Part shown: positions 1-55,259 of the stretch, piece after piece
Layout of the letters: each line of letters starts with the position of its first letter
How positions within the stretch are numbered: position 1 is the first letter of the stretch
DNA from: an uncultured bacterium
GTDB taxonomy: Bacteria > Zixibacteria > MSB-5A5 > CAIYYT01
Assembly: GCA_903903945.1 (NCBI GenBank)
Contig: CAIVAP010000244.1
Coordinates: forward strand, 1 to 55,259
Length of the DNA: 55,259 nucleotides
Reading direction: 5' to 3'
The notes under the pieces: model-generated
What the model was told of the DNA's origin: nothing
The model's database searches: none
Seen by the model: only the letters and a program-made list of their open reading frames with translations
Made by a program: the position numbers and the translations under genes

Positions 1-1
1 A

Positions 2-564
<563 letters not shown>

Positions 565-794
565 TTTAGGATCTCATGAGCCATTGCAGACTTGAAGGCG
601 TTGAGGGTGTAAAGGTGGCTTTCGTCGAAATGAGCCATCAAGTGACGTGACAACATACTCTGATATTACGCCAGACTTATTGGAACCGAAATGGATAGAG
701 GGCCTGATACGACTGAATCAAGCCCTCCCTCAACAACGAACATTGCCTTTCCCAAGTTTGATTTGAAATACAAAGGTGCTGATTTGTGTTGTAG

Positions 795-1859
795 TCAACT
801 AAGCAGTGCGCCTGCTCGGCGCTCGAGGCTTACTCGCTTGTCGGCAAATGGAATGCTTCGGGCGTATGCGGTGAGTCCCTGAGTCAGTCCCGAGCGCGTG
901 GTCACGTCTTCGCCTTCGGCAAGGCCGGTATTCCAGGCATTGGAGATTTCGATCTTGGTAAGGGGGATCTGTTTGAATGAGGTTGTGACTTCTTCAAGCG
1001 TGGCACCTATTCGATCTTCCATCGCTAGTTCTATGGCGTCTCTGATCCGAGCATCGAGATTTCGATTCTCTACGAAGCTATTCAGAACCGGAAGCGCATC
1101 GCTGTAGAATCGGGACAGTGCATGATTGCGATGGACAATTTTCAGTTCCTGCACTTCCTCTGCACCCCAAACAATGTGATTCCCGCAGACGAAATTGTAG
1201 AGGAATGTCGTCAGTCCGAACGTCGCCGATCCCGTTTCCGAATTCCACAGGAAAAATCCTTTGCCAAGACGTGCGTTTCCGACCTCCACCGGACGTTCGT
1301 CATTTACAAGAAAGACGAACATATCGCGGTCGGAGGCGTAGAGTCCGGCCGATCCCATCTTTGAATCCGGCGGATGCCAGTTGGTGTCCTTAACCGCTTC
1401 CAGAAGTTCGTAGATTACGTCGTAGTCCCAGATTCGCCCATAAGTCGGGCTAGTAAAAGCCGAGACTGCATTGCCGAAGTTGCTCTCGTCGGAATCGAAG
1501 GATTCGTTTTTCCTAACAAGCAACTTGGCCTCTCCGCCATTCTTCGCCATACCGTACTCAAGGCACTGAACAGCCATCCCAGCAGATAGTGATCTCAAGT
1601 ATCCCGCCGGTGCTTTTACCGACTGGCAGAGTTGCGAGAATGACCAATTGGTGAGCGCCGCATGCCGAATGTGTCCGTTCAGGAACATCCCGCCGCCGTG
1701 CGTTGCATGAAGTCGTAAGTCCCGCAGAGCATAGGTCTCCTCTAGTGCGTTACGCTTGCGCTTGCCGGTGAACTCGAGGATTGCATCAAGCGTTTTGAAG
1801 CGCTCGTCCGGCGGTCTCTTCACCCACTGTTTGTGGGCATCAACAAGTATCGTGGACAT
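795..1859 (-). CDS. DUF932-family protein
   Basis: Motifs YGRIWD, LYASDRDMFVFL and GFFLWNSETG...NFVCGNH resemble DUF932. ATG at 1859 has an AAAGGAG RBS. Confidence 0.75.
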   Translation of the reverse strand: MSTILVDAHKQWVKRPPDERFKTLDAILEFTGKRKRNALEETYALRDLRLHATHGGGMFLNGHIRHAALTNWSFSQLCQSVKAPAGYLRSLSAGMAVQCLEYGMAKNGGEAKLLVRKNESFDSDESNFGNAVSAFTSPTYGRIWDYDVIYELLEAVKDTNWHPPDSKMGSAGLYASDRDMFVFLVNDERPVEVGNARLGKGFFLWNSETGSATFGLTTFLYNFVCGNHIVWGAEEVQELKIVHRNHALSRFYSDALPVLNSFVENRNLDARIRDAIELAMEDRIGATLEEVTTSFKQIPLTKIEISNAWNTGLAEGEDVTTRSGLTQGLTAYARSIPFADKRVSLERRAGALLS

Positions 1860-1880
1860 GGTGTGTTTCTCCTTTCTCAA

Positions 1881-2642
1881 CTATCCACGCCATTTCTGGC
1901 AGTTTTCGAAGTACTCGCAATTCGGGCATTGCCATCCGGCATTCGGGTAGAATTGCCTCGCCTTGATTCCCTCGATTACGCGTTTGGCCAGGTGGAAGAA
2001 TCGGACTTTGTCGTTTTGATCCCGAAAGACTACAAAGCTGTGCAATTGTGGCTTCTTGGTCTTCGTGAGGATGTCCATCCGCAAGCTGGGCTCACGTTTT
2101 CGGAGCCAGCTGAAAGCATACGCGTAGGCCGTAAGCTGCAAATGCTGCGTTAGCGTAGTGAGGTCGTACACCTTGGCGGCGGTCTTCAATTCGACCACGA
2201 CGTCACCTTCTTCAAGAAGATCAAAGTAGCCATCCATCGGCAACTCAAGCCGTTCGCCGGTCTCAAGGTCAACCAGTGGTACCCGGAAAGACTGCTCGAC
2301 TGCTTTCGGAGCGCCCCCTTTGTATTCCTTGACGTAGACTGCCAGAAGCTCCTTGCCCTTGTCGATTATCGATTCAAGATCGCCACCGTTCTTGAATCGA
2401 ATTTCATCCACTGCCTGAGCATTCATGTCTGCCGCGAAGATTGCGGCAACGTCCTGCCATTCGTGAATAAAACCCTGTTGTTGTTCCTTGTGCCACCACT
2501 CGATAACGGAATGGATGGCGCTTCCTAAGGCGAGTTCTGCCGCCTTGAAGGGCCTCGGGAGTTCGTCGATATACTGATACCGGTACTTTAGCGGGCACAT
2601 CAGGTACAGGTTGATCTGTGATACCGATATGTGGTCGCGCAT
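1881..2642 (-). CDS. PD-(D/E)XK nuclease, RecB/AddB/Cas4-like, with 4-Cys Fe-S motif
   Basis: SVSQINLYLMCP, GSAIH, D...VELKT, QLTAY and C-terminal CPNCEYFENC. TAATG coupling to the upstream gene. Confidence 0.85.
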   Translation of the reverse strand: MRDHISVSQINLYLMCPLKYRYQYIDELPRPFKAAELALGSAIHSVIEWWHKEQQQGFIHEWQDVAAIFAADMNAQAVDEIRFKNGGDLESIIDKGKELLAVYVKEYKGGAPKAVEQSFRVPLVDLETGERLELPMDGYFDLLEEGDVVVELKTAAKVYDLTTLTQHLQLTAYAYAFSWLRKREPSLRMDILTKTKKPQLHSFVVFRDQNDKVRFFHLAKRVIEGIKARQFYPNAGWQCPNCEYFENCQKWRG

Positions 2643-3334
2643 TAGCTTGGCACTCCTTCCAAGCCCACATTTAGAATGTGATCAATCAGAGTACTGGCGT
2701 CCGGCTTCGAGGCATCCTTCAGAGATTCCACGCCAAATGCCCGCTTCAGGAAGTCGTGGGCATCATCGCCAGTGACTCCGCGCTCGGCAAGCAAGCGGAA
2801 AAGATAACGGCGCTGGTTTTCGGTCATGGGCTCATCCGGCGGGTCCTGACTGGCACGGTGGTTATTGCGAGTGCTCTCAGAACCGTCATTGCCGTTTCCC
2901 CCGGCTGCCGGCGCGGCTGCACCCCTCATCCCGTTTCCATGGCCATTATCCCCAACGCCATTGATGAACTCATCGGTCAGTTCTTCGAGGGCAATAACGC
3001 CGACGTTCACGGCGTCCCGCAGTGCTCTTGCTTTAGCGCGGGTAAACGCCATGCGAATGATGTGCGGAGCAATGATGGCGTTCACGTTGTTGGGGTTGGC
3101 GTCCCCACACTCGGTGAATACCCCTTTTTCTGTCACTACTCTCGCCATAGAAATCGCGGTCATTTCGTTGTCCGCGGAAGGGGCTTGCAGCAGCTTGGTT
3201 TCGATCTCTTTCAAGCCTTCCTGGTGGGCGCGATTGAGCAAGCCAGCGTACGTGACAACCTCTCTGGTTGCAATAACGCGGCCTTGGCGGTCCTTGATCT
3301 CGATGGTCGTGACCAAGTTCGACTGGGTGGTCAT
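2642..3334 (-). CDS. Putative single-strand annealing protein (Rad52/RecT-like) with low-complexity linker and small C-terminal helical domain
   Basis: ATG at 3334 with GAGGAGG RBS. GDA...IRMAFTRAKARALRDA motif. Located directly upstream of an exonuclease-like gene. Confidence 0.55.
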   Translation of the reverse strand: MTTQSNLVTTIEIKDRQGRVIATREVVTYAGLLNRAHQEGLKEIETKLLQAPSADNEMTAISMARVVTEKGVFTECGDANPNNVNAIIAPHIIRMAFTRAKARALRDAVNVGVIALEELTDEFINGVGDNGHGNGMRGAAAPAAGGNGNDGSESTRNNHRASQDPPDEPMTENQRRYLFRLLAERGVTGDDAHDFLKRAFGVESLKDASKPDASTLIDHILNVGLEGVPS

Positions 3335-3515
3335 AAGACCTCCTCTCGTTGTTTTGTGTTGGTGTCTAAATTGGAAAAGGACTGGGGTGGAAAGTGAAAC
3401 CTTCACAGACCACCTTCGAGAGGGAGCGTACAGGCCCCACAAACGCAATCAATTGCCGAATGAGGACACTTTTCCGCCCTAGATCGATGTGCCTCGCTTC
3501 CCTACGCTCAATCGT

Positions 3516-4796
3516 ATGACGAACAGAGAACTTCTCATCCTCGGCGAAACTAACTACCGAAATGACCGGAAGCGATTCGGCATCTTGAACGATGACCGCC
3601 GGCGACACATGTTTATTGTGGGGAAGACAGGGATGGGGAAATCCACACTGCTGTTAAACTGCATCGTGCAGGACATCCAGGCAGGGCGGGGGGTGGCTGT
3701 CATCGACCCCCACGGTGATCTCGTCGAGCGGGTACAGGACCATGTCCCGGCTAGACGCGTTAACGAAACGATCTACTTCAACCCAGCCGACGTGGACTAC
3801 CCGATTGCTTTCAATGTCCTCTCAAATTCCGACCCGAAGCAGCGGCATCTCGTCGCCTCGGGGGTCGTGCAAGTTTTCAAGAAGATCTGGTTTGATTCCT
3901 GGGGTCCGCGGCTGGAGTACGTGCTTCGAAACGCGATCTTGGCGCTGCTGGAAGCTCGCGGGCAGACGCTGCTAGGTATCAACCGGATGCTCGTTGATGA
4001 AGCATTTCGTCAGAGAATCATGAACGCCGTCAATGACCCGGTGCTTCGCCACTTCTGGGGCGTGGAGTTCGAGCAGTATCCGAAAGTCTTCCGTACCGAG
4101 ACGATCTCGCCGATTCTGAACAAGGTCGGCCAATTCCTCGCCAACCCGCTAATGCGGAACATTGTCGGACAGACGAAGACCAGATTCGACCTTTCGGAGG
4201 TTCTCGCTTCTGGGCAGATTCTGCTCCTGAACCTCGCGAAAGGGAAGATTGGCGAGGACAACTCCGCGCTTCTGGGGGCATTGATGGTGACACAGCTCTA
4301 CCTGGCGGCGTCGCGGCGGGCGTCAGTTCTCGAAGAGGAGAGGACTGACTTCTTCCTCTATATCGATGAAACGCACGCGTACGCGACGGAGGATTTCCCG
4401 TCAATTCTCTCAGAAGCGCGTAAGTACGGACTCGTGATAGCGGGCATGGCGAATCAATTCCTGGCGCAATTGCCGAAACAGCTTGTGTCAGCCATCCTCG
4501 GCAACGTCGGAACGCTCATCGCCTTCGCTTGCGGATCGGAGGACGCGGAGGCACTGGCACGAGAATTCTATCCGACCTTCAGGGCAGTCGATCTCAACAG
4601 TCTTCCGCAGTACAACGCGTACCTTCGACTATCCATCGACGGGAAAACGTCGGAGCCGTTCAGTGCGGAGACGTTGCCGCCGCCTGTTAGCCTCAAACAG
4701 TCGAGTCGAGGGAAGATCATCAAGCAGTCGCGGCAGCGCTTCTGCCGGAGTCTCCAGAGCGTGAATGAACGGATCGAACGATGGATGCACAATTAG
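3516..4796 (+). CDS. VirD4/TraD/HerA-like P-loop ATPase (T4SS DNA-binding/coupling-protein domain), no N-terminal TM anchor
   Basis: RRRHMFIVGKTGMGKS (Walker A), VIDPHGDL, FLYIDETH (Walker B), SEARKYG, ANQ. Start is 3516 or 3489. Confidence 0.85.
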   Translation: MTNRELLILGETNYRNDRKRFGILNDDRRRHMFIVGKTGMGKSTLLLNCIVQDIQAGRGVAVIDPHGDLVERVQDHVPARRVNETIYFNPADVDYPIAFNVLSNSDPKQRHLVASGVVQVFKKIWFDSWGPRLEYVLRNAILALLEARGQTLLGINRMLVDEAFRQRIMNAVNDPVLRHFWGVEFEQYPKVFRTETISPILNKVGQFLANPLMRNIVGQTKTRFDLSEVLASGQILLLNLAKGKIGEDNSALLGALMVTQLYLAASRRASVLEEERTDFFLYIDETHAYATEDFPSILSEARKYGLVIAGMANQFLAQLPKQLVSAILGNVGTLIAFACGSEDAEALAREFYPTFRAVDLNSLPQYNAYLRLSIDGKTSEPFSAETLPPPVSLKQSSRGKIIKQSRQRFCRSLQSVNERIERWMHN

Positions 4797-4999
4797 CATT
4801 TAGCCGCCCTGCTGCTCGCTATTTCCGGGGTGGGAAGAAGAAAAGCAACGAAGTTAACTTTGCCGAGACTAGAATCGCTCGGCGGTCCTTTGACGATAGG
4901 CAACCCACGATAGGGTCTCCGGAGCTGCAAGTACACCTTCTGGAAGCCAAAGCATTTGCGATTCGCAGTAAACACGCTATATTGTCTAATAGACACAGG

Positions 5000-5188
5000 A
5001 TGAAGTCCAAGATGAAACTCACTGCCGCTGCACTCAAGAAAGTTGGTGTAACCCTGACCGATCCTGACAGAATTATCCTTCACTGCGATCAATGCGATAA
5101 GGGATGGCAACCACAAATACAACCAGGTGGCAAGCTCCGTCGTCTCTACTTGGTCTGTCCGAACCGCTGCAACGAGCCGAGGCGTTAA
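5000..5188 (+). CDS. Small putative Zn-binding protein (~60 aa)
   Basis: CDQC...CPNRC motif. Candidate promoter TTGCGA-N16-TATATT at 4956-4983. Start is 5000 or 5012. Confidence 0.5.
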   Translation: MKSKMKLTAAALKKVGVTLTDPDRIILHCDQCDKGWQPQIQPGGKLRRLYLVCPNRCNEPRR

Positions 5189-5484
5189 AGTAACTGACTT
5201 CGGCGACACTTGAGCATCGTGACAGGATGGAGAGCGCGACAAGTTGCGCCGTCGTGGTTTAGGCCGTGACAGCGCCTAACTCTCCTTGATTCGTTGCTCG
5301 AAGTAGTTGAGTTCCACTTCGGCTAAACCAGATATTTCCGCGGCCATTCAGCCGGGTTCTTCAAAGCAACTTGATTCACGTCGAGCGTGAACGTTGGCAC
5401 TCGAAAGCTAATCTTTTTCGATAGTGCGGGCAGAATCAGACGGCTATTTCTCCGGAATGACCCTATCCACAAAGTTTGTCTGAC

Positions 5485-8400
5485 TCATCGAAGGGTCTGT
5501 CGTTCCTCCACAAGTGAATATATGTACGCTGTTAACGGCAACGCTCCAGCTACTCGAGGCAAATAGTTATGCGCCTCCGCAATGTGCTTCAGCCATCCCG
5601 GAACCGGCTCTGCATCCGCAGATTCACTTGAGAGCCTTGCTTTGTCTGAGAGTACGGCAAACGCAGAGTCGGGCGCGAGAATCTGTTGTGGCTGACCGTC
5701 GGATCCTACGTACTCAAGCTTTGCTCCCTGAGATTCCGCCTCCTTGTAGAAATCTCTAAGTCTGGCGGCAAGTTGATACGGCTTACCCCCAAAGTGCCCC
5801 GAACGCGAATTGCGCCAAAGCTTTTCGCCAGTCATCGTAGTTTCAATACCAGCTCTGATTAGGTATCCGTGGTCATAAAATTTTTCAGCAATCGCCTTAA
5901 ATATCCGTATGGCACTCGATACGTTGTCGCAGATCATGCCATTTCCGTCATCCTGATCCGGCTCGAATCCCATTGCCTTCTCACGTGTCGCAATGATTTC
6001 AAGGTCTCGGTTGATTTGGTGAATTATTTCCTGCAGCGGTCGGACTTCGCGCGTTCCGGAAGAACCCTTGATGTCCCACAAGAGTACCGCTTTGTCGACC
6101 TCAAAATAGCGGATTACAATTTCACTAACCGGGTAATGCCACGAAGACCAGACTTCAAGCACAGTCGTGCGTGTTCTCTCGAATAGCAATGAGACATTCT
6201 CCAGGCGACTTTCTATGCTCCCACTGTCCAGTTGCGCAGGTTCGACCTCGGGTGGCAACTGACAGGAGAGGCCACGTCTAAAAGCACCCCGTATGTACTC
6301 GTTGTACAGCGCAAGATGGTCCTTCAACTGTGTTCGCAACTCCGGCTTTCTTCGGTCATTGACGAGATCGTTTTCTGTCAGAACCGTTCTCGCGATTGAC
6401 ACAGCCTTGCCTGCCAACGCGGCTGCAAAGCGCAAGTAGCTCTCCCGAACTGTATGTTCACCCGGAGACAAATCAATTCTTGGTCGGATTGTATTTTGCC
6501 AATACGGCATACAGTGACCATAGCGTCCCATTTCAGATAATAATTCATCGACTTGCCGGATAACCTCAAAGCGCCTATCATACGAACCTTTCTTGATTTC
6601 CGTTTCACCGAGAAGATGAGCCGATTCGGCAAATTTCGCATCCAACCGTCCTGCGCTCACCCTGAGGTGTTGAGTGCCCGCTGTCGCGGCCAATTCGGCG
6701 AGAGACATAGCCAAATGGGAGGCGTTCATTAGAGGGTGGAACAGCCAGAGTTCAATCTCTTTGCTAATCGCGCACAGGTAGCTTGATTCATCATGACAGG
6801 TCGTCAGCGCGTGGAGTGCCTCGACACGCTCTGGTCCCTTGAGGTGGGATTCGAGGACCATGAACGTATCAACAAGGGACGCCGTCCTGTCTAACAGCCC
6901 GCGATCGATAGGATTCCGAGTCGGGTCGAACAGCTTCGACAGTGCCTTATTCCTGTATAGCATTCGGCCAGTACTGACTGCTCCAGATTGCCGCCGAATG
7001 CCACGTTTCTCATCCGATTGGAACAGATCAGTTTCCAGAGCCCAGTCAATTACAAACGGTTGCCGCGGATACTCCGGCAGCGTCGTCCGTGCCCCAAACT
7101 CGTCGAATCCGAGTGCGATCTCTACACTCAGGGCATTGTCAAGTTCCGCACTGAGGCCAACTTGCAAAGTGGCCAAAAGTTTCTCGCATACGAACCACGG
7201 GATTCCGTCAACTGCAGTATCACGATGTTCTCGTTTGAAGCACATGATCGCCTGAGCGAGAACATAGTCAAGCCAGTACTTGATCTTATGGTCGTGTGAG
7301 AGGTTTTCACCGAAGCGTATGCCACGAACCCATCTGTTTTCGTCATTTGTGGTGCGAACATAACGTGGAACAATTAGCCCCGAGTCAATGGAGGAATTAC
7401 AGCAATCGTGGAAGAGCGCGTCCGTGAGACGGACCCCGGACAGTTCAAGGAGTTGCTTCATTGCTGGGTAGGAAAGCGCAATGTCGAGACGTGACGAATC
7501 CAATCTACCGCTAGATCGGGTTGATTCATCCCAGACGAGCCGCTGCGCTTCCAGTACAGCAGCTAATGATTCGCGCGCGTGAGCGCCAGTGGTGTGAGCG
7601 AGGTACCGGTTTACCGTTGATAAGAACTTAGAGCCACTGCTCGTCCTGGCAAGTGTAAGCAACTCGCTCTCAATTTCAACTCGGTGCGTATCCCTCCACT
7701 CGGGCGTCGGCAGACCCGGTTCAGGCATTTCGCCCGCCAGAGCGGACCGAAGTTCCCTTTGCCATCCTGTGCACATGTCCAATCCGAAAATTAACCTAAG
7801 ATCACGTTCGGCGACTGACGGAGTATCAATCTCAATGCCCTTCAGGACTTCCGTAATCCAGCGCCAACCAAATTCAAAACTTCCCAAATAGTGTGCAGCG
7901 TTCATCAGTGCCTGATACCGTCTGGTCCGGTGAAGTGGGGAGTTTGCCGTAGCTTGAAGGGCGCTCCGCCAGAGAACGCCTAGTGGTCGTGGGCTGTGGT
8001 CGAATAGTGTGGTGTCAAGCATCTCGCTTTCAGTCAATGAAAGGCAGTATATGGGCACGACATTGAGATGTCGTTGTTTCCCATCGATGAATATCCGAAT
8101 CTGACATGGCCCTCGCTGGTAGGATGACAGCGAATGCACTTTCGCTTCCGACATAGCATCGTCATTAAAGACCGTTACGCCGCTGGCCGCATGCCAGCGC
8201 CGTGTATTGTCGTGCATCGAATCCCTGCGTGATTTCAAGTCCGCTAACATTGGCTCAAATGGCGTCGGAGAAGTGATGCCGATAATGGGATGGTCGACAT
8301 CGTAGGGGGTGCCGAGTGAACCGAATGATTGCACTTCGCTATCAATAAATTCCGCGATTTCGTCTTCGCGCACCTTCATCGACGCCTCTACTTTGCGCGC

Positions 8401-8760
8401 CAGTTCACTGTGTGCACCCCGCGAGATCGTGAGAACACAGCTGTGGACATCTGCATTGAAAAGAGAGAGTTCATCCATGACTCCTGCAAGCGTGGAGCCG
8501 AAGATCAAAGTGTCGTCGACCACAACTATCCGTCGGCCAGATAAAGTGGTCGCGTTGATGAAAGGCAGTGCCTTCTCAGTTACGCACTTCTCCCAAGGGA
8601 CAATTGGTGTGTTTGAAAACTGATCTACGAGCATCAGCAGTCGAGGTGCTTTGCGCGAGATTGCGACAATCAAGTCGTAGCGACTTTGGACAATACCACT
8701 GACGAACTTGGTAATGGGCTTCTGGTAGCGACTAAGAAAATGTCTCTCGTGAGCATCCAT
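5485..8760 (-). CDS. Large protein: N-terminal phosphoribosyltransferase domain plus C-terminal class III adenylate/guanylate cyclase-like domain
   Basis: PRPP-binding loop RIVVVDDTLIFGST. Cyclase motifs AVLLWDIKGSS, QDDG, IRAGI and GKPYQLAARL. Confidence 0.75.
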   Translation of the reverse strand: MDAHERHFLSRYQKPITKFVSGIVQSRYDLIVAISRKAPRLLMLVDQFSNTPIVPWEKCVTEKALPFINATTLSGRRIVVVDDTLIFGSTLAGVMDELSLFNADVHSCVLTISRGAHSELARKVEASMKVREDEIAEFIDSEVQSFGSLGTPYDVDHPIIGITSPTPFEPMLADLKSRRDSMHDNTRRWHAASGVTVFNDDAMSEAKVHSLSSYQRGPCQIRIFIDGKQRHLNVVPIYCLSLTESEMLDTTLFDHSPRPLGVLWRSALQATANSPLHRTRRYQALMNAAHYLGSFEFGWRWITEVLKGIEIDTPSVAERDLRLIFGLDMCTGWQRELRSALAGEMPEPGLPTPEWRDTHRVEIESELLTLARTSSGSKFLSTVNRYLAHTTGAHARESLAAVLEAQRLVWDESTRSSGRLDSSRLDIALSYPAMKQLLELSGVRLTDALFHDCCNSSIDSGLIVPRYVRTTNDENRWVRGIRFGENLSHDHKIKYWLDYVLAQAIMCFKREHRDTAVDGIPWFVCEKLLATLQVGLSAELDNALSVEIALGFDEFGARTTLPEYPRQPFVIDWALETDLFQSDEKRGIRRQSGAVSTGRMLYRNKALSKLFDPTRNPIDRGLLDRTASLVDTFMVLESHLKGPERVEALHALTTCHDESSYLCAISKEIELWLFHPLMNASHLAMSLAELAATAGTQHLRVSAGRLDAKFAESAHLLGETEIKKGSYDRRFEVIRQVDELLSEMGRYGHCMPYWQNTIRPRIDLSPGEHTVRESYLRFAAALAGKAVSIARTVLTENDLVNDRRKPELRTQLKDHLALYNEYIRGAFRRGLSCQLPPEVEPAQLDSGSIESRLENVSLLFERTRTTVLEVWSSWHYPVSEIVIRYFEVDKAVLLWDIKGSSGTREVRPLQEIIHQINRDLEIIATREKAMGFEPDQDDGNGMICDNVSSAIRIFKAIAEKFYDHGYLIRAGIETTMTGEKLWRNSRSGHFGGKPYQLAARLRDFYKEAESQGAKLEYVGSDGQPQQILAPDSAFAVLSDKARLSSESADAEPVPGWLKHIAEAHNYLPRVAGALPLTAYIYSLVEERQTLR

Positions 8761-9107
8761 GATGTTTCCCCAGTGTTTATCGACCCAAATTGATTGACCG
8801 CATTATTTTATGTATCATGATAATAGCCGGGTTGAATAGCCGACTCAATCCACTAGGAATTGTTCCTTGGCCTCAGGCACCGCCGCTCACACTGCCAGCA
8901 TGCGCCTTGTGAGCGGCTATTGAATTTACGAAACTGTGCCAGGAAGTCAAGTCTCCCGGAAGGCTGCTTGTGACCAATTTGTGACTATAATCAGTCCCGA
9001 ACCGTCAAAATTGATCCAAAGTAGTACTTCAATGGATCGCTGCTATCCTGCCGTAGTCCAACGCAATGCGTTGATGCTCATTCGTTTGTGTTTTCGTCGG
9101 GATCGCT

Positions 9108-9146
9108 TTTCAAGTCCCTTGCGTCTACCAATTACGCCACTCCGGC
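9108..9146 (-). pseudogene. tRNA-Leu 5' half (through the anticodon loop; loop reads CTTGAAA)
   Basis: GCCGGAGTGGCGTAATTGGTAGACGCAAGGGACTTGAAA on the minus strand; no 3' half follows. Confidence 0.85.
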
Positions 9147-9165
9147 AATTGGTAAGGTGTTCAGC

Positions 9166-9194
9166 AATTTAGGCTTAACTTCGAAAGGACGCAA
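9166..9194 (-). promoter_or_regulatory. Sigma70-type promoter for the cassette-borne tRNA 5' half
   Basis: TTGCGT-N17-TAAATT, about 20 nt upstream of the tRNA start; same geometry as at 14296-14324. Confidence 0.6.
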
Positions 9195-9696
9195 GGGACT
9201 TTTGTCCCGGTGCGCGCTTGATTGTACTTGATTGATAGATTGTCACTTGAGCTGAGATTGGCTAGGTGTTGTGACCAATTTGTGACTGCCGAGAGTTTGA
9301 TGACAGGGTCAGTCTGAGAAAAAAACGCTTCGTTTAATCAATCTGAACAAGTTGTATGCGATAAGAGAGCCAGCCTTCTCGGGGCTCAGTCTTCTTGAAT
9401 CGGTCGAGGTCGATTGTCGACTAGATTGGCCCCTCGGGACAGTATTTGCCCACTCCCGTGACAGCTTTTTTCAGGAAAGAACTTCTCAGCAACAAGGTTG
9501 AATACCGCAACCGCATCTTGCCTCAAGCCCCCTACGTGTTTAGACTTAGCTGACGGCAAACAGTCACGGTGAGCGGCGTCATGTCAAACTCGAAAAAGTG
9601 CTTTTCACAGCTTGACCGCGCAGCTGAGATTTCTCAACGATCAGCTTGGACCTAGGTCGCCCTTCCCAACCTCACACAGTGGATGGTTGTGTCACT

Positions 9697-9777
9697 TTAT
9701 GTGAGCTTGGTCAAGATGCAGAGCACGGCCAATACGACTATTCCAGCTATCATAGGGATTATCGTGACCTTCTTCAT
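9697..9777 (-). CDS. 26-aa single-TM peptide MKKVTIIPMIAGIVVLAVLCILTKLT (type I toxin-like)
   Basis: Translated by hand (below the ORF track cutoff). Strong RBS AAGGAAGGAAGG; basic N-terminus and hydrophobic core. Confidence 0.55.
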   Translation of the reverse strand: MKKVTIIPMIAGIVVLAVLCILTKLT

Positions 9778-10420
9778 GCGGCCTTCCTTCCTTATTCGAG
9801 GATGTTTATCCTCCCGTCCATATGTTCGGCGGATATGAAGGAAATGTTTAGTCGGTTTGGAAGGGAACTCCTATCGGTGACTGACAGACCCCCGAGGTGG
9901 CATGTGTGCTAGTAACGCCTGTGACGTCACGTCGGTGACCTGGATCTACCAAAGCGATTGGCTAAGAGGACGCTTCTTGCTCTCCCGCAACGACTGTGAC
10001 GAGGTACGTGATTCGTGCACAGGTAACCTATTAGTACGCAAGCCATTAGGCGTCTAACGAAATGGGGTGCTGTCAAAGTTAGAGAACCAAGCAACCAGGG
10101 TCGCGACGACGCTACCTGTCCATCAGTACGATGAAGTTGGCTCAATCGTGAAGTTGGCACCAGACGCAGTTCTCCTTTCAAAAGCTGTTCTTCCACGGCC
10201 AATCGCACGAATTCGCGGCTGCAACGACATGTCTTGACCCTTGATGCTGCACCGGACGGATCCAGGACTTTGGATCACTGAGAGTACTCGTGTTTCTGGC
10301 ACTGAACGCGTTGACACGACACAGCAAAAAACATCATATTGCCAATCACAAAGGCCTTTTCTAACTGAACAGAATTTTCTATTTTGTCTATCACTTGAAA
10401 AAAGAAGGAGCGAGACTTCA

Positions 10421-13400
10421 ATGAAAGAGATTCAGATTCTGCATTGCTCTGATATTCACTGCGGGGCGAACTTCATCCTCTCCCCAAAAGAGGTAGCAAA
10501 TTACTCCAGGTTGTCGCCAGAGTGCTATCTTGCCGAAAAGGTCGCCAAAGATGTTGCAGCGAACTTCCCGAAGCGTCTTGATCTAGTGGTTGTCAGCGGA
10601 GATGTCAGCGAGAGCGGTGTGAAAGTGGAGTTTGAGATGGCTTGGCGGTTTTTGGAACACTTGATCAACTGCCTTCGAGATTCGAAGAAACAGCAGTTAT
10701 CCATGGATCAACTCATCGTTGTTCCAGGCAATCATGATATCAACTTCGACGATAACAAGACTGCTTACAAAGCCGCCAAGGGCAGGAAACCCGCCTACCA
10801 GTTCACGGAGAGACTCGACAGATTTGGTGAATTCTACAAGCGGATATATGCGAGGACATCGCACGCACGCACATATAATAAAGAGCAAGGGATTCACATT
10901 TTCAGATATCCGGACTTGGGGATGGCTGTATTTGGCTTCAACTCGTGCGGCAAGATCGGCCACACTACGCCATCGGCACCGGGTCATCTTCTCCCCGAAG
11001 ACATACTTTCGGCATTCGATCAACTCAAAGATGTCGAAAAGTATCCTGCGCGCATTGGCATCTTCCACCATAACGCGGTGGAAGTGCCAGTATTTGGAGA
11101 GTTTGACCAGCGTGACTGCTTGTCGTCAGCTGCGGTCGATCATTCGGCTTTTGTAAGGAGCGGCATATCCGCACTTCTTTATGGGCACAGGCACAGAGCG
11201 ATCACCGATACGTTGCTTCCATCAGGCGCGAAGAAGTCTGAAGCTATTGCATGTGTCGGCGCGAACTCACTCGGATGTGCGAGCGATTTGCGGCCCGGCA
11301 GTCATAACGGATATCAAATGATCACGATCCAAATCGAGGATGATAGTTGGGACATTAGCGTCGTTAGTAGAGTCCTCGATCTGACTACCCCGGCTACAGG
11401 TAGTGATTCCACTCCTGGGGTGTTTTCGAATGAATATCCAAAACCCTCAAGAGTTCGACTGTCACTTCGCAGTGTACGCCGCGAAAAGCAGGAAGTGTCG
11501 GCGCTACGAAACGAGAGCGGACGGGTCAAGAAGGAACCGGCACAGAGGCAGCGTCGTGGCTCCTTATCAGTCGAAACATTGCCGAAGAGCAAGAGACTTG
11601 GAACAGCCAGAATAGACATCAGTACAAAACTAGAAAGCCTGGGCGTGTTCAAAGGTTTGGGAATGATGAAGGAAGCGCAAAAGACGCTCAACGAGTTGAA
11701 GAAGTACGCCCGTGCAGATGTCGACAGGGCGCTGATCAGGTGTCTGAACAGCGAACTCGAAATCAGAAGTCTCCTCGATGAGGAGAAAATGAACCATGCG
11801 GCTCTGAGGGAAAAGTTCCAATTGATCTACAACATTCTGAGTGCTCCTGAGATAAAGGACTCATTTTCCTCGAGCGTCTTTCCAAGAGCAGCCTTTGATA
11901 CCGAGTTAGCTCGCAGCGAATACTGGAGTACACACTTCGCAACCGGGTTTTCTCAAGTCACACGTCCCGACACATACAAGTACATTAGAGAGGCAAGAGA
12001 GGCATTCGAAAAGTCGAAAAGAACTGACCACGAGATCAACAGGCACCTCATACTAATGCTGTTGAATCAAAATGAGTTTGCGCATGCCCGGCAGGCACTA
12101 CTGGAGGCAATTTCCTTAAGTCCCCAATATGCACCCTACTACGTCTTGAAAGCAGAGCTGGCTGAAAGGGAGATGCGCTACCAAGACGCTCTTGAATGCC
12201 TGCGCGAAGCTAAGTCCATCATGGATGGCAGGCCATGCCAAATGGTCGACTTCATGATAATGTATTGCCACTACTTTCTGGGTAACTATGAAGAAGCCGC
12301 AAATCTTATGAAAAAGGGAATTAGATCTTGGCCGAATAACAAAGGAATGGCGAACAACTATGCGTTCCTCAAGACAAGAGAGGCCAGACGGGAATTCGGA
12401 GACAGACTTTGGACAGAACAGCCCAAGAAGGCAATCGACTTGCTTCAGAGGTTCCTGAAAGCTATTGACAAGATAGGAACGCATGACACAGCCCATTTCA
12501 ACTACGCCTTGTTGGTATACTGGGCGTCACTGGAAGGAAAACAAGAAATTGCGATCAGGATATTGGGTGACAACGATAGGAAGAACTTGGAGCGGGTCGA
12601 TGACATCATCGAGTATCTCTTCAGAAAAGCAAGAGAGTTGTATCTCGAGAATCACGATTATATACATGGCTTCGTCGCGTCGTATTTCGCAGAGAAGGCC
12701 AAAGCGGGCAAGGCAAGCAGTATAAGGGATCTGCTCCTTGACGAATTCGCTTGGGACAATGACAATTTCTATACGTTCGGACACACCCTACGAAATCGAA
12801 AGCGTGCGCTTCTCGCAAAAGACAGAGCGATCAAGAACTTGTTTGGGTTTGGGCACATCGCGACTCTCAGAAGATGGAAGCGGGAATCATCGTCTTTTGC
12901 CGATACGGGTGCGCTGGCAGGCGGGGGCTACTATTTCAAGTGGCAAGACAAGGGACTAGTCGTCAATCCCGGGGCAGGTTTTCTAGCAAACTTCCAGCGC
13001 CGGGGCTATTCCATAAACGAGATTGATGCCATAATCGTGACATCCTCACACTATTCTGCTTACGAGGAATTTACTGACCTGTTGGAACAGGTGAAACAGG
13101 CCCACCGTTATAGGCCGAAGGAAGAGCGAGTTGCCGTCTACTTGGAGGGTTCCGTGCTCCAGAGGTTCCCTGATCTGGCTATTCGCAAAGTGCTCAGCAT
13201 TCAAAATCCACAAGTACTACCCGATAGGGAGACTTTCCTGTTTGGCGGAGAGCTCGTGCTTGAGTCGGCAATTCCTTGTGACAACGCTGGCCATATGACC
13301 GAGAGCACGAACGAGAGCTCTCTCTACAATCCGCCCGTTCTGACCAGACTGAAATTGATGGAGAATGGAACAGCTGTATCTTCCATATGCATAGTCAACA

Positions 13401-14002
13401 GTTTCTGTCCTTCGGACTCTGCACTCTCCTTCTTGAAAACCTGTGACTACTTGCTCGTCAGCATTGGCGCTTTCACTCCTTATGACCTCTTCAAGGCGTC
13501 CATGAATGAACAAATGAAGGCAGATTTGAGACAGCTCAGCTGTTACGACTCTCTTTACATAGAGAGTTTCGGTCTTAATTCCATAGCTGAGCTTCCTGAG
13601 GAATATGTCGAGACAACGAATGATAGAGTGTGCGGACTGAGTGATCAACACAATGTCAGTCTTGATCAGTTGATTCGTCTGGCTGATAGTATTCGCGATA
13701 TGAAAGGAAAAGTGGTAGTACTCGGCAATCTACCCCCGGAACTTGGAGACAAGAGACATGGTCTCGCCAAAGTACTAAACAAGTACTATCCTGATGGACC
13801 ATCGTATCTCACTGAGGACCTTGGATTGGTAATCGGACTACGAAAGAAGGAAGTACTATGCGAATGCTGCCACTCATGGGTGACGTTGTCCAACCTGAGA
13901 GAGGAGTGTATCGAAGGGAGGCTTACTGGTCTCATCAAGCACTTCTGTGAGAAGCACAGGCATGAAAAAGGATTTTCGGGTTTTCTGAGGAGAGAAGAGT
14001 GA
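10421..14002 (+). CDS. Calcineurin-like metallophosphoesterase + TPR + degenerate MBL-fold domain protein (putative defence/conflict protein)
   Basis: ATG at 10421 with GAAGGAG RBS. SDIH, SGD, PGNHD, FHH and YGHRH motifs. TPR-like helices in the middle. GGGYYFKW..GLVVNPG...IDAIIVTSSHYSAY is MBL-like but lacks HxHxDH. Confidence 0.8.
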   Translation: MKEIQILHCSDIHCGANFILSPKEVANYSRLSPECYLAEKVAKDVAANFPKRLDLVVVSGDVSESGVKVEFEMAWRFLEHLINCLRDSKKQQLSMDQLIVVPGNHDINFDDNKTAYKAAKGRKPAYQFTERLDRFGEFYKRIYARTSHARTYNKEQGIHIFRYPDLGMAVFGFNSCGKIGHTTPSAPGHLLPEDILSAFDQLKDVEKYPARIGIFHHNAVEVPVFGEFDQRDCLSSAAVDHSAFVRSGISALLYGHRHRAITDTLLPSGAKKSEAIACVGANSLGCASDLRPGSHNGYQMITIQIEDDSWDISVVSRVLDLTTPATGSDSTPGVFSNEYPKPSRVRLSLRSVRREKQEVSALRNESGRVKKEPAQRQRRGSLSVETLPKSKRLGTARIDISTKLESLGVFKGLGMMKEAQKTLNELKKYARADVDRALIRCLNSELEIRSLLDEEKMNHAALREKFQLIYNILSAPEIKDSFSSSVFPRAAFDTELARSEYWSTHFATGFSQVTRPDTYKYIREAREAFEKSKRTDHEINRHLILMLLNQNEFAHARQALLEAISLSPQYAPYYVLKAELAEREMRYQDALECLREAKSIMDGRPCQMVDFMIMYCHYFLGNYEEAANLMKKGIRSWPNNKGMANNYAFLKTREARREFGDRLWTEQPKKAIDLLQRFLKAIDKIGTHDTAHFNYALLVYWASLEGKQEIAIRILGDNDRKNLERVDDIIEYLFRKARELYLENHDYIHGFVASYFAEKAKAGKASSIRDLLLDEFAWDNDNFYTFGHTLRNRKRALLAKDRAIKNLFGFGHIATLRRWKRESSSFADTGALAGGGYYFKWQDKGLVVNPGAGFLANFQRRGYSINEIDAIIVTSSHYSAYEEFTDLLEQVKQAHRYRPKEERVAVYLEGSVLQRFPDLAIRKVLSIQNPQVLPDRETFLFGGELVLESAIPCDNAGHMTESTNESSLYNPPVLTRLKLMENGTAVSSICIVNSFCPSDSALSFLKTCDYLLVSIGAFTPYDLFKASMNEQMKADLRQLSCYDSLYIESFGLNSIAELPEEYVETTNDRVCGLSDQHNVSLDQLIRLADSIRDMKGKVVVLGNLPPELGDKRHGLAKVLNKYYPDGPSYLTEDLGLVIGLRKKEVLCECCHSWVTLSNLREECIEGRLTGLIKHFCEKHRHEKGFSGFLRREE

Positions 14003-14098
14003 AAATCTACCTTCCCTGAGTTGTTCCTACGTCAGCAATAGCTGGACATGTAGGGGCTCTTGAAGTAAGATGCTGGTACGGTGACCGACACATCCACG

Positions 14099-14277
14099 TT
14101 GTGACCGATTTGTGGCTACGAACTGTCCAAGTCAATCAAAACTGATACAAAGTAATACTTGAGATTTTTCCCGGCATCCACTTACCGCACAATATAATAC
14201 GTTGATAGTCAATCACTTGCATCTTCGTCTGGTTCGCTTTTTAAGTCCCTTGCGTCTACCAATTTCGCCACTCCGGC
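14099..14277. mobile_element. Outer att site (island/host junction)
   Basis: Arm TTGTGACCGATTTGTGGCT (14099-14117), conserved block TCAAAACTGATACAAAGTAATACTT, and perfect IHF consensus TATCAACGTATTA (minus, 14195-14207). Colinear with 8968-9146. Confidence 0.8.
14239..14277 (-). pseudogene. tRNA-Leu(UAA) 5' half, displaced by integration at the anticodon loop
   Basis: GCCGGAGTGGCGAAATTGGTAGACGCAAGGGACTTAAAA, followed by non-tRNA sequence. Confidence 0.88.
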
Positions 14278-14295
14278 AATTGGTGAAACGTCAGG

Positions 14296-14324
14296 AAGTT
14301 ACATAAATTCAAGGTGGAAGGCAA
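14296..14324 (-). promoter_or_regulatory. Probable native tRNA-Leu sigma70 promoter
   Basis: TTGCCT-N17-TAACTT, about 19 nt upstream of the tRNA start. Confidence 0.6.
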
Positions 14325-14391
14325 GCGGGGATGCGTAAGTGGCAGGGTGGCCTGGACGTTCGCCCGGGTTTCAGACGCGGACTCGCTTAAT

Positions 14392-14418
14392 GTCAGGAGC
14401 GCAGGGCTCCTGACCTAC
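14392..14418 (-). repeat. GTAG-type REP hairpin
   Basis: GTCAGGAGC-gcagg-GCTCCTGAC followed by CTAC. Confidence 0.55.
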
Positions 14419-14497
14419 AAGACTCACGAGATCAATCGCTGTGTGTACGACAAAATGCCACCCTTGCGATTGGGCACCCGACTTTGGCTGAGACGGA

Positions 14498-14911
14498 TCA
14501 GAAACTCGAATAGGCTCCTGACATGCGACGCTGCTGCGCCTCGTACTCCAAGCACGGGCGAAGCGCTGCGAACGATCTACTATTGTTGCCCCATACGTCA
14601 ATGACGAAGGATGACCGAATGACAATTCGTGAACAAGTGCCATTCTTCTTAAATCCTACAAATGCGAGATTTGGCGTCATTGCAAACTGAAGACGTGCCA
14701 ACCCCAGCATCTCCAGCGCTCTGCGGCCGTCTTCCTCAGTTCCCCCGACAGCACTGTGGAGATAGAGCAACTCCTCGCTCCTCGCCCGAGCAAAGGCTGC
14801 GACTGATTCACCAGTTGCTTCCCCCGGAACTATTAGCATCACGAAATCGGGAAGCTGACTCTGTTCGTGTTTGGGGGGGTCATTTTGTTTGCGCTTTGAG
14901 AACCATCCCAT
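14498..14911 (-). CDS. Hypothetical protein
   Basis: 137-aa ORF with GGAGG RBS; no recognised motif. Confidence 0.5.
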   Translation of the reverse strand: MGWFSKRKQNDPPKHEQSQLPDFVMLIVPGEATGESVAAFARARSEELLYLHSAVGGTEEDGRRALEMLGLARLQFAMTPNLAFVGFKKNGTCSRIVIRSSFVIDVWGNNSRSFAALRPCLEYEAQQRRMSGAYSSF

Positions 14912-15049
14912 TGTAGTGTCCTCCTTACCTATCGACTAAAGTGAAGACGGTTTCGTCTATCCGATCTTCTGACAAATTCCCGTACGTCGCATATTCTCTA
15001 TCGGGCATAAGGTGTCCAACCCCAAGGTTGGGTGCGTTATGACCTGTCC

Positions 15050-15574
15050 CTACTCTTCAATCGTCACCTGACACGCCTTGAACGTCGGTGGATTGGCCAC
15101 AAGATTCAGCTGGAGGTCGTAGAAACTAAGTGGCAGTCGCGGATAATCGAATGTATTCAGCAGAAAAGTCGTGTCGGGTGCGCTCGTGCGAACCATAAAA
15201 TAGATCGTGGCGAGCAGGCCGCGACCGGTCGCAACTGCGGCAGAATCGTCAACAACGCCAATCGAGATCGTGTCAGTTTTGGCAAGAACATTTTTGAACA
15301 TAAATTGATCGGCGCGGCTGTTCTTGAACGAGACCGAATCGAGATGCAGGAGAGAGGAGGGGAATAATATAGGCACGTTGATTGCGGACAGAGAGACCTC
15401 GTTGTCGAAGTTGACCGGCACGGTAAAAACCTCTCCGGGCGCAGCCTGAATCTTCTCGGGTAAGTAGACCCGATTCGCAATCTTTTCCGGCTCGTCGCTG
15501 CTATCGCCGCACCCTACGATTCCGGCGCCTATTAGAAAGAACAGTGTGGCGAAAACGCGGCCAAATCGAAACAT
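15050..15574 (-). CDS. Cohesin-like domain lipoprotein
   Basis: Signal peptide with lipobox IVGC. PGEVFTVPV...GLLATIYF beta-sandwich pattern. Confidence 0.7.
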   Translation of the reverse strand: MFRFGRVFATLFFLIGAGIVGCGDSSDEPEKIANRVYLPEKIQAAPGEVFTVPVNFDNEVSLSAINVPILFPSSLLHLDSVSFKNSRADQFMFKNVLAKTDTISIGVVDDSAAVATGRGLLATIYFMVRTSAPDTTFLLNTFDYPRLPLSFYDLQLNLVANPPTFKACQVTIEE

Positions 15575-15759
15575 CTCAACTCCATTCCAGCATGTCTATC
15601 AGTTAGATAACGCGCCACGGTACAATTTGTCCAATGCTTTTTTTGGCTACCGCGGTGATTGTTCAGCAGGAATCGGTGTTTTAGTGCAACTAAGCACTAC
15701 AAAATCAGTTGCCAATCGTATCATAGTTTGTATTATACCGCGAGTTGAGTGGAGGATAT

Positions 15760-16956
15760 ATGAATTCTGTTGAATTGGCCAGGAAAGTTTTCTGGGTGGG
15801 GGCGGCAGACCCTGATTTGCGGGTATTCGATATCGTCGTTAAGACGGATTACGGAACAACCTACAATTCCTATCTACTCGTGGGGGAAAAGGTAGCTCTG
15901 ATCGATGCGGTCAAAGAGGGGTTCGAGAATGTTCTCTTCGCCCGTATTGAGGAACACGTACCGTTAGAGCGGATCGACTATCTGATCGTCAATCACACCG
16001 AACCCGACCACTCCGGCGCCATCAAGCTACTTCTGGCGCGCAATCCCAAGATCAAGCTCGTATGCTCCAAACCGGCGGTGCCGTTTTTGAAGAATATCGT
16101 CAACGACGAATCAGTCGCGATCGATGGCGTCAAAGGTGGCGACCGTCTCGATCTGGGAGGGCTGACGCTCGAATTTATCTCGGCTCCATTTATGCACTGG
16201 CCGGATACTATGTTTACCTATTGTCCCGAGGAGAAGATTCTTTTCCCGTGCGACGGGTATGCGGCGCATTTTGCCCCTTACGAATCAATCTTCTTCAAAC
16301 CGGGGGACAAGGTGCATGAGAAGGAGGCATGGCACTACTATGACGCGATCATGCGTCCGTACGCGTCCTTTTGTCGGAAAGCATCGCAGGCCGTGATTGG
16401 CATGGATATCAAAATCGTAGCACCATCACATGGGCCAATCAACCGCGACGAGCCGAAGCGTTTTATCGAAAAGTATCTGGAATGGACAGCGCCGAAGAAC
16501 GTTGGCGACAAGAAGCGCGTCCTAATAGCTTTTGCCAGTTCTTATGGAAATACCAGAATGATGGCGCAGGAGATCGACCAGACGCTCCAGCAGGCCGGTT
16601 TGTCAACCACAATGGTGGACCTGGCTCATATCCCCGCGAAGGAGTTACGTGATCATTATGAAGCGGCTGACGCGATTCTTTTTGGTACGCCGACTTTCGT
16701 CGGCGATGTGGTCAAGCCGGTGTGGGACGCTGCCCAGCTATTGATGACGGTTTCGAGCGTCGGCAAAAAGGCCGCCGTGTTTGGCTCCTATGGCTGGGGA
16801 GGGCAGGCGGTGGACATATTGGAATCATACCTTGAAGGCCTCAAGCTCAAAGTGCACAAGCCCGGCGTTAAGGCAAGACTGGTTCCTTCGCAGACGGAAT
16901 TGGAGGAATGCAGACGTTTTGCTGAGGCGTTTAGTGGATTCGTGCGGCAGGGATAG
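15760..16956 (+). CDS. fprA: Flavodiiron protein (FprA/A-type flavoprotein)
   Basis: GTTYNSYL, NHTEPDHSG, HWPD and PSHG motifs plus a flavodoxin domain (SSYGNT, FGSYGWGG). GGAGG RBS. Confidence 0.93.
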   Translation: MNSVELARKVFWVGAADPDLRVFDIVVKTDYGTTYNSYLLVGEKVALIDAVKEGFENVLFARIEEHVPLERIDYLIVNHTEPDHSGAIKLLLARNPKIKLVCSKPAVPFLKNIVNDESVAIDGVKGGDRLDLGGLTLEFISAPFMHWPDTMFTYCPEEKILFPCDGYAAHFAPYESIFFKPGDKVHEKEAWHYYDAIMRPYASFCRKASQAVIGMDIKIVAPSHGPINRDEPKRFIEKYLEWTAPKNVGDKKRVLIAFASSYGNTRMMAQEIDQTLQQAGLSTTMVDLAHIPAKELRDHYEAADAILFGTPTFVGDVVKPVWDAAQLLMTVSSVGKKAAVFGSYGWGGQAVDILESYLEGLKLKVHKPGVKARLVPSQTELEECRRFAEAFSGFVRQG

Positions 16957-17054
16957 GCGATGCTTTCCGCTAAAGCGTAAACAAGAATGAACCGATACTC
17001 TATCATGTATGTTCGCTGGCGCCCATATTGAAAGTTTTGAGAATGTAAAAGCGC

Positions 17055-17082
17055 TTGACAAAACCTGAGAAAAGATTATGCT
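17055..17082 (+). promoter_or_regulatory. Sigma70-like promoter upstream of the RRM gene
   Basis: TTGACA-N16-TATGCT. Confidence 0.5.
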
Positions 17083-17504
17083 TGATGATATGCTGACAGC
17101 GGAAGCGCTGCCATGATCGTTAGTTTTTCCGGGATTTATCTGCTGAGTTATTCATCGACAGTTATCGTTGCAAGACCTGTTGCCTCCGTGTATTCGGCGG
17201 TAATGCTGAGTTCTTGCCGACAGCTTCAAAGCGCATGTGAATCGGTATTATCTCGGGTGAATCGTTCACCTTACAATGGTGTATCAGACACTTTGATTTC
17301 TAATTGAAACTTCCCCCTGACAGCAGCGGACTGTGAGCGCTCGCGCGGGTCTGAACCCTCAAGCGCAATTGGTCATTCCTGTGCGACCGGAAGTTGAAAG
17401 GAGCCGTAAAACACGGAATAGCAGACTTTGATTTGAGTGAAAAACATTAACTCTCGACGGGCCTGTTTGGCTTGCCGAGAATAGATAACTTTCTGGAGGA
17501 ACAA

Positions 17505-17816
17505 ATGAATATCTACGTGGGAAACCTCGCACGCGAAGCCAGTGAAGATGACTTGCGCGCGATTTTCGCCGAATTTGGACAGGTCAGCAAAGTGACCATT
17601 CTTAAGGACAGATTGAGCGGCGAGCCGAGAGGTTTCGGATTTGTCGAAATGTCGTCGCCCGAAGAGGCCAAGGCCGCAATTGAAGGCGCCAATGGTCGGC
17701 AACTCAAAGGGCAGTCGCTCCGTGTTAACGAAGCACGGCCACGCGAAGACAACCCTGATCGTGGCGGTGATCGTTCACGACGCCCTGGTGGTGGCGGTGG
17801 TGGTCGCGGCTGGTAA
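17505..17816 (+). CDS. RRM-domain RNA-binding protein with Gly/Arg-rich tail
   Basis: MNIYVGNL (RNP2), RGFGFVEM (RNP1). GGAGG RBS. Confidence 0.95.
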   Translation: MNIYVGNLAREASEDDLRAIFAEFGQVSKVTILKDRLSGEPRGFGFVEMSSPEEAKAAIEGANGRQLKGQSLRVNEARPREDNPDRGGDRSRRPGGGGGGRGW

Positions 17817-17863
17817 GCTCAGAAACTGCAACCAAACCGCGATCATGGCGGCTGATTGATACC

Positions 17864-17898
17864 GTGCCGTGCTTCTCATGAGGAGTACGGCACTCTTA
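17864..17898 (+). terminator. Probable intrinsic terminator
   Basis: GTGCCGTGCTTCTC/GAGGAGTACGGCAC hairpin after the RRM gene, with a short T run. Confidence 0.5.
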
Positions 17899-17917
17899 AT
17901 CGTACAACCGTCCGAGA

Positions 17918-18138
17918 GCGCCGGCAGGAATCCTGAGGGCGTCCCATAAATTGTAGTTAGAGGTTATGCCGTAGGTGCGAATTTATTCGCACAACTTCGA
18001 TTTATCCTTCTTGTTTGGACCGGAGTAATTTGGCAAAGAGGTGTATTTCCTACTATGCTCGAGTGCGAATAAATTCGCACCTACAACCCCTCAAACCGAC
18101 TTGTGGGACAGCCTCGGGGTTCCTGAAGACGCCTGAAG
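17918..18138. repeat. MITE-like element with imperfect terminal IRs enclosing an inverted GTAG-REP pair
   Basis: Ends are shared with 45606-45808. Perfect 22-bp inverted repeat GTAGGTGCGAATTTATTCGCAC at 17971-17992 and 18063-18084. Confidence 0.7.
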
Positions 18139-18199
18139 AAGAGAGGACTTTTCAACAGTCCCGTATGATCGGTACGGCACTTCCAACAGTACTACATTC

Positions 18200-19636
18200 T
18201 TATCGTACTTGAGTCGTGGGAATGGGCTTCGTTTGTACTCCTGCCAACGATTTTTCGAAAGTCACTGCGCCAAGGCAGGAGTCCACCAGAAAATAACTTT
18301 CCGGATGAAACGGCGCGTAAAACAAAGAGACTTCTTCAAACGGCAGATCTGCCAGAGTGCGGGGAAGCTCTTCAGTTTTTCCAACTACCTCACGCATCAG
18401 TGCCACACGAGCCAGCGCCCCGGCTTCGGCTATTCCGACCGCAACCGGCAGGTAGTTTTCCTTCAACTCTCGCGATTCAAACATAGGCAGCTTCGACATC
18501 GCGCAGGAGATGCGCCGGGTGAGACGGTACAGTGCCTCGAAATTCTTGATTCGAAATGCGGGCACACATATAGCCCCGGCATTCTCGCTGCCGCCGAATC
18601 TTATCCTGAAAACATTCATCTGCTCGGCAGAAAGTCTGAACATCCAGAAGGGAAAGTACCGTTCATCGGCATTCGCCGATCCCTGAACCGACAAAATCCG
18701 ACGATTCAACTCCGGACAATCCTCAAGAATCGTCAATTGCTGACAGTTCCGGCAAATATAGACATAAGACCGGGTATCCGGCAACTGTTCGCCGCAGTTG
18801 CTGCAACGGTGCAATTCCACACCCAAGCGACCCAACTCAGTTGATTGTTGATGGTCCGCGATCTGCAATTGCTCGGAGATGCCGTCACTGCAACTATAGA
18901 CGATTCGACCGGTCAATCCATCCAGCATGAAGCTTTTCGTCCTGCCCATCACGTTGCCTTCCGCCAAGAAGTAGGGGAAGTTGATGAGCGACAGCACCGG
19001 ACGAAGCAACAGCGAGATGTTCACACCAGACTCTTCTGCTGAGATATGATTCAGTTGCTCAACCGCCCGGTTAGCCTTGGTGATGGCTTCCTGCCAAGGT
19101 GTCTCGATACTTAACAACTCAAAACCGAGTTGCAGGTGTTCCTCGCTGTATGGCATCGTCTTAACATATTCGGTCCGCTCGCCAAGACTGTACGGTATGA
19201 TTTCCGAAAGACCACCGGCTGCAATTGTGACGTCATACGGCGATAGCATCGTCTCGACCTTCTTCAGATCGGTGGCCGTTTCCGTGTTTGTCTCCTCATT
19301 ATAGTTGATGCGCGTTTCCTTGCGGTGGCGCAGTTTCAACAAGATGGCGTCGATTTTCCAATACGGGAAATAGAACTTGCGAACACTGTCGAGAGAGTGA
19401 GTCAGTGGCTCAGCGTTGCCCTTCAGATGGCGATCAATGTGAAAACGCACATCCTTGTCAAATACCTTCGCTTTGACAACATACGCCGGTGGTGTAGCTG
19501 GAGTAAGAATCCTCAGCACCGAGCAACAACTCGAGCACGAGGTCGTTAGGAAATCCAACTCCAATTCGAGTTCCGCCCCGCAAGCCGGGCAGCTTGTGGC
19601 AATATAGAACCCGCGCTTAGCTTTGGCCGGTATCAT
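18200..19636 (-). CDS. Zinc-ribbon-containing hypothetical protein (SPFH-associated)
   Basis: CPAC..CSSC and CSNC..CRNC motifs; FPYW/FPFW repeats; overlaps the SPFH gene. Confidence 0.7.
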   Translation of the reverse strand: MIPAKAKRGFYIATSCPACGAELELELDFLTTSCSSCCSVLRILTPATPPAYVVKAKVFDKDVRFHIDRHLKGNAEPLTHSLDSVRKFYFPYWKIDAILLKLRHRKETRINYNEETNTETATDLKKVETMLSPYDVTIAAGGLSEIIPYSLGERTEYVKTMPYSEEHLQLGFELLSIETPWQEAITKANRAVEQLNHISAEESGVNISLLLRPVLSLINFPYFLAEGNVMGRTKSFMLDGLTGRIVYSCSDGISEQLQIADHQQSTELGRLGVELHRCSNCGEQLPDTRSYVYICRNCQQLTILEDCPELNRRILSVQGSANADERYFPFWMFRLSAEQMNVFRIRFGGSENAGAICVPAFRIKNFEALYRLTRRISCAMSKLPMFESRELKENYLPVAVGIAEAGALARVALMREVVGKTEELPRTLADLPFEEVSLFYAPFHPESYFLVDSCLGAVTFEKSLAGVQTKPIPTTQVR

Positions 19637-20750
19637 CGCGTTTTACTGCCTTACCACACTTGCCGCAGAACTTCGAGCCGGGAATCATTTCCGCCTGGCA
19701 GTTGGGGCAAAGCTCCTTGGCGTCCAAGCGAAGTCCACAAAACAGACAGAACACGGCCTCAGAGGGTAATTCCTTGTGGCAGGACGGACAGAAATTCTGC
19801 ACGACCATCTGGTGCCCACAGCGGTAGCAATAGCGTGACTGTTCCGGCGTATCCGTATGGCACTTGGGGCAGGTCACAGTTGCCAATGGCGCCTTTCTCA
19901 ACTCCTGTTGGTCTGGAGAGAAAACTTTGTTCATCATCGTCGGCACCATCAGTCCGACACCTGCCGCCATTCCCATCGTATTGCCCGTCGCGCCGGCAAT
20001 TCCAGAAGTAGCCAGACCTTTTGCCATCTCGAACTTGAAAAACTTGTCCAGATCACCAACCGCTTCCATTCCTGATCGCTGGTCAATCATCTTGCCGACC
20101 TCGTCGGGCGGTGTGATCGACGAAATGAAGAAGTCTGTCAATTCGAGGCCGTACTTGGTGAACTCGCTGGAGACTTCATTCTTGAACTGCGAGGCGAGCT
20201 GCTCGTACTGTCCGGGGAGATCCAAAATCGAATCCAGCTTCTCGCCCAACAGATCGTTCATCCGGGCGACAATCACATCGCGGAGATAATCCTGAATATC
20301 ATCGGTCGTATACAACGCCTGTCTGCCGACGATCGTATTTAGAAACAACAGCGGCTGGGTAACCCGAATTGTGTACGCCCCGTGGCCGCGCAACCGTACA
20401 AGCCCGAGCTTGCTGTCCTCAAAAGTCACCGGGTCTTTGGTGCCCCATTTGAGACTCGTAAAGACTTTCAGATTGACAAAATAGACCTCAGCCCGAAACG
20501 GCGAGTTAAACCCAAACGGGAACGAAAGCAGCCGGGTCAAAATCGGAACGTTCAGAGTTGAAAGCGTGTGCCTGCCAACGCTGAAAGAGTCGCAGGCATG
20601 TCCATCCTTGAAAAATATCGCCATTTGGCTGTCGCGCACGATCAGTTGCGCGCCGAGCTTGAAGTCCGCTGAACCATGCTGCGGTAGGCGGAAAAGCATT
20701 TCATCTCCGCTTTGATCCAGCCACTCGATGATTTCGATCATTAATGACAT
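19617..20750 (-). CDS. SPFH/band-7 (YdjI-like) protein with C-terminal double zinc ribbons
   Basis: GAQLIVRDSQMAIF, PFRAEVYFVN, KWGT motifs; repeated CxxC...CxxCG. Confidence 0.88.
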   Translation of the reverse strand: MSLMIEIIEWLDQSGDEMLFRLPQHGSADFKLGAQLIVRDSQMAIFFKDGHACDSFSVGRHTLSTLNVPILTRLLSFPFGFNSPFRAEVYFVNLKVFTSLKWGTKDPVTFEDSKLGLVRLRGHGAYTIRVTQPLLFLNTIVGRQALYTTDDIQDYLRDVIVARMNDLLGEKLDSILDLPGQYEQLASQFKNEVSSEFTKYGLELTDFFISSITPPDEVGKMIDQRSGMEAVGDLDKFFKFEMAKGLATSGIAGATGNTMGMAAGVGLMVPTMMNKVFSPDQQELRKAPLATVTCPKCHTDTPEQSRYCYRCGHQMVVQNFCPSCHKELPSEAVFCLFCGLRLDAKELCPNCQAEMIPGSKFCGKCGKAVKRDDTGQS

Positions 20751-20983
20751 AGTCTCTCCCCAAAAATGTTACCGGTTATGCCTGCTTAAGAAGATCGTCA
20801 AAGATTGAAAGTGTCTTGAATCGCTTGTCCGCATTGGCGTGTTTTCCTGCGAAATGCGGAACCCAACACCTGATTCAATTGTTCTTAAAGAACAAATCCT
20901 GAACGTGCAGATCACGTACGACTCTGGATGTAGATGAAGACCGTGCCAAAAGGGCACTTGATAACTGACAAGGAGTAACGAGT

Positions 20984-21475
20984 ATGATGATTTCTGAAAC
21001 AATGGCGGCGAAGTTGAACCAGCAAGTAAAAGAGGAGTTCTTCTCCTATTGGACCTACCTTGCCATGGCATACCGGTTCGAATCGATAGGTCTGAAGGGA
21101 TTCGCCAAGTGGTATCAGCTCCAGGCGGACGAGGAAAAGGGTCACGCGCTGAAAATCGCCGGCTATCTGATCGAGCAGGGAGCCGATGTCAAGCTAACGG
21201 CGCTCGACAATCCCAAAACCGATTATGCTTCGGCACAGGAAATTGTGCAGGTCACCGTCGAACACGAGAAAAAGATCACGCGACTAATTCACGAACTGAT
21301 GGCACTGGCCAACAAAGAAGATGACTTCGCTACCGCCAGCTTCCTGGGTTGGTTCGTTGATGAACAAGTTGAGGAGGTTTCGATCGCTCAGCAGTTGTTA
21401 GATATGGTCAAACTTGCGAGTGACAAAGTGCAGCTTATGCTCATGGAGAATCGCATCTTCACGCTGCGCGAGTAG
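20984..21475 (+). CDS. ftnA: Non-heme ferritin
   Basis: LNQQVKEE, YLAMA, EEKGHA, HEKKIT, FLGWFVDEQVEE. Confidence 0.92.
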   Translation: MMISETMAAKLNQQVKEEFFSYWTYLAMAYRFESIGLKGFAKWYQLQADEEKGHALKIAGYLIEQGADVKLTALDNPKTDYASAQEIVQVTVEHEKKITRLIHELMALANKEDDFATASFLGWFVDEQVEEVSIAQQLLDMVKLASDKVQLMLMENRIFTLRE

Positions 21476-21519
21476 CATTAACTTCGCACGAAGATGCCAC
21501 ACGCCTGGCGATAAACGTG

Positions 21520-21547
21520 AAAGCGGCCACCTAACCGGCCGTTTTCT
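21520..21547 (+). terminator. Probable intrinsic terminator after ferritin
   Basis: GCGGCC...GGCCGT hairpin followed by a T run. Confidence 0.45.
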
Positions 21548-21662
21548 TCATATCACACAACAACGCCATGAAGCGACCCAAACACTCCCCAACAGTAACT
21601 CCTGTGATTACGTTTGACTAATAGCCATGATTACTTACCTTCTCGCCAAACTTGATTGATCG

Positions 21663-23186
21663 ATGATTACTAAGATACTGATTGCCAACCGAGGCGAAAT
21701 CGCCATCCGCATCATCCGTGCCTGCCGTCATCTCGGCATTGGTAGCGTGGCGGTCTTCTCGGATGCCGATCGCGGCGCGCTACATGTGAGCATGGCGGAC
21801 GAAGCCTATCATATCGGCAAGTCCCCGGCCTCACAAAGTTATCTTGTCGGCGAAAAGATTATCGCGGTTGCCAAACAAGCCGCTGCCGATGCTATCCATC
21901 CCGGCTACGGTTTTCTCGCGGAGAATTGGCGTTTTGCGCAGTTGGTTGCCGACGCGGGACTGATCTTCATCGGTCCTCCCGCAGAAGCCATCAGATTGCT
22001 CGGCGACAAACTCGAAGCCCGCGCGCTGGCCGAGAAAGCCAAAGTGCCTGTCATTCCCGGCGGAGCGGTGCATCCCGATGATCTTGCCCACGCTAAAGCG
22101 TTCGCCAAAAGGTGCGGCTACCCGGTGCTGGTTAAAGCTGTCGCCGGTGGTGGCGGCAAGGGCATGCGCATTGTCCAAGAGGCGAACGAACTGGCTGCCG
22201 CGCTAACAGCTTGCGGCAGCGAGGCGAAGTCGGCATTTGGTGATGATCGCGTCTTAGTCGAGAAATATGTTACTCGACCGCGCCATATTGAGATTCAAGT
22301 CGCTCGCGATCGCTTTGGCAAGAGCGTCTATCTGGGCGAGAGAGAGTGCTCCATCCAACGGCGGCATCAGAAGTTAATTGAAGAAGCGCCATCGGTTTTT
22401 GTCGATGAGCCGCTTCGTCGCACGATGGGTGAAGTCGCACTCAAAGCAATTGCGGCAGCCAACTACGAAAACGTCGGTACGGTGGAATTCCTTGTGGACG
22501 CCGACCGCAAGTTCTATTTCCTTGAAGTCAACACGCGCCTACAGGTCGAACATCCTGTTACCGAATTGGTGACCGGAATCGATTTGGTGAAAGAGCAAAT
22601 CCGAATCGCTGCCGGCGAAAAGTTGTCGTCTACGCAGGATCAGATCAGGATCAAAGGTCACGCGCTCGAATGTCGTATCTGCGCGGAAGACCCCGGCAAC
22701 GATTTCTTGCCCAGCGCGGGACGCATCTACAGTTATCGCGCGCCCTCCGGTCCGGGTGTCCGCGTTGATTCCGGCGTTGTGGAGAATTCCGAAGTGCCGC
22801 CTTACTATGACTCATTGTTGGCGAAGCTTGTGACCTACGGCGCCACGCGGTCGGAGGCGATCGAGCGGATGCGTCAGGCGCTTGCAGAATTCCGCATTGC
22901 AGGGGTTGGGACAAACGTCTGTTTCCACGAGTCGGTCATGGAGCACCCAGAGTTCCTTGCCGGCAGACTTACAACCAACTTTGTCGCCGATCACTTCTCC
23001 GGCGGACGTTGCACCGGCCCGGCTGACGCACATCTAACTGAAGCAGCCGCTGTAGCGGCTGCGCTATACCACTATTATGATTCGAAACGGATCAAACAGA
23101 TCAACCCTGCTGCAATGCCAAGTTCCCGCTGGGGCGCTTTGGCCAGAACTGATGGCTTGCGTAACGACCGTAGAGGCAAGCCATGA
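21663..23186 (+). CDS. accC: Biotin carboxylase (acetyl/propionyl-CoA carboxylase)
   Basis: KILIANRGEIA, HPGYGFLAEN, GGGGKGMR, RECSIQRRHQK, EVNTRLQVEH. Confidence 0.93.
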   Translation: MITKILIANRGEIAIRIIRACRHLGIGSVAVFSDADRGALHVSMADEAYHIGKSPASQSYLVGEKIIAVAKQAAADAIHPGYGFLAENWRFAQLVADAGLIFIGPPAEAIRLLGDKLEARALAEKAKVPVIPGGAVHPDDLAHAKAFAKRCGYPVLVKAVAGGGGKGMRIVQEANELAAALTACGSEAKSAFGDDRVLVEKYVTRPRHIEIQVARDRFGKSVYLGERECSIQRRHQKLIEEAPSVFVDEPLRRTMGEVALKAIAAANYENVGTVEFLVDADRKFYFLEVNTRLQVEHPVTELVTGIDLVKEQIRIAAGEKLSSTQDQIRIKGHALECRICAEDPGNDFLPSAGRIYSYRAPSGPGVRVDSGVVENSEVPPYYDSLLAKLVTYGATRSEAIERMRQALAEFRIAGVGTNVCFHESVMEHPEFLAGRLTTNFVADHFSGGRCTGPADAHLTEAAAVAAALYHYYDSKRIKQINPAAMPSSRWGALARTDGLRNDRRGKP

Positions 23187-23707
23187 AATATCTGGTGACC
23201 ATCAACGACCTACCTCTGACAGTTGATATTTCCGAGCAGGCGGATGAACTTCGAGTCATGGTCGACGGCAGACTTATCGCCAGTTCAGTAGTCACAGATA
23301 AGGAGCACAACCGCATGTCGATGTTGCTTGATGCCCGGTCTTTCGATGCTGAGGTTTATCGCAGCAATGGCGTAACTTCCGTCTTGCTGGCCGGCAGAGA
23401 ATTCCCTTGTATTGTCGAAGATGAACGGCTGGTGTTGATCCGCAAGGTTGTTGGTCTGACCACAGCCGGTCAAAACACCGTGGTCAAGGCGCCGATGCCG
23501 GGTCTGATCGTGCGGCTGTTAATAAACGTCGGCGATACCGTCACGAAGGGGGAGAGATTGTTAATTGTCGAAGCGATGAAAATGGAGAACGAATTGAAAT
23601 CGCCCATTGCCGGAAGGGTCAAGGAAATCCACGTCGCCGTCGGACGCCCGGTCGACAAAGGCCAGGTCCTCGTCACATTATCAGGTCATGACCAACAAAT
23701 TCCATAA
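23183..23707 (+). CDS. Biotin carboxyl carrier protein
   Basis: APMPG...EAMKMENE biotinylation motif. Confidence 0.93.
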
Positions 23708-25241
23708 TCAGGACGATCGGTCCGGGTTTGACTACCGCGATAAACTCGGAGACCCCGGCGAATTCCCATACACGCGCGGCATCTATCCCGGCATGTACAC
23801 CGACCGCCTCTGGACAATGCGCCAGTATGCCGGGTTCGCGAGCGCGCGCGAATCGAATTTGCGCTATCGTTATCTTCTCGAACACGGGCAGACCGGCCTG
23901 TCGGTGGCATTTGATCTACCTACTCAGATCGGCTATGATTCCGATCATCCAATGGCCCAGGGCGAAGTCGGCAAGACCGGCGTTGCGATTGACACGCTTG
24001 CCGACTTTGAACTACTGTTTGAAGGTATTCCGCTCGACAAAGTCTCAACCTCGATGACAATCAACGCCACCGCCGCGATTTTGCTTTGCATGTACATTGC
24101 GGTAGCCAGCAAACAGGGGGTGTCAGAATCGCAAATCACCGGCACCGTGCAGAATGATATCCTCAAAGAGTTTATTGCGCGCGGCACGTACATCTATCCG
24201 CCGAAACCATCCATGCGTTTGGTTACTGATATTTTCGCCTATGCCGGAGCCAATCTCCCGCGCTACAATACGATTTCGATATCCGGCTATCATATTCGCG
24301 AGGCGGGCGCTACGGCCGTTCAGGAGGTTGCCTTTACGCTTGCCAATGCCATCGAATACGTCTATCACGCGGTGCGTGCCGGACTCGCAGTAGACGACTT
24401 CGCCCCAAGACTTTCTTTCTTTTTCTGCGCGCAACAGAACTTGCTCGAAGAGGTCGCTAAGTTCCGCGCCGCGCGCCGCATCTGGGCAAAGATTATGAAA
24501 CAACGTTTTGGCGCCAAGAATCCCGCTTCTATGATGCTCCGTTTTCACACTCAGACCGCCGGTGTCTCGCTGACAGCGCAACAGCCCGAAGTCAATACTG
24601 TACGCACAACTCTGGAAGCGCTCGCTGCTGTGCTCGGTGGCACGCAGTCTCTTCACACGAATGCCCACGATGAAGCGCTGGCCTTGCCGACAGCCGAATC
24701 AGCGCAGTTGGCATTGCGCATCCAGCAGATTCTGGGTTACGAAACCGGCCTTGCCGATGAAGTCGACCCACTCGCCGGCAGCTATTATCTCGAAGCCAAG
24801 ACTGACGAGATCGAGACTGCTGTCTTGGAATACTTGAAACGGGTGGACGTTTTAGGCGGCTCGCTGAGAGCAATCGAAGAGGGTTTCTTCCAGAAGGAGA
24901 TTCAGTCGTCGGCATACGATTTTCAACGGCAGGTTGAGAAAGGCGAGCGCGTCATCATCGGCGTCAACAAGTTCCGCACCGACGATAAAGTCGAAGTACA
25001 AGTCCAGAAGCTTTCTGCGAATATCTGCGACGAGCAGATTGCGCGACTAACAGCAGTCAAATCCCGTCGCGATGCCGATGCTGTCAATCGCGCCCGGCAT
25101 GATTTGACGGCAGCCGCCACGTCGAACGACAACTTAATGCCGATCATCCTTCGCTGTGTCGAATCCTACGCTACGGTAGGGGAGATATCCGATACTTTGC
25201 GCTCCGTCTGGGGCGAATATCGCGAGTCGGTAATACTGTAG
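23688..25241 (+). CDS. Methylmalonyl-CoA mutase, catalytic (N-terminal domain) subunit
   Basis: [42 protein letters not shown]. No B12-binding domain. Confidence 0.93.
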
Positions 25242-25400
25242 CGGCAACCCTTGCGGTTGCCTTCAGGGCTTCAGTTCGAGCGTGCATCAAGCGGTCTCTT
25301 CCTCAACCAAACAATCCGCTTTCTGCTTGACAATCAGGGTTCGGACTCCCAGATTGACACTGTACCGATGTATTGGAATCCTGTTGTCCGGGAGGATAAA

Positions 25401-27929
25401 ATGTTTCGCCGATTCGCTTTCATGACAGTTCATGTGGTTCTGTTGGTGTCGCTCCTGACACTCGCTGCCGTCGCAGACAACCAGTCTCTCACAACTCAAC
25501 GCCTCAATCAGATGCCATTGGCGTTCACCAAGAATATGGGTCAGTGGGATGACCGTGTCTTGTTCCGTGCCAACGCCGATGGGGCGACGATGTGGTTCAC
25601 CAAAGAAGGGATCACCTATCAATTCACCCGCCACGTTGCTGGTCATTCCCGCGAAGGCGGGGATCCAGCCTCCGTAGGGGTAGCCCCACGTGGCTACCCA
25701 CGCGAGGGCAACCACATGGGGTTGCCCCTACACGATCCTGACGACCGTGATTCTATCGAAACGCTCGTCCTTACCGCCAAATTCGTCGGCGCAAATGCAA
25801 ATCCCGAAGTTGTCGCCGAAGGGCAAATGGAATACAAATGCAACTACTTCCTCGGCAATGATCCGTCGAAATGGCATACCGATGTGCCCAACTACGAAGC
25901 GATTACGCTTAAAGACATCTACCCCGGCATCGACCTGAAATACTCTGGCGACGGCAAAGGTCAGGCGGCGTATGAGTTCATGGTTGCGCCGGGAGCGGAT
26001 ATGGCGCAGATCAAGGTTGAATACGAGGGAGCAGAAGAAACTTCGATTGATTCCGACGGCAGAATGACTGTACGAACCAAATGGGGCGACATGATCGCAG
26101 GACTAAAGTCTCCTACGAGTGGCGCCCCGTCTGGTTCCTGTGCGTGGTGGACGTCCCCGTCTACCACGTTGCCGCAAGACTTGGCGCACGGGGACGTACG
26201 CCAAGCACGGGCGTTTCCGGGCACTTCGTCAGTCGAGTTGGTTTACAGCACCTACCTCGGTGGGGATAACTACGATGATGGATGGCGCATCGCGGTCGAT
26301 GGCAGCGGTAGTGCCTACGTAATGGGCGAGACTCGGTCTTCCAACTTCCCGACTTTGAATCCCTATCAGTCGACGTATCAAGGCGGAGGAACTTATGGAG
26401 GTGATGTTTTTGTGACCAAGCTCTCCAGTTCCGGCGACAGCTTGATCTACAGCACCTACCTCGGCGGGGGAAGCAGCGATTGGGCAGGGAGCATCGCCGT
26501 CGATGGCAGCGGTTATGCCTATCTGACGGGCGAAACTTATTCTTCCGACTTCCCGACTTTGAATCCCTATCAGACGTTTCAAGACAGCTCAGATGTTTTT
26601 GTGACCAAGCTCTCCAGTTCTGGCAACAGCGTGATCTACAGCACTTACCTCGGAGGGGGAGACTACGATAAAGGTGTGGGCATCGCGGTTGATGGCAGCG
26701 GTTATGCCTATGTGACTGGCTTGACCGGGTCTTCCGACTTCCCGACTGTGAATCCCTATCAGGCGACCTATCAAGGGGGAGGCGATTATTGGGGTGACGC
26801 TTTTGTGACCAAGCTCTCCAGTTCCGGCAACAGTCTGATCTACAGCACCTACCTCGGCGGGGGAAGCGACGATGATGCAGAAGGCATCGCAGTCGATGAC
26901 AGCGGCAACGCCTATGTGACGGGCCAGACTTCTTCCTCCAACTTCCCGACTGTGAATCCCTATCAGACGTATCAAGGCTCTAACGATGTTTTTGTGACCA
27001 AGTTATCATATTCCGGCAACACTCTGATCTACAGCACCTACCTCGGCGGGAGAAGCAGCGATTGGGGATACGGCATCGCGGTGGATGGCAGCGGCAATGC
27101 CTATGTGACGGGCCGGACTGGTTCTTCCAACTTCCCGACTTGGAATCCCTATCAGACGTATCAAGGCGGCGGGTTCTTTGGCTGGGACGCCTTTGTGACC
27201 AAGCTGAGCGATGCCGGCAACAGCCTGATTTACAGCACCTACATCGGCGGGGGAAACGACGATTATGGATACGGCATCGCGGTCGATGGCAGCGGCAATG
27301 CCTATATAACGGGACAAACCTATTCTTCCGACTTCCCGACTTTGAATCCCTATCAGACGAACCAAGACACAACTGATGCTTTTGTGACCGAGCTCTCCAG
27401 TACCGGCGCCAGCCTGATCTATAGCACCTACCTCGGCGGGGGAGACAGGGATTATGGATACGGCATCGCGGTCGATGGCAGCGGTTATGCCTATGTGACG
27501 GGCTCCACTTCTTCCTCCAACTTCCCGACTTTGAATCCCTATCAGGGGACGTTTCAAGGCGGCGGATACTATGGTGATGCTTTTGTGACCAAGCTCTCCG
27601 CTGATGCAGCGAACGACGTATCTGATGAAATAACTCCCGTCACGCTTCCGGAGAAACCGGCTCTCGATCAAAACTATCCCAATCCTTTTAATCCGAGCAC
27701 AAAAATCGGTTTCGACCTTCCCAAACCATCATTTGTTTCTCTGGATATCTTTGATGTCTTGGGTCGCAAGGTGACAACCTTGATAAACGAGCAGCTGACG
27801 GCTGGAAGCAAGCGAGTCCAGTGGGACGGCAGGGACAACATAGGAGCGGAAGTAGCATCTGGGGTCTATTTCTACCGGCTACGAATTGGTGATCATGTTG
27901 AAGTCAAGAAGATGGTGCTGCTGAAATGA
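25401..27929 (+). CDS. Secreted SBBP-repeat beta-propeller protein with C-terminal FlgD-Ig/T9SS-like sorting domain
   Basis: Signal peptide, FTKNMGQW, seven YSTY(L/I)GG repeats, QNYPNPFNP...SGVYFYRL...KKMVLLK. GGAGG RBS before 25401. Confidence 0.9.
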   Translation: MFRRFAFMTVHVVLLVSLLTLAAVADNQSLTTQRLNQMPLAFTKNMGQWDDRVLFRANADGATMWFTKEGITYQFTRHVAGHSREGGDPASVGVAPRGYPREGNHMGLPLHDPDDRDSIETLVLTAKFVGANANPEVVAEGQMEYKCNYFLGNDPSKWHTDVPNYEAITLKDIYPGIDLKYSGDGKGQAAYEFMVAPGADMAQIKVEYEGAEETSIDSDGRMTVRTKWGDMIAGLKSPTSGAPSGSCAWWTSPSTTLPQDLAHGDVRQARAFPGTSSVELVYSTYLGGDNYDDGWRIAVDGSGSAYVMGETRSSNFPTLNPYQSTYQGGGTYGGDVFVTKLSSSGDSLIYSTYLGGGSSDWAGSIAVDGSGYAYLTGETYSSDFPTLNPYQTFQDSSDVFVTKLSSSGNSVIYSTYLGGGDYDKGVGIAVDGSGYAYVTGLTGSSDFPTVNPYQATYQGGGDYWGDAFVTKLSSSGNSLIYSTYLGGGSDDDAEGIAVDDSGNAYVTGQTSSSNFPTVNPYQTYQGSNDVFVTKLSYSGNTLIYSTYLGGRSSDWGYGIAVDGSGNAYVTGRTGSSNFPTWNPYQTYQGGGFFGWDAFVTKLSDAGNSLIYSTYIGGGNDDYGYGIAVDGSGNAYITGQTYSSDFPTLNPYQTNQDTTDAFVTELSSTGASLIYSTYLGGGDRDYGYGIAVDGSGYAYVTGSTSSSNFPTLNPYQGTFQGGGYYGDAFVTKLSADAANDVSDEITPVTLPEKPALDQNYPNPFNPSTKIGFDLPKPSFVSLDIFDVLGRKVTTLINEQLTAGSKRVQWDGRDNIGAEVASGVYFYRLRIGDHVEVKKMVLLK
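26240..27600 (+). repeat. Seven intragenic ~190-bp tandem repeats (SBBP blades)
   Basis: Recurring TACAGCACCTACCTCGGCGG and ACTTCCCGACT..GAATCCCTATCAG. Confidence 0.9.
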
Positions 27930-28327
27930 AACCATCCATTCAGCACATTGCCATTGCCGTCCGCGACATCGAACAAGCAAAACAACTCTACTCCGGTGTT
28001 CTCGGCGTTACCGTGTCGGAAACGACCGACGTCCCCGACCAGAAGGTCAGGATCTGTTTTATCGAACTCTCCAACGCGCGCATAGAGCTTATCTCTCCGA
28101 TGACAGGCAATGAATCTCTAACCCGCTTCCTTGACAAGCACGGCGAAGGCCTGCACCATATCTGCCTTGGGGTTGCTGATCTTGCCGCCGAACTTGCGCG
28201 CCTTAGGCAACAAGGAGCCAGCCTGATTGACGAGCAACCGCGGATAGGAGCGGGTGGGCACAAGATCGCATTTATCCATCCCGGTTCAACCGGTGGCGTA
28301 CTTATCGAACTGGAGGAGATAAGGTAG
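27926..28327 (+). CDS. mce: Methylmalonyl-CoA epimerase
   Basis: HIAIAV, IELI, GEGLHHICL, FIHP..TGGVLIEL. Confidence 0.93.
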   Translation: MKPSIQHIAIAVRDIEQAKQLYSGVLGVTVSETTDVPDQKVRICFIELSNARIELISPMTGNESLTRFLDKHGEGLHHICLGVADLAAELARLRQQGASLIDEQPRIGAGGHKIAFIHPGSTGGVLIELEEIR

Positions 28328-28423
28328 GCTCTACAGCAGTGTCACTGAAACAACTTCGCGGATACGCTGTGGCTTGACACGATGTCATTCCCCGCGCAGG
28401 GGATTGCTGAAAAACCTCGGAAT

Positions 28424-28570
28424 TGTCATTGCGAGGAGTCAGGTGGGAAAGAGAGGGGAGGGGAAATGACGACGAAGCAATCTGCGCGCCCGCATCTGGT
28501 GAGCGTCAATCGAGATTGCTTCGTCGTGCTCCACACCCAGCATCACCACTCCGCACTCCTCGCAATGACA
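28424..28570. repeat. 147-bp palindromic repeat element (TGTCATTGCGAGGAG...CTCCTCGCAATGACA), copy 1
   Basis: 15-bp perfect terminal IR; closely similar copy at 50049-50195. Confidence 0.85.
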
Positions 28571-28679
28571 CGGTCAGGGCTTTTTCAACAGTCCCTTTCA
28601 CCGAGTGTGCCGACCCAAATAGTTGTTGACTTGACTCCGAAAAATCCTACCTTCTCACCCAACAATTTCGGAGGTTGGA

Positions 28680-29042
28680 CTGACTAGTTTCGAAACCTAT
28701 TTCCCTATCTTCTTTCAAATCGTACTGGCGATAGTTATTGGGGTCTGCATGTTCGGCGTTTCCGCTATGCTGGGCAGGCGTTCCAAGAGTCGCGTCAAGG
28801 ATGAAGCATACGAATGCGGCATCGAAGCTACGACTGATACCCGGCATCGCTTTTCCGTCAAATTCTATCTGGTTGCGATCCTATTCATCGTCTTCGACTT
28901 GGAGACGGTCTTCCTCTTCCCATGGGCAGTCAACTACAAACAACTTGGCTTGTTTGGACTGGTCGAAATGGTCATCTTCGTTCTAATCCTTCTGGTCGGC
29001 TACGTATATATCGTTAAGAAGGGAGCGATCAAATGGGATTAG
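28680..29042 (+). CDS. nuoA: NADH-quinone oxidoreductase subunit A (probable CTG start)
   Basis: [26 protein letters not shown]. The first TM helix begins upstream of ATG 28749. Confidence 0.92.
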
Positions 29043-29524
29043 AAGAGAAGATTCCTGACGGTATAATTCTTGCAACTGCAGAGAAAGTGGTCAATTGGGC
29101 GCGCAAACGGTCGACCTGGCCTTTTGGCTTTGGGCTGGCTTGCTGTGCGATTGAAATGATGTCAAGCTTCGGCCCCAAGTACGACCTTTCCCGTTTTGGC
29201 ATGGAAGTTATGCGCGCCTCGCCACGGCAGGCGGATTTGATGATAGTAGCCGGCCGAGTTTCCAACAAGATGGCGCCGGTGCTTAAACGGCTTTACGATC
29301 AAATGCCCAATCCGAAATGGGTGATCTCCATGGGTGCCTGTGCGTCTTGTGGCGGCATTTTCAACAACTACGCCATTTTGCAGGGCGTCGATAAGATCGT
29401 GCCGGTCGATATCTATGTTCCCGGTTGCCCGCCGCGACCGGAGCAGTTGATCGATGGCATCGTGAAGCTGCAGAAGTTGATCGATCAGGAGAAGCTCAAA
29501 GGCGATTCCAGGCAGAGCGCCTGA
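29033..29524 (+). CDS. nuoB: NADH-quinone oxidoreductase subunit B
   Basis: [29 protein letters not shown]. Confidence 0.97.
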
Positions 29525-29562
29525 GTCGAATTGAATCCAGGGACTATAACTGAACTTATTGG

Positions 29563-30063
29563 ATGAGCAACATCACCCGCGAACGAGTTACAGCCCAGTT
29601 CGGCGACAAGATACTCGCAACTACCGAGCACTTCGGTGAGTTGGCGTTTGTCGTCGACAAGTCAACGATTGTCCCCTTGGCGCGTTTTCTCCGTGACGAT
29701 ACCGCGCTGAAATACGTACATCTATCCGATATCACCGCCACCGACTGGCCTGAACGCGAGAAGCGTTTTGAAGTGATCTACCATCTGTACTCCTACGACC
29801 TGACGGAGTACGTCCGATTCAAAGTGCACGTTGCCGACAAAGAATCGGTGCCGACTCTCACCGGCGAATGGGATACCGCCAATTGGCTGGAGCGGGAAGT
29901 GTTCGATCTATTCGGCATACCTTTCGACGGCCATCCCGACTTGCGCCGCATCCTGCTCTGGGATGAATTCGAGGGACATCCGCTTCGCAAAGACTATCCA
30001 TTGACCTACGAAACCCCGCAATTCACATACAACAAAGACCAGCCGCCGGAGGTCATCAAGTAG
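29563..30063 (+). CDS. nuoC: NADH-quinone oxidoreductase subunit C
   Basis: ANWLEREVFDLFGI, GHPLRKDYP. Confidence 0.96.
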   Translation: MSNITRERVTAQFGDKILATTEHFGELAFVVDKSTIVPLARFLRDDTALKYVHLSDITATDWPEREKRFEVIYHLYSYDLTEYVRFKVHVADKESVPTLTGEWDTANWLEREVFDLFGIPFDGHPDLRRILLWDEFEGHPLRKDYPLTYETPQFTYNKDQPPEVIK

Positions 30064-31232
30064 TGCAAACTGAGACGATGACCGTCAACCTCGGTCCTCA
30101 GCATCCGGCGACCCACGGCGTTCTGCGTGTGGTCCTGGAGCTTGACGGCGAGGTAGTTATAAAATGTACTCCCGAAGTTGGCTATTTGCATACCGGCATC
30201 GAGAAGACCGCCGAAGCAAAGCTCTACTACAAAGTCATTCCGATGACCGACCGCATGGACTATCTCGCGCCGATGTCGAACAATCTCGGCTATTGTCTGG
30301 CGGTCGAGAAGTTGCTTGGCGTTGAAGCGCCACCAAAAGCACAGTGGGCGAGAGTTCTGCTGACGGAAATCACGCGGCTGAATTCACATTTAGTCTGGCT
30401 TGGTACGCATGCTCTTGACATTGGCGCCATGAGCATGTTGCTATACGTCTTTCGCGAGCGCGAGGACTTGCTCACCATATATGAAGCCGTCTCCGGCCAG
30501 CGGATGATGTCTACCTATTTCCGCATCGGCGGACTGACGGATGACTTGCCGAGTGACTTCGAACCAATGGTGCGCAAGGTTATCAGGACTTTTCCGGTTC
30601 GCTTCGATGAATACGAGAACATCCTGACCAACAACCGCATCTGGCGTAACCGCACTGTCGGTGTTGGTGTGATTAGCAAGGAAGAGGCCATCAAGTCGGG
30701 GATCACCGGTCCCATACTTAGAGCAGCCGGTGTCAAACACGATCTCCGCAAGGTCAGACCATATTCCAGCTATGAAAAGTTTGATTTTGATATACCGACT
30801 CAGGAAGCTTCCGACTGTTTTGCGCGATATCAAGTGCGCCTCGAGGAAATGCGGCAGAGCTTGCGCATCATTCAACAGGCAATAGACGGCATGCCGGAAG
30901 GCCGCTATCTCGCGCGCGTGCCGGGCGTCGTCCGACCTACCAAGGAAGAAGCGCTCTTTCAGATGGAGGCCATGATTTACCACTTCAAATTGGTTACCGA
31001 AGGTTTCCACCCTCCGAAAGGCGAAGTGTACGTAACGATCGAGTCACCCAAGGGAGAACTGGGATACTACATCGTTTCCGACGGCGGTACCATGCCCTAT
31101 CGCATGCGCGTGCGGCCACCGAGCTTTGTCAATATCTCGGCGCTCTCGAAACTCGTGGTCGGCAGATTGCTGGCGGATGTGATCGCCTGCATCGGTTCGG
31201 TTGATATCGTACTTGGCGAGGTGGACAGATGA
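30063..31232 (+). CDS. nuoD: NADH-quinone oxidoreductase subunit D
   Basis: NLGPQHPATHGVLR, GYLHTG, ESPKGELG, DIVLGEVDR. Confidence 0.97.
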   Translation: MQTETMTVNLGPQHPATHGVLRVVLELDGEVVIKCTPEVGYLHTGIEKTAEAKLYYKVIPMTDRMDYLAPMSNNLGYCLAVEKLLGVEAPPKAQWARVLLTEITRLNSHLVWLGTHALDIGAMSMLLYVFREREDLLTIYEAVSGQRMMSTYFRIGGLTDDLPSDFEPMVRKVIRTFPVRFDEYENILTNNRIWRNRTVGVGVISKEEAIKSGITGPILRAAGVKHDLRKVRPYSSYEKFDFDIPTQEASDCFARYQVRLEEMRQSLRIIQQAIDGMPEGRYLARVPGVVRPTKEEALFQMEAMIYHFKLVTEGFHPPKGEVYVTIESPKGELGYYIVSDGGTMPYRMRVRPPSFVNISALSKLVVGRLLADVIACIGSVDIVLGEVDR

Positions 31233-31705
31233 TCTTATCAGATTCGGCCAAGTTACAGATTTCGCAAACCGCCACGCGCTATCCCAAAGTCAGGTCGGCG
31301 ATTCTTCCGGCGCTGCATGTCGCGTATGAAGAGCACGGCTATCTGAGTGACCAGATGTATGAAGAAATCGCGCAGGTACTTGGTGTGAAGTTTATCGAAG
31401 TCGCCGAAGCGGCGTCATTCTACACAATGTTTCCCAAGGCCAAACGCGGCAAGTATCTGATTCAGGTTTGTCGCAACATCTCCTGTGCGTTGCTCGGTTC
31501 GCATCATTTGACTACGTATTTGCTAGACAAACTGAATGTCGGGTTGGGCGAAATCACGGCGGATGGTTTATTCACGGTTGTTGAAGCCGAATGTCTCGGT
31601 AGTTGCACTACCGCCCCGATGATGCAGGTCAATGCGCACTATTACGAAAACCTGACGGTCGAAAAAGTCGATCGCCTAATTGAAGAATTCCGGAGTCAGA
31701 AATAG
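31229..31705 (+). CDS. nuoE: NADH-quinone oxidoreductase subunit E
   Basis: VCRNISC...ECLGSC 2Fe-2S motif. Confidence 0.95.
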   Translation: MILSDSAKLQISQTATRYPKVRSAILPALHVAYEEHGYLSDQMYEEIAQVLGVKFIEVAEAASFYTMFPKAKRGKYLIQVCRNISCALLGSHHLTTYLLDKLNVGLGEITADGLFTVVEAECLGSCTTAPMMQVNAHYYENLTVEKVDRLIEEFRSQK

Positions 31706-31710
31706 AGCCG

Positions 31711-33000
31711 ATGGAAACCAAGTTACTATCACAGTTTGTTGGCGATCCGCAGCAACATTCGATTGAACGTGCCATCGAGCATGGCGCCTACCAGGCATGG
31801 CAGAAGGTGCTGAAAGAAATCGCTCCCGCCGACCTGATTCAGATTGTCAAAGATTCCGGTTTACGTGGTCGCGGTGGCGCCGGATTTCCGACCGGCATGA
31901 AATGGGGCTTCGTGCCCAAAGAAACGCTTAAGCCCAAGTATCTTTGCTGCAATGCCGATGAATCCGAACCCGGTACCTGCAAGGACCGCGTGCTGCTCGA
32001 AGGTGACCCGCATGCTGTTGTCGAAGGTATGATGATTGCGTCCTATGCAATCGATTGTCACACGGCGTTCTTCTACATCCGGGGTGAATATGATGTCGGT
32101 CAAGTCCGGATGTCCAAGGCCATCGACGATGCGTACGCGAAAGGCTTCCTCGGCAAAAACATTCTCGGCAGTGGCTACGATCTTGATATCGTCGTTCATC
32201 GTGGCGGCGGCGCCTATATCTGTGGCGAGGAGACCGCGCTCTTGAGTTCTCTTGAGGGGGACAAGGGTTTGGCGCGCCTGAAGCCGCCGTTCCCGGCTGT
32301 GGAAGGACTATACAATTGTCCCACCATCATCAACAACGTCGAGACGTTAGCCAATCTCCCGCACATCGTTATGAAAGGTGCGCAATGGTTCGCCGGTCTC
32401 GGCACTGAGAAATCCAAAGGCACTCGTATTTTCTCCGTTTCCGGCCATGTAAAGAACCCCGGCAACTATGAACTTGAACTGGGTTACTCCTTGCGAGACC
32501 TAGTCTACGGCCTTGCCGGTGGCATTCTCGATGACAAACCGCTGAAGGCTATCATCCCTGGAGGTTCATCAACACCGCTTCTGCTTCCCGACAAGATCGA
32601 CACCAAATTAGATTTCGAATCTGTCGCCGCTGCCGGTTCAATGCTTGGCTCCGGCGCGGTGATCGTGATACACGAAGAAACCTGTATTGTTTGGGTGGCC
32701 GAAATTCTGGCGCATTTCTATATGCACGAATCCTGCGGCAAGTGTACGCCTTGTCGGCAAGGCACCGGCTGGATGTACGAGATACTCCGTCGAATCGAAG
32801 CCGGTCATGGCAAAATGGAAGACATCGATACGCTGTTGGACATCGCCGACAACATCGAGGGCAATACGATCTGCCCGTTGGGGGATGCCGCTGCCGTGCC
32901 GGTGATTTCGACCGTCAAATTGTTCCGTGATGAGTACGTCTATCACATCGAACATGGCAAGTGCAAGGTTCGATCACAGTTCAGATTGAGAGTGAAATGA
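31711..33000 (+). CDS. nuoF: NADH-quinone oxidoreductase subunit F
   Basis: GRGGAGFPTG, NADESEPG, YICGEETAL, ESCGKCTPCR. Confidence 0.97.
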   Translation: METKLLSQFVGDPQQHSIERAIEHGAYQAWQKVLKEIAPADLIQIVKDSGLRGRGGAGFPTGMKWGFVPKETLKPKYLCCNADESEPGTCKDRVLLEGDPHAVVEGMMIASYAIDCHTAFFYIRGEYDVGQVRMSKAIDDAYAKGFLGKNILGSGYDLDIVVHRGGGAYICGEETALLSSLEGDKGLARLKPPFPAVEGLYNCPTIINNVETLANLPHIVMKGAQWFAGLGTEKSKGTRIFSVSGHVKNPGNYELELGYSLRDLVYGLAGGILDDKPLKAIIPGGSSTPLLLPDKIDTKLDFESVAAAGSMLGSGAVIVIHEETCIVWVAEILAHFYMHESCGKCTPCRQGTGWMYEILRRIEAGHGKMEDIDTLLDIADNIEGNTICPLGDAAAVPVISTVKLFRDEYVYHIEHGKCKVRSQFRLRVK

Positions 33001-35597
33001 GCGATTTCAATATCACCGTTAACGGTCAGCAGGTTCCCGTTACCAAAGGGCAAACGGTGTTGCAGGCATCACTGGCCGCCGGTATCGATATCCCCGTTTT
33101 CTGCTGGCATGCGCAACTGGTGCCGGTAGGCGCTTGCCGTATCTGCCTCGTTGAGATCGAGAAGCTACCCAAGCTACAGGTCGCCTGTGCGACAATTGCT
33201 TCCGAGGGCATGATCGTGCACACCGACTCGCCCAAAACCATCAAGGCGCGGCAGGGCGTCCTCGAATTTATTCTGGCTCATCATCCGCTCGATTGTCCGA
33301 CTTGCGACAAGGGGGGCGAATGTGATCTGCAAAATCTGACTTTCAAATACGGTCTTGATTATAGCCGTCAGCATGAACCTAAGCATCGCGTCATTGTCGA
33401 TGCCAACTCAACCTTCGACGACTTGTTGATTGGACCTGAAATCATACGCAATCAGAATCGCTGCATCCACTGCTATCGCTGCACCCGTATTGTCGATGAA
33501 ATCGCGTTTGAAGACGATCTCGGCGCTTATCAACGCGGTTACCATACGGAGATCTTGCCACCACCCGGGCGTGAGATTCGCAATCTCTATTCCGGCAACG
33601 TCGTCGAATACTGTCCGGTCGGCGCCCTGACCAATGACGACTGGCGCTACAAGGTCCGCGTCTGGTTGACCAAACAGACCAACGTGATCTGCCCGCATTG
33701 CCCGGACGGCTGCAACCTGAAGCTGTGGACTTTCCATAACAAGCTGTTCCGCGCCACCAGCAACGCCAATGAAAACATTGACAATGGCTTTCTCTGTGAC
33801 ATCGGTCGCTATGGCTACCGGTATGTCGCCAGCGCCGATCGCATCAAACGCCCGATGGTAAGACGAGCAGGCGAACTGGTGGAAACCGGCTGGGAAGAGG
33901 CGCTGACTTTCATAAAAAAGCAGACTGATGATATCAAATCCAAGCTTTCCGGCAGTGGTTTCTTTGGCTTCATCGGTGACATTAGAACCAACGAGGAAAT
34001 CTACGCATTCCAACGCTTACTGCGGCGTGTGATCGGCTCCAACAATATCGACCACCGCTTCCATCGCCGTCGTCGACTGACTCCGGGAGAGGAAGTTATC
34101 AGTCGCGGTATCGAATCCGATAACGCAGAATACAAAGACATCGAAAACGCCGACGTCATTATCGTGCTCGGTTCCGACCTGCATTCGGAAAATCCGATCA
34201 CCTCGCTACGAGTCAAACGCGCGGTGAAGCGCCACAACGCGAAGGTGATTCTGCTCAATCCGTTGCCGACGCCGCTCGGTAAGCGCACTGCAACGGTAGA
34301 GGTCATCTATAAGCAGGGTACGGCAGCGGTGCTGCTGCACAGTCTCATTGACGCGATGGTCGATCTGAACCAGTTCGACGCTTCTGCCGTCAAGCTGTCT
34401 GCTGCCGATATTGCTGACTTCCGCAAAGCCAACGCTGCATACTCGGGAGTTAAGGGTTCCGAAATCACGGGCGTCGACGTGTCGTTAGTAGCGCGCGTCG
34501 CGGAAATGTTGGCTGCCGCACAGAATGTTTTCATTCTCGCCGGTAGTTATATTGAACGTGATCCTTTACGTGACTCACTGCATCTCGCCGTTGCGAACCT
34601 GCAGTCCTTCTGCAAATCCGCTCGGAAAATATTCCTGCCGCCTGACAGCAACTCTGTCGGCGCGGCGTTTCTTGGAGCCGAACCGACCGTTCTCCCGGGA
34701 AGACAGTCATGGGCGAAAAAAGCTGTCTGCGAAGATCTGTGGCATGGCCCGATTTCGGATGCACCGGGCAAGGACACAATCGGGATTCTCGAAGCGATTG
34801 ACGAAGATGAAATCGAATGCGGGTTTGTGTTCAATGCCGATCCGGTGCGGTTGTTCCCCGACGGCGAATATGTCCGGTCAGTCATGGAAAAACTCAAGCT
34901 GCTGGTTGTGATCGACAGTTTTATGACCGATACCGCGCGGTTTGCAGATGTCATCTTGCCGCTGTCAACCTTTGCCGAGATCGAGGGTACTCGCGTCAAC
35001 TGGGAGAAGCGCATGCAGTATTCGCAGCGTGCGATTCCACCTCTGCATGAATCCAAACCCGGTTGCCAGATCATTGAACTGCTTGCCGATCGACTCGGTG
35101 TCAGGTTCAATCAGCCGAATCCCGCGGATGTCTATCAGGAAATGGCGAAGTTCCTTCCGACAGGCGCCCCGACAATCTACGCAGGAATAGGGAAGGACGG
35201 TTTCCTGATTCGCAGTGTGGCAGCCAACAAACCGGGCAAGCTTGCTGATCTCAGATTCGTGGCGCCTGCAATCGATACAGAATATCGGTTTTTCCTGCTC
35301 GTGGGCAACGCCGATCATCATCGTGGCGCCCTGACGGAACGCAATGAAACCTTGATGAAGTTCACCAGCGAACCGTTCGTCGGCATCAGCGAGGCCGATG
35401 CCACCGATCTGGCTGTGTCGGACGGCGACCTAGTGAAAGTCGAATCCAAGTATGGCAGGGTTGTCGGCAAAGCCATGATCCTGCGCGACTTCCCAAGTAG
35501 GCGTGTCTTGTTGCCTGAGAACTTCGGTGAGATGAGTACTAATGTCTTGATGGGACGTCAGGACAAGATAGACCTGGTCAGATTGGCGAAGATGTAG
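32997..35597 (+). CDS. nuoG: NADH-quinone oxidoreductase subunit G
   Basis: GACRICLVE, HPLDCPTCDKGGECDLQ, RCIHCYRC, CPVGAL, CPHCPDGC. Confidence 0.95.
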   Translation: MSDFNITVNGQQVPVTKGQTVLQASLAAGIDIPVFCWHAQLVPVGACRICLVEIEKLPKLQVACATIASEGMIVHTDSPKTIKARQGVLEFILAHHPLDCPTCDKGGECDLQNLTFKYGLDYSRQHEPKHRVIVDANSTFDDLLIGPEIIRNQNRCIHCYRCTRIVDEIAFEDDLGAYQRGYHTEILPPPGREIRNLYSGNVVEYCPVGALTNDDWRYKVRVWLTKQTNVICPHCPDGCNLKLWTFHNKLFRATSNANENIDNGFLCDIGRYGYRYVASADRIKRPMVRRAGELVETGWEEALTFIKKQTDDIKSKLSGSGFFGFIGDIRTNEEIYAFQRLLRRVIGSNNIDHRFHRRRRLTPGEEVISRGIESDNAEYKDIENADVIIVLGSDLHSENPITSLRVKRAVKRHNAKVILLNPLPTPLGKRTATVEVIYKQGTAAVLLHSLIDAMVDLNQFDASAVKLSAADIADFRKANAAYSGVKGSEITGVDVSLVARVAEMLAAAQNVFILAGSYIERDPLRDSLHLAVANLQSFCKSARKIFLPPDSNSVGAAFLGAEPTVLPGRQSWAKKAVCEDLWHGPISDAPGKDTIGILEAIDEDEIECGFVFNADPVRLFPDGEYVRSVMEKLKLLVVIDSFMTDTARFADVILPLSTFAEIEGTRVNWEKRMQYSQRAIPPLHESKPGCQIIELLADRLGVRFNQPNPADVYQEMAKFLPTGAPTIYAGIGKDGFLIRSVAANKPGKLADLRFVAPAIDTEYRFFLLVGNADHHRGALTERNETLMKFTSEPFVGISEADATDLAVSDGDLVKVESKYGRVVGKAMILRDFPSRRVLLPENFGEMSTNVLMGRQDKIDLVRLAKM

Positions 35598-35598
35598 C

Positions 35599-36582
35599 AT
35601 GTTGGAATTCGTTCTCATCACCGTAGTCAAGGCCGTTGTGGTCGTCACTGTCCTGCTATTGACCTGTGCCTGGATGACCTATGCCGAGCGCAAGATACTG
35701 GCTCGGATGCAGTCTCGCATCGGCCCCAACGTCGCTGGTTGGAAGGGTCTTCTGCAACCGGTTGCCGATTTGGTGAAGCTCCTTTTCAAAGAAGAAGTAA
35801 TTCCGGGTGGAGCGCAGCGAACCTTGTATCTGCTCGCGCCGTTGCTCGCATTTATTCCGGCGATGTTGCCGATTGCCATGATTCCGTTCGGCAGCAAAAT
35901 CACTCTCTTTGGGCGCGAGATCAATCTCGTCATTGCCAATTATGACAATGGTCTTCTGTTCATCCTGGCCGTGGCTTCGCTTAGTGTCTACGGCATCGTT
36001 ATGGCCGGTTGGTCGGCCAACAGCAAATATTCGTTGCTGGGTGGCCTGCGGTCTTCGGCACAGATGATCTCTTATGAAATCGGCATCGGCATGTCGCTCA
36101 TCGGCATCGTGCTGCTTGCCGGAACTCTTAATCTCGTCGATATCGTGGGACAACAAAACGTCTGGTACAAATGGTTCATCTTCCGCCAGCCGATCGGATT
36201 CCTCCTCTATTTCGTCTGCGCCATTGCCGAGACCAATCGCGCACCCTTTGATCTACCGGAAGCGGAATCTGAGTTGGTCGCCGGCTATTTCACCGAGTAT
36301 TCCTCCATGCGCTTCGGTCTATTCTTTGTCGGCGAGTATGCCAACATGGTCACCGTGGCGACGGTGGCAACCACCCTCTTTCTGGGTGGCTGGCAAGGGC
36401 CGTTCTTGCCGCCGGTATTGTGGTTTATTATCAAAGCTGTCGCCGTGTTGTTCATATATATTTGGATTCGCGCCAGTTTGCCGCGATTTCGTTATGATCA
36501 GTTGATGAAGTTTGGATGGTATGTCGTTATCCCGCTAGCGCTGGCCAATATCTTAGTTACAGCGCTGGTTGACTTGCTGTAG
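35599..36582 (+). CDS. nuoH: NADH-quinone oxidoreductase subunit H
   Basis: RIGPN, GLLQPVAD, RAPFDLPEAESELVAG, PRFRYDQLM. Confidence 0.97.
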   Translation: MLEFVLITVVKAVVVVTVLLLTCAWMTYAERKILARMQSRIGPNVAGWKGLLQPVADLVKLLFKEEVIPGGAQRTLYLLAPLLAFIPAMLPIAMIPFGSKITLFGREINLVIANYDNGLLFILAVASLSVYGIVMAGWSANSKYSLLGGLRSSAQMISYEIGIGMSLIGIVLLAGTLNLVDIVGQQNVWYKWFIFRQPIGFLLYFVCAIAETNRAPFDLPEAESELVAGYFTEYSSMRFGLFFVGEYANMVTVATVATTLFLGGWQGPFLPPVLWFIIKAVAVLFIYIWIRASLPRFRYDQLMKFGWYVVIPLALANILVTALVDLL

Positions 36583-36586
36583 GAGA

Positions 36587-37102
36587 ATGTCGTTGTTTAG
36601 AGTGCTGAAACAGATATTCGTCGCGATTCCGATCGGCATGTACACCGTGCTCAAGCAGGCGTTCCGCAAGCCGGTGACGATTCAATACCCGTTTGAGAAG
36701 GAACCGATGATGCCCCGATATCGGGGTTTGCATTTCCTCGAACGTTATGAGGACGGCTCCGAGCGCTGCGTTTGCTGTGGCCTCTGTGCCGCTTCCTGCC
36801 CCGCTGATGCGATCTACATGGAACCGGCCGAGACCGACAAAGGCGAACGCTATGCCAAAATCTATGAAATCAACGAGTTGCGCTGCATCTTCTGCGGCTT
36901 CTGCGAGGAGGCCTGTCCGGAAGAGGCGATCTTCCTCGGCAAGGAATACGAATTCGCCGATTCAGAGCGCGACGAATTTATTTATACTAAGGAAGACCTG
37001 TTAGTGAAATGGCCGCGCGAAAGACCGTCGCCGATCAAGTTCATTCGCAAGGATCGGCGGGTCACTTGGGAAAGTCTGCCTGAGGAGCAGAAACAGCAAT
37101 AA
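36587..37102 (+). CDS. nuoI: NADH-quinone oxidoreductase subunit I
   Basis: Two CxxCxxCxxxCP motifs. Confidence 0.96.
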   Translation: MSLFRVLKQIFVAIPIGMYTVLKQAFRKPVTIQYPFEKEPMMPRYRGLHFLERYEDGSERCVCCGLCAASCPADAIYMEPAETDKGERYAKIYEINELRCIFCGFCEEACPEEAIFLGKEYEFADSERDEFIYTKEDLLVKWPRERPSPIKFIRKDRRVTWESLPEEQKQQ

Positions 37103-37106
37103 GCTT

Positions 37107-37607
37107 ATGGAACTGGCAATCTTTATACTCACATCTCTGGTTGCAATCGTCGCAGCGCTATTGGTAATCCTGCAGCGAAACCCGATTGCCTCCGTGATGT
37201 ATCTCATGACCACCTTCGTCGCGCAGGCAATTCTGTTCATCCAACTGCGGGCGGCGTTTATTGCCATTCTGCAGGTTATCGTTTATGCCGGCGCAATCAT
37301 GGTCTTGTTCTTGTTCGTGATCATGCTGCTCAATCTTCGCCGCGAAGATTTCGGCAAAGACATCAAATTGAAATACAAGCCATTGGCGGTTGCCTTCGCC
37401 GTGGTCTTGTTGATAGAAACCCTTGTCGTTATCAATGCTTCCATGATTCCCGCTTTGCCCGGAGCTAATCTGCCAGCGACGTTCGGATCGGTGCAGGGAG
37501 TCGGCAAGGAGTTGTTTACGACGTATCTCTATCCTTTTGAACTGACGTCGGTGTTGTTGATTGTGGCAATTCTCGGCGCCGTGGTAATGGCAAAGAAGAA
37601 ACTGTGA
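37107..37607 (+). CDS. nuoJ: NADH-quinone oxidoreductase subunit J
   Basis: QVIVYAGAIMVLFLFVIMLL, PFELTS. Confidence 0.96.
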   Translation: MELAIFILTSLVAIVAALLVILQRNPIASVMYLMTTFVAQAILFIQLRAAFIAILQVIVYAGAIMVLFLFVIMLLNLRREDFGKDIKLKYKPLAVAFAVVLLIETLVVINASMIPALPGANLPATFGSVQGVGKELFTTYLYPFELTSVLLIVAILGAVVMAKKKL

Positions 37608-37610
37608 ACT

Positions 37611-37913
37611 ATGGTTCCGCTTGAATACTATCTAGTTGTCGCCGGCATCATCTTCACGATTGGGATGATCGGAGTGATCGTTGCCCGCAACATTATCATA
37701 ATTTTCATGGCGATAGAACTGATGCTTAATGCCGCCAATCTTGCCATGATTGCCTTTTCCCGCAATCTCGGTTCGATGGGGGGGCATGTGATGGTGTTCA
37801 TGATTATGACCGTTGCCGCTGCTGAGGCTGCTGTTGGTCTGTCAATTATCATAGCGCTCTTTCGTAATCGAGATAGCGCCAACATTGATGAAGTCAATTT
37901 GATGAAGTGGTAG
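37611..37913 (+). CDS. nuoK: NADH-quinone oxidoreductase subunit K
   Basis: IELMLNA, VAAAEAAVGL. Confidence 0.96.
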   Translation: MVPLEYYLVVAGIIFTIGMIGVIVARNIIIIFMAIELMLNAANLAMIAFSRNLGSMGGHVMVFMIMTVAAAEAAVGLSIIIALFRNRDSANIDEVNLMKW

Positions 37914-37926
37914 GCGAGAGGATACG

Positions 37927-39858
37927 ATGGAACTGATCTGGTTGATACCGCTTGTCCCGCTGGCCGGCTTCCTGTTGAACGGTTTGCTCGGGAAGAGCTT
38001 CAGCAAACCGGTGATCAACACGATTGCTTGCGGCTCAGTTGCGGTGTCGTTCCTGTTGTCTCTAAATGCCTTCTTCGGCCTGTTGCGTTTGGCGCCGGAG
38101 AGCCGCAGTGTCGAGTATATTCTCTTTTCCTGGATTCCCTCCGGCTCCTTTAACGCCGACGTCGGTTTCTTGCTCGACCCGCTTTCGGCGGTGATGATTC
38201 TGGTCGTCTCCGGAGTCGGATTGTTGATTCATATCTATTCCGTTGGCTATATGGCACACGACGAGGGCTACTCGCGTTTCTTCACCTACCTGAATCTCTT
38301 TATGGCCTCGATGCTGATCCTCGTGCTGGCAAACAATTTTGTACTGATGTATGTCGGTTGGGAAGGTGTCGGCTTGTGCTCCTATCTGCTTATAGGCTTC
38401 TGGTATGAAAAGCGTTCCGCCACGGATGCCGGCAAGAAAGCGTTCATCGTCAATCGTATCGGTGACTTCGGCTTTGCGCTCGGCATCATGCTCCTTTTCT
38501 GGACCATCGGATCAGTACACTTTTCCACTGTCTTCGATCTCGCGCCCCAGCAGTTGGCTTACGGCGGTGGCATCGTCACAGCCGCAACATTGCTTCTGTT
38601 CCTCGGCGCTGTCGGCAAGTCGGCTCAAGTACCGTTGTATGTCTGGCTTCCCGACGCGATGGAAGGCCCGACGCCGGTTTCCGCATTGATTCACGCTGCC
38701 ACCATGGTCACAGCCGGAGTTTACATGGTCGCGCGCTGCAACGTCCTCTATATGATGGCGCCGACTACGTTGCTCGTCGTCGCCATTGTCGGAATGTTCA
38801 CTGCCTTCTATGCCGCAACCATCGGTCTCTTCCAAAATGATATCAAGCGCGTGCTGGCATACTCGACCATCAGCCAGCTTGGCTACATGTTCGTGGCTTG
38901 CGGAGTAGCCGCCTTTGGCGCCGGCATCTTTCATCTGATGACCCACGCCTTCTTCAAAGCCCTCCTGTTCCTCGGCGCCGGCTCCGTTATTCATGCCATG
39001 AGTGGCGAGCAGGATATGCGTCGCATGGGGGGACTCAAGAGCAAATTGCCGGTTACTTACACGACTATGCTCATTGCGACTCTGGCCATCTCCGGCATTC
39101 CGCTTTTTTCGGGATTCTTCTCGAAAGATGAAATCCTGTGGCAAGCGTTCTCATCGCCGTTCGGCTCACCGTTGCTCTGGGTGGTTGGCCTTCTGACAGC
39201 CGGTCTGACCGCTTTCTATATGTTCCGCCTGATCTACCTGACATTTTTCGGGCAGCGACGTTATGATGACCACGTCGCCTCGCACTTGCGCGAATCACCG
39301 AAAGTTATGACCGTACCTCTGATGATCCTGGCGGTGCTGTCGGTCATCGGCGGCTATGTCGGCCTGCCCAAAGCGCTCCTTGGTGGGGCTTGGTTCGAGC
39401 ATTTCTTGCACCCTGTTTTTGCCAAAGGCGCTGAAATCGGCAAGCTCGCCGAAGGGGCAGGGGAGTCACATGCGACTGAGTACGCGCTCATGCTTGCTGC
39501 GGTAGCGTTCGTGGTAGTCATGATCTTCACCGCAAAGCGCTACTACCTCGATCGCGCCAAGAACTCGGAACAATTTGAGCATGGATTCGGCGGTTTGTAC
39601 AAGCTGGTCTACAACAAGTATTTCATCGATGAACTATATGACAAGATCATCGTCAATCCGCTGGTCAAAGGATCGAATCTGCTCTGGCAGAAGTTCGACG
39701 TTCTGATCATCGACGGCTTCTTCAACGGCGCGGCTTGGCTCGCCGGTCAATGGGCGATCAGCATGCGCAAGCTGCAAACTGGTATGGTTCGCAGTTATGC
39801 TTTTGTCTTCCTCGGCGGCGCGATATTTGTAATTGGCTATTTGATTTTGAGTAGATAG
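37927..39858 (+). CDS. nuoL: NADH-quinone oxidoreductase subunit L
   Basis: GWEGVGLCSYLLIGFW, WLPDAMEGPTPVSALIHAATMV, HAFFKALLFL. Confidence 0.97.
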   Translation: MELIWLIPLVPLAGFLLNGLLGKSFSKPVINTIACGSVAVSFLLSLNAFFGLLRLAPESRSVEYILFSWIPSGSFNADVGFLLDPLSAVMILVVSGVGLLIHIYSVGYMAHDEGYSRFFTYLNLFMASMLILVLANNFVLMYVGWEGVGLCSYLLIGFWYEKRSATDAGKKAFIVNRIGDFGFALGIMLLFWTIGSVHFSTVFDLAPQQLAYGGGIVTAATLLLFLGAVGKSAQVPLYVWLPDAMEGPTPVSALIHAATMVTAGVYMVARCNVLYMMAPTTLLVVAIVGMFTAFYAATIGLFQNDIKRVLAYSTISQLGYMFVACGVAAFGAGIFHLMTHAFFKALLFLGAGSVIHAMSGEQDMRRMGGLKSKLPVTYTTMLIATLAISGIPLFSGFFSKDEILWQAFSSPFGSPLLWVVGLLTAGLTAFYMFRLIYLTFFGQRRYDDHVASHLRESPKVMTVPLMILAVLSVIGGYVGLPKALLGGAWFEHFLHPVFAKGAEIGKLAEGAGESHATEYALMLAAVAFVVVMIFTAKRYYLDRAKNSEQFEHGFGGLYKLVYNKYFIDELYDKIIVNPLVKGSNLLWQKFDVLIIDGFFNGAAWLAGQWAISMRKLQTGMVRSYAFVFLGGAIFVIGYLILSR

Positions 39859-39860
39859 AG

Positions 39861-41417
39861 ATGAACGAACAGATATTGACCATCGTAACCTTTCTGCCGA
39901 CTTTCGGCGCCCTGATTCTGCTTTTCCTGCGCGAGGAGATGAAGCAGGCGATCAAGGTTACGGCATTCGTTACGGCGTTGATCACTTTCCTGATCTCGAC
40001 CTATCTCTATTTCAATTTCCAACCCGATACTGCCGCGATGCAATTCGTGATCAACAAACCGTGGATTAAAGCTCTCGGTGTTAACTACCATCTCGGTGTT
40101 GACGGAATCAGCCTGTTCCTTGTGCTGCTGACGACTTTGCTCACGGCGATTTCGATTCTCTCCTCCTGGACGTCAGTCGGGGACCGCGTCAAGGGTTTCA
40201 TGGTATCGCTGTTGATTCTGGAAACCGGCATGCTCGGCGTGTTCGTCTCACTTGATCTGTTCCTATTCTACATCTTCTGGGAAGTTATGCTGATTCCGAT
40301 GTATTTCCTGATTGGTATTTGGGGGGGAATCAATCGCATCTATGCCGCGATCAAATTCGTGCTCTTCACGATGTTCGGCTCGCTACTTATGCTGGTTGCG
40401 ATCGTTGCGCTCTATGCCATTCGCTACAAGGCAACCGGCGTCTGGTCGTTTGATTTACTGTCATATTATGATCTCAGGATTCCTCTCGGCGCACAGAATT
40501 GGCTCTTTATCGCCTTTGCATTGGCATTCCTGATCAAGGTTCCGATGTTCCCCTTCCACACCTGGTTACCTGACGCGCACGTGCAGGCGCCGACCGCCGG
40601 ATCCGTAATTCTTGCGGGCGTGCTGCTGAAAATGGGCACTTACGGTTTCCTGCGTTACTGCATTCCGATGTTCCCTAATGCTTTTGATACCTTTATGCCA
40701 CTTTTGGCAGTGCTGGCTCTGATCGGAATCATCTATGGCGCGTTAGTAGCTATGGTGCAGAAGGATGTCAAATCACTGGTGGCGTTTTCATCTGTCGCGC
40801 ACATGGGGTTCGTCATGATCGGTATGTTCGCTCTCAACATGATAGGCCTACAGGGTTCGATTTTGCAGATGCTCAACCACGGAATCTCCACCGGCGCACT
40901 CTTCTTGATCGTCGGCATGATTTACGAGCGGCGACACACGCGACTTATCGAGGACTTCGGCGGCATTTTCAAGGTCATGCCGATTTTCGCGACCTTCTTT
41001 ATGATTGTCACGCTTTCATCAATCGGTCTGCCCGGTACCAACGGCTTTGTTGGTGAGTTTTTGATCTTACTCGGCACCTTTGGTCTGAACAAGGTCTATG
41101 CCGTCATCGCCACCGCAGGTATCATTCTTGCCGCAGTTTACATGCTCTGGATGTTCCAGCGTGTGATGTTCGGAAAGTGCGAAAAACCAGAGAACCAGAA
41201 ACTGATCGATATCAATCTGCGCGAGAAACTGGTGCTTCTGCCATTGATCATACTGATTTTCTGGATCGGTCTCTATCCGAAACCGTTCCTCAACGCCATG
41301 GCGCCGTCAGTTGAGAACCTGATAGAACAGACTACGGCTAAGAAGATGCACCTGTCGCAGTTCGCAGTTCCCGACAAAGGATGGCAGATTGCGACCGCAA
41401 CCCAAATAGAGGAGTGA
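39861..41417 (+). CDS. nuoM: NADH-quinone oxidoreductase subunit M
   Basis: FWEVMLIPMYFLIG, PFHTWLPDAHVQAP, LLKMGTYG. Confidence 0.97.
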   Translation: MNEQILTIVTFLPTFGALILLFLREEMKQAIKVTAFVTALITFLISTYLYFNFQPDTAAMQFVINKPWIKALGVNYHLGVDGISLFLVLLTTLLTAISILSSWTSVGDRVKGFMVSLLILETGMLGVFVSLDLFLFYIFWEVMLIPMYFLIGIWGGINRIYAAIKFVLFTMFGSLLMLVAIVALYAIRYKATGVWSFDLLSYYDLRIPLGAQNWLFIAFALAFLIKVPMFPFHTWLPDAHVQAPTAGSVILAGVLLKMGTYGFLRYCIPMFPNAFDTFMPLLAVLALIGIIYGALVAMVQKDVKSLVAFSSVAHMGFVMIGMFALNMIGLQGSILQMLNHGISTGALFLIVGMIYERRHTRLIEDFGGIFKVMPIFATFFMIVTLSSIGLPGTNGFVGEFLILLGTFGLNKVYAVIATAGIILAAVYMLWMFQRVMFGKCEKPENQKLIDINLREKLVLLPLIILIFWIGLYPKPFLNAMAPSVENLIEQTTAKKMHLSQFAVPDKGWQIATATQIEE

Positions 41418-41420
41418 GGG

Positions 41421-41645
41421 ATGGCCAAAGTCAAAATCTATACGAAGGTTGGCTGCCCACATTGTGAGGCTGCCAAGGACGATTTCAAAAAGCGCGGCGT
41501 CGTCTATGAAGAGATCGACGTCCACACCGTTCCCGGCGCCGCCGAGGAAGCGCTGAAATTAGCCGGTGGCAAGAAAATAGTGCCGGTAATTGTCGAGAAT
41601 GGCAAAGTCACACTCGGCTTCTGTGGCGGATCATGAGGATTCTAA
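41421..41645 (+). CDS. Glutaredoxin-like Uxx-star family protein; probable Sec at TGA 41634-41636 (…GFCGGS-U-GF-stop)
   Basis: CPHC and VPVI motifs. TGA is followed by GGA TTC TAA. Hairpin CTAACTG-ACGG-CAGTTAG just downstream. Confidence 0.8.
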
Positions 41646-41692
41646 CTGACGGCAGTTAGCCGTCTTAAATAGAGTTGTTAAAGAGATAGTTG

Positions 41693-43147
41693 ATGAACTT
41701 TCCAAACGTTGATTTCGCGCTTTTGTCCCCGTCCTTGATCGTCTGTATCACGGCGCTTTTGACAATGCTCCTTGTGCCGTTCCTTGGTGAAAAGCGGCAA
41801 GCAGTCGTAGCGCATTTGAGCTGGATCGGTCTGTCCATCGCGTTAGTAGCCGTATCACAGCAGATTGGCAAGAACATCACGACTTTCGGCGGTATGTTCC
41901 TCGGCGATGACTTCAGCCAGTTTTTCAACGGTATCTTCATCGTTGCCGCCATGCTGACCATCTTCACGTCGATCGATTACCTCCGTCGCAAGGACAACGA
42001 GCACGGCGAATACTACCCGCTGATCCTTTTTGCCACCTATGGTATGATGGTGATGGCATCTTCCTCGAACCTGCTCGTCATCTTCCTTGGTCTGGAAATC
42101 ATGTCTGTCTCATTATATGTGCTCGCTGGTTTTGCGCGCACCGAGTTGAAATCAACCGAGGCAGCCATCAAGTATTTCCTGTTGGGCGCTTTTGCTACCG
42201 GCTTCACCGTATTTGGCATCGCCTTTGTCTATGGCGTAACCGGCACGTTCGATGTCGCCGGCATCATCAATGCCGCTTTCGGTCAGTCCAACGTCGACAC
42301 CTTCCTGATCATCGGTGGCGCACTGCTGTTGATTGGCTTTGGCTTCAAGGTGGCTGCGGTGCCTTTCCACATGTGGGCGCCCGATGCCTACGAAGGGGCG
42401 CCGTCACCGATCACCGGTTTTATGTCGGCGGGTCCAAAAGCCGCCGCCTTCGCTGCGATGTTGCGCATTTTCAGTGTGGGGTTCGGCGGCACTGTTCCGC
42501 ACCTACAAACGCTGTTCTGGATTTTGGCGGTCGTGACTATGACGATAGGGAACATCATGGCGATTCGGCAGAACAGCATCAAGCGGATGCTCGCCTTCTC
42601 TTCAATTGCCCATGCCGGTTATATTCTCATCGCACTCGTCGTAGGCAGTGGCGAAGCATCATCCGCTGCGGCGTTGTATCTGCTGGCCTACGCTCTGACG
42701 AATCTGGGGGCATTTATGGTTATTGCGCTGGTTGACTCCGGCACGAAGCACGACGAATTTACCAGTATCGACACTTACACAGGTCTCGCTCGCAAGCGGC
42801 CGTATCTCGGACTGGCGCTAACGTTGTTCATGCTTTCGCTGGCCGGTTTCCCGCCGACTGCGGGCTTTATGGGTAAGTTCGTTCTTTTCAAAGCCGCCGT
42901 CAGCCAGGGTTTTTATATACTGGTCGTAATCGCGGTGCTCAATAGTCTGGTGTCGGTGTTCTACTATCTGCGTGTCGTTGTCAAAATGTTCATGACCGAA
43001 CCGGATGGTCAACCAATTGAGATTCCCGCTGTGCCGGTATTCCTAATGGTCGCGCTGGCGTTTGCCGTTGCCGCTGTCCTGCTCATCGGCGTCTATCCCC
43101 AGGGCTGGTTCAATTTCGCCGGTCTCACCATCCTCGGCGCCAACTGA
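41693..43147 (+). CDS. nuoN: NADH-quinone oxidoreductase subunit N
   Basis: EAAIKYFLLG, FKVAAVPFHMWAPDAYEGAP, SLAGFPPTAGF. Confidence 0.97.
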   Translation: MNFPNVDFALLSPSLIVCITALLTMLLVPFLGEKRQAVVAHLSWIGLSIALVAVSQQIGKNITTFGGMFLGDDFSQFFNGIFIVAAMLTIFTSIDYLRRKDNEHGEYYPLILFATYGMMVMASSSNLLVIFLGLEIMSVSLYVLAGFARTELKSTEAAIKYFLLGAFATGFTVFGIAFVYGVTGTFDVAGIINAAFGQSNVDTFLIIGGALLLIGFGFKVAAVPFHMWAPDAYEGAPSPITGFMSAGPKAAAFAAMLRIFSVGFGGTVPHLQTLFWILAVVTMTIGNIMAIRQNSIKRMLAFSSIAHAGYILIALVVGSGEASSAAALYLLAYALTNLGAFMVIALVDSGTKHDEFTSIDTYTGLARKRPYLGLALTLFMLSLAGFPPTAGFMGKFVLFKAAVSQGFYILVVIAVLNSLVSVFYYLRVVVKMFMTEPDGQPIEIPAVPVFLMVALAFAVAAVLLIGVYPQGWFNFAGLTILGAN

Positions 43148-43156
43148 TTCATCTAC

Positions 43157-43993
43157 TCATCTGCAGCGAACCGCTCTCACCTTACGTAACACATCAACAT
43201 TGCTCAGTGGTCTATCTATCAGGCCAAATCCTCCCGCAGACCGTATGTCGTTGTCGGTAATTCGCATGCTCGGATCACCCAGAAACAAGAAAGGTAATCC
43301 GGGGCAAAATTCCTGCGTACTGAGCATCAGATCAAGTCCCGTCATGTCGTGCAACGCCAATTCGGAGATTACCAAACGGAACTGTGATGTCTTCAGGATA
43401 GCGGATGCCTCCGCGCCGGTTGTGGCTGTGACAATCTGGAGACCGGCTGCTTCAAGGTCCCGCACGAGCATCTCCTTCTGGAGTTTATCATCCGTGACCA
43501 GCAGCACCACACCCTTGCTGCGTTCGAGGGTGCGGTGAACACGTGCGAGCAAGGACTCGGCATTGAACGGCTTGGCTAGATAGTCCACAGCTCCCAGCTT
43601 AATGGCTCGTGTAACAAAATCACCGTAGGAGCAACTTGTGAATACGATAACGGGAATATTGTGGAATCGAAGATTCTCTTTAATGAAAGTCAGAACCGCA
43701 AATCCGTCTTCACCGGGCATCCGCAGATCGGTAATCACCAGACAGATGTCGGAGCCCGCTTGCAGCAGTTCCTTTCCTTCTCTGACCGATGTCGCCGTGA
43801 GCACTCGAAAGCCATCATTGGTGAGGATATGAGTAGCCAATTCCAGCGAGGACGGTTCATCATCGATGACCAGAATCGTTTTGCGGCCAATCTCCCCGGA
43901 TGACCGTTTCCTGCGAGACAGGTGCTGCGCGAGTTTCCGACCCTCCTCCTTACCCAGTTGTACCAGCAGCATTCTGCGATAGTGGGATTTCAT
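43157..43993 (-). CDS. Response regulator with two receiver domains (second degenerate)
   Basis: ILVIDDE...ITDLRMPG...AKP; second domain has VTDD...ISELAL. Start uncertain. Confidence 0.8.
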   Translation of the reverse strand: MKSHYRRMLLVQLGKEEGRKLAQHLSRRKRSSGEIGRKTILVIDDEPSSLELATHILTNDGFRVLTATSVREGKELLQAGSDICLVITDLRMPGEDGFAVLTFIKENLRFHNIPVIVFTSCSYGDFVTRAIKLGAVDYLAKPFNAESLLARVHRTLERSKGVVLLVTDDKLQKEMLVRDLEAAGLQIVTATTGAEASAILKTSQFRLVISELALHDMTGLDLMLSTQEFCPGLPFLFLGDPSMRITDNDIRSAGGFGLIDRPLSNVDVLRKVRAVRCR

Positions 43994-44203
43994 GCTGGTA
44001 TCGAGTATGCGCAATCGATTCTCTCTTGGCAAATTGACTTGGTTGTCGGGCGATGCACGGGCATTCGCGCCCGCTGTCTGCTAGTCTGACATTCTTATTA
44101 TGATTATCGACACTTTTGCTTTCAAACGCTGCACTTGTTCAAAAGTACCCGCTGCGCTTCCACGGCCATGTGCGCTGCTCGTTTTGTGAACAAAAGTGAT
44201 CGA

Positions 44204-45502
44204 TCACTGCACAGGTGAATCGCAGAATTTGCGCATGCGCTCCATTCCCATGCTCCTCCCGGCAATCCATCCCGTCGTCCAGGCACTCTGGAAGTTGTAG
44301 CCCCCCGTAATTCCGTCAATGTCCAAGATTTCACCGGCAAAAAACAAACCGGGGCAGATGCGGCTTTCCATGGTGCGAAAATCGACTTCCCTCAGATCAA
44401 CACCGCCGCACGTCACAAACTCGTCCTTAAACTCACCCTTGCCAACGATCCGAAATCGCCCTTCGGTTAACTCCGTCGCTATTTGCTTCATTGCTGCACG
44501 AGTGCAATGTGACCACGTCACACTCTTGTCGACGTCGGCCAAGCTGACGATCCGCTCCCAGAATCGCCGTGGAAGTGGTAGGAGACTACCGGTCATAACA
44601 ACGCGTTTCGGATGTTGCTCGCGATAGGCGTGAAATTCCGCCAGCAATGAATTGACATCGTGATCCGAAATCCAATTGACCAACAAATCCGCCTGATACC
44701 GACTCGCAAACAGCTGCCGTGCTCCAAACGCCGACAACTTCAATACCGCTGGCCCACTCAAACCCCAGTGTGTGACAAGCACAGGTCCGGTCTGTTCCAG
44801 ACGCTTTTTTCCCTCCGTCAACAACGTGAGTCTGACGGCGGGAAAGCTCAGTCCGGAAAGCTGCGTCAACCACGGATCTTTGATACTGAACGTGAACAAC
44901 GACGGCACGCATGGCACGATCTTATGTCCCAGCATTTCCGCGAACTTGTATCCTTGCGGGCTTGAACCGGTTGCGAGCAGTACCCGGTCGAAGCGCAATC
45001 TCTCGCCGTCTTTGAACTCCAGTTCAATCTGCGATCGTGCCATGTCATCTATTCTACGAACCGAGACGACTCTTGCTCCGGTTCGCACCACAACTCCTGC
45101 GTTCGCGGCACTCTTCTGCAGACAGTCAATAATCGTTGCTGAGAGATCGGTCACGGGAAACATGCGGCCGTCTTCCTCTGCCTTCAGCGTTGCACCGCGC
45201 CGCGCGAACCACGCCACTGTGTCGCGTGGTTGGAAACGACGGAACGCTCCCAACAGCTCCCGACTGCCGCGAGGATATCCCTTTGCCAATACCTCCGGTT
45301 CAAAACAATGATGCGTGATGTTGCACCGCCCACCTCCAGAAATTCCGACTTTGTACAGCGGCTGCCGCGTCCCCTCGAAGATTGTCACTTCCACGTTTTC
45401 ATGTTGCTCGGCGCAGGCAATCGCCCCGAAATATCCTGCCGCTCCGCCACCGATGACAGCAACGCGAAAGGAAACTTGTGATCGTCTCTGTCGTGAGTTC
45501 AT
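44204..45502 (-). CDS. HI0933/BaiN-family flavoprotein oxidoreductase
   Basis: VIGGGAAG, ISGGGRCNIT, GRMFP, THWGLSGP, GITGGYNFQSAW. Confidence 0.93.
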   Translation of the reverse strand: MNSRQRRSQVSFRVAVIGGGAAGYFGAIACAEQHENVEVTIFEGTRQPLYKVGISGGGRCNITHHCFEPEVLAKGYPRGSRELLGAFRRFQPRDTVAWFARRGATLKAEEDGRMFPVTDLSATIIDCLQKSAANAGVVVRTGARVVSVRRIDDMARSQIELEFKDGERLRFDRVLLATGSSPQGYKFAEMLGHKIVPCVPSLFTFSIKDPWLTQLSGLSFPAVRLTLLTEGKKRLEQTGPVLVTHWGLSGPAVLKLSAFGARQLFASRYQADLLVNWISDHDVNSLLAEFHAYREQHPKRVVMTGSLLPLPRRFWERIVSLADVDKSVTWSHCTRAAMKQIATELTEGRFRIVGKGEFKDEFVTCGGVDLREVDFRTMESRICPGLFFAGEILDIDGITGGYNFQSAWTTGWIAGRSMGMERMRKFCDSPVQ

Positions 45503-45605
45503 AAAGACTAATCTAATCAAATCGGGGACAAAACGCCTGCGCGTTGTTGTGGAGGAAGCACCGGATGCTGTTGATCTGACTATTCGCAGAAACTCTGAGG
45601 TTTGG

Positions 45606-45808
45606 GCGCCGGCAGGAATTCTGAGGTTGTCTCGTAAGTTCCTTTCCCTCACCCATACACCCCTCTCCCAGTGGGAGAGGGGAAGGGGAGAGGGTGTATG
45701 GTGTTGCGACGCCATGATCTCGCGCAACATTCTCGACCATCACGATCGCTGTTCACAACTGTACTCCGACTTGTGGGACAACCTCCGGATTCTTGACGAC
45801 GCCTGAAG
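45606..45808. repeat. MITE-like element, second copy, with different internal palindrome
   Basis: GCGCCGGCAGGAAT.CTGAGG and CCGACTTGTGGGACA.CCTC.GG.TTC.TGA.GACGCCTGAAG ends match 17918-18138. Confidence 0.7.
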
Positions 45809-45898
45809 GCTCTGAGAGCTAATGTGGTAGGAGCGGCTTCAGCCGCGACTTGGTAAGCTATGATAGCACTGATTGCGGAGCGGACATTCCCGCAGCAG

Positions 45899-47377
45899 CT
45901 ATAGCGACGCCTTGACCTTCGGCTTTTTCTGCCCGGCATCGCCGCCGGTTTTCTTGTCACTAGAGCGACCGCGTTGTTCTGCGCCACTCTCGAGCCCCAG
46001 CTTGCCGTTGCGATTCTCGACGTTGGTAGGGTACCTGCCCGAAAAGCAAGCGACACAGAAATCTTCCTTGGGCAGCGAGTTCATCGACAGCATCGCGTCA
46101 ATCGACAGGTAACCGATCGAATCGACACCGAGATGCTTTCCGATGTCCTCCACCGACATATGTGAGGCGATCAATTCCTCTTTGGTAGGCATATCGATAC
46201 CGTAGAAACAGGGGGATATGATCGGCGGGGAAGATATCCGCAAATGAATTTCTTTGGCGCCGGCATCGCGCAACATCTGGATCAGCTTTTTCATAGTTGT
46301 GCCGCGCACTATCGAATCGTCCACGACGACCACGCGCCTGTCCTTGAGCACGCCTTTGACCGGATTGAATTTAACCTTCACGTCCAGATCGCGGATATCC
46401 TGCTTCGGATCGATAAACGTTCTGCCAACATAGTGGTTGCGGATGAAGCCAAACTCAAACGGTATCTTCGACTGTTCCGAAAAACCGAGCGTCGCGGTGT
46501 TGGATGAATCGGGAACAGAGATGACGATGTCCGCCTCCGCCGGATGCTGCAACGCCAGATACCTGCCGAGACGCCGCCTGATCTTGTCGACATTCTCACC
46601 GAAGATTTTTGAATCCGGTCGCGCGAAATAGATAAACTCGAAAATGCAGAAAGCGTGCTTGGTCTCCCTGAATGGGAAAAACGATTTCAGCCCAGCTTCT
46701 GTTATCTCGACGATTTCGCCAGGCAACACATCGCGCACGTATTCCGCGCCGATGATATCAAACGAGCAAGTCTCTGAGGCAATCACCCAACTTGATCCCA
46801 ACCGACCCAAGGCCAGCGGCCGAAACCCATGCGGATCGCGCGCCGCCACCAGCGTGTCCTTGTCCAGAAAGAGCATACTGTAGGCGCCCTGCACCCGCTT
46901 CAGCGCGTCGGCGATCATCTCCGCCAACGTCCTCTTCTTACTCTTGGCGATCAGGTGCAGCGGAATCTCCGTATCTGATGTAGTCTGAAAGATGGAGCCC
47001 GACTGTTCCAGATGTCTCTTGAGCGATTCCGCGTTCGTGAGATTACCGTTGTGCGCCGCTGCCAGCTTCTCGCCCTTGAAGGTTATCACCAGCGGCTGGA
47101 CGTTGCGCAGCGTCGATGATCCGGCTGTTGAATAGCGATTGTGGCCGATTGCCCGATCACCCTTTAGCTCGGTAAGCCGTTCCTGACGATTAAACACCTC
47201 CGCAACCTCACCCTGCCCGCGAACTTCGTGCAACTCTTTACCGTCAAAGGTGACGATTCCGGCGCCTTCCTGCCCGCGATGCTGCAACGCATAGAGACCA
47301 AAGTAGGTCATCTGTGCCGCATTCTTTGCCCCGAAGATTCCGAAAACACCGCATTCACAACGAATATCGTCTGACAT
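45899..47377 (-). CDS. purF: Amidophosphoribosyltransferase
   Basis: CECGVFG, LQHRGQE, GHNRYST, CIFEFIYFARPDS, VVVDDSIVRGTT. Confidence 0.97.
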   Translation of the reverse strand: MSDDIRCECGVFGIFGAKNAAQMTYFGLYALQHRGQEGAGIVTFDGKELHEVRGQGEVAEVFNRQERLTELKGDRAIGHNRYSTAGSSTLRNVQPLVITFKGEKLAAAHNGNLTNAESLKRHLEQSGSIFQTTSDTEIPLHLIAKSKKRTLAEMIADALKRVQGAYSMLFLDKDTLVAARDPHGFRPLALGRLGSSWVIASETCSFDIIGAEYVRDVLPGEIVEITEAGLKSFFPFRETKHAFCIFEFIYFARPDSKIFGENVDKIRRRLGRYLALQHPAEADIVISVPDSSNTATLGFSEQSKIPFEFGFIRNHYVGRTFIDPKQDIRDLDVKVKFNPVKGVLKDRRVVVVDDSIVRGTTMKKLIQMLRDAGAKEIHLRISSPPIISPCFYGIDMPTKEELIASHMSVEDIGKHLGVDSIGYLSIDAMLSMNSLPKEDFCVACFSGRYPTNVENRNGKLGLESGAEQRGRSSDKKTGGDAGQKKPKVKASL

Positions 47378-47688
47378 TTCCGCTCCAAGAAAAGCACTCA
47401 ATTTAGGTTCTTCGCGACGCAAGTCAAGGTTTTAACTCATTGCTATGCACAAACAATACGCACGCCGCAAATGGCTTGGGCTGCACTAAAGGTGAAGCTA
47501 CCTGCATATCTTTTTTGGATTCTGGCCGCTCAGACGTTATATTACTTCTGGTCGGCAGAATCGTGGTCTTCCTATTCTGTTGATAATGAAAGGGATACCT
47601 GAGACGATCTACTTCTTGGGCAAGTGGCAAATCCCTTGAGACCAATAAACAACTGCGGCACAGCGTTTGCGTTTTCCACTCCTTGAGT

Positions 47689-48429
47689 ATGAGCGAGAAT
47701 CGAGACAATCTCAAGTACCAGTCCTTGCGGAAGATATTGAGCGCTCCGCAAGACCCCAAAGCGGCGCATCAGGTCCTCCACGAAGCCCTGACCGCGGCAG
47801 TCGAAGCCCTCGGCATTGCCGCCGCCTCGATTGTAATTATCAACAAAGGTGGCAAGCGTCTCCTTGACGTGCGCGAGGGGGAGCCGGTGCTCTTGACCTT
47901 GCTTGGCTCTCTGGAAGAACGGATGCTTGTTTCCTTGCGTGCCGACTTCGGTCTCGAAAATATCTATTCGACGCTGAATCATGACGGCGAGAAATCGCTG
48001 TTTTCCTATATGATCAAAGCCGGCAGCGAGAGTCTCGGCGCCGTGTCCGGCATATGCAAGGGAAGTCGCAACATTGCGCTGGAAGAGGAGTTTATCGAAG
48101 TCGTCGCCACGGCTCTAAGATATCTCTTCGGGCAGGCCGGATTGATCGACCTGGCGCGCATCGAGGCGGTCAAGGAAACCACTATTACTCTGAACCACGA
48201 GATCAACAACCCGCTAACCGCGGTCCTTGGTAATGTACAGCTTCTCTTGATGAAGGGATCAGAATTGCCGGAGGATGTACGCGCCCGCCTGGTGATGATT
48301 GAGCAAAGCAGCCTGCGCATCCGAGACGCCGTCAGTAAGCTTCTCAAAATCAAAGACGCCAAGTCGACAACTTATCTCGACGACACCAAAATGATCGATC
48401 TTCATGACTCAGAGGAGTCAGACAAGTAA
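47689..48429 (+). CDS. Sensor-like domain + HisKA dimerisation/phosphoacceptor protein lacking HATPase
   Basis: TLNHEINNPLTAV H-box; the protein ends soon after it. Confidence 0.75.
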   Translation: MSENRDNLKYQSLRKILSAPQDPKAAHQVLHEALTAAVEALGIAAASIVIINKGGKRLLDVREGEPVLLTLLGSLEERMLVSLRADFGLENIYSTLNHDGEKSLFSYMIKAGSESLGAVSGICKGSRNIALEEEFIEVVATALRYLFGQAGLIDLARIEAVKETTITLNHEINNPLTAVLGNVQLLLMKGSELPEDVRARLVMIEQSSLRIRDAVSKLLKIKDAKSTTYLDDTKMIDLHDSEESDK

Positions 48430-48809
48430 CCGGTTTTCGCGCGACGCATATGCCTGCGAGTCAAAAGATGAAACGCCACTAGTCCTACCCCAATAAACAG
48501 CGGCACTAGCGCAATCACAATCTCGCCGCCGACCGGATCATGGTTGGCATCGGCTCCAATCACCAAAGCGATCAAGAAACCGATACCCACGGCCGCCGAC
48601 ACGATTCCCGCCTTGAGGCTGCCATACCCCTCGCGCTCCAATTGCGGAGCCATGCCTTGCTTGATCATCTCCAGCCGCAGTTCGTGGTTCATTTGGATCC
48701 GCTTATAGACGAAGAGGTACACGAGATACGCGATCAGGGCAAAGAACCCGAGACCGAGAACCATTGCGGCCAGCGCTCCAAACATCTCAACGGGATTGAC
48801 CCTGAACAT
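48402..48809 (-). CDS. Small membrane protein (DUF6249-like)
   Basis: Three TM segments, HELRLEMIKQG, SLKAGIV; divergent from the ECF sigma gene. Confidence 0.6.
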   Translation of the reverse strand: MFRVNPVEMFGALAAMVLGLGFFALIAYLVYLFVYKRIQMNHELRLEMIKQGMAPQLEREGYGSLKAGIVSAAVGIGFLIALVIGADANHDPVGGEIVIALVPLFIGVGLVAFHLLTRRHMRRAKTGYLSDSSES

Positions 48810-48901
48810 AACGGTTCCTCCTCTACCGAATATGAGCGATGACGACGGGATTTTGTTTCACAAACGCAACTTTTCTTCCGGAAATGAGTCTATATAACCA
48901 A

Positions 48902-49474
48902 ATGAATACATTGATTGTCGATCTGGATCAGGAATTAATCGAACGCGCTCGTTTGGGAGAACGACAGGCGCTGACCGCGCTGACCAATAAGTATCGCTCG
49001 CGCGTCTTTACACTGATCAACCGGATCATCGATGACTCATCGCGGGCAGAAGAGCTTGCTCTTGAGGCCTTTCTGCGCGCTTTCAAGAACCTTAAGTCAT
49101 TTCGCGGTGATGCCAAATTTTCGAGTTGGCTCTATCGCATCGCCGTCAACGCCGCACTGGCGGAACGATCGAAGAAGCGTGTCGAACAGGTGTCGTTGGA
49201 TTCGCTGGAACACCTTCCCGCCGATCAGTCATCGCGGCCAGATTTCGTCTACCAGGGACTTTTCTGCGGCAAGGTCGTCGATGAAGCGCTTCGCCAACTG
49301 CCTCCCCACTATGCGATGGCGTTGCGGCTGTTCTATCTCAAGGGTGTCGGCTACGTCGAGATTGCTGAACTGATGGTAATCCCCATCGGCACTGTGAAAA
49401 CGTATCTTCACCGCGGCAAACGCGCTTTGCGCGAAATCATTTCCGGCAAATACTCCCGGGAGGAATTGATATGA
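48902..49474 (+). CDS. ECF sigma-70 factor
   Basis: FRGDAKFSSWLYRIAVN, EIAE...GTVKTYLHRG. Start uncertain. Confidence 0.93.
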   Translation: MNTLIVDLDQELIERARLGERQALTALTNKYRSRVFTLINRIIDDSSRAEELALEAFLRAFKNLKSFRGDAKFSSWLYRIAVNAALAERSKKRVEQVSLDSLEHLPADQSSRPDFVYQGLFCGKVVDEALRQLPPHYAMALRLFYLKGVGYVEIAELMVIPIGTVKTYLHRGKRALREIISGKYSREELI

Positions 49475-50007
49475 TTCCTTGTCGGGATGTTCGCTGGAGA
49501 ATGAAGACATTTCTTGATGGATCACTAACGCCTGCCCACAGCGATCTGATCCGGGAACACATCGACTGCTGTGCTTCGTGCGCCGTCGAACTCGTTGAGG
49601 AAGCACGACTGGACGCAGTCTCGTCTGAAGACGTGAGCGCGCCGGACGACTTTACCGAAAAGCTCTTGTTACATTTCCCTGAGCCAACTGTCTCGACGAT
49701 TCTCTTCAAGTATCTGTGTGGCACTTTTGCTCTGAGCGTAATCGTCGGAGTTTCAATCTTCGCTCTCTGGCGTCACTTCGCGCAGCCCGTGCGCCCGCTG
49801 CTGACTGAACTCCGTTGGAACAATCTCAGTAGTCTGGAGAGTTCATTCCCCTGGTTGGAGCAAATCACGGGCAGCCCCATTTTTAACTACATGATGCTTG
49901 CGCTTCTGGCGACTCTGCTGACAGTGGTGCTGATCGTCATTGTCGATCATCCGAGAGGTCGCCGTACAGTATCCGCGAGCCGACTTGGTCGCATCAATTC
50001 TTTGTAG
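49471..50007 (+). CDS. Anti-sigma factor (zf-HC2/ZAS) with TM helices
   Basis: HIDCCASC (HxxxCxxC); overlaps the sigma gene. Confidence 0.85.
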   Translation: MIPCRDVRWRMKTFLDGSLTPAHSDLIREHIDCCASCAVELVEEARLDAVSSEDVSAPDDFTEKLLLHFPEPTVSTILFKYLCGTFALSVIVGVSIFALWRHFAQPVRPLLTELRWNNLSSLESSFPWLEQITGSPIFNYMMLALLATLLTVVLIVIVDHPRGRRTVSASRLGRINSL

Positions 50008-50048
50008 GGCAGATCTTCCGCCTACGTGACCGTTAAGAACCCGGGAAT

Positions 50049-50195
50049 TGTCATTGCGAGGAGTCAGGGTGGGCGAGAGAGGGGAGGGCAATGACGACGA
50101 GGCAAACTGTGCGTCCGCATCTGGAGAGCACAAATCGAGATTGCTTCGTCGTGCTCCACACCCCACATCACCTCTCCGCACTCCTCGCAATGACA
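50049..50195. repeat. 147-bp palindromic repeat element, copy 2
   Basis: Same termini and closely similar interior to 28424-28570. Confidence 0.85.
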
Positions 50196-50305
50196 CGGTC
50201 TGGGCCTTTTCGACAACCAGCGTATGGGAGATTCGGGGGATCAAGAGCATATACGCGCGTGCCGCGAGTATGTGTAGGCGTGCAACCCGGAGAGAGCCAA
50301 TTCAG

Positions 50306-51115
50306 CTATTTCAGATACTGCCGCAACCTGTCAATCAGCATCCGCACCAATTGAGGCTCGGTATTGACCAGCGCATTGCCATAGCGGAAAGTGTCAAAAA
50401 CCTTGACATCAAGCACTCTCGAAATAACATCCGACAGGAGGTTTAATGACTCCATCGAATAAATGTCCTGCTTGGCGGTAGCCATGAACAGCGGGCGCTC
50501 GCCATAGTCCTTGATTGCCTTCCCGATTTGCAGGCCGCTGTATTCCAGCCCGGGGGAAATCAGCGCCGTGAACCGCACACCGGGCTCATCGACGGCGTAA
50601 AGCAGCCCGATGCTTCCTCCCAGTTCTGCGCCGACAACGGCGATTCTTGCCGAATCGAGCATCTTGCCATGTTCGGTGAACAACTTCTTGACCAACAGTC
50701 GAATATCGGCCGGATAGAGGGCTTGCTCTCCGATGTAGAACGTGTTCGGCGGCCGATTCTGACCGGTGCGAAAATCATAGATGGAATAGCCGCAGCCACG
50801 CAGGTCCATAGCAAAGACCGCAAAATCTGACGCACAAAGATCATCCACAAGATTTTTCCAGGCACCGTGTGTCTCTGCCGTTTGGTGAAGCAATACTACC
50901 AAAGGCAGCTTGGTCAGTTTCGCGCTCTTCGGCCGGTATAGATTCCCAACCAACTCCAGACTGTCCGGAGTCATCACAGTAACCTCAGCGGAATCGGGCC
51001 AAGGCCACTGTCGCGCCATCGTTTGGTCTGAAACGAAGAGACTCGCCGCGATAGCCAGCAGAAGAATAAGGAAAGTTTTTGCCACGATGGATTGCCTCAG
51101 AATATCGTATTGCAT
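50306..51115 (-). CDS. Exported alpha/beta-hydrolase-fold protein, nucleophile apparently absent
   Basis: VVLLH, MDLRGCG, VVGAELGG, ISPG. N-terminal signal peptide. Confidence 0.75.
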   Translation of the reverse strand: MQYDILRQSIVAKTFLILLLAIAASLFVSDQTMARQWPWPDSAEVTVMTPDSLELVGNLYRPKSAKLTKLPLVVLLHQTAETHGAWKNLVDDLCASDFAVFAMDLRGCGYSIYDFRTGQNRPPNTFYIGEQALYPADIRLLVKKLFTEHGKMLDSARIAVVGAELGGSIGLLYAVDEPGVRFTALISPGLEYSGLQIGKAIKDYGERPLFMATAKQDIYSMESLNLLSDVISRVLDVKVFDTFRYGNALVNTEPQLVRMLIDRLRQYLK

Positions 51116-51123
51116 AGCACTAC

Positions 51124-52272
51124 CTAAATTACAGTGCTCTCCTCGCCAGATACCGCTCCGACAAATCGGTGCGGCGACAGCGGGGAAATATCAAATGATG
51201 CTTTTTCGTCGCAAATCACCTCGGCGGTCACGATTCCGGCAGCCGGCGCATGCATGAAGCCGTGCCCCGAGAATCCGGTGCAATGGAAGAAACGGGGGTA
51301 TTCGCCACTCGGGCCAATAACCGCATGATGATCAGGCGTAGATTCGTACAATCCGCCCCAGGCCGTTTTGATTTCGGCGGTCTCAAGCTGCGGGATACGG
51401 TCGAGTCCCTTCATTAGAATTGAGTCGGTGTATTCCGGATCAACCGATTCATCAAAACCTTCCGGCGTATTTTTGTCCGCCCAACCGAGTAACAGTCCTC
51501 CCGACTCCTTGTGTGTATACAATCCTGAACCGATATCGACGACCATTGGGAATGACTCAGAGATAAAATCCAGGGGCGCCGTGGTCACGATCTGGCGCTT
51601 GATCGGCACGACCGGCAGATCGATGCCGAGAAATCCGGCGATCTGACGCGCATAGGGACCGGCGGCGTTGACCACAGTGTTGGTCAGCAACTCGCCGTTG
51701 TTGGTCTTGACGGACGTGATCTTATCGCCACTAGCGGCAATGCCCAGTGCTTCGGTCTCCAGCAAAAATTTGACACCCAACTTGCGCGCCGCACTGACAT
51801 AGCCCTGCGTAAACTGATGGGGGTCGCCGATGCCGTCTTTCTTGGAGAACGTGCCAGCCAGAATGTCATCCACATTGAGCACCGGCACTAAACTCTTGAT
51901 CTCATCCCGTGACAACCACTGTGCCGGCACGCCCACCCGCTTCCACATCTCGAACTGTGTACGGAATGACTTTACCTGTTCATCATTGGTTAGCACAAAC
52001 AGATAGCCGACCTGATCGAACTGCACTTCGGCATCCATGTCCTGTGCGAAGGTCTCAAACTTGTCCTCCGACAACAGCGACATTCGCACGTTGATTTCCG
52101 AACTGAATTGTGCGCGAATTCCACCGGCGCATTTGGCCGTGGAACAGTTGCCCAGATACTGGTCTTTCTCCACGACCGCGATCTTGCCGTAATTCTTCTT
52201 GGCCAAATGATATGCCACTGCCGCCCCGATAATCCCGCCGCCTATGATTACAATGTCGTAGCTCTCTGACAT
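51124..52272 (-). CDS. FAD-dependent oxidoreductase (DAO/sarcosine oxidase beta-like)
   Basis: IIGGGIIG, STAKCAGGIR, TPDHHAVIG, GFSGHGFMHAP. Confidence 0.9.
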   Translation of the reverse strand: MSESYDIVIIGGGIIGAAVAYHLAKKNYGKIAVVEKDQYLGNCSTAKCAGGIRAQFSSEINVRMSLLSEDKFETFAQDMDAEVQFDQVGYLFVLTNDEQVKSFRTQFEMWKRVGVPAQWLSRDEIKSLVPVLNVDDILAGTFSKKDGIGDPHQFTQGYVSAARKLGVKFLLETEALGIAASGDKITSVKTNNGELLTNTVVNAAGPYARQIAGFLGIDLPVVPIKRQIVTTAPLDFISESFPMVVDIGSGLYTHKESGGLLLGWADKNTPEGFDESVDPEYTDSILMKGLDRIPQLETAEIKTAWGGLYESTPDHHAVIGPSGEYPRFFHCTGFSGHGFMHAPAAGIVTAEVICDEKASFDISPLSPHRFVGAVSGEESTVI

Positions 52273-52470
52273 CAAACTCCTCCTCAATCACCAGAGGTCA
52301 GGCGATATGGTAGCCATTTGCCGCCTGGAGTCAAGGAATTTTGGGCGTCGCTTTGGGGGTAATCGTAGCTGGTAGCCCAGGAGAGCGTAGCGCCAAACCC
52401 GACAATATCAGGAGAAAGTAATTTCGGGTTCCGCGTTTCACTGAGAACCCGATCTACCCAACTCGCAGCA

Positions 52471-52947
52471 TCATCCTGTCGTGATTCTCAGAAACTCCAG
52501 CGGCTTCTGACGCACAAACGTGGCTTCGATTATCTCAATGGTTTTCTTCTGACGAGCAAAGGTCAGGAGCGTCTCCGCTTCTTCACGCGTGGCCCATTTA
52601 TGTTCGCTGTGTTCCGACGAGAGTTCGACCGCCTGGTGGGAGTCAATGAATCCGACGAATACTGGCGCGATGTTGATGCAATTCTGGCTCACCTCATAGA
52701 ACAGCTCAACCTCATTGGCGGAGTACAGACGGTCTGGAATCAGCCCGGTCTCCTCCTTGATCTCACGAAGTGCGGCCTGCCATGCCTTCTCGCCTTTCTC
52801 GATCTTGCCTGACACCATTTGCCATGTGTCATTGAGATAGGGCGTGCTGCGTTTGACCATTAGGTATTGCCCTTGGCCGGAATCGACTCGGCAGACATAA
52901 GCGGCTATCGAAAATGATTTGATTGGGACTTCTTCTCGGATATCCAA
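52471..52947 (-). CDS. NUDIX hydrolase
   Basis: GKIEKGEKAWQAALREIKEETGL Nudix box. Confidence 0.9.
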   Translation of the reverse strand: MDIREEVPIKSFSIAAYVCRVDSGQGQYLMVKRSTPYLNDTWQMVSGKIEKGEKAWQAALREIKEETGLIPDRLYSANEVELFYEVSQNCINIAPVFVGFIDSHQAVELSSEHSEHKWATREEAETLLTFARQKKTIEIIEATFVRQKPLEFLRITTG

Positions 52948-53064
52948 TTAAATCCACCTCTCTCCGGCTGGGTAGAATTGTAGTTACGCAAGTAGAAGCC
53001 CGTGGGAGCAACGTGTGCGTCGCCATTGCCCTCGTCCGGGTTTCGCAATTCTGCTAACGCACGT

Positions 53065-53526
53065 TCAATACGCTGTCGCCAATACCTCGCAAACCTCTTC
53101 CAGAAAGCGTCTGTCCTGATCGGTAAACGCCGCCGGAGTGTTTGAGTCGATATCAAGCTCGCCAACAACCACGCCATCCTTGATAATCGGTACAACAATC
53201 TCCGATTTGGTCTCGAACGAACAGGCCAGATAGCGGGGATCGCTGTTGACGTCATCAACAATTATCGTGTTTTCCTCGCGCACCGCGGCGCCGCAAATAC
53301 CGGTGCCGGCTTTTATTCGTGTGTGTGGCGACGGTTTGCCCAGAAACGGTCCCAGCACAAGCTCCTCGTCGGATTCGAGACTGTAAATACCGACCCAATC
53401 ATGGTGGGGGCAGTTGTCTTTCAGAAGCTGCACCGTCTCGAATGGTAGTTTTTTCATGGCGTCGGCGTGACGAGCGACTTCTCGCAGCCGGTCAAGTATG
53501 TCCGAGTGCGAAAGCTGATTAGGCAT
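53065..53526 (-). CDS. GAF-domain protein (free Met-R-sulfoxide reductase MsrC-like)
   Basis: WVGIY, LGPF, GICG, YLAC, SEIVVP, LDIDS. Confidence 0.85.
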   Translation of the reverse strand: MPNQLSHSDILDRLREVARHADAMKKLPFETVQLLKDNCPHHDWVGIYSLESDEELVLGPFLGKPSPHTRIKAGTGICGAAVREENTIIVDDVNSDPRYLACSFETKSEIVVPIIKDGVVVGELDIDSNTPAAFTDQDRRFLEEVCEVLATAY

Positions 53527-53680
53527 ACCCTCTGCTCTGATTCAACATCATCGACTGTAACCCTCGTAGCGACTGCGACATGGGGACCGTTCCACAGCGG
53601 ACAAGCTATGTGCAAAATCGTGGCTGTCAACCGAAACTGTTCGCCTTTAGGGCGGGACAAAGCCTGCCGATGCTTTAATT

Positions 53681-55057
53681 GTGAACAAGACCCCTCGCAT
53701 AATGGTCGTCGACGACGAAGAGTCGATGTGCAACTTCATGGAAATCATGCTCAGAAAAGAGGGTTATGCTGTCTCGACGGCGCTGTCCGGGCGGGAAGCC
53801 ATGGAGCGGATGGACGCAGAACATCCGGACCTGGTCATCTCCGACATCATGATGCCCGGAATGTCCGGCATCGAGCTTCTGACGCAGGCTAAGAAGAGGC
53901 GCGAGGATCTGCATTTCATTGTGATGACTGCGTATGCGTCAGTCGATTCCGCGGTGGAGGCACTCAAAAAGGGCGCTGACGATTACATCACCAAACCTTT
54001 CAAAATCAACGAAATCAAGCAGGTTATCAAGACACTAATACAGTACAGCAGTACGCCGACAGTCGGCAAAGCGGTCAGGGGGAAACGCGCCGATCGCTTT
54101 ACGCTCGATCGATTCATCGGCAAATCCGAAATCATCGTCAAGCTGAAGGAACTGGTGCTACAAATCGCCGAATCCGATTCAATCGCCCTGATCCTTGGCG
54201 AGAGCGGTACCGGCAAGGACTTGATCGCGCGCGCCATTCACGCGCATTCGCGACGTCAGGATATGCCCTTTGTCGCAATCAACTGTGCCGCCATTCCGGA
54301 GCAGCTTCTGGAATCGGAACTGTTCGGACACCAGAAGGGGTCGTTTACCGGCGCGATCAAAGACAAAGAAGGTCTGTTCCACGTAGCGGATGGTGGTGTG
54401 TTGTTCCTCGATGAGATAGGCAACCTGACAACCGGTCTGCAAGTGAAGCTCTTGCGGGTCTTGGAGACACAAGAGTTTACGCCGGTAGGCTCCACGATCC
54501 CGCTTAAGGTTGATGTGCGTCTGATTGCCGCGACCAATTCCGATCTGGAGGAAGACGTCAAGGCCAATCGCTTCCGGGCTGATCTGTTCTATCGGTTGAA
54601 GGTGTTACCGATTTTTCTGCCGCCCCTGTCGCAGCGACGCGAGGATATTTCGCTGTTGGCCGAATATTTCCTTAACCGGCTGGCGGCCAAACACAACGCC
54701 GTGGCAAAGAAACTCTCGCCAGAGGCGGAACGCTTGATCATGGCGTCGGCGTGGCCCGGCAACGTGCGCGAGCTGGAGAATACGATCACACGCGCTTTCC
54801 TGCTGTCGAAGACCGAGACGATCAGGCCCGAGGACTTCCCGGACAAGTTCGCCAAGGAGGAAGTTTCGGAGGAATTGGCGCCGGAACTACCTAATCCGGC
54901 TAACCCGACGCTGGAGTCAATTGAGAAGGCATATATCTTTTGGGTGCTCAATCAGACCGGCTGGCAAAAGGCCAAGGCGGCGAAACTCCTGGGAATAGAT
55001 GCCTCTACACTATATCGAAAAATTGAAAAATACGCCTTAAAGAGGGAAGGGGAGTAG
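53681..55057 (+). CDS. Sigma-54-dependent NtrC-family response regulator (PilR-like)
   Basis: Receiver domain, GESGTGKD, ESELFGH, GSFTGA, FLDEIG, WPGNVREL and Fis-type HTH; lies upstream of a pilin gene. Confidence 0.93.
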   Translation: MNKTPRIMVVDDEESMCNFMEIMLRKEGYAVSTALSGREAMERMDAEHPDLVISDIMMPGMSGIELLTQAKKRREDLHFIVMTAYASVDSAVEALKKGADDYITKPFKINEIKQVIKTLIQYSSTPTVGKAVRGKRADRFTLDRFIGKSEIIVKLKELVLQIAESDSIALILGESGTGKDLIARAIHAHSRRQDMPFVAINCAAIPEQLLESELFGHQKGSFTGAIKDKEGLFHVADGGVLFLDEIGNLTTGLQVKLLRVLETQEFTPVGSTIPLKVDVRLIAATNSDLEEDVKANRFRADLFYRLKVLPIFLPPLSQRREDISLLAEYFLNRLAAKHNAVAKKLSPEAERLIMASAWPGNVRELENTITRAFLLSKTETIRPEDFPDKFAKEEVSEELAPELPNPANPTLESIEKAYIFWVLNQTGWQKAKAAKLLGIDASTLYRKIEKYALKREGE

Positions 55058-55179
55058 CATTGCAAAGTGCAATGGATGTGTTGCAGATTCCTTTCTCCAA
55101 CTCCTCTTTTGAGGATTGTTTCTATTCGCAACTCAAGTCAATCACTGGTCTGCCATGCAGTTAAGACGCGCTCCTGTTT

Positions 55180-55195
55180 TGGCATCACAATTGCA
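55180..55195 (+). promoter_or_regulatory. Sigma-54 -24/-12 promoter
   Basis: TGGCAT-CACAA-TTGCA with canonical GG/GC spacing. Confidence 0.85.
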
Positions 55196-55223
55196 TGGAT
55201 GTGAGCAGACCGTTACGAGGAGA

Positions 55224-55259
55224 ATGATGCGTTACTCAAGACTCAATCAGAAAGGTTTC
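55224..55259 (+). CDS. Start of type IV pilin/prepilin-like protein (truncated by window edge)
   Basis: GAGGAG RBS; MMRYSRLNQKGF ends at the G/F prepilin cleavage site. Confidence 0.75.
   Translation, partial: MMRYSRLNQKGF

Follow-up and report, generated by a model that had tools for sequence, protein, structure and literature searches.

Near one end of contig CAIVAP010000244.1, from an uncultured member of the Zixibacteria, lies a large gene that appears to join two nucleotide-acting enzymes in one chain. The question is whether it is an anti-phage system and, if so, what its cyclase does. An earlier note, made from the letters of this 55,259-nucleotide stretch (the window), had proposed a single-gene defence system in which a nucleotidyl cyclase makes a signal and a phosphoribosyltransferase (PRTase) acts as effector or sensor. 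The ORF occupies positions 5485-8760, with its stop codon at 5485-5487, and lies on the minus strand, as does every part of the gene described below. Its stop-free translation is a predicted cytosolic protein of 1091 aa, in which a Kyte-Doolittle scan found no hydrophobic segment. Homologue alignments span query residues ~6 to ~1083. The AlphaFold2 (AF2) model, made with an alignment of 48 homologues, had a mean pLDDT of 92.1 and a pTM of 0.83. The domain order is PRTase, a region at residues 151-389, winged helix, DarG-C-terminal-like domain, helical bundle and class III cyclase. All of the motifs quoted in the earlier note are present in the translation, and their near-invariance and the confident folds argue against chance. 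No Pfam, PADLOC or NCBIfam model covers the whole protein, and its homologues, which fall in 296 representative clusters, carry no informative name.

Residues 1-150 (8311..8760) are a type I PRTase by the core fold of the model and by the PRPP-binding loop, and catalysis is predicted. VIA on the AF2 model matched them to 4z1o_A (Z 11.9, rmsd 2.8 Å over 124 residues) and 1vdm_A (Z 11.2). PRTases accounted for 16 among the best 50 matches listed. The Pfam family PF00156 matched the query at E 0.001 with 18.8 bits, under its 26.3-bit gathering cut-off, and scored above the cut-off in the relatives P0092 (29.4 bits), P0084 (32.5 bits) and P0135 (35.4 bits). An NCBIfam APRT-like model matched the query N-terminus at E 3.2e-5. 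The PRPP-binding loop VVVDDTLIFGST (residues 79-90, 8491..8526) was located by alignment and family conservation. With the preceding residue included it reads IVVVDDTLIFGST (residues 78-90), a hydrophobic run followed by two acidic residues and then G-x-T, which aligns with the loops of APRT, PurF and HGPRT. R36 and G88 are each conserved in 135/135 proteins, D82 and T90 each in 134/135, and position 83 is D in 128 and E in 7.

Residues 880-1086 (5503..6123) have a class III nucleotidyl cyclase fold, of the palm-type beta-alpha-beta-beta-alpha-beta kind, in the AF2 model, with the metal-binding aspartates and an arginine in place; activity and substrate are predicted only. The earlier note would have abandoned its reading if this region lacked a cyclase fold, which proved not to be the case. 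VIA gave Z 17.1 to 3et6_B (rmsd 2.8 Å over 166 residues) and Z 16.9 to 1ybt_A, which is Rv1900c of M. tuberculosis (rmsd 2.6 Å over 162 residues). Foldseek against the PDB gave 56 matches at E <= 1e-3, and all matches listed were class III cyclases, with target-normalised TM scores of 0.74-0.77 to such examples as Rv1900c (1ybt/1ybu) and M. avium Ma1120 (4wp9). Rv1900c was the sole PDB sequence-profile match for the domain (E 0.015). In its alignment D896 (codon 6073-6075) and D938 (codon 5947-5949) fall on the metal aspartates of the 'FTDIVGST' and 'GD' motifs, and R969 and R1000 (codon 5761-5763) fall on conserved arginines. D896 is held in WDIKGSS, D937 and D938 in QDDG, and R1000 in GGKPYQLAARL. 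D896 and D938 are conserved in 82/82 proteins and R1000 in 79/82, the other three being gaps, while R969 is R in 74 and K in 8. The proposed pairing of an N-terminal type I PRTase with a C-terminal class III cyclase was thus borne out by structure matches and conservation.

Class III cyclases are defined by a transition-state Asn-Arg pair, and their base-specifying pair is Lys/Asp for adenine or Glu/Cys for guanine. The domain is like Rv1900c and Ma1120 in its fold, two metal aspartates and two aligned arginines. It differs from class III cyclases in that the Asn is not conserved, no canonical base-specifying Lys is apparent and Pfam Guanylate_cyc had no match in the query at E <= 1, nor in 45 relatives at E <= 0.01. 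At position 996, four before R1000, the query has Q, where the family shows E (37), Q (11), A (8), V (8) or I (6); Rv1900c is likewise without Asn and has His at the aligned position. No conserved Lys was seen upstream of D938, where residues 934-940 are PDQDDGN, as read from the sequence and not from a residue-level structural alignment.

Some 750 residues between these domains had been left unassigned, and rightly so: they fall outside every Pfam, PADLOC and NCBIfam family. The central region had 0 matches at E <= 10 in a sequence-profile search of the PDB, and residues 150-660 found nothing usable in the ESM Atlas. From the AF2 model and conservation, residues 151-389 (7594..8310) comprise a small subdomain rich in beta structure and a stretch of helices, and carry a conserved PYDxDHP motif, with P152 conserved in 126/135 and R222 in 132/134. 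VIA returned no fold match for this region, which the comparison barely covered, and no new fold is claimed. Residues 390-486 (7303..7593) form a predicted winged-helix domain, with VIA Z scores of 6-7.6 to many such domains. The wing holds the near-invariant residues D459, P465 (129/130), R479, G484 and E485 (127/127). Immediately before the cyclase the model has a helical bundle (residues 661-879, 6124..6780), for which the matches were non-specific helical bundles only (Z ~11) and in which K723 is conserved in 94/95.

Residues 490-660 (6781..7293) form a DarG-like alpha/beta domain as judged by VIA and Foldseek. The VIA match to 7yk3_D (Z 9.1, rmsd 3.8 Å over 148 of 187 residues) was the sole one at Z >= 8 for the central region among the matches listed, and Foldseek matched 7yk3 at E 9.4e-3. 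This entry is the M. tuberculosis DarT-DarG complex, with DarT as chain A. Chains B and D are assigned to a DarG fragment because a DarT ORF (L079) matches chain A (242 aa, two copies). A DarT-like (ADP-ribosyltransferase) reading of the domain was dropped, since 7yk3_D is the DarG fragment and Thermus DarT, which is in the PDB, was not among the 50 matches listed. The C-terminal toxin-binding domain of DarG is said, in the relevant passages of PMC13621843, to be related to the DUF4065/SocA_Panacea antitoxin domains. Homology of residues 490-660 to SocA_Panacea (PF13274) gained no support from sequence. The central-region alignment as a whole, and its C-terminal columns separately, were compared by hhalign with 14 Panacea ORFs from the phylum and gave probabilities of 0.1-0.3 %. 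The likeness to the DarG C-terminal domain is therefore one of structural superposition, in contrast to the lack of sequence-profile similarity to those 14 proteins. The DarT-DarG system differs further in that DarT and the macrodomain are both absent here.

The fusion matches no named system, as had been supposed. PADLOC returned 0 families for the query (P0001) at E <= 1 and for 5/5 cyclase-bearing homologues at E <= 0.01. No PRTase-cyclase fusion was described in the literature searched (main text, mostly of non-subscription journals), within which the N-terminal partner domains are also new for a cyclase.

What varies in the family is the C-terminus. The centre is present in 144 and the cyclase in 81 of 151 family proteins. 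Behind a constant module of PRTase and centre, one nucleotide-acting enzyme is exchanged for another. A dCMP-deaminase-like C-terminus with EAD7 occurs in P0092 and P0143, and a deaminase without an EAD7 match in P0133. In P0098 the C-terminus is PurN, above the NCBIfam equivalog cut-off. The relative at locus L006 ends in PNP_UDP_1, a nucleoside phosphorylase, and matches PADLOC effector models. EAD7 'primarily recruits other effectors' in the wording of the passage of PMC7159879 that deals with it. Shorter forms with a short tail, 826-880 aa in the loci inspected, adjoin an ABC/SMC-like ATPase gene in 39 loci, and in 26 loci there is also a third gene. In 6/6 examples scanned this third gene encodes a coiled-coil protein with two transmembrane segments (2-TM). 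Such swaps are no less compatible with a nucleotide-consuming 'warhead' than with a signal synthase.

A CRISPR array lies 5 kb from the gene on one side, and on the other, 1.5 kb upstream, is a divergent metallophosphoesterase-TPR gene. The latter has domain-level similarity to the NCBIfam 'anti-phage phosphoesterase' DS9_1 (E 1.7e-25). The window segment 4550-14238 had no match in 3/3 same-genus genomes except for a ~100-nt repeat element, and both of its flanks matched. The gene is located at the left end of this strain-specific segment, in agreement with its earlier placement at an island end. The gene is rare and its distribution patchy, with relatives in 2/285 genomes of the phylum, 0/20 of the same family and 0/3 congeners, and 9/9 clusters looked up were singletons. 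The accessory, defence-like character of the locus is thus supported by the CRISPR array, the DS9_1-like gene, the strain-specific segment and the distribution.

Related loci were found with a 9-sequence alignment. Among these no conserved neighbour of the full-length form was found, and the single-gene unit of the earlier note stands. A 1253-aa neighbour in the window was considered as a partner because locus L019 has a divergent 1257-aa gene, and was rejected for lack of BLASTP similarity. Known defence genes lay within five genes in 4/15 related loci (BREX+TmtA, pAgo, an RM pair and E1-E2), while 4/15 had housekeeping-type neighbours (L005, L009, L011 and L012). The neighbourhood check therefore cut both ways, and the rate of defence neighbours is only modestly above what might be seen for any accessory gene. 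Among viral contigs, 23 pattern matches included 0 relatives, which is uninformative on defence either way.

The explanation tentatively favoured, at a little under an even chance, is that the gene encodes a self-contained polypeptide from a modular family, so far undescribed, of conflict proteins centred on nucleotides, for which an anti-phage, abortive-infection-like role is the most likely. The protein probably acts on the nucleotide pool of the cell during phage conflict, and a defence role is likely. Before a trigger binds, the centre would keep the enzymes inactive; the trigger may be nucleic acid, recognised by the winged helix. The activated PRTase might then consume PRPP or otherwise disturb nucleotide synthesis, as do the PRTases of Retron-Eco11 and ShosT. 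The cyclase would convert NTP to cyclic NMP and pyrophosphate, mainly as a second nucleotide-consuming warhead, comparable to its replacements in relatives, namely deaminase, phosphorylase and PurN. Phage replication would thereby be starved. A metabolic enzyme is another reading compatible with the PurN domain of P0098. Bacterial immunity has recently been established to draw on both PRTase effectors (retron type III, ShosT) and class III cyclases (Pycsar and its relatives). The two meet here in one polypeptide, whose family goes unrecognised in domain and defence databases and clearly combines a constant module with a swappable nucleotide enzyme. If defensive, the gene would add a single-gene system and could be a case of a cyclase that depletes nucleotides instead of signalling.

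Two PRTase effectors give this explanation its precedents. The PRTase effector of Retron-Eco11 is described in the part of PMC12746101 devoted to it as proven anti-phage and as depleting PRPP. The protein resembles the retron type III-A PRTase-like effectors (Retron-Eco11; PRTase-CE, PF24390), as far as that description goes, in its order of a PRTase-like domain and then a winged helix. PRTase-CE gave weak matches in 2/42 distant relatives (3.6e-5 and 2.5e-4), both under the cut-off. The retron Gx14PNNxP motif, in the form given in that part of PMC12746101, was present in 0/152 family proteins. The protein also differs from Retron-Eco11 in being three times longer, in carrying a cyclase and in having no reverse transcriptase (Pfam, window neighbours) or ncRNA nearby (no Rfam family in window 1-17000). 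PMC11961720 presents ShosT as a PRTase toxin that defends against phage by way of purine metabolism, and the likeness to ShosTA is the use of a PRTase as toxic effector. The difference is that there is no DprA-like (ShosA) antitoxin neighbour, with no DprA-type Pfam match among 13 window neighbours scanned. A possible inhibitory domain may instead be fused in cis, compared with the separately encoded antitoxin of ShosTA. A bolder and doubtful extension would place these proteins in a new class of immune proteins that resemble a toxin-antitoxin pair fused into a single chain. The DarG-C-terminal/Panacea-like domain and the winged helix would gate the PRTase and an exchangeable second warhead in cis. 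The cyclase would be an NTP-destroying weapon rather than a signalling enzyme, and its pyrophosphate may feed PRTase-driven pyrophosphorolysis of nucleotides.

Of the competing explanations, the one nearest to the earlier note has the cyclase as a Pycsar-like signal synthase. Infection would lead it to make a cyclic mononucleotide, which would act on the same protein, in cis or in trans, to activate the PRTase effector, so that sensor, signal and effector share one chain. The cyclase fold with its conserved metal and Arg residues, the defence record of the PRTases in the sources cited and the isolation of the gene all agree with this. VIA also matched the domain to the PycC cyclases of Pycsar (8jsz_B, Z 13.4; 7r65_A, Z 12.7; 8jsf_B, Z 12.0), and the gene shares with Pycsar a cyclase of class III type in what is likely a defence setting. 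PADLOC models include cyclic-nucleotide signalling systems, and PADLOC gave 0 matches here. Pycsar differs in having a separate cyclic-nucleotide-binding effector, which is absent here, and in that the present cyclase follows some 880 residues of other domains in the same chain. Pfam and VIA showed no cyclic-nucleotide-binding domain in the protein itself, parts of the centre being barely covered, and Pfam found none among the window neighbours or 86 neighbours in 15 related loci, so that no receptor gene is apparent nearby. The deaminase, phosphorylase and PurN at the cyclase position in relatives are not signal synthases, and a signal confined to one polypeptide brings no obvious amplification. 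This explanation is considered unlikely. Of the overall proposal, the fusion architecture, the single-gene unit and the accessory defence-like context were supported, and the signal synthesis is putative.

Distinctly unlikely is a role outside defence, as a regulatory or metabolic enzyme that tunes nucleotide metabolism: on sensing PRPP or a nucleotide, its PRTase-like domain would control the cyclase, making a second messenger, or other nucleotide enzymes. PRTase-fold regulators do match the PRTase domain in VIA (PyrR 1w30_A, Z 9.7), as does ppGpp-bound 5vog_A (Z 10.9). The module is fused to PurN in P0098, an OMP decarboxylase gene is adjacent in 2/15 loci (L005 and L012, the latter also with an adjoining PRTase gene), and the housekeeping-type neighbours noted above point the same way. 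Set against these are the extreme patchiness, the strain-specific segment, the relatives tagged with EAD7 or matching PADLOC effector models, the operon of the short form with its ATPase and 2-TM protein, and the CRISPR, pAgo and BREX contexts. If not defensive, the fusion would still be a new regulatory architecture for a cyclase.

Highly unlikely is that the C-terminal domain resembles a cyclase but binds NTP as a sensor without catalysis, leaving the PRTase as sole effector: the ATP-binding class III cyclase-like protein 6yii_A was among its matches (VIA Z 10.9), the Asn is not conserved, no canonical base-specifying Lys is apparent and Guanylate_cyc does not match, but the invariance of both metal aspartates and the Arg is hard to explain without metal-dependent chemistry, and Rv1900c, the best sequence match, itself has His where Asn is expected.

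The ORF at 5485–8760 on the minus strand was the sole long frame at its position, and its stop-free translation gave a protein of 1091 aa, P0001. All motif strings quoted in the earlier note were found in this translation. The PRPP-binding loop VVVDDTLIFGST occupies residues 79–90, WDIKGSS includes D896, QDDG includes D937 and D938, and GGKPYQLAARL includes R1000. Pribosyltran was the only Pfam match (residues 69–132, E 0.001, 18.8 bits against a cut-off of 26.3 bits). Weak APRT/HPRT-type matches near the PRPP loop were obtained from NCBIfam and no PADLOC family was matched. The empty PADLOC result agrees with the initial view that this architecture is no recognised named system.

The AlphaFold2 model of P0001, made with an alignment of 48 full-length family members, had a mean pLDDT of 92.1 and a pTM of 0.83. 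Domains were parsed using Foldseek and VIA-align, the latter against 48,161 representative chains. The C-terminal class III cyclase fold proposed from the sequence was predicted at residues 880–1086 (3et6_B Z 17.1, rmsd 2.8 Å over 166 residues; 1ybt_A Z 16.9). Foldseek against the PDB gave 56 matches to this domain at E ≤ 1e-3, and the matches listed were class III adenylyl or guanylyl cyclases throughout, with target-normalised TM scores of 0.74–0.76 for Ma1120 and 0.77 for Rv1900c. VIA-align Z scores for the domain were 13.4, 12.7 and 12.0 against the Pycsar enzymes 8jsz_B, 7r65_A and 8jsf_B, 12.0 against the Cmr2 palm and 9.7 against GGDEF. The type I phosphoribosyltransferase (PRTase) expected at the N-terminus was likewise recovered in the model, at residues 1–150 (4z1o_A Z 11.9, rmsd 2.8 Å over 124 residues; 1vdm_A Z 11.2), with the PRPP loop inside it. 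A helical bundle at residues 655–879 had non-specific matches only.

The centre of the protein, residues 150–660, was folded separately with 27 sequences (pLDDT 86.6, pTM 0.86). A winged helix was predicted at residues 390–486 with many matches of Z 6–7.6. Residues 490–660 resembled 7yk3_D (Z 9.1, rmsd 3.8 Å over 148 residues; Foldseek E 9.4e-3), the sole VIA-align match with Z ≥ 8. Chains B and D of 7yk3 were assigned to the antitoxin DarG because a DarT toxin ORF of another genome matches chain A. PMC13621843 describes this DarG fragment as the C-terminal domain, a relative of DUF4065 through which DarT is bound and inhibited. Alignment of residues 490–660 to 14 SocA_Panacea proteins by hhalign gave no sequence support, so the likeness to DarG is no more than a structural lead. 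Residues 151–389 had no fold match in a search that barely probed that stretch. The aligned range ended at residues 459–622 in nine of the 16 VIA-align rows for the PRTase. As these ranges report first and last residues alone, they are only a hint that an element of the centre may pack onto the PRTase core.

A profile of 16 C-terminal domains was compared to the PDB, and Rv1900c was the sole match with a cyclase-type alignment (E 0.015). D896 aligned to the Asp of FTDIVGST, D938 to the Asp of GD, R969 to RIGIH and R1000 to GAR. Both aspartates singled out earlier as candidate metal ligands are thus matched by Asp in Rv1900c, and each was Asp in 82 of 82 cyclase-bearing sequences. R1000 was Arg in 79 with three gaps, and R969 was Arg in 74 and Lys in eight. 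An Asn-Arg pair is canonical for class III cyclases. Position 996, the place of the Asn, was E in 37 of the 82, Q in 11, A in eight, V in eight and I in six; it is Q in P0001 and His at the aligned place in Rv1900c. In the PRTase, R36 and G88 were kept in 135/135, D82 and T90 in 134/135, and position 83 was Asp in 128 and Glu in seven. This residue conservation suggests that both enzyme domains are under constraint to bind ligand and metal. Two residues of the winged helix, E485 and P465, were kept in 127/127 and 129/130 respectively. Across the 48 full-length members R36, D82, D83, G88, T90, R222, D459, G461, P465, G484, E485, K527, G556, K723, D896, D938 and R1000 were invariant.

A word-indexed search found a single homologue, P0002, with 32% identity to P0001. 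Exhaustive phmmer of 1.84 billion representatives returned 296 proteins at E ≤ 1e-3, of which 101 reached ≤ 1e-10 and 35 reached ≤ 1e-30; the better matches were mostly 1050–1150 aa and alignable to P0001 over the full length. A weak Pribosyltran match in two of 45 relatives was all that Pfam gave. The three cyclase-bearing members with visible source names were called hypothetical protein, and the clusters looked up (9/9) had one member each. The family was present in two of 285 phylum genomes at E ≤ 1e-10 (the query genome is 84% complete), in none of three congeners and in none of 20 genomes of the same taxonomic family. No relatives were found on viral contigs.

The N-terminal module was constant and its C-terminus exchangeable. 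Among 151 proteins (150 listed phmmer matches and P0002) the centre profile matched 144, the cyclase profile 81, three of which are members of the profile's own alignment, and both profiles 76. Five short sequences matched the cyclase profile only and two matched neither. A dCMP/RibD-like deaminase formed the C-terminus of P0092, P0143 and P0133; EAD7 was matched in the first two and not in P0133. P0098 ended in a full PurN domain (165 bits, equivalog cut-off 150 bits) and a 1348-aa protein (L006:9731–13777) in PNP_UDP_1. Two PADLOC-scan matches were also obtained for the L006 protein, PDC-M60C at 5.9e-22 and a model named PN-superfamily Effector at 1.3e-12. EAD7 mainly brings in other effectors, as described by Kaur et al. 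(2020, PMC7159879). These fusions of deaminase, PurN and nucleoside phosphorylase to the same module look like a swappable-warhead pattern, which merits a census of its own.

A shorter form, which shares the PRTase and centre and spans profile positions 1–632 only, was found at about 40 loci, many in gut metagenomes, and measured 826–880 aa where inspected. In 39 loci it was followed by an ABC/SMC-like ATPase of about 620 aa, with PADLOC LmuB/PtuA/AbiLi-type P-loop matches of about 1e-8. A third gene of 134–370 aa was present in 26, and the six examples scanned (265–370 aa) encoded 2-TM coiled-coil proteins. The three-gene operon was seen at L016, L023, L026–L028 and L034–L072 (e.g., L045:9896–15067). 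PADLOC had no model for the short-form protein or the third gene, and the operon is apparently undescribed. Unlike the short form, the form with the cyclase stands alone as a single gene. No neighbour cluster was common to its non-duplicate full-length loci, and BLASTP matched none of the other 14 ORFs from the window's first 17 kb to any related locus.

Beyond the architecture, conservation, modularity and accessory nature of the gene, which these comparisons demonstrate, the favoured but tentative reading of P0001 is a self-contained conflict protein with two nucleotide enzymes kept in check by its centre. The winged helix and DarG-C-terminal-like domain would hold both enzymes off, a trigger would release them, and the cyclase would act as an NTP-consuming warhead. 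PRTase effectors have precedents. The Retron-Eco11 effector combines a PRTase and a winged helix and lowers PRPP once activated (PMC12746101), and in ShosT a PRTase activity is coupled to a pyrophosphatase activity, with purine metabolism as the target (PMC11961720). The cyclase could instead be a signal synthase. This is unlikely and was ranked below the warhead because a deaminase, phosphorylase or PurN fills the cyclase position in relatives and no receptor was found.

Neighbours up to five genes away were scanned at 15 non-redundant related loci, 86 proteins by Pfam and 75 of these (11 with clear housekeeping Pfam matches dropped) plus seven window ORFs by PADLOC. Known defence genes were near family members at four of the 15: BrxL, PglZ and TmtA (L021), an adjacent pAgo (L024), a methylase and restriction-like gene (L013), and an integrase and E1-E2-like protein (L014). 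Four had housekeeping-type neighbours (L005, L009, L011, L012) and the remainder hypothetical genes. The context hints at defence but does not decide the matter. OMP decarboxylase adjoins the family member at L005:13286–14128 and L012:1591–2265, which could reflect chance or a connection with pyrimidine synthesis. The two members are distant (33 and 22% identical to P0001), and a PRTase gene follows in L012.

A metabolic or regulatory role for P0001 is rather improbable, and a non-catalytic, cyclase-like sensor as its C-terminal domain is quite unlikely. In predicted fold and metal sites P0001 agrees with type I PRTases as well as class III cyclases, but it passes the Pfam model of neither, and one canonical cyclase residue is not kept. 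Pycsar was ruled out by the lack of an effector gene and of a model match, a retron effector by the lack of an RT or ncRNA and of the Gx14PNNxP motif (0/152 family proteins), and ShosTA by the lack of a DprA-like partner. No PRTase-cyclase fusion was described in the literature found outside subscription journals and supplementary files. If the conflict-protein reading is true, P0001 would represent nucleotide-centred defence whose enzyme folds are known but whose architecture is new and unannotated.

Window positions 697–4549 were 77% identical to a congener and those from 15050 onwards 89–90%. The stretch between, 4550–14238, holds the P0001 gene and the next gene and was unmatched in all three congeners bar a repeat element of about 100 nt. 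The next gene (10241–14002, plus strand), divergent from that of P0001, encodes a 1253-aa metallophosphoesterase-TPR protein. It matched the NCBIfam anti-phage phosphoesterase DS9_1 at domain level (E 1.7e-25, 89.8 bits against a 420-bit cut-off) and PADLOC PDC-S60 (2.7e-5) and was absent from the three congeners. The gene that encodes it is a second defence candidate within this island. A CRISPR array at 2–497 (plus strand), truncated by the contig end, consists of a 32-nt repeat, ending ATTGAAAC, that recurs eight times with a period of about 66 nt. Degeneration of the copies towards the right identifies that side as the trailer end. The repeat occurs nowhere else in the assembly nor in the three congeners, and the listed minus-strand ORF 1–564 overlapping the array is probably spurious.

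The four genes at 795–4796 encode a DUF932 protein, a Cas4-like PD-(D/E)XK nuclease, a 268-aa protein of no known kind and a TraD/HerA/mad8-like ATPase. This module has 77% nucleotide identity to contig C235 of the congener G002, where different genes follow, and may be a mobile-element part or hotspot flank. Direct repeat copies about 190 nt long and 75–85% identical flank the metallophosphoesterase gene at 8968–9155 and 14099–14285 (plus strand). The repeat holds the 19-mer TTGTGACCAATTTGTGACT, also present at 9269, and a hairpin-forming core of about 40 nt. Possible identities of the repeat are a REP-like element, an operator and a cassette boundary. In the source genome the 19-mer recurs on contig C147 and the core on C147, C251 and C209. 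The core region, whole or in part, lies at the syntenic spot in the three congeners.

Follow-up and report, generated by a model that had tools for sequence, protein, structure and literature searches.

The tRNA-Leu(UAA) integration site

The window analysed is the whole of contig C244, 55,259 nucleotides of an uncultured Ignavibacteria bacterium represented by a freshwater-sediment metagenome-assembled genome (MAG) that is 84% complete, and the rest of the integration site is found on contig C147 of the same genome. A repeat search of the window finds 89 nt repeated at 85% identity (9065-9153 and 14196-14284), and also a motif of 19 nt that occurs three times, at 8968, 9269 and 14099. These belong to two 5' halves of tRNA-Leu(UAA), copies A and B, which bound a small unit (el2) and adjoin one end of a large element (el1). 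The features are listed in the direction of the tRNA, under names that follow the reading argued for below; no whole tRNA was found in the window by ARAGORN, nor any RNA family at gathering score in Rfam.

14279..14324, minus strand: leader and promoter-like hexamers native to the host's tRNA-Leu(UAA) (TTGCCT 14324->14319, N17, TAACTT 14301->14296, 17-nt leader)
14239..14278, minus strand: copy B, the host's own displaced 5' half, tRNA-Leu(UAA) nt 1-40, 40/40 to the intact C147 tRNA
14099..14238, minus strand: P' arm of el2, starting AGCGAACC, containing the conserved blocks and ending in the arm motif (14099-14117)
10241..14002, plus strand: el2 cargo gene, a 1253-aa metallophosphoesterase and TPR protein (Pfam Metallophos E 2e-10, TPR_14 E 2.9e-5)
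9148..9287, minus strand: P arm of el2, without integrase, arm motif at 9269-9287
9194->9166, minus strand: promoter-like hexamers in the el2 P arm (TTGCGT 9194->9189, N17, TAAATT 9171->9166, 18-nt leader)
9108..9147, minus strand: copy A, 5' half delivered by el2 and afterwards displaced by el1, 38/40 to the intact tRNA
8968..9107, minus strand: P' arm of el1, ending in the arm motif (8968-8986)
1..8967, minus strand: distal part of el1, running off the contig (Pfam annotation)
5485-8760, minus strand: 1091-aa ORF of el1
3489-4796, plus strand: HerA/TrwB-like ATPase of el1 (Pfam)
2642-3448, minus strand: unnamed ORF of el1
1881-2642, minus strand: PD-(D/E)XK nuclease of el1 (Pfam)
795-1880, minus strand: DUF932 protein of el1 (Pfam)
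C147:21754->21667: intact, working tRNA-Leu(UAA), with the integrase ORF adjoining its 5' end and host DNA beyond its 3' end

The original prediction was of two att-like regions, each ending in a tRNA-Leu 5' half cut at the anticodon loop, and the repeats are indeed real at the identities listed, although the halves read on the minus strand. Both have the orientation of the intact gene and lie on another contig, and both diverge from the tRNA immediately past the anticodon loop. Copy A departs from the intact tRNA at two places, one within the D loop and the other altering the anticodon (TAA>TGA), and on aligning A with B (alignment A1) the tRNA part agrees at 39/41 nt and the arm that follows at 89/138 nt (64%). 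The block TCAAAA.TGAT.CAAAGTA.TACTT, proposed as common to both copies, is so and is conserved in relatives. Behind each 5' half a homologous arm of about 140 nt terminates in the arm motif TTGTGACCAATTTGTGACT, a degenerate form of which matches three times in the window against 0.02 expected from shuffles. As GTCACAAATTGGTCACA it resolves into two half-sites 11 bp apart, and it is positioned about 60 nt before the tRNA start (within the 3' coding end of the integrase) and about 160 nt after it; in all likelihood GTCACAAATTGGTCACA is where the integrase would bind the arms, an arm-type site. The inner site was said to have arms on both sides, and this agrees with the motifs at 8968 and 9269. 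By contrast the proposed IHF-like site in each region does not stand above chance, the consensus WATCARNNNNTTR matching copy B once (14195-14207) and copy A nowhere, with five matches in the window where 2.9 are expected. The el2 P' arm is 61-73% identical to the arms following four other displaced halves, and the el2 P arm is 74% identical (106/143) to the arm preceding fragment F3 of genome G004; in the el2 P arm, part of the tRNA anticodon arm recurs at 9188-9201, and there is a 14-nt perfect inverted repeat (I15).

An own promoter had been assigned to each half, and hexamers do occur where stated, but that of copy B is host-native and not element-borne: the sequence before copy B is conserved at the intact tRNA of two relatives of the same genus, G003 (89% over 108 nt, the 5' half included) and G001 (91% over 87 nt). 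A generic promoter scan reports none of the proposed tRNA promoters, silent on both hexamer pairs because each agrees with the sigma-70 consensus at only 7 of 12 positions. The hexamers stand 17-18 nt from the tRNA, and other tRNA genes of the genome have TTGnnn-N16-18-TAnnnT at 6-37 nt; those of the el2 P arm resemble native tRNA-Leu promoters of other lineages. The working tRNA would be transcribed from TTGCAC-N17-TATCGT in the tail of the integrase gene, or by read-through from that gene. The MAG has 48 tRNAs, of which one alone is a tRNA-Leu(UAA), and since it is this gene whose promoter and 5' half are taken over by the elements, the host would depend on element sequence to express it.

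Integrase, large element and empty site

The intact gene on C147 lies directly downstream of, and co-directional with, a complete tyrosine integrase ORF of 385 aa, which reads into the tRNA 5' end, and an arm motif is found between integrase and tRNA. The integrase matches Pfam PF00589 (E 9.8e-36, profile positions 2-170 of 172), its catalytic R, HxxR and Y are visible in the translation (P0001), and an HTH_17 excisionase-like ORF precedes it as a separate gene. The locus in this way has what is looked for in a tRNA-targeting tyrosine-integrase element, namely a recombinase by an intact tRNA, a direct repeat of the tRNA and an uninterrupted site in relatives. The three checks that accompanied the original prediction (integrase and intact tRNA, empty site, arrays elsewhere) all came out favourably, the first with the proviso that both genes are on C147 and not in the window, since the window is all of C244.

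El1 measures at least 37 kb, from C244:8967->1 across an assembly gap to C147:50129->21755, and has relaxase-like, coupling-protein-like, AbiE and type I-C cas genes with xis-int at the end; with its middle missing, it shows two Replic_Relax ORFs and TrwB/HerA-like ATPases. C244:786-4787 has 70-85% protein identity to the distal end of integrase-bearing elements in G004 and G008, the proximal ends of which match C147, and by this comparison el1 is split over the two contigs. No end overlap of C147 with C244 was found and the contigs are not physically joined (the sole end overlap of C244 is that of its right end with C80, 93 nt), and with a MAG 84% complete the contig order is therefore based on synteny with relatives.

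Relatives with an empty site were sought as a check and exist. In G003 the sequence to the right of copy B and that on the far side of the C147 tRNA meet at one intact tRNA, the upstream flank on G003:C54 being 89% identical to C244:14239-14346 over 108 nt and the tRNA with its downstream flank 86% identical to C147:21754-20189 over 1569 nt; this makes copy B the 5' half displaced from the host gene, native promoter region included. G001 likewise has an empty site with an intact tRNA. The upstream flank of G002 is colinear with C244:15751-23833, and its downstream flank has no synteny with C147, a tblastx of that flank against the genome giving as sole match a widespread secretion-tail domain, which is uninformative.

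Overall the two repeats are very probably the attL-type left junctions of two integrative elements, placed head to tail in tRNA-Leu(UAA) and each supplying a 5' half. The reversed polarity that had been proposed, with the element supplying the 5' and not the 3' part, holds: the fragments cover nt 1-40, the displaced 5' part lies upstream, and the C147 tRNA has the integrase on its 5' side and on its 3' side host DNA (86% to the G003 flank). The attachment site would hold the first 40-43 nt of the tRNA together with promoter-like sequence from in front of it, and not the 3' part, with a crossover presumably in the anticodon loop, so that each arrival would join its own 5' half to the host 3' half and drive the previous 5' half upstream. 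The order in the tRNA direction would then be host flank with native promoter, copy B, el2, copy A, el1, working tRNA and host flank, the working 5' half coming from el1. Contigs from four public runs of a single study, which may be the one behind the assembly, were compared with 7500-15800, and in these runs contigs bridge junction A and likewise junction B. Among these contigs, which cannot show absence, there is no excised circle (attP), restored empty site (attB) or form lacking el2, so that mobility at present is putative.

Arrays and an integrase clade in Ignavibacteria

Arrays recur, as had been anticipated. One is seen whole on a single contig in G004:C2, with three fragments (23256, 35474, 46905) and the tRNA at 78411, and another in G008:C6, with two fragments (40556, 51987) and the tRNA at 90327; two or more co-oriented junction motifs on one contig are found in 6/285 genomes of the class. 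Displaced 5' halves ending at nt 40-43 are present in G011 and in five of seven further genomes queried (G238, G126, G135, G073, G120), and were not found in the other two (G163, G066). The motifs of the P and P' arms are both of GTCAC type in G000, G004, G008, G073 and G135 and both of GACAC type in G011 and G126. In G120 the two arms disagree, and in G238 the motifs were not assessable. For the elements beyond the integrase in G073, G126, G238 and G163, every contig ends within 10 kb. Further afield, an exact search of metagenome contigs for the junction gave no match at 44 nt and two at 23 nt (one with the arm motif, neither with an integrase), and among species-representative genomes the only close related loci (79-81%) are in two already known Ignavibacteria MAGs, the other ten matches having best-segment identities of 24-63%.

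Integrase loci across the class were taken as a close set (at least 44% identity, n=21) and a distant set (35-40% identity, n=9). A co-directional tRNA, starting -339 to +37 nt from the integrase stop, is found at 18 of the 21 close loci, three being without a tRNA call, and the tRNAs at these 18 reversed loci are Leu-taa (11), Leu-tag (2), Leu-caa (2), Ser (2) and Arg (1). Among the nine distant loci four face the 3' end of a tRNA, one is co-directional at 181 nt and four have none. In the integrase tree a branch supported at 99/99 has on one side 19 rows, of which 16 are reversed and 3 unlabelled, and on the other 10 rows, of which 5 are usual, 1 is reversed and 4 are unlabelled, and the reversed case outside the reversed clade, G014, concerns a tRNA-Thr and an integrase with in-frame stops on a long branch. 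Reversed polarity is in this way a property of one coherent clade of integrases, which is spread over many genera of Ignavibacteria and targets mostly long-arm tRNAs (Leu, Ser).

The integrase ORF reads into the tRNA at nine of the 18 reversed loci (in G000 it ends 54 nt inside the gene) and stops 6-37 nt before it at the other nine, and the offset from tRNA start to ORF end differs modulo 3 among loci; for both reasons the overlap looks incidental. A regulated integrase C-terminus, in which 10 codons and a stop follow the tRNA half in the excised form, was considered and dropped for want of coding support: across five distinct arms an in-frame stop falls at the same place in all (TGA in four, TAA in one), and variable sites number 5, 3 and 5 at codon positions 1, 2 and 3, with no third-position excess.

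Integrase-less units, rival readings and known systems

The att-like sites were expected to bound stackable units, and they do, with the correction that the unit between the two copies has no integrase. El2 is 5.1 kb between copies B and A with one metallophosphoesterase-TPR gene, for which sub-threshold matches exist to the NCBIfam anti-phage phosphoesterase DS9_1 (89.8 bits, cut-off 420), to DS8 and to PADLOC PDC-S60; two small ORFs have no family match. A tblastn of the integrase against el2 matches the tRNA part only, and no integrase remnant is detected by tblastn at E<=10 in el2 or in any other inner unit. Elements bounded by att sites without recombination genes are known in Streptococcus as CIMEs (cis-mobilisable elements), which adjoin an integrase-bearing element, can travel with it and use an ICE site at the 3' end of a protein gene. 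El2 resembles them in having an arm motif and a tRNA half at both ends and no recombinase of its own; here, in contrast, every unit brings in a 5' half of the tRNA and promoter-like sequence as well. El2 would move only with, or by means of, an integrase-bearing partner.

An unlikely alternative is that the integrase-less units (el2 and the two inner G004 units) are dead remnants left by deletion of xis-int, and the stack an immobile fossil. Under the insertion rule the distal units are indeed the older arrivals, copy A has its two mutations, arrays exist in genomes without a close integrase (G112:C3, G201:C1) and the contigs of the four runs hold no excision product. Set against this are the missing remnants at E<=10 and the nature of the right arms, which are not truncated integrase genes: they form a conserved type of their own, bearing the arm motif and promoter hexamers of native-like kind. 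Further, G004 and G008 share at 97.9% identity a 16.7-kb block that takes in an entire inner unit, the internal junction and the adjoining integrase-bearing element for 5 kb, where their host flanks are 68-73% identical, which fits co-transfer and suggests that this inner unit moved recently as part of a composite.

More doubtful, and offered tentatively, is the idea that the integrase-less units, far from being debris, form a distinct class of cargo cassette (P' arm, some adaptive genes, P arm with the integrase arm site, tRNA-type promoter, 5' half) served by the integrase clade in trans or as composites. Hints of it are the modular cargo (osmotic-stress and osmoprotection genes and metal efflux in relatives, and the candidate anti-phage phosphoesterase), units as short as 1.3 kb, a working tRNA in G112 served by an integrase-less arm, and integrase-type promoter sequence before the tRNA in G007 and G026, which have no close integrase in the genome. 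If true, units could be stacked at the tRNA-Leu(UAA) site without limit, much as in an integron, a host tRNA present in single copy would have its promoter replaced repeatedly, and some lineages would keep element-type or foreign-looking promoters after integrase loss.

That the fragments are partial duplications or decay products of tRNA-Leu genes, their shared 140 nt an unrelated repeat, is very improbable. The available part of one paper does describe tRNA gene fragments as common in prokaryote genomes (PMC9897764). However, both outer flanks come together exactly at the tRNA in the G003 empty site, the intact gene has the integrase right beside it, the fragment-plus-arm unit bounds elements in at least eight other genomes, and C244 and C147 match the two ends of one G004/G008 element. 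Least credible of all, 5' exons of a split or intron-containing tRNA-Leu(UAA) would suit a break in the anticodon loop, the classic position of the group I intron of this tRNA in cyanobacteria and plastids, but the window gives no Rfam family at gathering score, neither fragment has a 3' half behind it, and C147 has the gene intact and uninterrupted.

Integration in which the element supplies a 5' half is real at this locus but not new, the reversed polarity being rare and already described: Zhao and Williams reportedly recognised bacterial islands with reversed target orientation in 2002 (J Bacteriol 184:859), and Islander and pTN3 give further instances. Reversed polarity and tandem arrays are known already and no new principle is opened; what is gained is a clean, checkable case of a rare arrangement in which elements capture the promoter and 5' half of a single tRNA-Leu(UAA). 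Useful cargo of the stack includes AbiE, cas genes of type I-C and a gene that is an anti-phage candidate.

In the sections of the Islander paper available, 159 of 3919 islands have a 5' tDNA fragment against 3760 with a 3' fragment, 2083 sites are anticodon-centred and 125 tandems of at least two islands are counted (PMC4383910). The 5' tDNA islands likewise restore the gene with an element-borne 5' part and displace the host 5' fragment upstream, but here this is a trait of a whole Ignavibacteria integrase clade (18 loci) and most stacked units are integrase-less. As those sections have it, integrase-less candidates are rejected and arrays called only if each member has its own integrase (PMC4383910), and island-finding software with such filters would drop the integrase-less members. 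Re-use of a single site to form tandem arrays is cited as known in bacteria and archaea in the portion seen of another paper (PMC6563490).

The closest archaeal parallel is pTN3/TKV4 of Thermococcus, which by the available text targets tRNA-Leu, with 41 bp shared by attP and attB and a minimal site of nt 2-44, the 5' half; once rebuilt, the tRNA lies apart from the promoter it had originally, and attP lies within the integrase ORF so that integration splits and inactivates that gene (PMC5495485). Unlike this SSV-type integrase, the bacterial one is not "suicidal": the integrated copy retains a complete 385-aa ORF with an undivided catalytic domain (Pfam 2-170 of 172), the site being crossed only by the tail that follows the catalytic Tyr. 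Lambda-like arm repeats are also present to either side, and the HTH_17 excisionase-like gene is a separate one. Mx8 and SSV are named, in the Islander sections available, as precedents for an integrase ORF extending over attP (PMC4383910), a likeness seen here at 9/18 reversed loci. Long-arm tRNAs are reported as targets of archaeal plasmid integrases in the accessible part of a review, and on that account the Ignavibacteria clade mirrors them in its mostly long-arm targets (Leu, Ser).

Displaced tRNA-Leu halves and the empty site

The source genome is a MAG (84% complete, 302 contigs) of which the window is all of contig C244, and the metagenome runs containing the stretch are from freshwater sediment, all from one study. 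Searches of the window with ARAGORN and Rfam give no tRNA and no RNA family, and the single tRNA-Leu(UAA) gene of the genome lies on contig C147 (complement 21667-21754). Two displaced 5' halves of it are found in the window:

14278 to 14239, minus strand: copy B, exactly the first 40 nt of tRNA-Leu(UAA)
9147 to 9108, minus strand: copy A, matching tRNA-Leu(UAA) at 38/40 nt

Both part from the tRNA right after the anticodon loop, where CTTAAAA is followed by AGCGA as against TCCCT in the intact gene. Behind both lies a homologous arm (element DNA beside the half) of about 140 nt, 89/138 identical, and its end is the motif TTGTGACCAATTTGTGACT (plus-strand writing), for which the window has three matches where 0.02 are expected; the third occurrence (9269) lies across copy A, the inner fragment, from its arm. 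The original prediction of two half-plus-arm repeats cut at the anticodon loop, the inner one with arms on both sides, is borne out and its overall interpretation supported, with corrections to strand (the halves read on the minus strand), to an IHF-like site (no more frequent in the window than by chance) and to the promoter of copy B, which is native.

Polarity is seen from relatives with an empty site. In G003, of the same genus, both flanks meet at one intact tRNA-Leu(UAA), the upstream one matching C244:14239-14346, right of copy B (89% over 108 nt), and the downstream one C147:21754-20189, beyond the C147 tRNA (86% over 1569 nt). The congeneric G001 has the equivalent upstream match (91% over 87 nt), and the upstream flank of G002 is colinear with C244:15751-23833, its downstream flank having no synteny with the C147 flank of this genome. 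Because G003 joins both outer flanks at one tRNA, the whole stretch between C244:14238 and C147:21755 is inserted. The host side holds the tRNA 3' half and the element side the 5' half, opposite to the usual polarity, and the predicted reversal, with the element supplying the 5' half, is supported by the G003 flanks.

In the direction of the tRNA the order is host flank with the native promoter region (14324 to 14279), copy B, el2 (a 5.1-kb unit), copy A, el1 (the large integrase-bearing element) and the working tRNA. Copy B is the host's own 5' half, and copy A was brought by el2 and displaced on arrival of el1 or of an el2-el1 composite. Each half had been expected to have its own element-borne promoter; the TTGCCT-N17-TAACTT region ahead of copy B also precedes, conserved, the intact gene in both G001 and G003 and so is not element-borne. 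Promoter-like hexamers are present ahead of copy A too. El2 has motif-bearing arms at both ends and one large gene, for a 1253-aa metallophosphoesterase-TPR protein with sub-threshold matches to anti-phage phosphoesterase models; its two small ORFs have no family match, and tblastn at E<=10 finds no integrase trace, matching the tRNA-derived part only.

A partial copy of the 5' strand of the tRNA anticodon arm (CACC(A)GGGAC...) lies at 9188-9205 of the window, where it forms the hairpin GGGAC-AAAA-GTCCC and also, together with copy A, a perfect inverted repeat of 14 nt. The piece recurs in arms without integrase at the L046/L047, L106, L116, L118 and L119 junctions, some 65-75 nt ahead of the tRNA half and just before the -35-like CTTGCG, and in these right arms it could serve as an additional core-type site, belong to the promoter or be the relic of a junction. 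Contigs of three runs have a 'goes back 34' joint at 14391-14424, and the bin 14148-14424 has about 5-fold the depth of its neighbours; copy B gathers a pile-up of intact tRNA-Leu genes from other organisms. The final 93 nt of the window (55167-55259) recur exactly at the start of contig C80 (16,023 nt), likely an assembly join.

The integrase-bearing element

The integrase and intact tRNA-Leu that had been sought are found on C147, where a 385-aa tyrosine integrase (PF00589, E 9.8e-36; catalytic R, HxxR and Y visible in translation) directly precedes the tRNA on the same strand, the arm motif lying between them within the last integrase codons, 55 nt ahead of the tRNA. A 71-aa HTH_17 excisionase-like ORF stands in front of the integrase, and further out are two Replic_Relax ORFs, a TrwB-like ATPase, a second integrase, a serine recombinase, AbiE and type I-C cas genes. 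Because C244:786-4787 matches one end, and the integrase-proximal genes of C147 the other, of one and the same element in G004 and G008, el1 (at least 37 kb) spans both contigs; their ends share no physical overlap.

Genes for a large serine recombinase and an AbiEii/MarR-type pair lie in the part or neighbourhood of el1 at C147:35001-50129 (L002), as do type I-C-like cas genes (Csd1-like, Cas7, Cas3) extending to the contig end. In the window, a 1091-aa ORF (5485-8760, minus strand) with a weak phosphoribosyltransferase-like stretch (residues 69-132; Pfam 18.8 bits, under the cut-off) sits between the element arm and the genes common to G004 and G008, and is therefore extra cargo in this genome. 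Elsewhere in this genome, some 110 nt in front of a tRNA-Leu(CAA), a 113-aa open frame (C251:711-1223) aligns with residues 18-121 of the integrase, its N-terminal part, and no further (45% identical). C209:8755-9530 has the identical tRNA-Leu(CAA) with a 32-nt tRNA-like piece some 650 nt after it; these loci could represent either strain variants or a decayed relative at a second tRNA-Leu gene.

Reversed elements and arrays across the class

Relatives of the integrase occur at E<=1e-45 in 35/285 class genomes, and 30 loci were inspected for tRNA layout. Where the integrase is at least 44% identical, 18/21 loci lie directly ahead of a co-directional tRNA (Leu-taa 11, Leu-tag 2, Leu-caa 2, Ser 2, Arg 1), three having no tRNA call (contig end, fragment, none). 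At 35-40% identity, four of nine loci face the tRNA 3' end in the usual layout, one is co-directional at 181 nt and four have no tRNA. In a tree of 29 integrases (partial sequences G135, G166 and G063 left out, G014 and G009 added) a 99/99 branch splits 19 rows, 16 reversed and 3 unlabelled, from 10 comprising 5 usual, 1 reversed on a long branch and 4 unlabelled. Displaced 5' halves ending at nt 40-43 are present in G011 and five of seven further carriers queried, with none in G163 and G066. The integrase ORF enters the tRNA in 9/18 reversed loci; because the other nine stop 6-37 nt short, and the offset from tRNA start to ORF end varies modulo 3 between loci, the overlap is treated as incidental. 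G126, with a reversed element in tRNA-Ser(CGA), also carries two 30-nt fragments of the 3' end of that tRNA (nt 57-86, 97%; C4:92452-92481 and C3:2856-2885), and so this gene or one like it seems to serve usual-polarity elements as well.

The class of reversed polarity is rare but already described. Islander records a 5' fragment in 159 islands and a 3' fragment in 3760, along with 125 tandems (PMC4383910). In Thermococcus, the attP of pTN3 has 41 bp of tRNA-Leu in common with attB, with a minimal site at nt 2-44 and the rebuilt tRNA separated from its promoter (PMC5495485). Unlike in pTN3, the integrase here is not of the self-splitting type. Since such islands are known the class itself is not new, and the present case is a well-documented bacterial addition to it, of modest novelty. 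Tyrosine-recombinase elements are likewise described as building arrays through re-use of a site (PMC6563490).

Stackable arrays, as predicted, are seen complete on single contigs in G004 (C2, three fragments and the tRNA) and G008 (C6, two and the tRNA), with the integrase in the tRNA-adjacent unit only. Cargo in the inner units of G004 is either trehalose synthesis with Na+/H+ exchangers and MscS and ClC channels, or a P-type ATPase with an RND efflux set. A 16.7-kb block, running through the entire inner unit and the internal junction into 5 kb of the integrase-bearing element, is read as a recently transferred composite, because G004 and G008 are 97.9% identical across it while their host flanks are 68-73% identical. 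Scanning the 285 genomes with the junction motif AGGGACTTAAAAAGCGA at <=1 mismatch gives 24 matches in 17 genomes, and the reversed-pattern control 15 matches in 14, so lone one-mismatch matches mean little; ten matches are exact, and six genomes have at least two co-oriented matches on one contig. Fragment-plus-arm units, with spacings from 1.3 kb, are also present in G112, G136 and G201. The integrase-less promoter and 5'-half units may form a cassette system in their own right. The arm motif type varies by lineage (GTCAC or GACAC), and the best evidence for it as a putative protein-binding site is that both arms change together in seven genomes; the arms of G120 are discordant and G238 is not assessable.

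Proposed expression of the rebuilt tRNA

The working tRNA would be expressed from promoter-like hexamers in the integrase tail, TTGCAC-N17-TATCGT, which lie 8 nt from its start within the ORF and are conserved in G004, G008 and ahead of the G011 fragment, where the integrase ORF is absent. Right arms without integrase have CTTGCG-N17-TAAnTT about 18 nt ahead of the 5' half, similar to native tRNA-Leu promoters of other lineages (e.g. G021), and in G112 such an arm serves an intact tRNA gene. These positions are plausible because the other tRNA genes of this genome have TTGnnn-N16-18-TAnnnT 6-37 nt upstream; the hexamers are weak, and a generic promoter scan reports none of the proposed tRNA promoters. 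Sequence like the integrase-type arm promoter (GGTTGCGC...AAATCGTTATTGT) also precedes the intact tRNA-Leu(UAA) in G007 (L027) and G026 (L025), neither with a close integrase (best match 32% identical and elsewhere in G007, none in G026), and there it may be element-derived, left behind after decay.
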